Source of the DNA: Octopus vulgaris
Lineage: Eukaryota
Assembly (NCBI GenBank): GCA_951406725.2
Contig: OX597838.1
Coordinates: 39,804,001 to 39,868,000 of the forward strand
Length of the DNA stretch: 64,000 nt
Reading direction: 5' to 3'
Part shown: piece after piece, positions 1 through 64,000 of the stretch
Layout: each line of letters opens with the position of its first letter
How positions within the stretch are numbered: the first letter of the stretch is position 1
The notes under the pieces: generated by a model
The model's input: the letters and a program-made list of their open reading frames with translations, nothing else
Told to the model about the DNA's origin: nothing
Database searches by the model: none
Position numbers and translations under genes: made by a program

Positions 1-192
1 GTTGTTGTAGTAGTAGTAGTAGCTGTTGTATTAGTAGTAGTAGTTGTAGTAGTTGTAGTAGTAGTTGTTGTAGTAGTAGTAGTAGTTGTAGTAGTAGTAG
101 TAGTTGTTGTTGTAGTAGTAGTAGTAGTTGTTGTAGTAGTAGTAGTAGTAGTTGTAGTAGTAGTAGTTGTAGTAGTAGTAGTAGTAGTAGTT

Positions 193-238
<46 letters not shown>
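1..238. repeat. (GTA/GTT)n microsatellite
   Basis: Trinucleotide array. Confidence 0.95.
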
Positions 239-587
239 ATGGCACTGTTCTTTTGCATAGACATAGGAAACTCTGATCATGCACGCATAGCATGAAAGGC
301 GCTCCAAACCAGGAGCACCCTGTCATTTTAGGCATATCTTGGACTATTTAACGTTTCTATTTTATTTATTCTTAAAGCCGGCAGTGTGTAAATTCTAGCA
401 GGCTAAGTGACTGCATTTAGGCTTTCGTTTTAGTTGTAGGCGAGATTTGGTAGGGCAGGCCTATCATCAAAAGCATTCCAAGCGCGTGACAATCACTTAT
501 TTTCCCCTAGACATTATGTAAGTGGCTGGCCGATGGCATTTCGGTAGATGTTCAGAAGAGTTAGGTTTATTATTATTATTATCATCA

Positions 588-673
<86 letters not shown>

Positions 674-675
<2 letters not shown>

Positions 676-988
676 AAGTGTACCTGGTATTATCTATAAG
701 GTCACACTGCATCACAACCATATGTGCGCGACATGGTGATCTCATATCAAGGTAAACAGCGCATGACCTTGCAGGTGGAGCCCTGTTAGAATTTTCTTCA
801 GGTCGAGTAGTCCATCTCGCTCAAAAGGTCCCTGAATAAGGGTTGTTTAAGGATGTTGAAAGAACCACCCATGTTTCCAGAGGTTAATTATTCAAACCCC
901 AAAGAATCCCCCTCAACACATGGCTATGATGCTCCCCCACTACTTCTGCTCGTGATCAGAGATGCACATATCGTCAGCCATTAAGGGA

Positions 989-990
<2 letters not shown>
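674..990 (-). mobile_element. Repeat fragment bounded by (TTA)n on both sides, possibly an R4/Dong-related 3' end
   Basis: TTA arrays at 566-673 and 990-1205; minus-frame SHVLRGILW faintly resembles AHILRRTL. Confidence 0.3.
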
Positions 991-1048
<58 letters not shown>

Positions 1049-1104
1049 CATTATTATTACTATTATTATTATCATTATCATCATCATCATCATCATTATT
1101 ATTA

Positions 1105-1138
<34 letters not shown>

Positions 1139-1269
1139 CATTATTATTACTATTATCATCATCATCATCATCATCATTATTATTATCATTATTATTATTA
1201 TTATTGAGTGAGAAAGCAATGCATCCCATCGGAATGCAAGATGCAAGATGCAAGATGCACGGTAACATA

Positions 1270-1351
1270 CCCTTGCATCGGAGTCAAGTCTCGGCGGGTG
1301 GAAAATGCTCCTGAGAGCCAAGTACGACAATGCCTTGGGTGTATGTGGGAA

Positions 1352-1404
<53 letters not shown>

Positions 1405-3010
1405 GATTTGGAACGGAAGAAGAAGCTAGATGTAATTCCACAACCAGTTTGAGGATTGACAACTTTTATTTAATTCCCAGTTATCGTGGCCAACGTTTTG
1501 CCAAGATTAGGGTGCTGAATGTGCCACCAGAAATATCCATTACCTGGTTAGTGGCGGCCATCTTGGCAAGTTTACAAGAAGATTAAGTCACAATATTGGA
1601 GGTTAAGAAACTACCTAACCAAAACTGGTTAGGTATTGGTATGGAACTGACCTTTCAATGCAAGCAGGATCATATCAATCAGCTTCCCGATCTAATCGAT
1701 CTCCCGCAAGGTACTCACCTGTCAGTGTTCGTGTAAAGTAGAAAACCGAGATGCCACACATGTGGACCTGTAAATCACTTAAAAATTTCTTGCCCTGAAA
1801 CAAAGTAAATTAAAGTCCCACAGCTGCCAACATTACAAACACCATAAGTTCAAACTCATGAACAAGTGTTTAAGACTCCTACGCCTACTCCCACACTCAC
1901 ACTCACACCCACTGAGGGGAACAAAGAAGGAGTCTACTCCCGATTGCCACAGAAAATCATGTTTCTCCTGAATGCTCTTCCTCCCAAACCAACATCATTT
2001 GCAATGACATGGAGAAAGAAGAGCTGAACGATCAATGGATCACAGTGACAAAAAGGGGGCAGGCGAAAGAGGAGGGGAGTACATAGCCCTACTCCAAGAA
2101 ATCAACAACTGCAACGCAATTCCCAATCACGCCAACAAAAACAATAAGAACAAGATCAACAATTTAAAAAACAGCAACATCATCAACAACTGCATGAAAT
2201 CACATAAACACAGAAACAACCAATTACAGAACTTTAAAAATATTTATCAAACTGTAGACGCAATGTATCCATCAATTTCATTGTTGTGGACAAGTGTAAC
2301 AGTGAATTGATGATTTTGTATGTGAAAACATAAACAAAATAGAGACAGAGGGAAAGGAATCTGAGGATTACATCCTCAAAACCCCCAAGGATATACCTTC
2401 AATCAAAACGTCGTCAGACGTTTATAAAACACTAATAGTAAAATTTCCAGATAGTGTGGGGAATAAAAAAAACAATCTGTTGATAAACGGTTGTTGGAAG
2501 AGCCTGTTAAAACGTTTTCGTCGATAGAGAGGCCCGGAACTTCCGGGGTTCTCGAAAATCAAGGTGAGTAACCTCATTTTCTTTCTCCGACTAGCATGAC
2601 TGTGTTGAGATGGGGGGGTGAATGTGCGAGGCCTGGGATCAACAAGGTCACTTATTCAACGATCTCAGGTCACTTGATTTGGATGTGGCAGCCATTAGTG
2701 AAACAAGGATCTCCGGGAAACACACTCTGGCATCCAAATTCGAGGTCTGTCGGGAGCGGGTAGCGGTGTAAGAGAACTACTCCGGAAATCCTTAGATCTC
2801 CAAGTACGGGCTATCTTTCTTTGTCCCGGATGGTATGGTGATGGTCTTGAATGTGAATGGAAGTGAACGTGTCGCCTTTATACTGGTGGCGGTTTATGCC
2901 CCAACAGAGGCTGCTAAGCCAGATTTCTTCAGGCGTCTAGGAACATTCTTGGGAACGTTGCGCACTTTAGTACTAGTGGGGGACTGGAATACTATCTTCG
3001 ACGCACAGAA
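1270..3010 (+). mobile_element. Degenerate Tx1-clade element (ORF1 body plus APE start), different subfamily
   Basis: RFGTEEEAR...IPSYRGQRFAKIRVLNVPPEI aligns to copy B/C ORF1; CHTCGPVNHLKISC knuckle near 1753; NVRGL near 2621; VAVYAP...VLVGDWN at 2885-2990. Confidence 0.8.
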
Positions 3011-3039
3011 GTTTTTGTGTGGATGCCCCCAGACGATAA

Positions 3040-3715
3040 GTAGGCTAGTCCAATACGTGTAAATATTGGACGTGATAGGTTGACGGGAAGCGTCGAGTAG
3101 AGAATTTTTGAGTTGTTAATTTAGTCTGGCGATAACATTGTTGTTGAGAGCGGTGAGTTATTCTACGTTGAAATTTTTTAAATTGTTATATTGTTGGAAT
3201 TTTGTTAATTATTGTTGAATTTGTTTCTTTCTTCCCCATTTTTTTGTGAAGATATGGAAGCTGGCAGTTACGCTGCGGTGGCAGGAAAAAGCCTGCAAGC
3301 TGACAAGACGCAACTGAAAGAAGTGAAGTTAGAAGACAAAAATTTTAAAAAGTTTAATGGACTGTTTGAAAAGGAGGGGGATTACCTCCGGTTAACGCCT
3401 CCTGGCGACTCTTTACAAAAAGCTGAGAAGAAAATTATAGTTTATCGTACGTTGAACGTTGAAACTAAACGTGTGGAAGTAGCAGAGATTGAAGCCATTG
3501 AAGAGTGTATGTGGGAAGTCAAAGGGGTGACCACATTCTACGCCAGAGGAAGGAAATCCGGCACATTGGCAGTGCGCTTCGTGAACAAAGAAGAAGCAAA
3601 AAGGTACTCCACGGTGCCTTTGAGAATGGCCAAGTGGGCACTCATGCCAACTTGCTGCAGAAAACGAGCCGCAAGAATCAGGGTAGGGAGAGTGCCCCCG
3701 GAAATCTTTTCTTAA
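3040..3715 (+). mobile_element. 5' part of another Tx1-like element (ORF1 N-terminus)
   Basis: SYAAVAG...VRFVNKEEAKRYSTVPL...IRVGRVPPEI is homologous to the other ORF1s in the window. Confidence 0.7.
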
Positions 3716-3887
3716 TAGTTTTATTTTTATCTTTTTATATTTATTTTTTTATTCTTCATCTCTCCTTATATCCAGTATGTGTCTTATGGTTTCGGCAATA
3801 CAAAAAGTTTTTAACTTTATGTTTATTTGTCTATTTTTTCATTTTATAAATCCCAAATTTAAAATTATATATATATATACATATACA

Positions 3888-4054
3888 TAGGTGTAGAAGT
3901 GGCTGTGTGGTAAGTAGCTTGCTTACCAACCACATGGTTCCGGGCTCAGTCTCATTGCGAAGCACCTTGGAGAAGTGTCTTCTACTATAGCCTCGGGCCG
4001 ACCAAAGCCTTGTGAGTGGATTTGGTAGACGGAAACTGAAAGAAGCATGTGTCG

Positions 4055-4085
<31 letters not shown>

Positions 4086-4289
4086 ATATGTTTGTGTGTC
4101 TGTGTTTGTACCCACCCCCAGCATAGCTTGACAACCGATGCAGGTGTGTGTACGTCCCCGTAACTTAGCAGTTCGGCAAAAGAGACCGATAGAATAAGTA
4201 CTAGGCTAGCAAAGTCCTGGGGTCGATTTGCTCGACTAAAGGCGGTGCTCCAGCATGGCCACAGTCAAATGACTGAAACAAGTAAAAGA

Positions 4290-4290
<1 letters not shown>
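3888..4290 (+). mobile_element. SINE family 1 (tRNA-like head, CORE-like ccttgggcaagt, internal TA/TG microsatellite)
   Basis: Multicopy in window; A/B-box-like gtggctgtgtggtaag / ggttcagtccc; tail gaaacaagtaaaagag. Confidence 0.85.
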
Positions 4291-4330
<40 letters not shown>

Positions 4331-4424
4331 ATCCAAACAAGAAAACACAAAAAAACACATCAACGCGAGGACGTGGAACAAATATAGTATTATTGGACGC
4401 TCAGGAAAGAAGGGAAGAAGGAGG

Positions 4425-4459
4425 GTTTAACGTTTCGAGCGGAGCTCTTCGTCGGAAAC
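4425..4459 (-). ncRNA. Minimal hammerhead-like motif (core variant) in a PLE-type tail
   Basis: GTTT-CCGACGA-A-GAGC-TCC-GCTC-GAAAC-GTT-AAAC; U4-to-C change in the core. Confidence 0.55.
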
Positions 4460-4699
4460 ATAGTAGAAGGAAAGATCCCGAGAAGGGAAGACAGAGGAAA
4501 AAAATCGCCAACGGTATATATATATTTATATATATATATATATGCATGTATGTATATATATGTATATGTATGTGTGTGTATGCATTTATTTCTTCATTTT
4601 ATTTTTTGGTGTATTTTATTTACTCTTTTATTTTATATTATCTTGAATTAAATTTTGCATTTAGCATACTTGTTTACCCTCCCATACACTGGTGTAAGA

Positions 4700-5700
4700 T
4701 TTTATGATTTGTAGAGGGATTGTATCTTCTCTCTACAGTTAATCATGGTAAAGCAAAATACGATATGGTATTTACATTTTATGTTTTCAGTTATTTATAA
4801 TTACATTTTATAATTATAATATATGAATGTAATCTGAATGTAATTATGGGTTCATTGTTTGAATGGTTGTATCATGACCACCTTAAAAATTTGCTACGAA
4901 GCTTCTATTTTATATAAAAGCAGTCTACTTTTCTATGACTTAAATTGGTTTATATATCTCCAGTTTTTCTTATTCGGTCCTTATATCCCTTTCTAAATTT
5001 TAAAATTTTACGTTTTATTATACAAAATATAATACTATATAAATTTTGCTAAATTTTTGGTAAAGTGTTTTCCCCTTGTACCCTTAATGTCCATTTAGAT
5101 CTCATTGTGACGTCCTTTGCTTTCTATTTTAGGCCCCTTTAATTGATAATAATAAAATAGTTAATGTCACCCCTACCCTCCCCTTTTCTGGGTATATAGT
5201 ACTATCTTACTGACTTCTGAGATTTGTTTCTTTATGTAGTCATAGTAAATTAGGGGTTTGGGAGAGTATTTGACATTAGTTTATTATCAGCAGCTAGAAC
5301 TTAACTGTCAGTTCTCAGTGGTTTTAATTCTTAGTGGACATAGTATAAGCTGCATTAGATCTTTTGATGGTGATAAAGAGAGAGATAAATATACTATCTC
5401 ATGAACTCTGTTGTTATTCTCTTCTGCCACTCCAAATTAAAGTTGGGGTATTTTCTCCCTAGGTTCATTATGCTATAAAAATAGCAGCAAGCATGTAGTT
5501 CTTTTATTCCCTAGTTCTGATGAAATATTTGCTAAAGAATTATAATGGAGTATCCTGAATGTTGAAAACCTACATGGTTTTATGCATCCGAAGAAGGCGG
5601 TGCATTTCAAATTGATGTAATTCTTGCATTGTTCGATTAAATGGTGCCGCCTGAAACGGCTGTAATGCAATAATACTTTGACATCCTTGTTACTTATTTG
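4700..5700 (-). mobile_element. Highly decayed probable Penelope-like element
   Basis: Weak motifs only (KP...ILHYNS; traces of GIY-YIG). Confidence 0.35.
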
Positions 5701-5792
5701 CTTTTTTATTCACCTTACTTCGAGCTGTGCCGATAACACCGGACTGTCTAGGCACCTCAATTTAAGTACCTAATTCAACTGAATCTTAATTA

Positions 5793-5835
<43 letters not shown>

Positions 5836-5838
<3 letters not shown>

Positions 5839-6215
5839 TTTTACACGTTTCAGTCATTTAACTGCAGCCATGCCGGAGCACCGCCTTGAAGGGTTATAGT
5901 CAAACAAATCGACCCCAGGCATTTTTAAAGCCTAGTACTGATTCTATCGACCTCTTTAGCCGAACTGCTACGGGGACACACACTAGTACCGATTGTCAAG
6001 CGGTGACGAGGTGGAGACAGACACAAGAGTAAAGGCACACATGCATATATATAAGACGGGATTCTTTCAACTTCCACCTACCGAATCAGATCACAAAGAT
6101 TTGGTCGGCCCGAGGTTTTGTAAAAGACACTTGCCCAAGATGCCACGCAGTGGGACTGAACCCGGAACCAAGTGGTTGGGAAGCAAGCTTCTTCCCACAC
6201 AGCTATGTCTGCACC
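5836..6215 (-). mobile_element. SINE family 1
   Basis: Reverse-complement copy. Confidence 0.8.
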
Positions 6216-6505
6216 TATTAATATATATATATATCATTGAAGAAATCCGACAAAAGCGCTCTCTCGGCACACACCATGAGTCTATCAGCCGCTAGTTTCA
6301 AATGCAAATATGAACTGTAAATTATCTATTGCATCAAAAGCTCGAATTATGGAGAACTATATATTTTTCAGACAGGAAACACATTATCGAAATGCCTGCG
6401 ATCACGCAAGCAACAAATTCCAAACCAAAATATTCATTAGATCCCATTAAGCAATCATTTAGAAGCATGCGGTAAGAAAATAATTTTTATATCTTTATTT
6501 TACAA

Positions 6506-7100
6506 GGCGGCGAGCTGGCAGAAACGTTAGCTCGCCGGGCGAAATACTTAGCGGTATTTCATCTGTCTTCATGTTCTGAGTTCAAATTCCACCGTGGTCG
6601 ACTTTGCCTTTCATCGTTTCGGAGTCGATAAATTAAGTGCTAGTTGAGTACTGGGGTCGATGTAATCGACTGGCCCCCTCTCCCTCGAAAATTTTGGGCC
6701 TTGTGCCTAAAGTAGAAAAGAATATTTTCATTTTACAAACTTAACGGCTCAAGCGAAGAGCAAGAAAAAAAAAACGTTTTATTGAGTAGCTTAAACCCGT
6801 TCTGAATGGACAACAACGAGAGCAACAGCAGCAGTAGCAGCAACAACAGTAAGATCAACAACAACAGCAACAACAGTAAGATCAACAACAACAGCAACAA
6901 CAATGATTTATTATTATTGATGATAATAATAATCCTTTCTCCTATAGGCACAAGGCCTGGATTTTGTGGAGAGGGGAACAATCGTTTACTCCACACCAGT
7001 ACTGGCGCTTAATTTATCGACCCCGAAAATATGAAAGGCAATCTCGACCTTGACGGAATTTGAACTCAGAACGTAACGGCAGACTAAATACCGCTAAGCA
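6506..7100. mobile_element. Two SINE family 2 copies (non-Tx1 tail) tail-to-tail
   Basis: Plus 6506-6720 and minus about 6930-7100; tail ggccttgtgccta..agaaa. Similar copies at 10445-10625 and 56905-57080 (-). Confidence 0.75.
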
Positions 7101-7149
7101 ACAGCAGTAACAAAAACAAAAACAACAACAACAATAGCAATATGATGAT

Positions 7150-7180
<31 letters not shown>

Positions 7181-7409
7181 TAATAATAATTTTGATATTG
7201 ATTTAAATTTAATTTTACTCAAAAGCCGCCGTAAACTTGATACTATTCGTCTGAATTTGCCCTTAATTTCATTTTAAAATATTTAGAGGGGGTTACGGTT
7301 CGTAGTATCAGATGTTTCTCAACACCTCTATCCATGTCTCTGATTGATTAATACGTTTTTATAAATAAGCACGGTCAGTGTCAACTGTGTTACCGCATCC
7401 ACCAACCGT

Positions 7410-7897
7410 TTATGGGAAAATTTCACTCGTTTCTCTAGAAAGACCATGGATGCAGATATTTATTGCCAACAATTTGATAGTATAAATGAAAAATTACGTC
7501 AAAAGCGACCATCTTTGGTAAACGGAAAGGGTGTTATTCTTCAGCAGGATAATGCATAGCCACATTCTTCAAAACAACCCCGCCAAATAAGATCGCTAGA
7601 ATGGAAGTTCTTCCACATCTTCCATGTTCGCCTGATTTAGCAACTGCGGAATTCCCTCTGTTCTGGCCACTAGAACATTTTATGAAACTGAGAGGAAGTT
7701 GAAAACAGACTTTCAAACATTTTTCAGGGAGAGAAATCGGTTTCTTTGAACGTGGCATAAAAATGTCACTTTCCCGCTGGGCTGCTGCCACTTAAAATGA
7801 TGGTAATTACAGTCTTGACTAAAACTATTCAGATAAATGCAGTTTACATTGCTTTCTATATCCTGGTAAAACGCAATTACTTTCCGAACAGACTAAT
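7410..7897 (+). mobile_element. Mariner transposase 3' fragment
   Basis: ADIYCQQF...RQKRPSLVNGKGVILQQDNA-PH, EVLPHLPCSPDLA; TIR-like end caattactttccgaacagactaata. Confidence 0.8.
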
Positions 7898-7933
7898 ACA
7901 AACCCACGCACAAATACACACACACACACACAA

Positions 7934-7983
<50 letters not shown>

Positions 7984-8021
7984 GCATATACACACATACG
8001 TATATACATACAGACATACAT

Positions 8022-8560
8022 GGTGGCTGCCCCTCGCTACCGAGTATGGCCATTGCGTGAAGCTTAATCAATGTTGTTATCGTGCAATACCTGTGCAAGA
8101 TTATTTTTTTAAAGTGAGGAAAGGCTGTGCACTGAGTCAATCCCACTCACTAAGCAACAGCAGCCATAATCCGAAAAGAATATCGCCGGTAACCACTGAG
8201 CCGCAGGTTTTATGTCGGAGTTATCCCAGTTACCTGAGTTACCTTCTCCTAGAAGGATGCCCTAACAAAGGCTAGGAGTCCTTCACTTCCAATGGCTTAA
8301 CCGCGCGATCGGGTATTCAGTCCGATTATTTCTATGTCCCCGCGCATGATATATCCTTAAGACATTTATTGGATGGCCATTGACTCTCAAACGTTCCTCC
8401 GCCCTTTGACGGGGTTTGTTTTTCATCCCGCATGGTGTCCAATAAACACTCTCCTAACCAAGCAAGCTTGGTGGGGTTGCCGGTTTAGTCGCCGACGACC
8501 CGACCATGCAACAGGTTGTACTGGGTTACATGTTACCAGTAGCACTCGAAAGTGACCTGA
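8022..8560 (-). mobile_element. Possible non-autonomous RTE-clade derivative
   Basis: GC-richer block with ggcgactaaaccggcaacccc, reminiscent of RTE 5' UTRs; no ORF. Recognition from memory only. Confidence 0.35.
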
Positions 8561-8667
8561 TATACATACATACATACATACATACATACATACATACATA
8601 CATACATACATACATACATACATACATACATACATACATACATGCATGCATGCATGCATGCATACAT

Positions 8668-8843
8668 ACGAATACACACACTTGCATGAGTGATACAGAT
8701 TAACGAGTGGAAAAAGCTGGTAGCTGCATCGACAAGGTTGTGAATACATACAAGTATATAGAAACAAATGAGTTAAAGTATAATGCAGTTACCAGCTTTT
8801 CCCACTCGTTAATCTGTATCACTCATACAAGTGTGTGCATTCA
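8668..8843. repeat. Inverted repeat with about 60-bp arms
   Basis: cacacttgcatgagtgatacagattaacgagtgg...ctggtagctgcat versus atgcagttaccag...ccactcgttaatctgtatcactcatacaagtgtg. Confidence 0.8.
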
Positions 8844-9069
8844 TCCAATACAACTGAATAAATAGGCATACTTGAATGATGTCTGTCCATTTTATATCCT
8901 CTCCATTTTTTTGTTTGCCGTATGAATATATAATACTCAGTTACGAGATTGCCATGCAATAACAAGTACTTGACTATGAATAATTGGGTACACTACGAGC
9001 AGTATATTCTCAACCTCTAGATCGTTAGCTGCTACACACATTTTTTATCTCCTTGTTTTTTCTGTGTCC

Positions 9070-9105
9070 CTTTCTGTAGAAGAGCGTAGGCTCGAAGCGT
9101 AAAAG
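9070..9105 (+). ncRNA. Degenerate minimal hammerhead-like motif
   Basis: CTTT-CTGTAGA-A-GAGC-GTAG-GCTC-GAAGC-GTA-AAAG; the flank resembles the 4330-4515 element. Confidence 0.45.
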
Positions 9106-9192
9106 ACTTTTTCTATTCCTGAGCGTTATACTAATACATCTGTTTGTTTTGTGCACCACCTGTCTTCGTCTTTTGTTTTTTTCGTAAACTCT

Positions 9193-9241
<49 letters not shown>

Positions 9242-9539
9242 TACACATATCATACATAGAATTGTATGTGTGTATACGTTTATGTTTATTTCTTTCTCCA
9301 CCATCTGACAACCGGTGTTGGTTTATTTAAGACTCCTAACCTCAACTAAGCGGTTACGCAAAAAGACACCGATAGAATGGGTATCCAAATATTTTTTAAA
9401 TCAGTATGGAGGGCGATTTGTTTGCCTGAAACCCTTCAAGACCGTGACCCAGCGTGGTCGCAGTCCAATGAGTGAAAAAAGTAAAAGATAAAAGGAAATG
9501 CATTAATATATACATATGCTGAAGCACTGATATACTAAC

Positions 9540-9639
9540 CTTTGCGGGGTAGCATAACATCTGGCATTCTTTGTTTCCTTGGATTAGAAAATCCGGTTAA
9601 TACAAATGACATTAAAATAACCGTGGAGAACTTCCACAT
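9540..9639 (-). CDS. Stanniocalcin-like paralog A, exon 1 (other exons not found in window)
   Basis: MWKFSTVILMSFVLTGFSNPRKQRMPDVMLPRK plus 1 nt, then GTTAGT donor (phase 1). The 5' UTR and signal peptide align to 32454-32630. Confidence 0.7.
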
Positions 9640-9877
9640 GTTTGCCTATTTCTTTCTTTATACTTAAATGACAAGGTCTTGTGTTGCTTCTAACGTGTAC
9701 TGTCTTCAGGTTATAGGCTCGGACTCACGCGCTCACACTTCACATATTTTAAATATATATATATGTGTGTGTGTGTGTGTATGTATGTATATGTATGTAT
9801 ATGTATATATATATATATACATATAAAGATATGCATACATCCATACTTACATACCTACATATACACACATCACAACA

Positions 9878-9984
<107 letters not shown>

Positions 9985-11585
9985 TATACATACAGAAAGA
10001 GAGAGTGAGAGAAAAATGTATGTATGTATCGTATGCCTATAAAACACACATATACGTACGCATAATACACGCGCCATCTTTAACAAGCTGGCAGAGTATA
10101 ATAAATTAGTTAAAGAATATAAATAAAACATAATGTCTTAAGAGAAAGAAAGAGAATTCGCTATTACATTGTTTTGGTGTCAGGAAAAACTCACTGTATC
10201 TTTCCATATGTTTTTCTTTTGCGTTAATTCCAGTCGTTTGTATTCAGCACGTAACAGTAACTCTAAAGCCCTGGTAACAAGATTTCTGATTACACAATAT
10301 CAAACTTACGGAAATTGTATGACATAACAGTTAATTTGATAATTTCGCCTTCACGGAGATTTGGGTTAAGTTTTAACGATTTTAAAAACTAAAACCATGA
10401 TATCCATATATGTACGAAAAAATAATCTATTTTTAAAATAACCCTTTCTACTATAGGCACAAGGCCTGAAACTAAGGGTGGGTGCTAATCGATTACATCG
10501 ATTCCAATAGTCAACTCGTACTCTTTTCATCGACTCCGAAAGGATAACCTCGGCGGAATCTGCACCCAGAGCGTAGCCACTGACGACATGCCGCAAAGAC
10601 ACCGCCCGGCGTGCCAACGCCGCCTTCTATTTTAAAAATAATGTTTGGTATGATACTTTGATACACCCAGCAGCTCTTTTTGTCACTGTCTTCTTCATTC
10701 TCTGAACAGTTATGTTGATTACTGCCTACAGCTTTAATTTTTTTGCGAACTTATTTTTTCGTTATCATTTTTTTTATTTGTCATTGCTCTCAAATTTCTT
10801 GGCTACACCTATCCACGTCCTCCTCTTCTCCACCTTGTTTGTATATGCTGGAAGACAAAGAAATGTCTTAGAATGGCGATTACTCTTTCCTCGGATTCTT
10901 CTGTTTTACAATTTGGTGTGGATTCTCGTATCTATCGCTGCTGCTTTCGAATAAATATAAACGTATACAATATAATGCATTGAAACTGGAGAAAATGTAT
11001 GAGGTGGAATTGAAGGCAGTAATGCGAAAAGTCGTTTGAGACAGGTTAATCTAATCGTCAAGCTTGATGTTTCATAAAGGTTTCGTGCAGAAGAATAACT
11101 CTTACATTCCTAAATGCATACATACACACATAGGTACATATGAATATGATAATTACCTCGCCTTGTCGGACGATACCCGTCTCACATTCAGCCTGATTGT
11201 TCTGTTATATTTTCACCCCTGCATGTGTGCGGAGATCTGTTTCCAGGATGTCGCCACACATCCAGCGCAATAGGACTTCATAAAGTACAAAACGGTTGAT
11301 CAAGAAATGAAATGATAGCGAGACATCAATACGTCATTGAATTTAGGTGACAAAGATTGCCGATGTTGGTTCCAGTGGTAAGCATTGCAAGATGATTGTT
11401 ACTATTTTGATAGAATGTTTTATGTCAGAGTATCTTGCTCCTAGAAGAGATGTCGTACTCACGGTTCTGTCAAAAATAACGGAAGCCTCTCCTACCCTTG
11501 GGAAATATATTCAACTCGTAGATGGGACTCTGACAGCCACTATCGTTCTGGGTCAGCACGGACCTTGGAGTAATGGTATTTAAGG
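9985..11585 (+). repeat. Segmental-duplication block paralogous to about 56410-57617
   Basis: Long near-identical stretches (e.g. cttcctcggattcttctgttttacaatttggtgtggattctcg) and a shared SINE. Confidence 0.9.
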
Positions 11586-11929
11586 GGTGAAGCCTGGTGC
11601 TTATTCCCTGTAGGCCTGGTGCTGAACAGCTAAATTACAGGGTCGCAAACGCACCAACATCGGTTGTCAAGCAATGGTGGTGGTGGTGGTCAAACACAAA
11701 CACACACACATACATACATACATAAATGCATACATACATGCATACATACATATAGAAAAGGCTTGGAGGTAGTGGTGATGCTGGTTGGTGCGATCTTGTG
11801 GTTTTCTGTTATGCCGGGAGAGATCCAGCGAGCCCCTAACTGGTTCTCCAAACTTAAAAGTGTAATGTGGATGTGTAATGATCGAGCGGCTGGTGTGGTG
11901 GTGATGCTAGCTGGTGCGGTGGTCTTCCC

Positions 11930-12560
11930 CACAGTAGTTCATGGTAGACAACATTTTGTGTGTATGTCACACCACGTTTTTGGCCTTGTTTGTTATCCCA
12001 ATTGAGTATCATAATCCTCACTTTGATATTGTTCATAGATCGTGCTCTTGAAAATGCGACATATAATTGGCCATGAGAAAATACCGGTTGAGGCAAATGT
12101 ATTCTTACATTTTCAAATGTTTGCCTTTGAGCCTTATTAATTGTCATTGAATATGCAAATTGAAGTGGAAACCGAAGTCTGTTTAATGTGAATGGAATAT
12201 TTGCATCACTTGGGCTAAGTTTAATTCTGAGAATTAGAACTGTACGACCTCTGTTGGAGCCTGTTACCAATGATGCCTCTATACAATGTTCATGAAGTCT
12301 TTGCACTCTCATGCAAGTTCCATTACATAATCCTTAACTGATCGAAAGATTTCTTAGCAGCATTACAATAACCTTACATTTAAGTTGAGGCGATGAGGAG
12401 ACATACCGGATGGAGTGAGTGAGTTTATGAATTTAAATGGATAGTTCTGAACCTCCTCTTCATTATTGCAGGACACTGAATCTGTCCTTAAGTACGTATT
12501 AAGTGCCTCTGGTATAATATTAAGAACTTTTTCATTTATTGCAGGACAGTCAGAATTTTT
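11930..12560 (-). mobile_element. Helitron RepHel PIF1-helicase C-terminal fragment, frameshifted
   Basis: NSLTPSGMSPHRLNL; FPLQFAYSMTINKAQRQT; PVFSHGQLYVAFSRA; TQNVVY. Confidence 0.88.
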
Positions 12561-13673
12561 AGCGTGCAGCTGGTGAAACTTTCTGGGTACAAATGTACAA
12601 ATTGAAATGCAAAAGAACGAAATAATAAATGGATTTATTATTTGCAAACATGTTTTGACTGACCTAAATTATACACACGCACAAATACATTCATATATAT
12701 ATGTCTGGAGTTGTAGCTGTAATTCAAAAATGCCGTCTTGTCATATTCTTTGTGAGGTTTAATCTACCTGAGAACTATGTTAATGTTATGCATGCTTGTG
12801 GAGTACTCAGCCATTTGTGAGTTAATTTTATCCTCGTGTGGTAATGAAAACTGAACTTGACACCCAATATTTGCTGTGTCTGTGTATCTAGATACGAACT
12901 TTTCTTTGGATTTTTGTATCTACTATCGCACTTTCTTTCTAGTTCACTTCCTTTGTGCCCCTCTTCTCTTTTGATTTAACAATGTATATATGTATCTATG
13001 TATCTACTTCTCTTGTGATGTGATTAACATTGAAAAACACAAAACGAATTCCGTACCCACCCACTGTCTCTTTCATTCTCTCTTTCTCTTTCTCTCTTAC
13101 TTCCTCTCTATTCTCCTCTCTCTCGCTTTGCCACTTCTTTGAAGTAAGTGCGACGCACACAACAAGTACGTACAAAACAAAAAAAATAGCCTATTAATAT
13201 TATTGATGATTATTAATAGAGCAATAGGATACATACCGGCCCGTCTGGTGCAAAGTATGGATGAACATGGGTTTTGGCAGGTGAACGGAAATCATTAATT
13301 TATACACTACAAATGATCACGATATCTGAGACTATAAAACTCTTCAAGGCTTTAAGTTTTAACAGGTGGTGAGTGAAGCAAGATGCTGTCCTTCACAACC
13401 TTGCCACCAAGCAGGTGACCGGTCAAAATATATTCTCAATTAAAAAGAGAAAGAGATGAACATACATAAATGATAATGCGCACAACTAATAATTATATTT
13501 ATGGTGAGTCATAAAGATAAATAGCATAAAAGATGCCAACTTAAGATATAAGAACTTTGTTTTACGATGCGGTGAGGACTGATTTATGAGTCTATGAAAC
13601 AGCTGCGTTGTAGTTATATATACATGCATATATGTTTGTATATATTTATCATGTGTAAATTTATGTATGTACA

Positions 13674-13730
<57 letters not shown>

Positions 13731-13956
13731 ACTAACAAATATAGGATGAAGCCCCTTTCTCTACAGAAAAGAATTCCATCAGGAAGCGTGGCAGTATATT
13801 AAAAAAACCTTTACGGTTGAAATATGAACATTTTATAATAAAGGGCTAAAGAAGATATTTCTGAAGCCAATATACTGGTTATCCACTTATAATCCACTTG
13901 CTACACGAAACATTGAACTGAAAATCGGGCAACTAACCTTTAGAAAATTTAAATTT

Positions 13957-14028
13957 CGTTATCTCTATATTGAATCAATTTCGGAATTAATCCTATAAAG
14001 GATACGTTCTTCGTCAGTAGAACTTACG
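13957..14028 (-). ncRNA. Type I hammerhead ribozyme motif
   Basis: TTCTA-CTGACGA-[stem II with ATCCT/AGGAT]-GAAA-TTGATTCAA-TA-TAGAG: intact core, stem I TTCTA/TAGAG, near-palindromic stem III, AUA cleavage triplet. Confidence 0.7.
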
Positions 14029-14042
14029 ATGGAATATAAATA

Positions 14043-14532
<490 letters not shown>

Positions 14533-14649
14533 GCTTCTAAGTATGTATGTATGTATGTATGTATGTATGTATGTATGTATGTATGTATGAGTGTGTGAGT
14601 GTATGCCTGCTTGCATATGTGCATGTATGTATGTATAACTGAACAATTA

Positions 14650-14695
14650 TTCTGTGCTGATGAGGGGAAATAACCCGGAAATCTCGATACTAATA
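14650..14695 (+). ncRNA. Hammerhead-like motif, stems imperfect
   Basis: CTGATGA-GGGG-AAATAA-CCCG-GAAA-TCTCGATA; stem I weak. Confidence 0.4.
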
Positions 14696-14974
14696 TTGTT
14701 TTGAGCTGTGAGGGTGTGCTAAATGCCCTTGTTCGAAAATATAAGGACACAGATCGTGTCGTATAGTTAGCTGGAGACGATGTCTCCTTGGGCTAAATTA
14801 CAGCAACATTCGTCCTAAACCAGGACTGCCAATGTTATGTTGGAAGAAATCCCAGCACTGGTGGTATCTTCTACATGCAACACAGTCCTTTACCTACTCC
14901 ACTTCTTAGTAAATAGAGCCTGTCGTATTATCTTTAGAGTGGTGTCTGTTATGCATACTGAGCATCTTGTTAAT

Positions 14975-15335
14975 GTGGTGAGCTGGCAGAAGTGTTAGCA
15001 CGCCGGGCGAAATGCTTAGCGGTATTTCGTCTGCGGTTACGTTCTGAGTTCAAATTCCACTAAGGTCGACTTTGCCTTTCATCCTTTCGGGGTCGATAAA
15101 TTAAATACCAGTTACGCACTGGGGTCGATATAATCGACTTAATCCGTCTGTCTGTCCTTGTTTGTTTCCTCTGTTTTTAGCCCCTTGTGGGTAGTAAATA
15201 AACAAGTATTTCGTCTGTTGCAACGTTCTGAGTTTAAATTCCGCCGAGGTCGACTTTGCGTTTCATCCTTTCAGGTCGATGAAATAAGTACCAGTTCCCC
15301 ACAAAATTTTCGAGGCCTTGTGCCTAGAGTAGAAA
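14975..15335 (+). mobile_element. SINE family 2 composite (Tx1-tailed unit plus headless second unit with a different tail)
   Basis: Meta-domain-like gtcgactttgcctttcatcctttcggggtcgataaattaa; junction near 15205. Confidence 0.85.
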
Positions 15336-15352
15336 TAATAATAATAATTATT

Positions 15353-15387
<35 letters not shown>

Positions 15388-15699
15388 TATTATTATTGTT
15401 TGGAAAAATAGAACGTTTGTTCATGGCTCGTCAGTTTCCTTTAGAATATGTTTTATTATTTGGTATACGAATTATTGTTTAACTGTTTACTAGATAAGGT
15501 AGCTCGCTTTGCTTGCAGTTCACTGGTCTGGCGAAAACTTCGCTTTTGAAAGACGAATTTTGAAAATAATGATAAAATAACAACACAAGCACGACCTCCC
15601 CCACCGCTACCACCAATACAAAAATTAATACAACCAAAACATCGGCGTTCTTATTTCTAAACAAACTGGGTTTCGCTTCGCACAATTATGTCGTAGAAG

Positions 15700-16195
15700 G
15701 AAGGACGTTGACGTGTCTGAAAACAAGGTAAGCGATGCAAAAGCACACTTTACAAAGAGTGACAGAATAATATTTCTAAACACGCCAGAGGAAATAGAGG
15801 AAGACACTAAAAAAGTATTATATACAAATGGCACTACTCTGGAGGTTACAGGAGCAAACTTTAACAAAATAAAATCAGTGGGCCTACAGAGAGGTAGGTC
15901 CATACAGTCCAATAACGTCGTGGAACGCTGGACGTGAAGGCCGGTTAAATAGCTCGGGGTCTAGTTTGGTCTGCATCTCCTGGTGGAGAAAAGATAGTAC
16001 AAGGTAACGATCAGGGTGGCTAATGTCACTGAGAAATAGTGATTAAGCTGTCCCTGACAAGTCGGGCAAAGGTGGCGAATGCTTACGTCACTCCGTTATA
16101 TATTATCGTCTGACCCAGTTTACGCCTGACCAAACTTGAGCGCGCATTCTTCCGCTCTCTGTGGTAGGGCGGTGTTTCACTAATCAGGCGCTTCA
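15700..16195 (+). mobile_element. Internally deleted Tx1-like relic (probable ORF1 piece joined to post-RT ORF2 piece)
   Basis: LNTPEEIEE resembles ORF1 INIPEEILE; EVTGANFNKIKSVG and WT-GPVK-LGV match 39345-39730. Confidence 0.65.
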
Positions 16196-16807
16196 TTGTT
16201 TCTGCTTTCAGGCTCCACATTCAGGTTGTTTTTATTTCTAGGTCTAGGTATTTCGGCAGTTTATCTGTTTCTTTTAGAGATACAGAGATAGATTACCATC
16301 TGTCGGGACTGATATGTCGGTTAGAAGGCATTTATTTTCTTGGTTGTCCTTGAGAACAATATCTGGTGTATTAGACTTGATCTCACCTCTATCTGTGTAT
16401 AGTAGCATAAACTATACTTTGAATAAAATGGGAGGATAGTTAAATGTACTTTAAAGCAATAAAATTTAAGTCTAACAGGCGATATCCTTTATGGCTAAAA
16501 ATAGAAGAGCTACAACATAAAGTAATGAGATTCTACCCACCTCCTTTAATGCAGCTTACATTTGTCTAATACACTGGTTTCAAATTTGGGGACAAGGCAA
16601 GCAATTTTGAAGGAAGTACCAAGTAAAATACATCGACCACACCAGTGCTCCACTAGTAGTTATTCAATCAACCCCGAAAATCGAATTCGGTGGAATTTGA
16701 AATCAGAACGTAAAGACGGCCGAAATGCCGCAAGTATTTTGCGCAGCGCGCTAACGATTCTGTCATCTCGCCACCTTACATCTGTTTAATATATTAGGCT
16801 GTCAGAA

Positions 16808-17200
16808 GGCGGCAAACTGGCTGAATCGTTAGCGCGCCGGGCAAAATGCTTAGCGGTATTTCGTCTGCCGCTACGTTGTGAGTTCAAATTCCGCCGAGGT
16901 CGACTTTGCCTTTCATCCTTTCGGGGTCGATTAAATAAGTACCAGTTACGCACTGGTGTCGATGTAATTGACTTAATCTGTTTGTCTGTCCTTATTCGCC
17001 CCCTCTATGTGTAGCCCCTTGTGGGTAATAAAGAAATAGGTATTTCGTTCTTGTTTATGTTCTGAGTTCAAATTCCGCCGAGGTTGACTTTACCTCTCAT
17101 CATATCAAGGTTGATAAAACAAGTAGAAGTTGACCACAGGGGTCGATGTACTCGTTTGTAACCACCCCCCATAATTTCAGTTCTTGTGCATATAGTAGAG
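16808..17200 (+). mobile_element. SINE family 2 composite
   Basis: Tail aataaagaaata joined to ggtatttcg at 17039. Neighbouring copies at 16600-16775 (-) and 17222-17420 (+). Confidence 0.85.
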
Positions 17201-17583
17201 AAGGGTAGAAACGTAACATTGGGCGGCGAACTGGCAGAATCATTAGCATGCCGTGCAAAATACTTAGAGGCATTTCGTCTGCGTTTACGTTCTGAGTTCA
17301 AATTCCAGCGAAGTCGACTTTACCTTTCGTCTTTCGAAATCGATAGAATAAGTACCAGTTGATGTAATCAACTTAGCCCTCCTCTAAAATTGCTGTCCAT
17401 AAGCCAAAATTTGAAACGAATACATTAAGGTGTCAGATAATTTTTTTTATTGTTTTCCCCCTGCTTCTCACTTTTAAAAAGTGTAAAGATAAACGATAAA
17501 CCAAAGTGGCAAACAAAGAACAAGTCTATAAATAAACCTTAAACACTACGAAAGAAATATTAATTCGAATAACATTGTAAAGG

Positions 17584-17990
17584 AGGCGCAGGAGTGGCTG
17601 TGTGGTAAGTAGCTTGCTAACCAACCACATGGTTCCGGGTTCAGTCCCACTGCGTGGCATCTTGGGCAAGTGTCTTCTGCTATAGCCCTGGGCCGACCAA
17701 TGCCTTGTGAGTGGATTTGGTAGACGGAAACTGAAAGAAGCCTGTCGTATATATGTATATATATATATGTATGTGTGTGTTTGTGTGTCTGTGTTTGTCC
17801 CCCTAGCATTGCTTGACAACCGATGCTGGCGTGTTTACGTCCCCGTCACATAGCGGTTCGGCAAAAGAGACCGATAGAATAAGTAGTGGGCTTACAAAGA
17901 ATAAGTCCCGGGGTCGAGTTGTTCGACTAAAGGCGGTGCTCCAGCATGGCCGCAGTGAAATGACTGAAACAAGTAAAAGAGTAAAAAGAG
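17584..17990 (+). mobile_element. SINE family 1
   Basis: Near-complete copy. Confidence 0.88.
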
Positions 17991-18379
17991 AGATCAAAAT
18001 AGACAGGTGGGTTGGTTTGTGGGAGGGGAGGTGACTGGAAACGAACATATTTTTCTGACAACCTGATAGAACTGAAATCTATTCCAAAGCCTAGCAGCTT
18101 GGACCGCTCATTCACCTCCACCCGACCCCATCCTCTGTCATTATAAGTCCCTAAAGAGCTAGACATAGCAGCCATTTATTCTACACACTATACCATTGTC
18201 ATCTTAAGGACAACATGTCGCTATGCCTTAAGTTGGAGCAGGCCTGAATTTAACTAACCATCAGCCCCAGCACCACTACCACAAAAAACAGCAGCAGCAG
18301 CACCACACCACCACCGCCACCATCACCACCAAAAACAATAATAATTACAACAACAACAGCTGCAAGTATGAAATCCACT

Positions 18380-18422
<43 letters not shown>

Positions 18423-18668
18423 TTGCGGGCTTAAGAATCGTTGTTATAATAAAGCACCTGCAAGCATTGTAACTATTAGTTACTATTGTAATTATGATGG
18501 GTGTAAGGGGGGATAACTCTAAATACTTTGCACAAGTTGTAGTACGAATCGAGCTATCATCGACAAACCATAACTTATGAACTAAGTCTTTCCAGTAATG
18601 ACCATCCTGTCGTATTTTCAGACATATTACATCTAGGACTTTACCATCTAATAAGTCTTTTCTTTTTC

Positions 18669-18717
<49 letters not shown>

Positions 18718-18849
18718 GGAAGTATTAAAGCGTCGGACGGATTGCTTGGTAGCATACTTACCAATTATTTGCCTTCATAAAAGTCTAAATCATCTTTGAA
18801 TTTTGCTATTTTGGGGTTCTTAAATGAAATGACCAGTCCTGGAGGTGAT

Positions 18850-19260
18850 TCTTCCTCTCCTCCACCTCCACCTCCTCCTCCTCATTCTTCTTCTTCTTCT
18901 TCTTCACCTCCTTCTCTTTTTCTTTCCTCTTCTTCTTCTTCTTCTTCTTCTTCTTCTTCTTCTTCTTCTTTTCACCTCCTTCTCTTTTTCTCTTCTTCTT
19001 CTTCTTCTTCTTCTCTTCTCCTTTTTCTTCTTCTCCTCCTACCCCTCCACCTCCTTCTTTTCTTTTTCTTTCTTCTACTTCTTTTTCTTCTTCTTCTTCT
19101 TGTTCTTCTTCACCTCCACCTCCTCCTCCTCCTCCTCCTCCCCTCCTTTACTGTTTCTTTCTTCTTCTTCTCCTTCTTCTTCACCTCCTCCTCCTCCTCC
19201 TCCTCCTCCTTTTCTGTTTCTTTCTTCTTCTTCTTTTTCTTCTTCTTCCCCTCCTCCCTG
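18850..19260. repeat. (TTC/CTC)n polypyrimidine tract
   Basis: About 400 bp almost purely pyrimidine. Confidence 0.9.
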
Positions 19261-19824
19261 TCTCACCTCGTGCTCTTCCGTCTCTCACAAAGAACAGAAA
19301 GGACGCATTGAACAGCAACATGGTCGCGGATATAAAAGAAATGTGATGGCTGTGATAACAGAACGCCTGTTTTGCATGGTTTCACCGTTGAACGACCACA
19401 TACACAATAACAGAAATATAAACACAACGACAATTTGCAAGGAATAATGTCAAATTTTATTTGTAGCAAAAACAAAAAAACATCATCCTTTGGTGCATAG
19501 GATCTGTTTAGGTCACTGATGATGTAAAACAATAGGAGACTGGATCTAGGGAAGCGTGGCAGGGTTCCAAATCAGCGGGAATAAATTAAAGGATCAGAAA
19601 AAAAACCAAGTCATGTGAAGCTTATCAGATCGTTTTGAATATTTTAATTATAGTAAAGGTGACTGAAATTTTCATTCGCATTTACCTTAATTAAAATATT
19701 CACAATGATCTGATGAGCTTCTCCTGTTTTGTTTTGTTTTTTCCTCCTTTAAATTATATATGTAATTAATATTAATATTAGGGAAGTTATTTCCGAGTCC
19801 ACAGGGGAAAGAAAAATTTAGTAC

Positions 19825-19885
<61 letters not shown>

Positions 19886-20177
19886 GAAAGAAGATTTGAA
19901 AATGCAATTTTCAAGATGTTAAAATATCATTTTCAAACCTTCTTTCATATATATTTCCACACGTGCGGTACCTTATAACTTTACTATGTTATATATAGAA
20001 ATATACATATTACAAACATGAACATATATTCACAAACTTATATGTATAACTATATTTATCCATGCATATACATACACACACAAAAACACATGTATATATG
20101 AATATATATGCATATGTATGTATATATATATATTTATATACATATACATGAATATACATACAAATACATACATACAT

Positions 20178-20273
<96 letters not shown>

Positions 20274-20452
20274 ATATACATATACACACACATATATAAA
20301 TGTATATGCGTATATATATACACACACAGAGGGTATTTGTGTTCGTATATATGACTGGGCGCGTATGTGATTAAAAGCACTAATCAAATAGATGCTACAG
20401 GCTGTATTATTATTATTATTGTTGTTGTTGTTGTTGTTGTTGCTGCTGCTGC

Positions 20453-20484
<32 letters not shown>

Positions 20485-20676
20485 TTATTATTATTATTAT
20501 TATGATTATTGCTGTTGTTGCTTTGTTGTTGATGATGTTTTTTTCTTGTTTTTGGCGTTGTTATTGGTGACACACGGCACAAAAGCCTAAAAACCAAAGC
20601 AAGGACAATATTAATGAACCTTTGACCAAAAAGTTGTCCCCGAAATTTACATAACATATTATTCAATACATTCTCT

Positions 20677-20782
20677 TTAATTCGTCAATGATTCTCCAGC
20701 TTTGGCGTTGATCCATGCTGTCAACTTAGGCGCGTTTTCCGAAGTGCATTTTGAAGATATCTTACCAATATTTTCCCATAAC
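20677..20782 (-). CDS. Stanniocalcin-like gene B, exon 4 (last coding exon)
   Basis: Acceptor ttttcttttgcgttgcag, phase 2; (A)LWENIGKISSKCTSENAPKLTAWINAKAGESLTN-TAA; supplies the tenth Cys. The four exons sum to 600 nt in frame. Confidence 0.85.
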
Positions 20783-20879
20783 CTGCAACGCAAAAGAAAA
20801 AAAGAAATATTGGGGTCTTTTTGAATCACACACAAGCAAATTAAAATTTTTCTGTTGTTCGTGTGCTTGTTTTAGTACC

Positions 20880-21292
20880 TATTTCATTATTACCCACAAG
20901 GGGCTAAACACAGAGGGGACAAACAAGGACAGAAATAGGTATTAAGTCGATTACATCGACCCCAGTGCGTAACTGGTACTTAATTTATCGACGCCGAAAG
21001 GATGAAAGGCAAAGTCGACCTCGGCGGAATTTGAACTCACAACGTAACGCAGACGAAATACCTATTTCATTATTACCCACAAGGGGCTAAACACAGAGGA
21101 GATAAACAAGGACAGACATAGGTATTAAGTCGATTACATCGACCCCAGTGCGTAACTGTTACTTAATTTATCGACGCCGAAAGGATGAAAGGCAAAGTCG
21201 ACCTCAGCGGAATTTGAACTCACAACGTAACGCAGACGAAATACCGCTAGGCATTTCGCCCGGTATGCTAACGATGCTGCCAGCTCACCGCC
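20880..21292 (-). mobile_element. SINE family 2 composite with 16-bp TSD
   Basis: TSD tgcttgttttagtacc at 20864-20879 and 21293-21308; internal junction at 21062. Confidence 0.9.
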
Positions 21293-21623
21293 TGCTTGTT
21301 TTAGTACCGACTCAGTACAAACATTAACAGACCTGACATATGATCGGAGACATTTCAAACATGGTTGCCATGTCTAATTTTCAGCAAAAAGGTATCTCCA
21401 GACTACATTATTGTCATTTGACTGCGGCCATGCTGCAGCACCGCCTTTAGTCGAGCGAATCGACCCCAGGACTTATTATTTGTAAGCCTAGTACTTATTC
21501 TATCAGTCTCTTTTGCCGAAACGCTAAGTTACGGAGACGTAAACACACCAGCATCGGTTGTCAAGCGATGTTGGGGGAACAAACACAGACACACACACAG
21601 GCACACACACACACATACATGCA

Positions 21624-21658
<35 letters not shown>

Positions 21659-22056
21659 GTTTAAATATTTGTTGGGCAAGATTTTTTATGTGAAGTCGTG
21701 TGTTGAAACAGATATTGTTATATAACAATATAACACATCCAATTCAGATACACGTACATACATCTTTCACTGTCTCCTATCTTTCACTTTTTCTCTCACT
21801 TCAAAGCAAATGTCTCCTTTTCACTTTCTCCTGTCTTTCAATTTCTTCTCTTTTCAAGCATAAAGAAATTAGATATTTTTTACGGAAATTAACGAACAAT
21901 CATAAGATCCTGTATGATCGACCATGTGAACGATTTGACAACTTTGATGCTTCAAACGAAAGAATTCCATAAAATAAATTCTTTTGGCAAACACACGCGC
22001 GCACACACACATATACATTCATACACACACGCACACACACATATACATTCACACAC

Positions 22057-22101
<45 letters not shown>

Positions 22102-22359
22102 AGGTAAAGCTTCTGTACGAATTATGTTATTTGTTGCTGTGTGCACGAGCAAAATTACAGCTAAAATCAAATTGAAATTACCATTTTATGCTCCTCAATT
22201 TGTGTTTGTGATGAGCGAATTTATAAACCTGATCTTCCATATAAACTTAAAGGGAAGGTTACCCAGAAATCCTGTTGTTTCCAGGATGTCCAAGGTGACA
22301 TTTGTGCCCCTACCTTATTTTTTTCCTAAATTTCTTCCGATTCCAATGCCTTTGATACA

Positions 22360-22985
22360 GGAGATTTCACCCCCAAAACACGTTCTTAACATTTTAATTT
22401 TCTCCCTCCCCACCCCATTTTTTTCATTTTCATATCAATTTTTTTCTTGGTAACCCACGGAGAAAAAAACAGAGTACGAATCTTTAAGAATTTTCATCTT
22501 CCTTTTTCCTAAATAAAATCACTAAAATCTCCTTCGCAAACAACTACCCATCACCCTCCCACTTTCAAAAAGGTACACACTCCCTGTGTTTCACTTTTAA
22601 CCTTTTGGAAAGCAGGGAAGTTTCTTCAGAAATAATGTCGTTTACCTGTTGATTCTAGCATGTTGGATTTTCTGGTGGTAATCTGGTATTTTTTGCGCCT
22701 GCTATTTCAGTACAATTCTATGCAAGCGTGAAGCATCAGACAAATGTGCAACATTGGAAAGTTTTAGCTTTCTGAAAGCGGGTAGGTGATGGGTAGGCGT
22801 GTGGGGTATTGAGTGTTTCTTAGAGAAAATATAAACTTAAAAGAAATATGTATATTTCCCAGATTCCTAGTCGCAGTGTTTTTCTAAGGGGATAAAAAAA
22901 TCGAAAAGAAGTTACAAATTCAGAAATTGTTGTGGGAACGGGGAGAAATAAACATTTTGAAAACGTGATTTCTGGGTAAAATCGT
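22360..22985. mobile_element. Diverged fold-back or MITE-like element
   Basis: Imperfect inverted arms, e.g. ctacccatcaccctcccactttcaaaaag versus ctttctgaaagcgggtaggtgatgggtag. Confidence 0.5.
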
Positions 22986-23520
22986 ATAAACCCTGTTTTA
23001 TACGATGAAACAATACATAGTTTGTGATCCTTCTTAAGAACAGAAGCGCTTTCGCGCTAACCCATTTCACTTTTAAAACTCACTTTACTTTTAAACCCAC
23101 TTCATTTTTAAACAAACATTTTAAAACCCACTTCACTTTTAAACAAACAATACCTTCCATTACTCCAGTAATCCAGTTCACTATATATCAGCTGTGCCGA
23201 TTCTGCCCATAAGTAAGGAACGAATAATGCAATGTGTTTGTAGGTCATAACAGCTGGGCAACGCCGGAATGCATTGCTGGTATATAAGATGGCCATTCAA
23301 AGCTATGAAATGACTATGAAATTCAATCTAGCAAAACTTGACAGTGGAAAAATGGTTCCTCACAAACATCACTAACAACAACAACGACGACGATGACAAC
23401 AACAACAACTACAACAACTACAACGGCAGCTGCAGCAACAGCAGAAACAATGTCGACGACTGTAATAACGATAAAAGCTAAGAAAACAACGATGGAAACA
23501 GATGTACGCGAAATACTTAC

Positions 23521-23747
23521 GCTTTATAATGCTGTGATTTTGATTTCTCTATGGGCCGTTTAAAAATCTGCCACAGTCCCTCGCGATTATCCCAGCCGAC
23601 TTCACAAAAATCGTTTTTCATGTAACAAGTGTGTTGTATAGCCAGGGTTTTTTCGAGGATAGAATTACAATCGAGTGTATCAGATTTGTACATATCAGTG
23701 AGTTCATTCATGAAACATCCAATTATTGAATTGATCCAAATTTTCCC
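23521..23747 (-). CDS. Stanniocalcin-like gene B, exon 3
   Basis: Acceptor ctaactttacag and donor GTAAGT; 227 nt, phase 0 to 2; GKIWINSIIGCFMNELTDMYKSDTLDCNSILEKTLAIQHTCYMKNDFCEVGWDNREGLWQIFKRPIEKSKSQHYK, resembling STC1 GKAFVKESLKC...C...QEECYSKLNVC. Confidence 0.9.
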
Positions 23748-23862
23748 CTGTAAAGTTAGGAAGTTTTTGAGTGAAAAATGAAATTAGTTTATGAGCGGTT
23801 ATTCTTGTGGTTTTCTTTTCTGACGATTAATACGGATCATTATGGAAAACTAATCGTATCTT

Positions 23863-24277
23863 TACTCTTTACTCTTTTACTTGTTTCAGTCATTTGACTG
23901 CGGCCATGCTGGAGCACCGCCTTTTTTTAGTCGAGCAAATCGACCCCGGGACTTATTCTTTGTAAGCCCAGTACTTATTCTATCGGTCTCTTTTGCCGAA
24001 CCGCTAAGTGACGGGGACGTAAACACACCAGCATCGGTTGTCAAGCAATGCTAGGGGGGGGGACAAACACAGACACACAAACATATACACACACACTTAT
24101 ATATATATATATACATATATACGACAGGCTTCTTTCAGTTTCCGTCTACCAAATCCACTCACAAGGCATTGGTCGGCCCGGGGCTATAGCAGAAAACACT
24201 TGCCCAAGATGCCACGCAGTGGGACTGAACCCGGAACCATGTGGTTGGTTAGCAAGCTACTTACCACACAGCTACTC
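23863..24277 (-). mobile_element. SINE family 1
   Basis: Near-complete copy. Confidence 0.88.
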
Positions 24278-24641
24278 ATATGCTAATCATTATTATGTTA
24301 TTTAAAAGCAGATGTGAAACATGTATGAATGAGATATTAATTAGAAAAAGAGACATAGAAATGAAAAACTCAGAAAAGTAAATGAATCTAAACGCGCTCA
24401 CACACCTACACACACATATCACAGATAAATTAGCAATCAATTGTAATGTTGGTTAGAATCCAGTTATCTCAACAATCAGGACGCCCTAAAAGGGTCGAAT
24501 CCCAACACGTACATAAACGTTCATATAGATACATACATTTATACGAATATGTATATACACACACATAGGTTATTGATATAATGCAAGTTATAGATCCAAC
24601 ATAAGGATGATTCAAGGGTTTATATATAAAAAAAAACAAGT

Positions 24642-25060
24642 GGCGCAGGAGTGCCTGTGTGGTAAGTAGCTTGCTAACCAACCACATGGTTCCGGGTTCA
24701 GTCCCACTGCGTGGCATCTTGGGCAAGTGTCTTCTGCTATAGCCCCGGGCCGACCAATGCCATGTGAGTGGATTTGGTAGACGGAAACTGAAAGAAGCCT
24801 GTCGTATATATGTATATATATGTGTGTGTGTGCGTGTATGTTTGTGTGTCTGTCTTTGTCCCTCTAGCATTGCTTGACAACCGATGCTGGTGTGTTTACG
24901 TCCCCGTCACTTAGCGGTTCGGCAAAAGAGACTGATAGCATAAGTACTGGGCTTACAAAAGAATAAGTCCCGGGGTCGAGTTGCTCGATTAAAGGCGGTG
25001 CTCCAGCATGGCCAAAGTCAAATGACTGAAACAAGTAAAAGAGTAAAAGTGTAAAAGAGT
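24642..25060 (+). mobile_element. SINE family 1
   Basis: Near-complete copy, head-to-head with 23863-24277. Confidence 0.88.
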
Positions 25061-25197
25061 AAGTGGAGTTTAAAAATTCACAACATCTGTTTCAGCAACA
25101 TTTCGAATTGGTTATTGCAATTATATCGCGGAAAAATCCGCAATCATCAGGTGATTTTAAACATGGGCAGGAAGAGAAAATTTATACAGACCCACTA

Positions 25198-25630
25198 GAT
25201 TTTTTCGGTTTGAAAGGCAGTTTTTCTAGCGGTGTCATATGAAATTGTCACCCATAATTATGACCCTAGAATCGATCTATTGCATTTCAATCTGTTTTAG
25301 GGTTAGAGTTAGTCAGGGTTATTGTTAGGAATGGGTGGAAGGTTATCTTTTTTTTTTCTTCAGAAATGTAAATAAACACAATCTGTTTCTTAAACGAGGG
25401 ACATATTCATACGGCACAGAATGTTTTTACCTCAATAGACGTCAGTGATTGGTTGAAATTGCAGAAATTGAAGAAAAAAAAACAACAAATATCTTAGAAA
25501 CTATAGAATTTTCTCTATAAAGCCAAGAGAAAAAGATGTTTTATAAACACATTCTACCAGTATACGAAGTTTAAAATTTTTTAGTTACCTAGAAATTATG
25601 TTAAAAACTGCCGTTCAAACCGAAACGATC
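25198..25630. mobile_element. MITE with about 28-bp TIRs and internal TTAGGG-like repeats
   Basis: gattttttcggtttgaaaggcagttttt / aaaaactgccgttcaaaccgaaacgatc; ttagggttagagttag near 25298. Confidence 0.7.
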
Positions 25631-26572
25631 CGATCCACTTTGCTAAGCCATTAGCAATGCAGAATTGAAGAACCGTTGAAAATTTAAATGACTGTCGGCG
25701 ATTGACTTACGGCAGAGATTAAAGGCAACAACATTTTTATAGATCGCTCTCATAATTAATTATGCACCTAATGAGGACTGGGGTAGGCAATAAAGGATGA
25801 GAAGAAGATAGAGAAAGGAAAATAAAGAATATTATAGAGGAGGAAAGGGAAAGAAAGTTCATCATGGCGTCTAAATCTTTGTGCCATTCAAGTGATTACC
25901 GCAACTGGAGCCTTCGTTATCACACACACATCAACATAGATTTATACACATCTAAACAATATATTGCTTCATACATCTTCATACACGCGAATATATACAC
26001 CTAAAAATCCATAAATACGTAAGTACACATACTTATAGAGACAACCACACCCACACATAAACACACACAAACACATAAACATACACACATACACACACAT
26101 ATATACATACACTCAGATATACATACAAACACGCTCATATGTGTGTGTGTGTGTGGGGGGTGATATGTCCTAAAATAAGCACACTCTAAAGGACTGAGCA
26201 GTTAATTATATGTCCGGTCATAAAGTAACCAATGGGTTAGCATCCATAAAGCGTTAAGTTTCATGGACGGCTCGTCAGACACAAATGGCAGATGGTATAT
26301 ATCCCTTTTCAAACAGAAAAGGGAAATGTTATGGTCAATTAATTTGTTAACAAAAGCTAAAATACCGTTTGAGACTTGTCCGAGTTATTTCACTGAGACA
26401 AGTTCAGATGGCAAAATTTATGATCTGAAGTGGCGAAAGGGGAATCTCCGCCCTTAGGCAGTTTCAAGTTTGCGGGGACATTTTTCGTCTCAAATCAACG
26501 TATGGGGAATGCCACACCCGTAGTATGTAGCGTTTGAGATGAAGGCATGGGCTATAAATCTCGTTTCTAGAA

Positions 26573-26625
<53 letters not shown>

Positions 26626-26632
26626 TACACAG

Positions 26633-26679
<47 letters not shown>

Positions 26680-26868
26680 ATTTTCGAGCTACAGTGATTC
26701 ATCAACTCGAAAATTTAAAGAAATTAACAGCCATGAAACGATCGTAGTGATATATTAATTATATTTTTTTAATAATTTTGTTATATATTTAAATAATATA
26801 AATTAAATAATCTTATGTATTGGCTTAAGTTTTTCATTGTATGATTGTGTGGTTTTGTCTCTAATTTA

Positions 26869-26963
<95 letters not shown>

Positions 26964-26968
26964 CTGTG

Positions 26969-27043
<75 letters not shown>

Positions 27044-27417
27044 GGAAAATGAGAGATAGCTTCTGGGAAAATAATTGTACAAAATCTTTAATATAATATC
27101 GGGTCATTGTTGAGCGCAGCGAGGACCTTCATTTTCTTGTATTTCGTATATGTTTGTTTGGATATATTATACGTATCTAAATCTATACATGTAAAGTCTT
27201 TATATTCCACAGTCACCACTTCAAGAAGATGCACAGTCCACTATCAGTTTAGGACAAGATGTTGACAACTAATTACTATCCATATGGATACAGCTGTAAA
27301 TTATTTTATTTGTACAATCCGAAATCGTCCCTGAATTTGTATTTAAAATGGTGTCATTGTGCATAAATAGCATGAATTTTGATTCCTGCTATATTTTCTG
27401 CCTTAGCTAAATTCTTT

Positions 27418-27466
<49 letters not shown>

Positions 27467-27532
27467 CTACACACTCTCTCACATACTACATACTACACAT
27501 ACTACACACTCTCTCAAACACACACTCATACA

Positions 27533-28360
27533 CAGGGTGATGAATTGGGGAATAGAAAGCAGAAATACTAAATTTGTAGTAGAGAAAATGTTAGCTGACT
27601 TGGAGTACTGAATGCCATCTTAAAAAGTTTTATATGCATCTTGATTTCGCTGGGTGTCAAAATGCCGACCTCACGACCGCTGCTCAAAGCTCTGTGAACG
27701 CTGTAAAAGCTGTAAGACATGACATAGACAGCTTCAACGGCAGCTACAAAGTTGTGAGCTATGATCAGCGGAAGGGGCACAGTAGACTTTCTGACTGGGT
27801 TTCTACGCCGAGATTCCGCCCCACATCTCCAAACAGGGACTGAGGTTCAATTCAGACGGCTATGTGACGCTGCTGGAGAATGTGGCAAATCGCTGGCTGG
27901 AGAGGGTTGCTAGCGGATAACCATACATATGGCACAAAGATTCAACTCCTTGCTATACCTTCGGAAAGAGTTAGAATTGGTTGTCAGAGAATTTATGCGT
28001 CTTTACCAGTCCTAATTTCTGGGCCTCCTAATTCTCTCCGATTATAAGCTCATGTTTGGGCACGGTTGAGACAGACGCCAAATGCCAAACGCTCTGCGTG
28101 CAACTCCAAGGCCTCGTTCATGGCCAAGATGAAGGTGTTCGAAGATCTTCTCAGAGACACAGTGAGGTACGTATGTACCAGATGCTGCAGCCGTCTTAAG
28201 GCCTTAGTGAAAGGCGAGGGAGGTTATTTTGAGTAAAGTGTTATTTGCCAGCAATATTCTAGTTGATATTTTTGAATTTTTTAAAAGGTAATTTATTTTT
28301 AGATGGGATATTTTGTCTTCTACTTTTATAGAAACTGTTCAATTTAGCCCAAACACCCTG
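27533..28360 (+). mobile_element. Decayed Tc1/mariner-superfamily element in intron 2 of gene B
   Basis: Ends cagggtg...caccctg-ta; traces of WPPNSPD-like coding near 28020. Confidence 0.5.
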
Positions 28361-28431
28361 TACAAACTTTATTCACTCTTTCTCATTCTATTTCTCACGC
28401 ACAATTCTTTCCACTTAGGAATTTCACTTAC

Positions 28432-28592
28432 TACATCATTCAAAGTTTTTGCCACGTTCAAAGCTCTTCTACATTGCCTATACGAGGTATGCTGCTTCTT
28501 TGTTTCGGGATGACAAGGGAACCTCTCATCCAAACATTTGTAAAACTTGCAGTTGACATTTTCACTATGTTTGAGACATTTGGGAGTAACGT
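28432..28592 (-). CDS. Stanniocalcin-like gene B, exon 2
   Basis: Polypyrimidine acceptor cttttctttttctttttcag and donor GTAAGT; 161 nt, phase 1 to 0; (D)VTPKCLKHSENVNCKFYKCLDERFPCHPETKKQHTSYRQCRRALNVAKTLNDV, five Cys. Confidence 0.9.
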
Positions 28593-28699
28593 CTGAAAAA
28601 GAAAAAGAAAAGAAATACAAAGGTATTAAACACGGTGTTACCGATTCTTTCTGGTTATTAATAATAAGACCCCCCCCACCTCCCCTAAGAGAGCAAGAC

Positions 28700-29001
28700 A
28701 AGAAGCTGGCATTCCGTCGCTTGCTCCCACGAGGGTTCCAGGTGATCCGATCAATGGAACAGCCACTCCACAGACACGTGTACGTTTAACGTACTTATCA
28801 GGGAGATTTAGCATGACACAAAACGCGATCAGGTTGGCCCTTCGAAATACAGGTACTACTATTTTTTTTGTTTTTGCTCACTGAGTGGATTGAAGCAATA
28901 TGAAATAAAGTGTCTTACGCAAGGACACAATGTGTCGCCAGGAACTGAACGCATGACCTTACGATTGTGAGCCGAGAACCTTAACCATTAAGCTACGCAC
29001 C
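28700..29001 (-). mobile_element. tRNA-derived CORE-like SINE
   Basis: Minus strand ggtgcgtagcttaatggttaagg...cgttcagttcc...tgtgtccttgcgtaagacacttta. Confidence 0.6.
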
Positions 29002-29054
29002 TGAAACGGGTAAAAGGTAAATAAAAGATGAAATTTTGGTGGTGGGAGCCAATC

Positions 29055-30123
29055 GGACAAAATAATGGAAACACCTTAAAAATTCAAATAAATTAATTTT
29101 AATATGGGGTAGGACCACCTTTGGCAGTAATTAGAGCTTGTTTTTCTAAAATGCACCATAAATGTTCAATAATATTGAGATCTGGGGATTGTGGTGGCCA
29201 GATAAGATGTTCAACTACACTAGAATGTTCCTCGTGCCATTCAATAACAACTTTAGCTGTGTAAATTGGTGCATCATTATACTGAAAGATTGCGTTTCCC
29301 TCTGGAAACAGTTCCGCAACCATAGGATGAATTTGATGAGATAAAATGCCTAAACTGTCTTGACTATTAATACTGCCATGAAGGAAAACCATTGAGCCGG
29401 CGGATTTCCAAGATATAGCCCCCAGATCATCAGATCCACCACCATGTTTAAGAGTTAGAAGAAGGCAGTCTGGGTCAAATGCCTCTTTTGGCTGTCTCCA
29501 CACGTATACTCGCCCGGTGGTCGGAAATAATATAAAGGTTGACTTGTCCGAGAAAGTAACATTCTTCCACTGCTCTAGGGACCAATTTTGTAGGTTTTTA
29601 CTCCATTCTAATTGCTTTGCAACGTTTATTTTTGAATGTAGTGGTTTTCTGATTGCAGCCCTCGCGTGAAATCCGGCTTTGTGCAGCTCCCGGCGAACAG
29701 TTTTTGTGGAAACTGGGTTCTTAACGTGGTCATTAAGCTCTGCAGTAAATTTGGGAGCTGTACTGTTGTGATCCTTTCTAATAATTCGCGTAAGAGTCCG
29801 GAGATTTGTTTCAACGAGGAAGTTTTTCCCTCTTTCTCAAAGGCTGCCATTACTTTCCAGACAGTATTTCTTGATACACCAAACATTTGGGCTGCCATAT
29901 GCGCACCAACAATTTGACCCCTTTGAAAGTCCGATAGATCTATCATGTTAATGGATTTTGATTATCTTTTTCTGGTGATATCTGAAAGAAACAGCAATTT
30001 TAGCAAAACATATTAAGCAACACTAATAATAAATCAAAAGCAGAAAAATAAACAAGCTTTTGACAGTTTTATCGATATTTCAAAATTATGATGCTATGAT
30101 GCTAGGTGTTTACATTATTTTGT
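29055..30123 (-). mobile_element. Tc1-family DNA transposon, degenerate
   Basis: TIRs acaaaataatggaaacacct / aggtgtttacattattttgt; DLSDFQRGQIVG, KHGGGS, WPPQSPDLNIIEHLW. Confidence 0.9.
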
Positions 30124-31503
30124 AAGTAGCTGTGAGGTAAGTAGCTTTCTTCCCAACCACATGGTTCCGGGTTCAGTCCCACTGCGTGGCACCTAGGCCA
30201 AGTGTCTTCTACTATAGCCTCAGGCCGACCAAAGCCTTGTGAGTGGATTTGGCATTCAAACCTGGCTTGAATGCTTGCAACAGAGTAGAATTTGCTTAAG
30301 GCAGCTGAGGTCCCAGGTCGTGCTGCTAAGTCCGGACAACGGATTGAATATGCCGTGTCTGCTGGCCGTCTCGGGATTTGAACTCATAACGCGAAGACCG
30401 GGCAGTAATCTAGCAAGGTACCCGATCAGCTGCTTTCAAAGATCGTCAGTTCTCTGTTATGAATTCGTACCATTGTTGATGACTCCGAAAATGGTGGAAG
30501 GCAAATTTGACCTCTGGGAGACTTGAACTCAGAACATAGATATTGAAACAAATGCTACAAAGTAATCCTTGATATTAGCCTTCCATGTGTCGAGATCTTT
30601 AATATCTAAGAAAGCATTTTTTAATATTTCACTACTGAACATGTACATACTGTCTGTTTTTAACGCAATCAAGCATGTCGAAAGACCCTCCTGAATCTAT
30701 GGGATTAATAAAATTAATATTCCTCTTGAATCATTGGAGGCGAAGACTTGCAGGAGAGACATGTACAAGGAGGTAAGTTAGAGGAAAGATGGACTGAGTG
30801 CTGTGGTTATTAACTCGATGGGTCACAAGGGTGACAAGAGGAGGAAAGACAAATGTTTTGGAAATGCTTGAGTTGAGGAGATATGAACTCACTTCGAGGG
30901 GCATTCGAGATCAGAAACCATTCCCTGTGGCAAGAAACCTATCGCTCCCCCAGATTTTAATTCCTCACTCCTTCTAATATAATGTAACCCCGTTATACAT
31001 ACATTGTAAGATTCATGTAGTTCCTTCGGATTTTCAGACTTTATTCCTGTATCACTCTACTAATTTATGTAATCCGGTTACACATGGCGTAGAGAATCAC
31101 TCTTTGTTCTCTTATTTTATTAACATCTTCGTTCAACTCCATTTATTTATTTATTCATATATATATATATATATATATATAGCCATGTATATAGTGAAGG
31201 CACTGGTGTTTAGGCTGTTGCTATCATGATTGCTAAATCGTGGGCTCGATTCCCAGACCGGGCGGTGCGTTGTGTTCTAGAGCAAAACACTTCATTTCCC
31301 GTAGCTCACCCACTCTTTGGATCGGGGGAAATGTTGGTCTGCTCACCTAACCAGCGGAGTGGCGTCATCTGATGGCTAAAACAAAGCAAAGCAAAAGCGC
31401 ATTTGATCACCGATGTTTAACAACATCTGATAGTCTGGTTGGTCACGTGATCATAAGATATATATATATACATATAATAAATATTAGGGAATAATTTAAT
31501 ATA

Positions 31504-31648
<145 letters not shown>

Positions 31649-32453
31649 CACATATATACATATACACGACGAGCTTCTTTCGGTTTCCGTCTACGAAATT
31701 CACTGAGAAGTCATTGGTCGACCCGTCGCTATATTAAAAGATACTTGCTTAGGGTGCCCCGCCGTGGTAATGAACCCGGAACCATGTGTTTGAGGAGCAA
31801 CTTCTTATCACACAGCCACGCCTGCGTCTATTACTACTCAGCCAATCCTGCGCATTGATAACCTGTTCATGGAGTACTGGAATATTAGCAACAATTGTGA
31901 CTGTTCCGGAAACTTTTGATACCACTTCGTATGTATGTATATTATATTTGCTGATGTGTCTGCATTTATACATTACACTATACTGGAAATCGTCCAGTGA
32001 CAAGACTAAGTCACTACAGTTAGAGATAGGACGGGATACAGTTGATGACCCCATTGTCATCACCGGGCCCTGTTCGCACTCCAAAACGCTTGTTGTTCTC
32101 CCCACCCATGAGATATATCTGTGAGATAGACAAGGTTGAAATTAAACTGTAATTGTCCAAAACAGAAAAAAATTACTTAGCTATTGCAACAACGACTGTT
32201 TAGGTGAGGTGACTACATTGTTAACAGAAGGAAGACGGTGAGCTATGCATTGGGTCAAATCAATTTAAACAGTCCCTGTTAGCAAATAACAGCGTTTGAG
32301 AACACTATAAGTATTGATACTGTTTGAAGGTGCCGAAATCTTTGGAAACACAATTCGAGACCTGATGTAGAAGCTCCAAATAAAATACAAATAATATATA
32401 TTAATAAATATATACACAGACACACTGATGCAAAAAAACAATGATGCACTCAC

Positions 32454-32559
32454 CTACTTTGGCTTTAATAACACGAGCAGGGTCAAGTTCAGTGTGAAAA
32501 TAAAATCCTTTGATTGCTAATACAAATGACATCAAAAGAACCGCGAGAACCTTCCACAT
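32454..32559 (-). CDS. Stanniocalcin-like gene B, exon 1 (signal peptide)
   Basis: ATG at 32559; MWKVLAVLLMSFVLAIKGFYFHTELDPARVIKAKV plus 1 nt, then GTGAGT donor (phase 1). Hydrophobic N-terminus; paralogous exon at 9540-9639. Confidence 0.85.
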
Positions 32560-32665
32560 GTTTTCTACTTCTTTCTGCCTACTTAAATACCAAAGTCTTG
32601 TGCTGCTATCAATAGGTTCTGCTCTCTTCAAATCCTTTTCTCGAACTGTATTACTGATGTCTGCA

Positions 32666-32672
32666 TTATATA
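32666..32672 (-). promoter_or_regulatory. Putative TATA box of gene B
   Basis: TATATAA on minus strand about 107 nt upstream of the ATG; paralog A has TATAA at 9711-9715. Confidence 0.4.
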
Positions 32673-32734
32673 GTTTTTGTTACAATTTATTTTCCCCCTC
32701 TCACTTTCTTTGTCTCAGTGTCTCTCTCTTCATA

Positions 32735-32785
<51 letters not shown>

Positions 32786-32852
32786 GTATATATGTATGTG
32801 TGTGTGTGTGTCTGACTCTCTGTGTCTATACATACATATATATTTGTATGAA

Positions 32853-32935
<83 letters not shown>

Positions 32936-33247
32936 GTATGTTTGTATGTTTGTATGTATGTATGCCAACGCACTCGCTCATCAGACAACCCGCTAACTCA
33001 TTCATTGGTATTCTGTCAAGTTGACAAACACTGATATATTAGCTAAAGGAATATAAAAAAAATATATGATTCGTTTTCATAAAACAATATTCGCAAAAAG
33101 AGAAAGGGAGACATACCTGTACTTGAACCATTTTGAATTTAAGGGCTTCGAAAATTTGCCTGGCTTCGGTAAACTCAAACCTACATGGTGTTATCAAGTT
33201 CTTCCCTATCATTTGCAGTCAATAATTAACAGTTAAATAATAACCCA

Positions 33248-33335
<88 letters not shown>
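33248..33335 (+). repeat. (TATC)n array, left of Tx1 copy A
   Basis: Perfect tetranucleotide repeat. Confidence 0.97.
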
Positions 33336-34692
33336 CATTTGCTGTCAACACCCGTTAAAAGGAGGACTGGGCATGCCGTGGTTGATGATGCGCAGATACG
33401 CGCTGAGACTGCGACATCTCAGGCTCTTCGTAGACGACGGTGAACAGGTGTGGTCGCCGTTTGTGAGGCACGCTTTCCCGCAGCTCGTCTCCATGACCGA
33501 ACTGCAGTCGTGGATCAAAAAGAGGCCGAGGAAGGGTGAATGGCAGCTCTCAAGCAACTCTGCCGTCCCGGGTCGACCTTGAGTGACTTCAACACAACCA
33601 AAGCATTCTATAGGGTATTAGTGGAGGGGAGGTACGACGACAAGCTCGGGGCGAACCTGGACGTCGACGAGGAGTACCTGACCCGCCTGTTCAGGACGAC
33701 TTTCGGGCCAGGGCCCATGGACAACTTCCAGAGATCCCTGGCCTGGCAGTGCTACCGAGAAGCGCTACCCGTTCGGGATAAGCTCTACAGACACGGCTCG
33801 AGAAACACGGGGCCGACCTGCCCGAGATGCGGTCAGAGCGACAAAACCGTTCTGCACGCACTCGTGCAGTGTCCAACAATTTCCGACCTGTGAGCTTATG
33901 TCGAACAACTGTCACCTGTGGGACGAGTCGGTTTATCAGCTGAGTCTATCGTCAATATTGTCACGCCTCCTTCCTTCAAACGGGAAGGAAGAGCTATTTT
34001 CATCATCTTTGTGGCTATGGCGAAAGAATGTATCTGGTGGACGCGTCTGAAAGGATTGGAGACAAATACTTTCCTCTCTGGTCAATCTTTCATCAACTTC
34101 TTCAAGTACCACTTGAAAAGGAAAGTGAGAGTAGAGAGGCAAGTTTTGTCTAGCGAATGTTTTAAAAAAAGATGGGTGAATGTAGCAAGGATGGCACGTA
34201 TGAATTACGAAGCCACGTTGAGCATAATCCTATGAACCCAGAAATTGAAAACAGAGGGTTACCCACTTGCAAACAAATGTGGTAACATGTAACAATATTG
34301 CCCAAGGTTACCGTGGTCTTTTTCGTAGGCTTTTCTTCCCACGGATAAACCTTACTTGTTTTCCCCTTTACACCATATATCATAACACTGTGATACACGA
34401 TCCCTATTGATCGTTTTTTTTTTCCTCTTCCCCTTTTTTCCCCCTTTTTCTTCTTTTTTCATTTCTCTTTTCTTTTGTTCCTTTTCCTTTTCTTTTTTTT
34501 CTTTTTATTCTTTTTATTTTATTTTATTTATTTTTTGGTTCTTTTCTTCCCTTTTACGATCCCTCTTGATCGAAAACCTACGCCACCCCCTTTTTTTTCT
34601 TTTGTTTTTTGTTTTTTTCATCCCCCAAAAGAAAAGCTCTACCTTGTAACTTGTCCCATCTATGTGCAGCCCTGTGTGGCCAATAAAGAAAC

Positions 34693-34693
<1 letters not shown>
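33336..34693 (+). mobile_element. Tx1-clade non-LTR retrotransposon copy A, 5'-truncated
   Basis: ORF2 3' part (GLGMPWL, CPRCGQSDKTVLHALVQC zinc finger), 3' UTR ending AATAAAGAAACT; (TATC)n on both sides. Confidence 0.9.
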
Positions 34694-34774
<81 letters not shown>

Positions 34775-34779
34775 CTGTC
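34694..34779 (+). repeat. (TATC)n spacer between copies A and B
   Basis: Tetranucleotide repeat. Confidence 0.97.
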
Positions 34780-34979
34780 TATGGATGTGCTGTCTCATCG
34801 ACTCCGAAGGTAATTCTTTATTTTGACTATTTATAGCCCAATTTTTGTGTACATTTTTGTAAATAAGTTGTGTAAGGCACCCAACTTTCGTTTGAGTGCT
34901 TTTCCAAGGGAGGAATTCGCCCCTAGGGGCAGTTTCAACCCTATTTGATTTTTGTAATTTCTTTCTAGACATTTTCAAA

Positions 34980-37153
34980 ATGTCAAGAAATTGTATTGTA
35001 GAACAATGGTCGCGTTCCTTTATCGACCAGCTTTCTCCTAGACTGGAAACGCTAGGAGAAAAAAAGAATTTTTGCGCGCAAAGTAAAATTATCAATGACT
35101 TTGCAATGAACGCTACAACTACGTGTAGTAACAGCCCTGTCACCAACACCACCACTAGCAAGAACAACATAGAGACTACTACTGTTACCACCACCGCCTT
35201 CACCACCACCACCGCCGTCACCTCATCCATTACCTCAACTACCAACAGCAACAACAATAACAATGACAACAAAAATAAAAATTGCGCCACTATTTCGACA
35301 TCTGCTGCCTCGGCTGTCTCTTCTGTCACTGACACCACCACCACAAAAACAACAATAACAACAACAACAATTCCGTTCAGACCTGTTTTACTCCAACAAC
35401 AAGAACTGAAGTGAATAAACAAAAAACTGTAACCACCAAACAAATTGACAAAAGCTGCTCGAATACAGGGATAAATTATGAAAATAATTTTCCACCCCTT
35501 CCTACTTGCACAATCGAACCAAACACACCAATTTTACAAACTGCAGCCAACAACAACATCACTACCAGCAACAACAATAACAAAACAACAACAAATTTCG
35601 CTGAGGCGATTAAAGAAAAAACAACAGTATATTTTACTGCTCAACAAATACAAAACACGAACATTACAATAACAGAATTAGATGGTATAGTGAAGATAAA
35701 CATACCAGAAGAAATATTAGAAGATGAAAAAAAAAGAACAATTATTTATAAAATAATTAATAAGAAAACAAAAAGCCCAGAGAAGGCTAACACAAGCAAA
35801 ATAGAAAAATGCTTGAAACCCATCTGGAACTACAAAGACTATGTGACCTGGTGGAACAAGTTCGCACACATAAAAGTGGTTTTCCACACTGAAGAGTTAG
35901 CAAGACGTTTCTCAACGCTAACTCTTCATTCAGATGAACTTACATTAACACCAAGCTATCGGGGACAGAAAGTGACTAAGATCACTTTAAACAATGTCCC
36001 AAAAATAGCTAATAATCTATGGCTAGTAAAGGCCTTATGTGTAAAAATGACAAATTTCACTATTTTGGAAACCACGGTCACGGAGCACAAAAACTGGGTG
36101 GGAAAAAAAGTAGAATTTCTACTACATGTAAATCAAGAAGACATAAAAAAAATACCTACCCAGATATGTGTATCAGAAGACCACAAGTTGTATGTGGTCG
36201 TCGATGGCAGAAGACCACGTTGCTACATATGCGGCAGTGAGCAACACCTAAAAAAAGACTGCAAATCTGCCGCAAGAAAACAACAGCAGCCGGAAAAAAA
36301 ACAAATAAACCAGGTTTACTACCCACACCACGTTTTGCAGGAACAAACCTCACCAACCAAACAACCACACCAACTGCAGCACCAAGAACAGAAGCAACAT
36401 CACCAACAACAACAACCAAGAATAAACCAACTCCCAAACCAAGGACATCTGCCAAAAAGACACTCAGCGAAAATGAAGAAACAATTACAACTCCAAATCC
36501 CCACAAAATTGAGACCCCAAACAACACAACAATACCTACAATCACTCAAACACAAAATACCCACACCCCACCTCCAAAACCGCATACACCACAACCAAAC
36601 GCTCACCAACCAACACCAACAACAAAATCAACACAGTCTACAATAGACCCCAATATTTTCCCTCTTCCAAGCTCTGATTCTTCTGATTTGTCATTAGACG
36701 AAGAAGACCCAGAGGATTGGCAAATAGCCACAGGAGGGAGAAGAAAAAAGGGGGAAAAAAAGAAAAGAAAAAATAACAAACAAAGCAGGAAGATACACCA
36801 CTCCCGAAACAAAAACATCCACAGAAAACGAACACATCAATACAAACACACCATCATCAAACCCCCCAACAATGTTGACAGCCATAAACACAAATAACCA
36901 CGACCTAATGGAATACATTAGGTCAAACACCAACATAACTGAAAACGACATAAAAACAAATAACCACCCACGCACAACACCACCACAACATATTAAAATA
37001 ATACACGTAACACAGAACACACACCCAGCACCCTGAAATCTCTCTACCCTGATAGAGTAGGGAGATTTCAAAAATACCTATCAAAGAAACTTTACAAAAC
37101 CTCATGGGAGAAGACTGTGAGGTGAAAAACAAAGGACTTTCGGACGATAAGTA
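34980..37153 (+). pseudogene. Tx1 copy B ORF1 (gag-like, CCHC), frameshifted
   Basis: ATG 34980 MSRNCIVEQWSRSFIDQ is homologous to copy C ATG 41281 MSINFIVERWSNSFMDQ; Thr/Asn-rich N-terminus; CX2CX4HX4C near 36221. End approximate. Confidence 0.75.
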
Positions 37154-37223
37154 ACCTTTTCTCTCTCTCTTTCCTTTTTTCGCACTTTCTTTTCGTGTGT
37201 ACAACACAATTTTCTATAAGAGC

Positions 37224-40200
37224 ATGTTCAAAATAGGCAGTATAAATGTACGTGGCTTGGGGTCGCCTTGGAAACAAGGCTACCTGTTAAATGATATCAA
37301 GTCACTAAATCTGAATATCATAGCCATCAGTGAGACCAGACTCCACAGCTCGGGGGCACTCCAGCACATGTTCGGCACACATTTCAACATTTATTTTTCT
37401 CCGTGTCTACCGAGAATGGGCGGAGGTGGCACCGCGGTGCTTCTCCGGAAGAGTTTGAACCTCAAAGTAAGAGCAAATTTCCTAGACCCGGAGGGTAGGC
37501 TGGTTGTTTTTGGATGTCGATGGCAGCAATGAGTGTGCTTTTCGACTGATAACAGTTCATGCACCGTCCTTAACAGGCCGACCAGATTTCTATCGACGTC
37601 TAGAGTCTTTCATGGGAACGTCGCGTCCTTTACTTAGTGGAGGATTGGAATGCCACCCTGGACACGCATCTAGACTACGTGGGCAGAGATAGCAATAGAA
37701 AGGGATGCAAATGCCTCAAAGACCTGCTCAGACGTTTCCAACTGTCTGACAGGTACCGACTGGACCATCCGAATGTGCCAATGTGGACGTGGAGTAACCG
37801 CATCGGGTCGTCCAGATCGTACTTAGATAGAGTATTCTGTAGGACAATAGATAAAAATAGTGTAGGTTGTCCACAATTTCATATAGTCAGTTACACAGAT
37901 CACAAGTTTGTGACTTGTACACTTGACTTAGATAAGACACATAGGCAGGGTCCTGGTTACTGGAAGCTGAACGCGTCTTTTACAGCACGACAGGTTTACA
38001 GGGACCGGATCAGCACATTAGTTAAGAGAGCTTTGACGGGTACCATCATCAACAACAGATGGTGGTATGCCCTAAAAAAAAGCAATTAAAGCAGAATCAG
38101 TCAGATACAGTAAAGCCCTAGCATTAGACCGAAATAGAATAGAGCGAGACTTAGTTAAGGTTTTAGAAGAGGCACTTAGGAGTGGCATCGCTTTCAACGT
38201 ACTGGCAGCGAGGTTGGCTCTCGACCAACACCTCAACGCCAAACACGAAGGATGCGTTGTCAGAGCTAGGATGCGTGCTCTGAGGAACGAAGGAGTTGGA
38301 GCCGCCCAAGAGGCCCGAGTGGGTGGAGACGCAACGAGGCAACAGAGCCACCATCAAGTCTCTTACAGATGAACAGGGGCACGAATTGCTCGAGCCTAAA
38401 AGGATGTGTGGGGCTTTTCAACAACACTTCACCCAACTGTTTGGGACAAGTGGTGGGTCAGAACGCAGAGTAGACTTTAGTGCCTACCTGCATGCCTTGT
38501 CACGACTCACAGCAAGAGAGGTGGAGTCTTGTGAAAGGCCAATCACAGTTGCGGACGTACAGGATGCGATGGTAGGCTGCGCGAGAGACAAGTCACCAGG
38601 CTTGGATGGTCTGCCCTACGAACTTTATTTTCATATGCCAGACTTGTTTGGTGGCGTCTTGGCAGCTGTCTACTGCAACTAGCAGCAAAACGGGAGTATC
38701 CCTGCTTTTGTAAAGCGAGGAGCAGTGGCACTGATTAAGAAAGACCCAAACAAGGGGGACGTCATAGATAACTTCAGGCCCATCACTCTGCTCAACGCAG
38801 ATTTGAACATTTTGGCCAAGGTGTTAGCCGAGAGGTTGGCGCTTGTCATCAGGAAACTAGTCGACAAGGCGCAAACATGCGCCCTGTCGGGTAGAAGTAT
38901 TCATGACAACCTCCATCTGATGCGCTACATCATAGACAGGGTAGTCAAGAATCCTGGCATGGGTGGGGCGCTGATCAATTTGGATCAATCAAAAGCTTTC
39001 GATAGGGTAGACCATCACTACTTGGAGGCTGTCCTTAAAGCGGCTGGTTTCGGTCCAGTTTTCCGCGGTTGGATCGCTGCCTGATACAGTGGCATCCGCT
39101 CAGTAGTTCGCGTAAATAGTCATTTATCCAGACCTTTTAACATCATGCGTTCGGTTCGTCAGGGATGCCCCCTCTCATCGCTTCTGTATGTATTGACTCT
39201 TGAGCCACTACTGCGGAAACTGGCGATGCTGACGGGCATCCCACGAGAGCTGGGATGCGGGAGGAGCGTGTCTGCATACGCGGATGACGTCACCGTCATA
39301 GTGACGAGCTACCAGCACATCGAGCTGGTCGGCGAAGAATACGAAGCGGTAACGGGAGCAAAAATTAACCGGGAAAAGTCAGTGGGCTTGCGGCTCGGCA
39401 CCTGGAGAAGCAGGCCCATGCCGTCCAACAGCGTCTCCATCGTGGGACGCTGGACGGACGGACCGGTTAAATTGCTCGGGGTCTGGTTCGGTCCGGACCT
39501 CCAAATGGAGAAGAACTGGGGCGAAATAACGACTAGGGTGGCTACTCTCACCAAGAAATGGGCTGAGAGAAAGCTATCCCTAAAAGGTTGGGCGGAGGTG
39601 GCGAACGCGTACATCGCATCTGTCATCGAGTATCGTCTGACCGTCGTGCCTTGTCCCGACCCTACCATCATCAAACTTGAACGTATACTCCTCCGCTTCC
39701 TGTGGAAGAGAAACGTCCCGATGGTTAGGCGATCCATTTGCTGTCAACACCCGCTAAATGGAGGGCTGGGCATGCCGTGGTTGATGATGCGCAGACATGC
39801 ACTGAGACTGCGAAATCTCCGGCGCTTCATAGACGACGGTGAACAGGTGTGGTCGCCTTTTGTGCGGCGTGCTTTCCCGCAGCTCGTCTCCTTGGCCGAA
39901 CTACAGTCATGGATCAAGGAGAGACCGAGGCTAGGCGAATGGCACCTCGAGTGTCCTGTTGCTCTCAAGCAACACTGCCGTCCGGGATCGAACTTGTGCG
40001 ACTCCATCACAATAAAGGCATTCTATAGAGGATTAGTGGAGGGAAGGTGCGACGACGAACTCGGGCAGAGTCTGGGCGTCGACGAGGAACACCTGACCCA
40101 CCTTTTCAGGACAACTTTCGGGCCGGGACCTATGAACAATCACCAAAGATCCATGGCCTGGCAGTGCTATCAAGAAGCATTAACTGTTCGGGATAAGCTC

Positions 40201-40653
40201 TACAGACACGGTCCCAGACACACAGGACCGACTTGCCCGAGATGCGGTCAGAGCGACGAAACCGTTCTGCACGCACTCGTGCAATGTCCAACCATTTCAG
40301 ACCTATGAACTTATGCCGAACGGCTGCTGTCACGTGTGGGACGAGTTCACCTAACGGCCGAGTCTATCGTGGAAATTGCTCCGCCCCCTTCCCTCAACCG
40401 GGAAGGCAAGGCAGTTTTCATCGTACTGGTGGCCATAGTGAAAGAATGTGTGTGGTGGAACCGAGCGAAAGGATTAGGGACAAACACTTACCTCTCTGGC
40501 CAATCGCTCATCAACTTTTTCAAGTACCACTTGAAAAGGAAGGTGAGAATGGATAGGGAAGTTTTGTCTCGCGAAAGATTCAAAAAAAGATGGGTGAATG
40601 TTGCAAAGATGGTGCGTGCGAGTGACGAAACCATTTTGAGCATGATCCTGTAG
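37224..40653 (+). pseudogene. Tx1 copy B ORF2 (APE endonuclease-RT-CCHC) with frameshifts and stops
   Basis: Split over ORF-track pieces 37197, 37504, 37637, 38296, 38725, 39145 and 40336, all with L1/Tx1 motifs. Confidence 0.9.
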
Positions 40654-40952
40654 ATCGTAAAAAAGAAGGAGAGAGAGCATTTTGCTCTCATGTGGTTATT
40701 TCCTCCCTGACTGAGGTTCCCGTGGTCTTTTCTGTAGGCTTTTCTTCCCACGGATGAACCTAATCTTGTTTTATCAATGTTTTTTTATCAATGTTTCTGT
40801 GATACACGATTTCTTTTTTTTTTTGCCTCCTCTCGATCCCTTTTGATAGCAATCTTACATTTATTTACCTTTTTTTCCACCCTCGAAAAGAAAAGCTCTA
40901 CATTTGTATTTGTCCCATCTGTATTCAGCCCTGAGTGGCTAATAAAAGAAAG

Positions 40953-40953
<1 letters not shown>

Positions 40954-41047
<94 letters not shown>

Positions 41048-41048
41048 C

Positions 41049-41081
<33 letters not shown>
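40954..41081 (+). repeat. (TATC)n spacer between copies B and C
   Basis: Tetranucleotide repeat with one TACC variant. Confidence 0.97.
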
Positions 41082-41280
41082 GACTGACGTGTTGTCACAT
41101 CGGCTCCGAAGGTAATCGTTTATTCTCACTATTTATAGCCCACATTTTGTGTACATTTTTCTAAATAAGGTGTGTAAAGCACCCAACTTTCGTTTGAGTG
41201 CTTTTCCAAGGGAGGAATTAGCCCCTAGGGGCAGTTTCAACCCTAATTAAATTGTATATTTTTCTTCTCGAAATTAAAAA

Positions 41281-43239
41281 ATGTCGATAAATTTTATTGT
41301 CGAACGCTGGTCAAATTCCTTCATGGACCAGCATTTTCCTAGCCTTGAAACTCCTGCACGCACACACATTCGAATAGAACAGACATGACCAGCAAGACAT
41401 CAAAGACAAATCTGAGTGACGTGGAAGTGAACGCTGCAACCACTTTCGTTAACAGCCCTGTCACCACCACCAACAACAACAACGAGACTACCACTGCTAC
41501 CACCACCACCACCACCACCACCACCAACATAAATGATAAAAATGAAACTGACTCAAATAGCATTAACAACAACAACAAGAAGAATAACAACAACAAAAAT
41601 GAAATAAATATCATATCATCCAATAGTGAAGATATTATTAACATAACAGAAACAACAGTACCTGAAAAAGCCACGTCCAAGAATATTTTGGATACAACAA
41701 CAACAAAAACACACAACGACAACAACTGCCAGAATAGAACAGTGAATTTCGCTGACACCCTGCGTCAGAAAAAGGAAATAATAAAATTTACAAATGAAGA
41801 GTTGATAGAAACGAGAGCACTCTTTACAACCTCAGGGCAGGATTTAGTATTGCATACACCTCAACACGTAAAGGAACAAATAGAAAACAAAACGATTATA
41901 TATAAAATTATTAAAAAAAGCAAAAAACAAAATGAACAGATAACAAAAACGGACATAGAAAAGTGTGCAAAAAACATGAAAACAAAAGAATATATAAACT
42001 GGGATCCCCAGTTTAATACAGTGGTGGTCCGCTTCCCTAACCAGGAAGTGGAAAAAGCTCACTCTACGGAGACTTTACAAAATGATGAAATCATCATGAT
42101 TCCGTATTACAAAGGACAAAGACTGAGCAAAATTAGAATTAAAAATGTCCCAACAGATATACCACCGAAATGGATAACATCGGCGATATGTTACCATTTA
42201 AAAACGATAAATATATTAGAAATCGCCGTGTACAAAAATTACAATTGGGGTGGTAAATCGATAGAAGTTACCATCCAGATTGATGGGTCCTCTATCGAGA
42301 ACCTACCTGATAGAATCCATTTAGAAAATGGGCAAAGCCTATATGTTGTAGCAGAAGGGAAAAAGCCAAGATGCTACAACTGTGGCAGCCCAGAACCCTT
42401 AATTGCAAAGTGCGTTCTAGGACAGAAAAAAACAAGAAAGAACAAATCAGAAAACAAATAAAAAACCCTTGCTACCAACACCAACGCCACACTCAATTAT
42501 GGAACAATGCCAAGAAAAACAACAAACCAGCAAACAAACCCCAACAACATCACCAAGAAAAGAAACAGCACCAACACAATCACAGTTGACGTCGCAACCA
42601 ATTCAACATACTGAACCAACACCAAAATGTAAACCAACACCAGCACCAATGATGACAACTAAAAAAACAGAAAACAGTAACGAGAAAACAAATTCTACCC
42701 CTAACACCACAACACAAACACCGCACAAAACATCAACAATTTCTACAAACATATATATTAACGCAAATGCTTTGCCTTTACCCGCTTCTGATTCGTCGGA
42801 CTCGCCGTCCAACGACAAAAGTTCGACGTAATGGCAAATAGCCACAGGGGGTAAAAGGAAAAGATAAAAAAAGCCCACCAAACAAGTAAGTAAAGCAGGA
42901 AGATATGTAACTCCGGACAGCATCCCCTTAGACATTAAAAAAAAATCAATGAACACCTAGAAACCACACAAATAGACACAGACAATGAAAAACTAATGGA
43001 TTAAATTGCATCCAACACGAACATCTGTGAAGATGACTTTAAGACAATCATCCGCACACCACACCACCGAAACACATAAGAATTGTACACATAAGACAAA
43101 CACAACACCATACACTGAAAACAATATTTCCAAATGCGGTAGGCGGGTTTCAACGATACCTCTCCAAAAAACTATACAAACACCTCCTCAAAGACACTAC
43201 AAAAGAAGAAGAAAAAACTGAAACTTTCGATATGAGTAA
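41281..43239 (+). pseudogene. Tx1 copy C ORF1, frameshifted
   Basis: ORFs 41385-42461 and 42469-42831; knuckle CYNCGSPEPLIAKC with H replaced by P. End approximate. Confidence 0.75.
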
Positions 43240-43309
43240 GTGACCTTCCCTCTTGTCTCTTGTCTCTTCCAATGTAGTGTGTGAAACACAAATTTCTTAA
43301 ACTTCAATT

Positions 43310-46309
43310 ATGCCTAAATTAGGTTGTGTGAATGCACGTGGCTTGGCTTCGGCTTGGAAGCAAGGTTACCTTCTAAACGACATCAAGTCACTGAACGTGG
43401 ATATAGTAGCTATCAGTGAAACCAGACTCAGCAAGCCGCGGGCCCTCGCGTCCATGTTTGGCGATCAATTCGACATTTATTTTTCTCCCTGTCTGCCGAA
43501 CATGGGTGGTGGAGGTACTGCGGTGCTTTTTCGAAAGAGTCTAAATGTAAAAGTAAGAACAATATTCCTAGACCCGGAGGGTAGGCTGGTTGTCTTGGAC
43601 GTGGATGGCAGAAATGGGTGTGCATTCCGTCTGATGGCAGTTTATGCACCGTACGTAACGGGTCGGGCGGATTTCTTCAGACGTCTAGAGGTTTTCCTGG
43701 GTACGTCTAGACCTTTACTGTTAGTAGGGGATTGGAACGCTACCTTGGAAATGCATCTAGACTATGTGGGAATGGATAGGAATAAAAGGGGGTGTAAGTG
43801 CCTCAAAGACCTACTCAGACGTTTCCATTTGTCTGACAGGTTCCGACTCGACCATCCGAACGTGCCAACGTGGACTTGGACAAACAGCGTCGGATCGTCG
43901 AGATCTTATCTAGATAGAATTCTATGCAGGACAGCGGATAGGGATAGTGTAGAATGTCCACAATTTAAAATAATCAGCTACACAGATCACAAATTTGTGA
44001 CGTGTACGCTCGACTTAGATAAGACATATAGACAGGGTCCCGGTTACTGGAAAATGAACACGTCGCTCTTAGCGCGACAGGTTTACAGGAACCGGATTAG
44101 CGAGTTAATTAAGAGGGCGTTGGAGTGAGCCGTCGTTAACAACCGCTGGTGGTACGCCCTGAAAATGGCAATAAAATCGGAATCAATTAGGTTTAGCAAG
44201 GAATTAGCGATAGATCGAAATAGAGTAGAGGGAGACCTGGTTAAGAAACTAGAAGAGGCACTTGCCACTGGCAGCACAACCAACGTGCTGGCTGCGAGGA
44301 TGGCCCTCGACCAACACCTCAACGCCAAGCACGAAGGTTGCGTCGTCAGAGCTAAAATGCGTGCCTTAAGGAACGAAGGGATCGAAGCTGCGCGAGAGGC
44401 CCGGGTAGTGGAGGCGCAACGTGCCCACAGAGCCACCATTCGGTCTCTAATAGATCAACAGGGATGCAGTTTACTCGAACCCGAAAGGATGTGTGAGGCC
44501 TTTCAACAGCACTTTGCTCGACTGCTTGGTGCGAGTGGTGGGTCGGAACGCGGGATGGATTTCAGTGCCTACCTGATCGACCTGCCGCGGCTCTCGGCAA
44601 GAGAAGCGGAGTGTTGTGAAAGTCCCATCACAGCCGCTGACGTGCGGGATGCGATGACGGGCTGCGCGAGGGATAAGTCGCCTGGATTGGATGGTTTACC
44701 CTATGAGCTGTATTGTCAAATGCCAAACTTGTTTGGCGACCTCTTGGCATCAGTCTACTGCAACTGGCAACAAAACGGGAGAAACCCCGGTTTCGTGAGC
44801 CGATGTGCAGTGACGTTGCTGAAGGAAGACCCAAACAATGGGAATTTTATAGATAATCTCAGGCCCATCACTCTGCTCAACGCAGATTTGTCGGCATATG
44901 CGGACGATGTCACCGTCATAGTGTCGAACGAAAAACACATCCAGATGATAGGCGAGACACTAAGAAAATACGAAACGGTGACGGGAGCGAAGATTAACCC
45001 GGAAAAGTCAGTGGGTTTGCTACTCGGCATCTGGAGAAGCAAGCCCATGCCGTCCGACTGCGGCTCATTAGTGGGACACTGGACGGACGGACCGGTTAAA
45101 TTGCTCAGGCTCTGGTTCAGCACGAACCTCCAAATGGATAAGAACTGGAACGAGATCATGAGTAGAGTGGTCGCTCTCAGCCAAACATGGGCCGAGAGAA
45201 AGCTGTCTCTAAAAGGTCGGGCAGAGGTGGCGAACGCGTACATCGCATCCGTCATCGATTACCGCCTGACCGTCGTGCCTTGTCCCGACGCCACCATCAC
45301 CAAACAGAAACGCATACTCTTCCGCTTCCTGTGGAAGGGTGGCGTTCCGATGGTGAGGAAGTCCATTTGCTGTCAACATCCGTTAAATGGAAGACTGGGC
45401 ATGCCGTGGTTGATGATGCGCAGGCATGCGCTGAGACTGCGACATCTCTGGAACTTCATCGACGACGGTAAACAGGTGTGGGCGCCGTTTGTGAGGCGCG
45501 CCTTCCCGCAGCTCGTCTCACTGACCGAACTGCAAACGTGGATCAAGAAGAGACCGAAACTGGGCGATTGGCACCGAGAGTGTCGCCAAGCTCTACAGCA
45601 GCTCTGCCGACCGGGGTCAAACTTGTGCAACTTACAAACTACTAAAGCGTTCAATAGAGGACTAGTGGAGGGGAGGTCCGACGACACACTCGGGGCAAAC
45701 TTGGGCGTCGACGAGAAATTCCTAACCTGCCTGTTCAGGACGTCGTTCGGGCCGAGGCCTATGGATATCTTCCAGAAATCCCTGGCTTGGCAGTGCTATC
45801 GAGACGCACTACATGTTCGATAGAAGAGCTACAGGCACGGTTCGAAAACCATCACCGGACCGACCTTCCCGAGATGCGGTCAGAGCGACGAAACCGTTCT
45901 GCACGCAGTCGTGCAGTGTCCAGATATTTCAGAGCTGTGGACCTTCGTCGAACAGCTGTTGTCGCGTGCAGGACGGGCCCGCTTATCGGCCGAGTCTATC
46001 GTGAATATTGCTCCACCACATTATTTTAAACGGGAAGGGAAAACGGTTTACGTTACGCTGATGGCTATGGCGAACGAATGCCTGTGGTGGACGCGTTTGA
46101 AAGGACTGCAAACAAACACCTTCCTCTCTGGTCAGTCTCTCGTCAACTTTTTCAAGTACCACTTGAAAAGGAGGATGAGAATAGAGAGGAAGGCTTTGTC
46201 GAACGAATGTTTTAATAAAAAGTGGGTAAAAGTGGCAAAAATGGTCAGTATGAAAGACGACACTATTTTAAGCGTTTGTAACCAAAAGAGACAACGAGAG
46301 GTAATGTGA
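43310..46309 (+). pseudogene. Tx1 copy C ORF2 with in-frame RT deletion and frameshifts
   Basis: MPKLGCVNARGL APE start, GDWN, YTDH, PGLDGL, YADD; ORF pieces 43310, 44165, 45911. Confidence 0.88.
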
Positions 46310-46572
46310 CTTACTCATGTGTTCTATTCCGAACTGTCTGAGGTGACCTTGGTCTTTTTAGTAGGTTTTTCTTTCCAAGGCTACACCTAAACTGTGAACT
46401 TTATATATATATATTGCTTTTTTATACACCACACAACCCACAGATCCCTATTGATTGAACGTTTTTTTTTTCTTTGTATGTCCCACCCATCCCACGTCGA
46501 AAAGAAAAAACTCTGCGTTGTATTTCGTCCATTTTTATTCTGTGTTTAGCCCTGTGTGGCTACAATAAAAAG

Positions 46573-46573
<1 letters not shown>

Positions 46574-46643
<70 letters not shown>

Positions 46644-46644
46644 C

Positions 46645-46718
<74 letters not shown>

Positions 46719-46826
46719 GTCTGTGTATCTGTCTGTCTCTCTGTCTGTCTGTCTATCTGTTTGTCTGTCATTCTGTCTATAAATATATCTGTCTATCAAT
46801 CAATCAATCAATCTATCTATCTATCT
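46574..46826 (+). repeat. (TATC)n array decaying to TGTC/AATC, right of copy C
   Basis: Tetranucleotide repeat, degenerate distally. Confidence 0.95.
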
Positions 46827-47049
46827 GTGTGTGTATAAATGTGAGTCTGGAAGGATATACTATCCGGGCGGATACCGTATTAGCCCTTAGTTAAGTTCCA
46901 GTTAACGGCTAACCACGTCGGTCAGTATCTAATGTCTGTGACATTAGATACTGTTGTTAGCCGGTCCGTGAATTCTTCCGATGTGCAATTCCGCATACTC
47001 TTCGCTGGACGGTAAACATATTTTGGAGTATATATTAATACTAATATAT

Positions 47050-47345
47050 AGGCGCAGTGTCCTAGTGGTTAGGGCAGCGGACTTGCGGTCGTAGGAACGC
47101 GGTTTCGATTCACAGACTGGGCGTTGTGTGTGTTTATTGAGCGAAAACACCTAAAAAGCTCCACGAAGCTCCGGCAGGGGGTGGTGATCCCTGCTGTACT
47201 CCTTCACCACTCTTTCTCTCACTCTTTCTTCTGTTGGCCTGCTCGCTTAGCCAGCAGGGTGGTGTCATTCGAAGGCTAAAACAATGCGAACGCATTGTGA
47301 CCAGCGATGTGTAACAACATCTGATGGTCTGGTCGGTCACGTGAT
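47050..47345 (+). mobile_element. SINE family 3 (tRNA-like head)
   Basis: ggcgcagtgtcctagtggttagg...ggtttcgattc; tail aacaacatctgatggtctggtcggtcacgtgat shared with 31195-31452. Confidence 0.7.
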
Positions 47346-47399
47346 CACGTGATATTAATACTAACAATAATAAAGTGTATGGAGACTTGTACATACACA

Positions 47400-48300
47400 G
47401 AATTCAATTTGTAGTTATATACTGCATATCATAATGATCTACACGTGTTTCCGCTGCAGACACTACTCATTGTTGCAATATTGTCGGTGCAGCTTCATCA
47501 ACGTTTGTCCTTTTGGTATCTTCGAAGTAAACTGACTGATGTAAATTTTTGTTAGATAGCGCTCTGTGGAAGATGGGGTCTTGTTATTTATAGGTATGTG
47601 CTGTTGAACTCATCTTCACCCCAGTCTCTGTCCGAAGTTAGGGCTTTGTCTAAAATAGGCCCACATTGAGATTATTATTTTTGTTCGTTTTAATTGTTGT
47701 GTGTGTTGCTTTTGTTTTCGAGCGTAGTGCTTGTATTTGAAGCGTTCATATTTGTTTATATAAATTTTTAGTTGGGCTGTTCATGATTTGTGTTATAAAT
47801 TGTGTAGGGTTCTTTTTTATTCATGCTGGTTATTAAATATTTTAATGTTTTTACGTTCAGTGTATGTTATTCTATTTGTTTTATCAAGCTCAATTGTTGC
47901 TGCGGCATTGGCTCTCTTGAATTATCCGCATATCTCTTAAAGGTCCTACCGTGTTTGTGCAAACATCATATCTCATATTAATTAATGTGCGTTTGATAAA
48001 AATATTTGGTAAAGTTCTGCGCATAGATTGCATATATTTCCCCTTACTTGATAAGGCTTAGCAGGATTAATTAGTTGCCAGTCGATAGAATAGCTATTGT
48101 TTTCGTCTCTAATTGATAAAATTAGTTTACTTAGGCTTGTATTATTTAATATTTACTATTTGTCAAAGAATTTAAATGATTGGGCAGTCTCTTTTTGAGA
48201 GAAAGAGAGCCGGCTTCTATGTAAACGTATTATCTTCCCTCTGTGGTAACTTTGCATCTATAAGCCAGGTTCTTAGTTTTACATCTTGAGTCCAACCTGC
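47400..48300 (-). mobile_element. Second Penelope-like remnant (GIY-YIG region and terminal hammerhead-like motif)
   Basis: Minus-strand pieces AYRCKVTT..YI..SLKKRLPNH and YSIDWQLINPAKPYQVRGNICNLC; hammerhead-like motif at 47440-47501. Confidence 0.7.
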
Positions 48301-48599
48301 TTTATCTTTAGCACTGTATGAGTGTTTTTGTGTGTGTATGTGTGTGTATGGGTTTGCTTGCTATATTGTTTGCATGCATATCCTGTATATAGTTTTCTGC
48401 TTACTTATATATCTCTGTTTCTTATATTTCATCATAAATATGTGTTTGTTTGTCTTTTGTATGTGTATTTCACTGTTCATACCTGTCTTTTTTTCTTCCC
48501 GTCTGTCTTTAGTCGTTGTGTTGCGTGGTGTGGTGATGGGGGTGTTATTGTTCCATTCGTGTTTTCTGTTGAGGATTGGTCTGTCTATTAGCATGTGAG

Positions 48600-49660
48600 T
48601 GTCTTCTGTAATCTAAGTGTTGTGTCTGTTCTATGCGCCGATAATACCTTAACCTCTGTGTTATTAACCGATCCTCTATGTTCTACTTGAATACGTTGGT
48701 AGAGCACTGGCGAGCCTTTCTCCTCCTTGAACTTCCGTCAGTGTTTCGTCTATTCTCTCCCTTATGCTACGCGCCGTCTCCCCGATGTAAGTTGTCTTGT
48801 TTCTGCACCGTCCCTCAGTACACCATAAGCTATAATCTACATTTCTAATCTTACAACTAACCTGTTGGTTCATCCTAAATAATATACAATTGTTCTCCGC
48901 ACATGGGGACCGATCGAAGGGATAAGTTCAGGGATTTTATGGGGGTTCTTGGCCTTTCTACTACTTTAATCCGCAGATTTAACTTATTTAATTCTTTTCT
49001 GAAAAGGTATGTTAGTTCGCCACCAGGAGCAGTCTGAACAAACATTACACTCCGGTATTTTTGTTGTTATGAGGTGGTGCGAGCTGGCAGAAACGTTAGC
49101 ACGCCGGGCGAAATGCGTAACCGTATTTCGTCTGTCGTTACGTTGTGAGTTCAAATTCCGCCGAGGTCGACTTTGCCTTTCATCCTTTCGGGGTCGATAA
49201 ATTAAGTACCAGTTACGCACTGGGATCGATGTAATCGACTTAATACCTATGTCTGTCCTTGTTTGTCTCCTCTGTGTTTAGCCCCTTGTGGGTAATAAAG
49301 AAATAGGTATTTTTGTTGTTATACCATGAGTTGGCGTTATCTATTTTTTCTTGGTCCTTTCCGTGGTGTTCCAGGATTTACTCCAATATAGCGAGCAGAA
49401 ACTATTTACATCACTCTCTATGATGACCTTGTATTCCGGCTCCCTTGTACACTCTAAATTTGTCCCTTCAGTTGTAAATAGAGAATTGCCTGCGGTGGAT
49501 GAGGTGTTGTATGTCTTTTTCCAATTTCATTGGGTCGCATATGTGGGTCACATTCCTCATCACTGTCACTAAGACCGCTATTAGGATATTGAACTTTGCG
49601 TTGTCTGCAATAGCTGCGTTCTTGTGGATCTGGTATTTGGAGGCAATGGATTTGGCATAA
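48600..49660 (-). mobile_element. Penelope-like element remnant (RT C-terminal part plus GIY-YIG)
   Basis: NVDYSLWC..C..TTYIGETARSIRER at 48740-48845; YYAKSIASKYQIHKNAA resembles the RT thumb; interrupted by a SINE at 49071. Confidence 0.75.
49071..49305 (+). mobile_element. SINE family 2 monomer with 17-bp TSD
   Basis: TSD ggtatttttgttgttat at 49054-49070 and 49306-49322. Confidence 0.92.
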
Positions 49661-50231
49661 TATCTGTGTGTGCGTTTGTGTGTGTGCATGTGTATGTATG
49701 TGTGTGTGTGTATGTGTATGTACAGGCGTTTTTATTGATTCCTTATTAAAATCAATATTTTTCATCCGACTTCGTTCAGGCTGGAAATATAAATCCCTTG
49801 TGCTCCAGAGATGGTCATAGACTCTTCAAACTTTTCACATAATGAGTAATATTATAATAAAAGGAAAGCTAGAGTGTTCCCGTATCACTTCCGGCAATTT
49901 TGAAGTGCAAATATAAAGTACACACACACACACACACACACAAACACACGTGCCTTTTTTTGTTACCACTTTTACCCCTCCGCAAATAACCTCAAATTTT
50001 ATTAATTTGTTTTGCGGGAAGGACCGTTTCACCGGAGTCGTGTCTCTCCTTTACCTTCGAAACATTTAAAAAATGTCCGTTTCCATGGTTCTGTTTTTAT
50101 GTTATCGTTTCTCATTGTGTTCGACGTTTTTTGGTGTCCTGTACCTATATATGCATGTATATATACATATAGATGTAGGTACGTACATATATTTATGTAT
50201 ATATGCATATGTTTTATTTACTATTTTGTTA

Positions 50232-50271
<40 letters not shown>

Positions 50272-50399
50272 AGTATACCTCACTCTAAGTTGTTAATTGG
50301 TTCCAGAAGAGACGACTTAAGTCGAATCGCTTGCCTATAGGCTGAGCTAGGCTAAACTGCTAATAGTCATTCTCCGGTGCTGTACTTTATCTATGAATG

Positions 50400-50735
50400 C
50401 TTAATAAAAATAATAGCTCGCTTCAAATATTAAATCTGTATTGTAATTATGAAGAAGATTAGGAAAGATGTGTGTGTATGTGTTCTTTTTGTGCGGGAAT
50501 GAGAGAAAGAAAGTCATGGAGTTGGCATCTCGTCTTAGTTTCACTTTGCAGGACAAGCAAGAAGGCAGAAGTAGGATGGCGGAGAGACAGACATGCAGGC
50601 AGACAGAGAATATAGAGGGGGAGAGATAACAGAGGGGACATAAAAAGAAAATCATAGAGAGATGGTGCCTGGTTTTAGTTTCACTTTTTGTGACAAACAG
50701 ACAGACAGAATATCACTCTCTCTTTTATATATATC
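50400..50735 (-). mobile_element. Possible non-autonomous Helitron-like element
   Basis: Minus strand begins ATATATAAAAGAGAGAGTG followed by TCTG repeats, with internal direct repeats (tagtttcacttt). Confidence 0.35.
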
Positions 50736-50954
50736 TATATCTATATATATATATTTATATTTACATAGTAATATGTAAGGATCGAAGTGTAATCTGCAAG
50801 AGGTATAAAAAGAACCTTCAGGTACAGTAGTTGTTTTTTCAAGACTTATACACGCTCTGATACCGTATGTATCTACAGATCAAATTTGAGTGTAATCGGA
50901 TGGAGGATGTCCTAAATCCTAGAAGATATACACACAGACAGACAGAACGGATTT

Positions 50955-51039
<85 letters not shown>

Positions 51040-51058
51040 GAGATAGATAGATAGATAT

Positions 51059-51716
51059 ATTGTTGTATTTAGGATTGGTCATTTTGCCAGTTTAGCCAAT
51101 AAAACACACGCTCTATATATTTGGTGTTACTTTGCCTCAGCGTTATTTATTTTTTACATTAATCTTAATATTATTTCGGCCAGAGTTCTTTCGTCATACT
51201 CCTGTGACCACATCAGTGGTCCTTTGCTTTCTTCTTTCTTATTTGTGTGTCTCTCCTTACTAACCTGCAGCCATTTTGTATTTCTATTGTATGTGTCTTC
51301 ATTTGCGCATGCGTATATCTCTATGTGTGTCTATGTGTAGTTAGTGTGTGTGTGTAGGGGGGGGAGAATACCTGTAATATAAACAGGAGATATAAATATT
51401 ACAGACATTCCTCCCACACACACTAACTAAACATAGACGCACATAGAGATATACGCATGCGCAAATGAAGACACACACAATAGAAATACAAAATGGCTGA
51501 CGGTTAGTAAGGGGAGACAAACAAATAAGAAAGAAGAAAGCAAAGGACCACTGATGCGGTCACAGGAGTGTGACGAAAGAATTGTGGCCGAAATAATATT
51601 AAGATTAATGTAAAAAATAAATAACGCTGAAGCAAAGTAACACCAAATATATAGTGCGTGTGTTTTTTTTATTGACTAAACTGGCAAAATGACCATTCCT
51701 AAATACAACAATATCT
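51059..51716. mobile_element. Long inverted repeat (about 310-bp arms), probable inverted Penelope-type termini with a hammerhead-like motif in each arm
   Basis: Left arm is the reverse complement of the right arm; motifs at 51178-51222 (-) and 51545-51589 (+): GGACCA-CTGATG-YG-GTCAC..RTGAC-GAAA. Confidence 0.7.
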
Positions 51717-51767
51717 GTTTCAACACACGATATCACAGCAAAAATCTTGGAAAAAATGTATATAAAC

Positions 51768-51815
<48 letters not shown>

Positions 51816-51880
51816 TATATATACGGTAATAGCAAACACTGAGAATGAGCGCACGACACTGCGTTGCATTTGATATATAT

Positions 51881-52449
51881 ATTGGGTTGTCCGGAAAGTT
51901 CATGCCGATTTATAGTAGCTTACCTTTCGACTTATTTTAAAACATGGTTGAGTCCATAAAATAGGATTTGACTATACCTCCATTTAGAGCATAGTTTAAG
52001 CTATCTTTTTGTGGAAGAAAGTTTATGTTCCTATAACCTGTGTTAATTCTGTAACCCTTTAAAATGGAAGATAAGAAAGTCCCTTTTCGGCATTTGATGC
52101 TTTGGGAACTAGACAAAAATTGTTGCAGCTCGGCTGGGATGTGTTACCCCACCCTCCATATTCACCAGATATTGCTCCTTCGGATTTCCACTTATTCAGG
52201 TCTCTACAGGATAGTCTTAATGGTAAAAATTTCAATTCTTTGGTTGACGTAAAAAGATACCTTGATGAATTCTTTGCCATGAAACCACCTTAATTTTGGG
52301 AAGAGGGTATTTTCAAGTAAAAGGAAAGATGGAGACGCATTGTACAACAAAATGATTTATATTTGGTTGATTAAAAATGTAATGGCAAGTATTTATTGAC
52401 CTTTTTCTTTCCTTTAAATATCGGCACGAACTTTCCGAACAAGCCAATA
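51881..52449 (+). mobile_element. Internally deleted mariner element
   Basis: TIRs attgggttgtccggaaagttcatgccgat / atcggcacgaactttccgaacaagccaat in TA context; MEDKKVPFRHLML joined to LPHPPYSPDIAPSDFHLF. Confidence 0.88.
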
Positions 52450-52625
52450 TATATATATTATTTCGCACTTATTCAAACGTTCTACACAAAGATATTGGTA
52501 ATCATCCTCTTTGTTGGATAAGACTAGTGGTAGACTAACTGCTGTACTGGAAGCTGATTGGATAATGATAATCTACGTGGAGAGCTTTAACTCTTAAAAA
52601 TGTAGATCTAAACTGTACATACAAG

Positions 52626-52721
<96 letters not shown>

Positions 52722-54444
52722 CTATAGATAGGCTTTCATCACTTTTTCCGTTGAAATCTCGTTGACATAGCATTGCTCAATTCGATAATATCTATATGAC
52801 TGATTTAGTATAGTGTCAGGCGGTAGGTTCCAACTGGTGACATGTGCTACACTGGGTGACCACAACAATTAGTAAAAGACAATAGCAATAAATATAAGTA
52901 TATCGTCTTAAGTAATGACTGTATTCTACTTAGTAATAAAAACCATTAGCTTAAAGATGTCTAGATGTTTGGCATAACGCATTTGATTTACGATGGCATG
53001 TGGATTTATGAATATATCTTGCGCAATATGGTAGCTGTAAACGCATTTATGTGAATGTATGTTAAATAAATGAACAAATGTGTTCGTATGCATATATGTA
53101 TGTGCGTCAAGAACCGGTTTCTAACCAAGATCCGAGGCTCCTTCATTGGAATTTCAAGAACATCAACAGGGCGTTTTTGTATGTATGTATGTATGTATGT
53201 ATGTATGTATGTATGTATGTATGTATGTATGTGTGTATGTATGTATGTATGCATGTATGTATTATGTATGTATATATGTATATGTGCAGATTCGTATGTT
53301 TTGTTTTATGCATGTATGCTCATTCGTATATTTGAACGTCTAAATATGTTCATACATACTTAAACAGATTTTTACAGTTCCAGTGATGATTTCGATCTGT
53401 AGTCTTCGAATCAGTTCTCTCCTTTCAGAATTTGAGAAGCCTAAATTTTCAAGTTTGTTATTTAAGCAGTATGTTACATATCCCCGTGTTCCAGTAATTA
53501 CAGGTATAAACATGAACGTGTAATCTCGAAATGTATGTATGCATGTAGGTAAGTACGTATTTTTATATATATGTATGTATGTTTGTTTATATGTATGTAT
53601 GTCCTTTTTGCCTTCGTATTCTTCCTATAAGGAAGACCGTAATTTGGATACAGACAACAATAAATGTTATATGTTGAAATGTCTTATAATTGTACTGTTC
53701 CGCAAACAGATTGCATTGGTGAAGTAGGTGTTAGCTGGTCACTTTCTTCACCTGAAAAGCTTAGCTTTTCCTTTGGATCTCTTAAACATTTTCTAACATA
53801 GCTAAGACTATGGCTTAAACATTTTCTAACATAGCTAAATTAGAAAATGTATATCCAAGTACTCCAAGAATTATTGGTGGAAATATGAATTCATAGTGAG
53901 TGAGACAGAAGTAGTTATCCATAAAGTGCTTTTTCTTAATAATTTTGGCAGAGATATCCCCATCGCACGAATACCTGACCAATGTGAATATATACGACTT
54001 TTCTTTCTATCACAAGGTATTGTATCATGCCTGTTACGTTTGCGATTGGCACAAATTTTGAATTACGACGTAACTTAATGACCATGAGCCAAAAAGAAGT
54101 TTTTTTTTTCATGTTAACGTCATTATTATCCTCAAGATTACAGGGTGTTTTCCTTCCAGATTTTTGGTGAGGGTTCCTAGTTTTGCAATTTTGAGTTCAC
54201 ATGGGAGATCATCAAGAAGTAAAAAAAACTTCTTCAGGTGAATGTCATTCTGCTTACTTTTGAGCACTTGACTAATGCATTTATTTCTGTAATAGTTCTT
54301 TTATAGAAATTGTCTGCTGAGAAAATCTCGAACGCGACTGAAGATAGAAAACTCCGAATGACCCGTCCTTGTTTTTTCCTGTCCTTTTTTGTATCGTCTA
54401 ACTGTCCGGATGTTTTGTTATGTTCTTGTTACATTTTTGTTTCA

Positions 54445-54908
54445 TTTTCCGTCAACTAAATCCACTCACAAGTTTTTGGTCGGCCCGAGTCTATAGTAGA
54501 AGATACTTGCCCAAGGTGCCACGTAGTGGGACTGAACTCGGAACCATGTGGCTGGTAAGTAAGCTACTTACCACACAGCCATTCCTAGGCGCAGGCGTGG
54601 CCGTGTGGCAAATATCTTGCTTTCCCACCACAAAGTTCTGGGTTCAGTCCCACAGCATCGCATCTTAGGCAAGTGTCTTCTGCTATAGCCTCGGGGCGAT
54701 CAAAGCCTTGTGAGTGAATTTGGTGAATGGAAACTGGAAAAATCCCGTCGTATATATACTTATATGTATATATTTGTGTATGTGTGTGTGTGTGTCTGTG
54801 TTTGTCCCCACAACATCGCTTGACAACCGATGGTGGTGTGTTAATATCCCCGTAACTTAGCGGTGGGGCTCCAGGACGGCCGCAGTCAAATGACTGAAAC
54901 AGGTGAAG

Positions 54909-54910
<2 letters not shown>
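54445..54910. mobile_element. Two SINE family 1 copies head-to-head
   Basis: Minus partial 54445-54585 and plus copy 54588-54910. Confidence 0.75.
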
Positions 54911-54943
<33 letters not shown>

Positions 54944-54995
54944 CACATATATATATATAATATATATATGTATGTATATATATTTGTATATATAA

Positions 54996-55085
<90 letters not shown>

Positions 55086-57889
55086 AAAAAAGCAACAAGA
55101 ATGGATCAATATATCGGTATAATTGTTTCGTACGAGGACATCTTTAATAAAGCTACAAAAATTGCAGTAAATATAGGTGGCTCGTACTCATCAGCCGAAA
55201 AAACGTCAGAGATTCCCAAACATCAAAGGGGGTAATGTTACACTTATGAAACATCATGGAAAATTCTATAAAAATGAGAATTTAGATAATATATTGGTTT
55301 CTAAGAGTTCAATTAGTATTATACAGTCATATATCAGGTTATTAAAAAGTTTTTTCAAAACATCCTAGTTTTCCAGAGAGTGAAGATACAAATGAGGGTG
55401 TGAGTTTAACTGTATTGAAGAAAGGTTGATTCCTGGAGATCCGATGAGAGGTCTTGAACTTACAGAATATGTGCTTGTTCATATATAGTTCATAGTAAAT
55501 TGTTAATCAAGCTATGTGAAGAGATTTTTTGGATACAATCGTGCGAAATTTCTGAGAACTGCTGTATTATAATCCGAGTAAGAAGCAAAGCAACAGTCTT
55601 TTCGTGTAGAAGAACAGATTGTTATTGAAATTTACAAGAATCACAGAGCTAAGGAAGAAAGTTGAAATTTGACCAGTTACTGCTATTAATTGCTATATAA
55701 AGAGGGAACGGGGAGCTAAAAGGGAGGGTCACAAGTTGTTACTATAAGAAAACATCTTAGCTTATTTGGTGCAAAATTCGAACTGAGGTCATTTAATTTA
55801 TTTCTTTATTTATTAATGTTACTATTAATAGATTGTCAGGTTACAATGAGAGGTCAGAAGAAAAGAAAAGAAAAAAGAAAACAGGAGTTATTTTCTAATG
55901 AAACCATACAATTATATTATATTATAATATATTATATTATAATAGGTTTGGGATTAGCAGAATTAGTTATTAGTGTAAAAGAAACTAAGAAGTTTAACTA
56001 ACTAATTTCCTATAAGTAGGTTAAAGTGAAATAGACTAAGAAATAGAGAGAAAAAAATAGAGAGAAAAGATTTAAATTATCTACATAGTCTAATAGAATG
56101 AAGAATTAAATCAAATAACTTAAATCAATAAGTATCACCTAGTACAGTTAGAGAGAGAATATAATCATAGCTAATTAGATCGTCGCTGTCTAATTAAATA
56201 TATAATATAATATAATATTTAGGAGTAAAGTTTAATTCAAAGTGATTTCATAGAAAGTGATTTTAATATATACTGTTATCAATTAAAACATCATTTAAAA
56301 TATTTAAGAGTCCTAGTTCGAGCGTGGATACAAGATTTTCCCAGTTCAATCCTGCTGTTCAATAAAATTTCCTTATTTTTTCTATACATTAGTATTTCAA
56401 ATGTTTCCATGTATATATATACATCCATACATAGAGAAAGAGAGAGAGAGAGAAATGTACGTATGTATTGTATTCCTATATGAAATGAATATGTGAGCAC
56501 AAACACACATATACGTACGCATAATACACACGCTATCTTTAACAAGCTGGCAGAGTATAATAAATTAGTTAAAGAATATAAATAAAACAATGTCTTAAGA
56601 GAAAGAAAGAGAATTCGCTACTCCATTGTTTTGGTGTCAGAAGAACTCACTGCATCTTTCCATGTTTTTTTTTTTGTTTTCTTTCGTTAATTCCATTCAT
56701 TTGTATTCAGCACGTAACAGTAACTCTAAAGCTCAGGCATTTAGATTTCTGATTACACAATTTCAAACTTACGGGAATTGTATGAGGAAATCATTAATTT
56801 GATCATTTCATTTTCACGGAAATTTGGGGAAAATTTTAAGGATTTTAAAAACTAAAACCATGATGCACTTATATGTACGAAAAATAATCTATTTATAAGA
56901 GATACTTTCTAATATAGGCACAAAGCCTGACATTGGGGGAGGGGGATAGACGATTACATCGATCTCAACACCCGACTGGTACTCTTTTCACCTGCCACGA
57001 AATGATGAAAGGCAAAGTCGACCTCAGTGGAATCTGCACCCGGATGTAGCAGCGGACGATGTGCCGCAAAACGTGCCGCCCTGTATGTTTGGTATGGCAC
57101 TTTGGTACACCTAGCATCTCCTTTCACTTTCTAATTCAATCACTGTACAATTTTGTTGATTACTGCCCATCGCTTTAATTTTTTTGCGAACTTATTTTTT
57201 TCTATTTGTTATTGCTCTCAACTTTCTTAACAACACATACCCACGTCCTCCTCTTCTCCACCTTGTTTGTGTACGGTGAATTTCAACTGGAGGACAAAGA
57301 AATGTGTTAGAATGGAGATTACTCTTTCCTCGGATTCTTCTGTTTTACAATTTGGTGTGGATTCTCGTATCTATCGCTGCTGCTTTCGAATAAATATAAA
57401 CGTATACAATATAATGCATTGAAACTGGAGAAAACGTATGAGGTAATGCGAAAAGTCGTTTGAGACAGGTTAATCTAATCGTCAAGCTTGATGTTTCACA
57501 AAGGTTTCGTGCAGAAGAATAACTCTTACATTCCGAAATGCATACATACACACATATGTACATGATGATTGCACTGTCGTTCTGGGTCAGCACGGTCCTG
57601 GGAGTAATGGTAATTTAGTGGTGATTCTGCGCTCACCACAATTCCCAAATTTCCGAACAAGAGCCTCACCTGTCATACCCAGGACTTACGTACATACATA
57701 CATACATACATACATGCATACATACATACATACGCCCTTTGACTGTACAACTTTTCCATGTGAACCAAGAGTAGCTGGACTAACCTTTTTAAACAGAAAC
57801 TTGGAGGGGAAGCAATCATTATGTTAATAGAAAGTTATACATGGAATAGCAGCGTCTTCTGGACCTGTGAGAGATAAATCACGTTTCCC

Positions 57890-58185
57890 AAAGAAGGCTA
57901 CGTTTTTGCTATAACCAAAGAAGGCTACGTTTTTGCTATAATCAAAGAAGGTTACGTTTTTGCTATAATCAAAGAAGGCTACGTTTTTGCTATAATCAAA
58001 GAAGGCTACGTTTTTGCTATAATCAAAGAAGGCTACGTTTTTGCTATAATCAAAGAAGGCTACGTTTTTGCTATAATCAAAGAAGGTTACGTTTTTGCTA
58101 TAATCAAAGAAGGCTACGTTTTTGCTATAATGAAAGAAGGCTACGTTTTTGCTATAATCAAAGAAGGCTACGTTTTTTCATAACC
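57890..58185 (+). repeat. 27-bp minisatellite, about 11 copies
   Basis: Unit aaagaaggctacgtttttgctataatc, near-perfect. Confidence 0.95.
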
Positions 58186-58684
58186 AGCTGATCTAGCAAG
58201 CGGGGCCTCATATCATTGAGGGGGGCCGGTGCGCATTGATGCCGTCGAGAGGTAGGCCCCGAAACGGCGCGCATTCTCTCCTGATGACCCCATACACTTG
58301 CTAGCTTCCAATATACGGAGCTTTTAACTGGTAGCACTTGCATGTGCAAGTTGTTTGCAAGACATCAGCAAGAGAGTTAGGCTGCTTGTTGGTTTTGGTA
58401 TACCAGTGTTGAAGATATTATCCCCGTCACAACGCACACAACCAGAACCAGAATCATCGTTCGTTAAAAATATATTGGAACATTCCAATAAAAACAACAA
58501 GTTGGTATAAACGCAATCGTCCTGATATTATTATATGGCACACGGAGCTAAAGGTATGCCGCTGTTGTAGAGACTTGCTGCTCGGTGACATGCAAGAATA
58601 TTATTAAAAATTTAGGAAAACTAATTAGAAAGTTACAGCTCTTATAATCAGAATATAAATTGACCTCTGTCCCAATTATCATGA

Positions 58685-59037
58685 ATGCATGCATGCATGC
58701 ATGCATACATACATACATACATACATACATACATACATACATGCATACATACATACATAATACATGAATGCATACATACATACTTACATACATACATAAA
58801 TACATACATACATACATACATGCATACATACATACATACATACATGACTACATACATACATACATACATACATACATGCATGCATACATACATACATAAA
58901 TACATACATACATAAATACATACATAAATAAAATACATACATACATAAATACATACATACATACATACATACATACATACATACATACATACATACATAC
59001 ATACATACATACATACATACATACATACATACATACA

Positions 59038-59071
<34 letters not shown>

Positions 59072-59225
59072 CATGCATGCATACATACATACATACATAC
59101 ATACATACATACATACATACATACATACGTACATACATACATACATACATACATAAATACATACATACATACATACATGCATGCATGCATGCATACATAC
59201 ACACACACATACATACATACATATA
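58685..59225. repeat. (CATA)n microsatellite
   Basis: Tetranucleotide array. Confidence 0.95.
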
Positions 59226-60204
59226 CACTTACATAGTAGTGGCACTCTAAAAAATTTTTTTAACATTTCCAGGATTCTCTATCGGAGATTGTTTAAAATG
59301 AACCCATACACACTTTTAGTTGTGACTATTCACACAGACACATATATAAAAAGCAATGATGCACGCATACACATACGTACACACGTACACAGCCACAAAC
59401 ATCTAATCCCAAAAGGCACAGGTTGATACAGAACATAATTGCAGGTGCATACACCTACACACATACACACGCGCGCAGACGTTACGCGCACCCACATACA
59501 TACACACGTCTTTATGTATTTGTTTTGCTAAACTCCTGATGTGAAATCGTATGTTGAAACAGATATTGTTAAATATGGGATTGTTATAGGTTCCCACTTA
59601 AACACACGCACTGTAAGGTTGGTCTTTGCTTCAGGTTCAATATTATCATTTTTGTTTCTTTGTCAAGCTCTTTCGTTACAGATCCTGAGACTGCTTCAAC
59701 GTATATACACAAATACCTCAACCCAAAAAGGATTAAAAATGAAGAAGGCGGGCAATAATAGTTGCCTGCCGAAGGACCCTAAGGCTTCGGGAGGTGAAGC
59801 AGAGAGTCCGGAAGAGCTCCACTCTCCCGAAATGAGAAAGAAAAAAAAGAAAGAAGAACCGGTCATCGCAGGGTGGAAATGGTGTGCCGTTTGCATGTCC
59901 CGAAGTTGTGCCACCCACGGTGGAAGAAACGACCCCCACCCTTAAAGACGTTGAATTAATTATCTTTTTCTGCAAGGGCGGGGAGGTGGAAAAATAGTAG
60001 AAGAACATAAAGAGACAGTAGGTATGCCCTTCACACGGGATCCCGAATGGCCTCCGCAGATAGCTGTGGAGGTCATAAGGTTTCCCTTATGGGAAAGGCT
60101 TAAAGGATTTGGGGAGGAGTGTCGCATATGGTCGCATTGTCCAGCCCGCAAAGCTACACAATCTTTGTACTGTCTATATGACAACTTTTATGAAATAAAG
60201 TAGC

Positions 60205-60648
60205 TTGATTACGAAGCACATGGTTCAGGGTTCAGTCCCACTGCGTGGCACATTACGCAGGTGTCTTCTACTATAGCCTCGGGCCGACCAAAGCCTTGTG
60301 AGTGGATTGGGTAGATGGAAACTGAAAGAAGCCCGTCATATATATGTATGTATATATATATATATATGCATATATATATATATACATACATACATACACA
60401 TATATATATATGTGTGTGTGTGTGTGTGCGTGCGTATATGTTTGTGTGTCTGAGTTTGTCCCCACAACATCGCTTGACAATCGATGCTGGTGTGTTTACG
60501 TCCCCGTAACTTAGCGGCTTGCCAAAAGAGACCGATAGAATAAGTACTAGGCTTAGAAAGAATAAGTCCTGGGGTCGATTTGCTCGAATAAAATCGGTGC
60601 TCCAGCATGGCCACAGTCAATGACTGAAACAAGTAAGAGTAAAAGAGT
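60205..60648 (+). mobile_element. SINE family 1
   Basis: Copy with expanded internal microsatellite. Further partial copies at about 9270-9497, 21415-21610, 30124-30252 and 31660-31827. Confidence 0.8.
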
Positions 60649-60658
60649 ATTATTTAGA

Positions 60659-60819
60659 TTATTTACATTTGACGGATATTTGTCCTCATCTTGCTTGTTG
60701 TTAACACAATGTTTTGGCTGATATACCCTCCAGCCTTCATCAGGTGTCTTTAGGAAATTTCAAACCTGGGTTCTCATTCTTAAGGTACTTTTCGATGTTG
60801 TTGATGCTGTTGTTGTTGT

Positions 60820-60908
<89 letters not shown>

Positions 60909-60972
60909 ACCCCAAGATTCCGAGTTCGATTCCAGGCAGTGACCTGAATAATAATAATGATAATAATAATGC

Positions 60973-61051
<79 letters not shown>

Positions 61052-61355
61052 TATAATAAAGACCTGGAAATAGAGGTAGCCAGAATGTGGAATCTAAAAA
61101 CAAAAACAATTCCTATCATAGTAGGTGCATTAGGCATGATAAAAAAATATTCAGACAAATACATAACAAAAACTCCAGGACTTACAAACACATATAACAT
61201 ACAGAAAATTTCACTACTAGGCACTGCACACATCCTACGCAGAACACTTTCCATACAATAACCATCAGAGCATCACAACAAATCACAGCACATGCCCAAG
61301 GCACACAGAGCTGCGCACGGTAGTGAAGTGAAAGCACGCTATAAAAATAAAACTA

Positions 61356-61447
<92 letters not shown>

Positions 61448-61574
61448 CAACAACAACATCATCATCGAAAAATACCTTAAGAATGAGAGCCCAGGTTCGA
61501 AATTTCCCCAAGATGCCTGATGAAGGCTAGACAAGAAATAAGATGAGGACAAATATCCGTCAAATGTAAATAAT
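60659..61574. mobile_element. Inverted pair of Penelope-type termini enclosing microsatellites and the Dong-like fragment
   Basis: 60659-60797 is the reverse complement of 61463-61574 (right arm has a deletion); hammerhead-like GACAC-CTGATGA-AGGCTG..CAGCC-AAAAC-ATT-GTGTT at 60703-60748 (-). Confidence 0.65.
61058..61358 (+). mobile_element. 5'-truncated Dong/R4-clade non-LTR retrotransposon 3' end within (TAA)n
   Basis: KDLEIEVARMWNLKTKTIPIIVGALG...IQKISLLGTAHILRRTLSIQ-stop (61261) resembles the C-terminus of the R4/Dong restriction-like endonuclease; (AAT)n on both sides. Confidence 0.8.
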
Positions 61575-61790
61575 GAGTATAACCGTGGATGTAAAAGAAA
61601 TGTGTTAGCTATAGATGGAACGTCTGTTTTGCATAGTTCCATTGTTAAATAACAGCACAGACAATATAATCACGACGGCAATTTGCGAGAAATAGTATCA
61701 AATTTTATTTGTAGCAAAGACGGAAAACATCATTCTTTGGGCATATAAATAGATTTTGAATTGCATGGAAACATTGGGAAATTTTTGACA

Positions 61791-61858
<68 letters not shown>

Positions 61859-61988
61859 CATATGTGTGTGTGTGTGTGTGTGTGTACATGAGTCAAATTT
61901 ACTACAATAAAGAAAAAACTCAACCTAATTATTGTAAAGAAATATATGCAATGACCATTATTCATACCTTGTCTTATAATTATATATG

Positions 61989-62056
<68 letters not shown>

Positions 62057-62140
62057 GTACACACACAGTGTATGTGTGTCTGTGTATCTGGGTGGGTGTG
62101 TATATGATGAAAAGCACTAGTGAAACAGAAGCTACATGGT

Positions 62141-62478
<338 letters not shown>

Positions 62479-62598
62479 GGTGCCCCCACACGGATCAAAA
62501 TCTAAAAACCAATACAAACAATTTTAAGCAATCTTTGAGCAAAAAGTTATCCCTGAAACGTAGATAACGTATTGAATACATTCTGTTTAATTCGTCAA

Positions 62599-62692
62599 TT
62601 ATTGTCCAGTTTTGGCGTTGATCCATGCTGTCAACTTAGGCGCGTTTTCCGAAGTGCATTTTGAAGACATCATACCAAGATTTTTCCATAAC
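62599..62692 (-). CDS. Stanniocalcin-like paralog C, exon 4 (upstream exons presumably beyond right edge)
   Basis: Acceptor cctttgcgttgtag; LWKNLGMMSSKCTSENAPKLTAWINAKTGQ-TAA, nearly identical to gene B exon 4 but stopping 4 codons earlier (TCA to TAA). Confidence 0.8.
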
Positions 62693-62832
62693 CTACAACG
62701 CAAAGGAATAAAGGAATATTAGTGTCTTTCTGTACCACACAGAAGCGAATTAAAACATTTTCTGTTGTTCCTGTTTAGTCCCCAATTCAGTACAAACAGT
62801 AACAGAAGTGAACTATAATCGGAGACATTTCA

Positions 62833-63244
62833 GCGGTGAGCTGGCAGAAACGTTAGCACGCCCGGCGAAATGCTTAGCGGTATTTCGTCTGCGTTACGTT
62901 GTGAGTTCAAATTCCGCCGAGGTCGACATTGCCTTTCATCCTTTCGGGGTCGATAAATTAAGTACCAGTTACGCACTGGGGTCGATGTAATCGACTTAAT
63001 CCATTTGTCTGTCCTTGTTTGTCCGCTCTGTGTTTAGCCCCTTGTGGGTAATAAAGAAATAGGTATTTCGTCTGCGTTACGTTGTGAGTTCAAATTCCGC
63101 CGAGGTCGACTTTGCCTTTCATCCTTTCGGGGTCGATAAATTAAGTACCAGTTACGCACTGGGGTCGATGTAATCGACTTAATACCTATGTCTGTCCTTG
63201 TTTGTCCGCTCTGTGTTTAGCCCTTTGTGGGTAATAAAGAAATA
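62833..63244 (+). mobile_element. SINE family 2 composite with 12-bp TSD (1 mismatch)
   Basis: ggagacatttca 62821-62832 / ggcgacatttca 63245-63256; internal junction at 63062. Confidence 0.9.
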
Positions 63245-63780
63245 GGCGACATTTCAAATATGGCTGCCATGTCCAATTCTCAGCAATAAGGAATCTCCAG
63301 GCTACGTTATTGTGTGTAGTTTATTTTTATGACTTGTTTGAACGTTATTAGAAACTTTTGGGTATGAGCTTTTTCGTGTGTGTACAATTCTTTAAATGTT
63401 GTAGCTATGGCACAATAAAAGTAAGCATATATATACATATGTGTGTCTGTCTACACATAGACGTATAGATGCCATTATATTCTTTATTATTTTTGTTCCT
63501 TCTTTTGCTTTAGAATAGTATACACACCTTATCTATATTTCCTCCTTCCCCACCCCACGATAAAATTGTGCCTTAATGTTGTATGTATTGATATATTTTA
63601 TAGACATGCATTAGTATTTCTTGTCGTGTGAAAAGTGTTATATGTAAATATTTGTAACCATTTATCAAATGTAGCGTTTGATGGTGTATGTATGTATGCA
63701 TGTATGTACGCATGCATTCATGTATATATGTATATGTGGATGTACATGAACTTATGTATATATATATATATATACTTATG

Positions 63781-63811
<31 letters not shown>

Positions 63812-64000
63812 ACGCGAGGGGAAATCAAAAGTCATCTGCACTTTCGTCATAACATATCTTTATTATTGTCACTTCTGCATATGCGTACTTATAGTAGAAA
63901 CTATTGTGGTCACGTGATCAGAGTTTGAGCTCGATCACGCCATTTTTCTTTCTCGCTTTACAGTGTAAGCATGGCACCAAAAAAGATAAAAGAGCAGTGA

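What the first reader, a model, noticed from the sequence alone, without database searches (positions are those of the whole stretch)
34640..34693. SINE 3' tail is shared with the Tx1 3' end (SINE-LINE partnership with a Tx1 element)
Seen: Tx1-A ends TTGTCCCATCTATGTGCAGCCCTGTGTGGCCAATAAAGAAACT and Tx1-C ends CTGTGTTTAGCCCTGTGTGGCTACAATAAAAAGT. The SINE ends CTCTATGTGTAGCCCCTTGTGGGTAATAAAGAAATA (17003-17038) and CTGTGTTTAGCCCCTTGTGGGTAATAAAGAAATA (49272-49305). Both form a GCC(C)-loop-GG(C/G)Y hairpin just before AATAAA. Established: SINEs borrow the 3' recognition stem-loop of their mobilising LINE. Inference: the partner is a sister Tx1 family with a different target (CGGWA rather than TATC). 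Other family-2 copies carry an unrelated tail, implying a tail swap.
Basis: partly seen in the sequence, partly recalled or inferred. Interest (0 to 1): 0.75.

Follow-up and report, generated by a model that had tools for sequence, protein, structure and literature searches.

The report
SINE swaps between two LINE hairpins
A common short jumping repeat in this octopus-like genome comes with two different ends, each resembling the end of a different branch of one L1/Tx1-like jumping-gene lineage and carrying the same small predicted hairpin, so it likely borrows those genes' copying enzyme and likely changed partner and landing site when it swapped ends.

Summary
Observation confirmed. Seven SINE ends (tail T) match the last ~50 nt of three L1-group LINEs lying head-to-tail in a (TATC)n array: 21 of 21 pairs beat shuffles, and 19 of 21 stay at or below 14/2000 shuffles without the AATAAA end. 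One correction: the other tail (R) is not unrelated. It matches the 3' ends of ORF2 relatives from another organism; a model built only from those LINE ends finds five window hits at E<0.01, all tail R. All four groups share a GC stem closing a CT(N1-2)GT loop, with two pairs flipped G-C/C-G (about one event). The motif is in 61 of 65 close LINE loci and 0 of 86 distant ones. T copies insert at C|GG, including their own head; R copies at TAT-rich sites; the LINEs at TATC. The exact partner was not found, no genome was held, and Tx1 membership was not tested against named elements. Likely a stringent L1-group SINE-LINE partnership with a tail swap; Ohshima's survey lists such L1-clade pairs only in plants and an alga.

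The parts
33248..33335 (+). (TATC)22 upstream of LINE-A
33336..34693 (+). LINE-A, 5'-truncated within ORF2 (ATC microhomology at the junction), decayed
   Evidence: 82% and 79% identical to B and C over the shared ORF2 part
34669..34680 (+). LINE-A terminal hairpin, 3-pair GC stem with CTGTGT loop, followed by AATAAA
   Evidence: pair probability 0.7-0.9
34694..34774 (+). (TATC)20 between A and B
34775..40953 (+). LINE-B, near full length, ORF1 with weak zinc knuckle, ORF2 broken by stops and frameshifts; hairpin loop at 40931-40936
40954..41081 (+). (TATC)32 between B and C
41082..46573 (+). LINE-C, endonuclease + RT with an internal deletion in RT; hairpin loop at 46552-46557
46574..46826 (+). 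(TATC)n downstream of C
49071..49305 (+). tail-T SINE monomer: tRNA-like head (A/B-box-like by eye), body, tail from 49241; hairpin loop 49285-49289
   Evidence: ARAGORN and Rfam found no tRNA match
49054..49070 (+). 17-bp target-site duplication, left copy (starts GG after C); right copy 49306-49322
62833..63244 (+). tail-T dimer: one head, two 183-bp body+tail units; 12-bp TSD (1 mismatch) starting GG after C
20880..21293 (-). tail-T dimer whose two units share private variants; 16-bp TSD starting GG after C
14977..15345 (+). chimera: head + body + tail T, then an older headless body with tail R starting at the C|GGTATTTC site
16806..17210 (+). chimera: diverged head (38/46), young body (112/118) + tail T, then old body (90/117) with decayed tail R
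6506..6722 (+). tail-R SINE, hairpin loop 6700-6704, TSD 15/17 starting ATAT
   Evidence: E 2.9e-6
6930..7100 (-). 5'-truncated tail-R SINE ending in (ATT)n
   Evidence: E 2.6e-6
10440..10625 (-). old tail-R SINE, TSD 15/16 starting TTAT
   Evidence: E 0.007
16585..16776 (-). old tail-R SINE with decayed hairpin, TSD 15/17 starting TATT
   Evidence: not found by the model
56905..57060 (-). old tail-R SINE
   Evidence: E 1.9e-4
1405..3715 (+). two decayed, more divergent sister-LINE pieces in tandem; the first abuts (TAT)17 at its truncated 5' end; no 3' end left
   Evidence: ORF1 39% to B and C, endonuclease DNA 61-66%
15400..16218 (+). decayed sister-LINE piece (ORF1 trace, RT part 63-65% DNA identity), directly after an ATT/ATC run; no 3' end left

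Best explanation
The SINE exists with two tails that match the 3' ends of two branches of one L1-group (likely Tx1-type) LINE clade, and it is likely copied by those LINEs' ORF2 proteins, which are predicted to read a small GC-stem hairpin with a CU(N)GU loop at the RNA end. Shown: tail T resembles the window's TATC-embedded LINEs, tail R resembles relatives from another organism, both tails join the same body at one point, T copies have TSDs starting at C|GG and R copies at TAT-rich sites. Inferred: the SINE is a Pol III transcript; the younger tail T was gained by a template switch or a short LINE insertion at the end of the body; its partner is an unseen sister family whose endonuclease cuts at C|GG(TA); because that site occurs in the SINE's own head, new copies land there and join the existing head by homology, which gives the one-head dimers and T-R chimeras.
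For: Tail T vs window LINEs 21/21 pairs at <=5/500 shuffles, vs outside LINEs 0/28; tail R vs outside LINEs 20/32, vs window LINEs 7/24. Model from 10 outside LINE ends only: 5 hits at E<0.01 in 64 kb, all tail R. Hairpin motif scan: 15 window hits against 0.47 in shuffles, 13 of them LINE or SINE ends. Motif in 61/65 close loci, 17-20 nt before AATAAA, 0/86 distant loci; relaxed test on loci with long ORF and AATAAA: 52/52 vs 1/27. Window LINEs and the outside LINEs fall in one 24-row clade, SH-aLRT 100, quick tree. Pairs formed 82.9% vs 68.1% shuffled, 0/500, slid controls at most 47.6%, two pairs flipped G-C/C-G. TSDs. Contigs of 4 runs: tail-R loose ends behind 49240 in all 4; joint from tail end back to 49123 in 14-16 contigs per run; SINE body as a top loose end behind 49312 in X6. 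Established: SINEs use a partner LINE's RT through a shared tail, tails are swapped, Tx1 elements target microsatellites and transposons (PMC3747384, PMC4824008, PMC4494074, passages).
Against: No LINE with the exact T or R tail was found (empty; none among the shown rows, where most rows were cut). The three window LINEs sit in TATC, not C|GG. Fold energy is no better than shuffles and the T hairpin has pair probability 0.02-0.8 depending on context. The compensatory flips amount to about one or two events between related groups. The 65 close outside loci come from a single assembly. 3 of 8 tail-R copies match weakly. Only 3 outer T sites and 3 R sites were read. Tx1 identity was not tested with named elements.
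Confidence: 0.68

Rival explanations
1. The TATC-embedded families themselves mobilise tail T; the landing site differs because the SINE RNA ends in GGUA(UUU) and pairs with the nicked strand, so no sister family is needed.
For: Tail T is about 75% like these LINE ends, as close as they are to each other over the last 50 columns (33-39/50). Three families of this type lie in the window. All T ends are followed by GG, and the first T4 run comes only after the tail.
Against: 3 of 3 LINEs are in TATC and 0 of 7 T ends are. In Tx1L and related elements the endonuclease is said to set the target (PMC4494074, passage). More divergent sister families exist.
Confidence: 0.15
2. The tails are relics of an L1-group origin, and the SINE (above all tail R with its ATT end) is or was moved by another LINE such as an (ATT)n-targeting R4/Dong element.
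For: Tail-R copies end in ATT runs and insert at TAT-rich sites. Dong-R4 is the most numerous active LINE group in Octopus vulgaris (PMC13282606, Table 1). No tail-R LINE was seen in this organism.
Against: The hairpin is intact in most copies and matches only this clade among the loci examined. A sister LINE piece of this clade abuts (TAT)17. No R4/Dong end was available to compare.
Confidence: 0.1
3. The likeness is chance or convergence on a poly(A) signal and a U-rich upstream stretch.
For: Short match, A-rich end, weak fold; two of 21 pairs lose significance without AATAAA.
Against: 19 of 21 pairs hold without AATAAA; tail R has no AATAAA yet matches LINE ends picked only by protein similarity; each tail prefers its own LINE group.
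Confidence: 0.03

Closest known systems
ZmSINE2/ZmSINE3 with LINE1-1_ZM, and SINEX-3_CR with L1-1_CR (Ohshima 2012 PMC3472496, passages; Ohshima 2013 PMC3747384, passages and Table 1)
   Same: tRNA-type SINE sharing about 50-80 nt of 3' end with an L1-clade LINE; hairpin with conserved loop and variable, compensating stem
   Different: Those are plants and a green alga, and were the only 3 L1-clade cases among 58 pairs. Here an animal, a target-preferring lineage, loop CT(N1-2)GT rather than UCU, no poly(A), and two tails from two branches.
SINEU with Tx1-Mar in crocodilians (Kojima 2015 PMC4494074, passages and parts 2-3 of 5)
   Same: SINE tied to a Tx1-type LINE; target preference; tandem SINE insertions; microsatellite-targeting Tx1 relatives (Kibi, Koshi)
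   Different: That link rests on shared targets and snRNA heads; the paper found no LINE similar to the SINEU-1 3' half and SINEU ends in poly(A). Here the link is the tail, the head is tRNA-like, and the target is not shared with the LINEs seen.
Mollusc HCD SINEs with swapped tails: bivalve CORE, V, Meta, Deu SINEs with CR1, CR1-Zenon, L2, Nimb partners; Ceph-SINEs with RTE (PMC11481361, PMC4824008, PMC5786205, passages)
   Same: One body with exchangeable LINE-derived tails
   Different: No L1 or Tx1 partner is named in those passages (the word Tx1 occurs 0 times in PMC11481361 and PMC5786205).
Octopus tRNA-Deu / tRNA-Core SINEs and L1-Tx1 LINEs (PMC8967140 passages; PMC13282606 part 1 of 3; OK, OR1, OR2 of Ohshima and Okada 1994, not read)
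   Same: Probably the same or related families: these SINE classes dominate octopus genomes and L1-Tx1 families are listed as active
   Different: No partnership, tail hairpin or target site is described in what was read; identity with named families could not be tested.

Membership tests
tRNA-derived SINE | Short (<700 bp), multicopy, non-coding, with TSDs | tested here: met
   About 235 bp, 15 units aligned in the window, TSDs of 12-17 bp in 6 insertions
tRNA-derived SINE | tRNA-related head with A and B boxes | tested here: inconclusive
   Box-like motifs by eye (consensus recalled); ARAGORN 0 genes, Rfam no tRNA match
tRNA-derived SINE | Pol III transcription | not testable with these tools
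   No internal T4 run in 3 of 3 young insertions checked fits, but no RNA data
L1 group of non-LTR retrotransposons | ORF2 with AP endonuclease, RT and C-terminal zinc finger, closer to L1 than to R2 | tested here: met
   Pfam PF03372, PF00078, PF13966; relative P0007 (44% identical) hits human L1 ORF2p at 1e-68 and R2 at 1e-15; only these two clades have solved structures in that list
Tx1 clade | RT phylogeny groups with Tx1L, Keno, Kibi, Koshi | not testable with these tools
   No hit carried a Tx1 name; the tree has no labelled reference
Tx1 clade | Target-sequence preference | tested here: met
   3 of 3 elements, 78-82% identical to each other, are flanked by (TATC)n; one locus only
Tx1 clade | ORF1 with zinc knuckle (recalled feature) | tested here: inconclusive
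   PF00098 in B at 19.2 bits, below the 20.8 cut-off; none in C
Stringent SINE-LINE pair | Shared 3'-terminal sequence | tested here: met
Stringent SINE-LINE pair | Conserved terminal stem-loop with compensatory changes | tested here: met
   few independent events, weak fold energy
Stringent SINE-LINE pair | SINE and LINE share the insertion signature (tested for the three TATC LINEs) | tested here: not met
   LINEs in TATC, tail T at C|GG, tail R at TAT-rich sites; so these three are not filed as the direct partner
Stringent SINE-LINE pair | Mobilisation depends on the tail | not testable with these tools
   needs an assay
DeuSINE / Nin-domain SINE | Conserved central domain | not tested
   Resemblance of the body is recalled only; SINEBase supplements could not be read, text search found no match in a SINE paper

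The most novel reading that the evidence does not exclude
A dominant octopod tRNA-SINE is the first animal SINE shown to carry a structured L1/Tx1-group tail: the LINE clade uses stringent recognition of a CU(N)GU-loop hairpin kept across distant animals, the SINE moved from one branch of the clade to another by swapping hairpins, its target changed with it from TAT-rich sites to C|GG(TA), and the young form now homes into its own head.
Probability: 0.45. Interest if true: 0.72.

Novelty: new variant of a known kind. Interest (0 to 1): 0.57.

Why it matters
L1-group LINEs are the textbook 'relaxed' type; Ohshima found only 3 L1-clade tails among 58 SINE-LINE pairs, none in animals. A 14-nt hairpin with a fixed loop and a flipped stem, shared by two SINE tails and three LINE branches, gives a direct handle to test whether stringent RNA recognition survives in animal L1/Tx1 lineages. 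It would also name the engine behind SINEs that make up over a tenth of an octopus genome (11.6% SINE in PMC13282606, if this is one of those families), and link a tail swap to a change of target site.

Tried and rejected
No genome is held for the window, so the genome-wide partner search could not be run. Exact tail-T patterns found nothing in viral, metagenome or genome contigs. My first window pattern was mis-specified and gave 0. A tail-R-like pattern in genome contigs gave 90 loci; of the 80 listed, most were the same assembly's LINE ends and the rest scattered bacterial matches, taken as chance and not read. No ORF2 relative in viral contigs. No RNA holder listed among the runs. Thermodynamic support for the hairpin: none. 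A pair count for the second stem of the outside LINEs was uninformative because the alignment was out of register. An alignment with the window LINEs put their 5' stem arm one column off, so the pair count leaves them out. The tree is the quick one; the careful search did not finish. Idea that the 15.4-16.2 kb piece is the lost 5' part of LINE-A: rejected, it is 63-65% identical to B and C while A is 79-82%. The 5'-end likeness of that piece to B and C was no better than shuffles. Protein atlas gave only unnamed RT clusters. Earlier findings by sequence and place: none. Automatic TSD search missed the R-copy TSDs, which were read by eye.

Full report
Setting. The window is animal DNA rich in microsatellites. 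No genome is held. The nearest named ORF2 relative is from Argonauta hians, 63% identical over 407 residues, so I call the host octopod-like; this is inference.

The LINEs. Three elements lie head-to-tail in a (TATC)n array: A (33336-34693, 5'-truncated), B (about 34775-40953) and C (about 41082-46573), with TATC runs before, between and after them. They are 78-82% identical over the shared ORF2 part, so they are separate families. ORF2 has AP endonuclease, RT and zf-RVT domains and is broken by stops, frameshifts and, in C, a deletion. An intact relative (44%) matches human L1 ORF2p at 1e-68 and R2 proteins at 1e-15. No hit carried a Tx1 name. Tx1 is likely from the microsatellite target (Kibi, Koshi precedent in PMC4494074) but is not tested.

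The observation. All quoted strings are in place. Seven SINE ends (tail T) align to the LINE ends over about 50 nt at about 75%. All 21 pairs have z 4.2-10.6 against 2000 dinucleotide shuffles; without the AATAAA end 19 of 21 remain at or below 14/2000 and two are weak. The A and B ends were the only non-SINE hits of a SINE query in the window. Against the hairpin: none of 8 folds was more stable than shuffles.

The second tail is related. A search with an ORF2 alignment returned 65 loci at 35-50% identity (most 41-44%) from one assembly labelled as a bacterial MAG, evidently carrying eukaryotic LINE arrays, plus 86 distant loci at 23-40%. In a quick tree the window LINEs, the Argonauta protein and one unnamed protein form one branch, sister to 20 rows that include these loci in two sub-branches; the 24 rows have SH-aLRT 100 (66 rows, careful search unfinished). 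These outside LINEs end in a C-run, an A-run, a GC stem closing CT(N)GT, a second stem and AATAAA. A strict motif (three G-C pairs, loop CT(N1-2)GT) occurs in 61 of 65 close loci, 17-20 nt before AATAAA; the 4 misses had no 3' end in the range searched; it occurs in 0 of 86 distant loci, many of which lack a full end. Restricted to loci with an ORF of 1000 residues and an AATAAA, a relaxed motif gave 52 of 52 and 1 of 27. In the window the strict motif occurs 15 times against 0.47 in shuffles: 3 LINE ends, 6 tail T, 4 tail R, 2 others. Pairwise tests split cleanly: T with window LINEs 21 of 21, T with outside LINEs 0 of 28, R with outside LINEs 20 of 32, R with window LINEs 7 of 24, R with T 0 of 56 (4 of 10 outside ends used). 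A covariance model built from 10 outside LINE ends alone gave 18 window hits up to E 10; the 5 below 0.01 are all tail R, out of 8 R copies (E-values rough).

The hairpin. With 5-nt-loop rows only (7 T, 7 R, 10 outside; 21 distinct), 82.9% of cells pair against 68.1% shuffled (0/500) and at most 47.6% when slid; two pairs are G-C in R and the outside LINEs and C-G in T. The number of pairs with double changes was not above shuffles (291/500), and the flips are about one event. The window LINEs have a 6-nt loop and a third stem combination, read by eye. Pair probabilities are 0.70-1.0 for the window LINEs, 0.12-1.0 for R and 0.02-0.8 for T. So the structure is supported by conservation and flips, not by energy.

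Swap and targets. Both tails join the body right after the same 7 bases (49240 in the reference copy). Contigs of four runs with four organism labels show tail-R-like loose ends behind 49240 in all four (much of the output was cut). Three outer T insertions have TSDs of 17, 12 and 16 bp, each starting GG after C; CGG has a frequency of 0.006 per position. Three R insertions have TSDs of 16-17 bp with 1-2 mismatches starting ATAT, TTAT, TATT, read by eye; two others gave none. R bodies are older (76-89% to young T) than T bodies (93-99%). Four T ends are followed by a headless body starting at the SINE's own C|GGTATTTC site. In two the second body is an old R copy, and at 16806 the head is also old (38/46) while the first body is young (112/118), as expected if a new copy landed in an old one and joined its head. 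In the 20880-21293 dimer both units share private variants, which points to one template or a local duplication; the 62833 units differ in subfamily variant. The same joint (tail end back to 49123) is in 14-16 contigs of each run, and the SINE body is a top loose end behind 49312 in X6.

Partner. No LINE with the exact T or R tail was found. Three decayed pieces of more divergent sister families are in the window, none with a 3' end; two begin right after ATT-type runs. That hints at an ATT-targeting sister as partner of tail R, but ATT runs are common here.

Mechanism. Shown: shared ends, motif distribution, swap point, TSDs, nesting. From established knowledge: SINEs are copied by target-primed reverse transcription by a LINE that recognises the shared tail, tails are exchanged, and the endonuclease mainly sets the target (PMC3747384, PMC4824008, PMC4494074). 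Inferred: this clade reads the hairpin; the SINE first used a branch with the R-type stem and later gained the T-type tail; an unseen sister family cutting at C|GG(TA) moves it. Confidence 0.68. Rivals: the TATC families do it with RNA-primer pairing choosing the site (0.15); relic tails with another clade, such as R4/Dong, as motor (0.10); chance (0.03).

Comparison with print. Ohshima 2012 (passages) reports three L1-clade tails among 58 pairs; Table 1 of Ohshima 2013 (read) shows them in maize, sorghum and Chlamydomonas and lists no Tx1 pair. Kojima 2015 (passages, parts 2-3 of 5) links SINEU to Tx1-Mar by target and found no LINE matching the SINEU-1 3' half. Mollusc SINE papers (passages of PMC4758252, PMC4824008, PMC5804259, PMC5786205, PMC11481361) name CR1, L2, Nimb and RTE partners. 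Octopus papers (PMC13282606 part 1 of 3 and passages; PMC8967140 passages) list tRNA-Deu, tRNA-Core and L1-Tx1 without pairing them. Nine searches found no report of this pair. Repbase, Dfam, the SINEBase supplements and subscription papers such as Ohshima and Okada 1994 and Kojima and Fujiwara 2004 could not be read and may name these families or the pair.

Verdict. Real, stronger than first read in one respect (both tails belong to the same LINE clade), weaker in another (partner and clade label unproven). New variant of a known kind; interest 0.57.

Noticed in passing
window 49242-49250 and 49303-49311: One tail-T subfamily variant begins with 9 bases that are the exact reverse complement of the tail end plus the first target bases, and they fold as a closing stem. 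This would fit an RNA that runs through GGUA; seen post hoc, may be chance.
   Followed up: partly
L081-L151 (contigs CAXXMW01, labelled uncultured Arenicella sp.): Contigs of 13-94 kb hold head-to-tail arrays of mostly intact LINEs at about 6.4-6.9 kb spacing, several families, no TATC arrays; likely host DNA binned into a bacterial MAG. They carry a second, variable stem just before AATAAA.
   Followed up: partly
window 1405-3715 and 15400-16218: Decayed sister-LINE pieces; two start right after ATT-type runs, a possible (ATT)n-targeting family.
   Followed up: partly
window 3870-4326, 17584-17988, 23861-24283, 24621-25055, 60198-60649 and others: A second, about 420-bp SINE-like family with about 10 copies; one copy has an internal match to the hairpin motif at 30196. 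Tail not compared with any LINE.
   Followed up: no
window 9970-11143 and 56409-57568: Two copies (80%) of a 1.2-kb repeat, each holding an old tail-R SINE with similar downstream flank, so probably copied with its host repeat.
   Followed up: no
window 29102-29836 (-): Tc1-like transposase fragment (PF01498, PF13358).
   Followed up: no
window 48500-49700 (-): The 49071 SINE sits in a repeat that looks by eye like a Penelope-type element (recalled motif, untested).
   Followed up: no
window 11857-12333 (-): Weak helicase matches below Pfam cut-off, possibly a Helitron remnant.
   Followed up: no
window 57889-58177: 27-bp tandem repeat, 10.7 copies, 97% matches.
   Followed up: no
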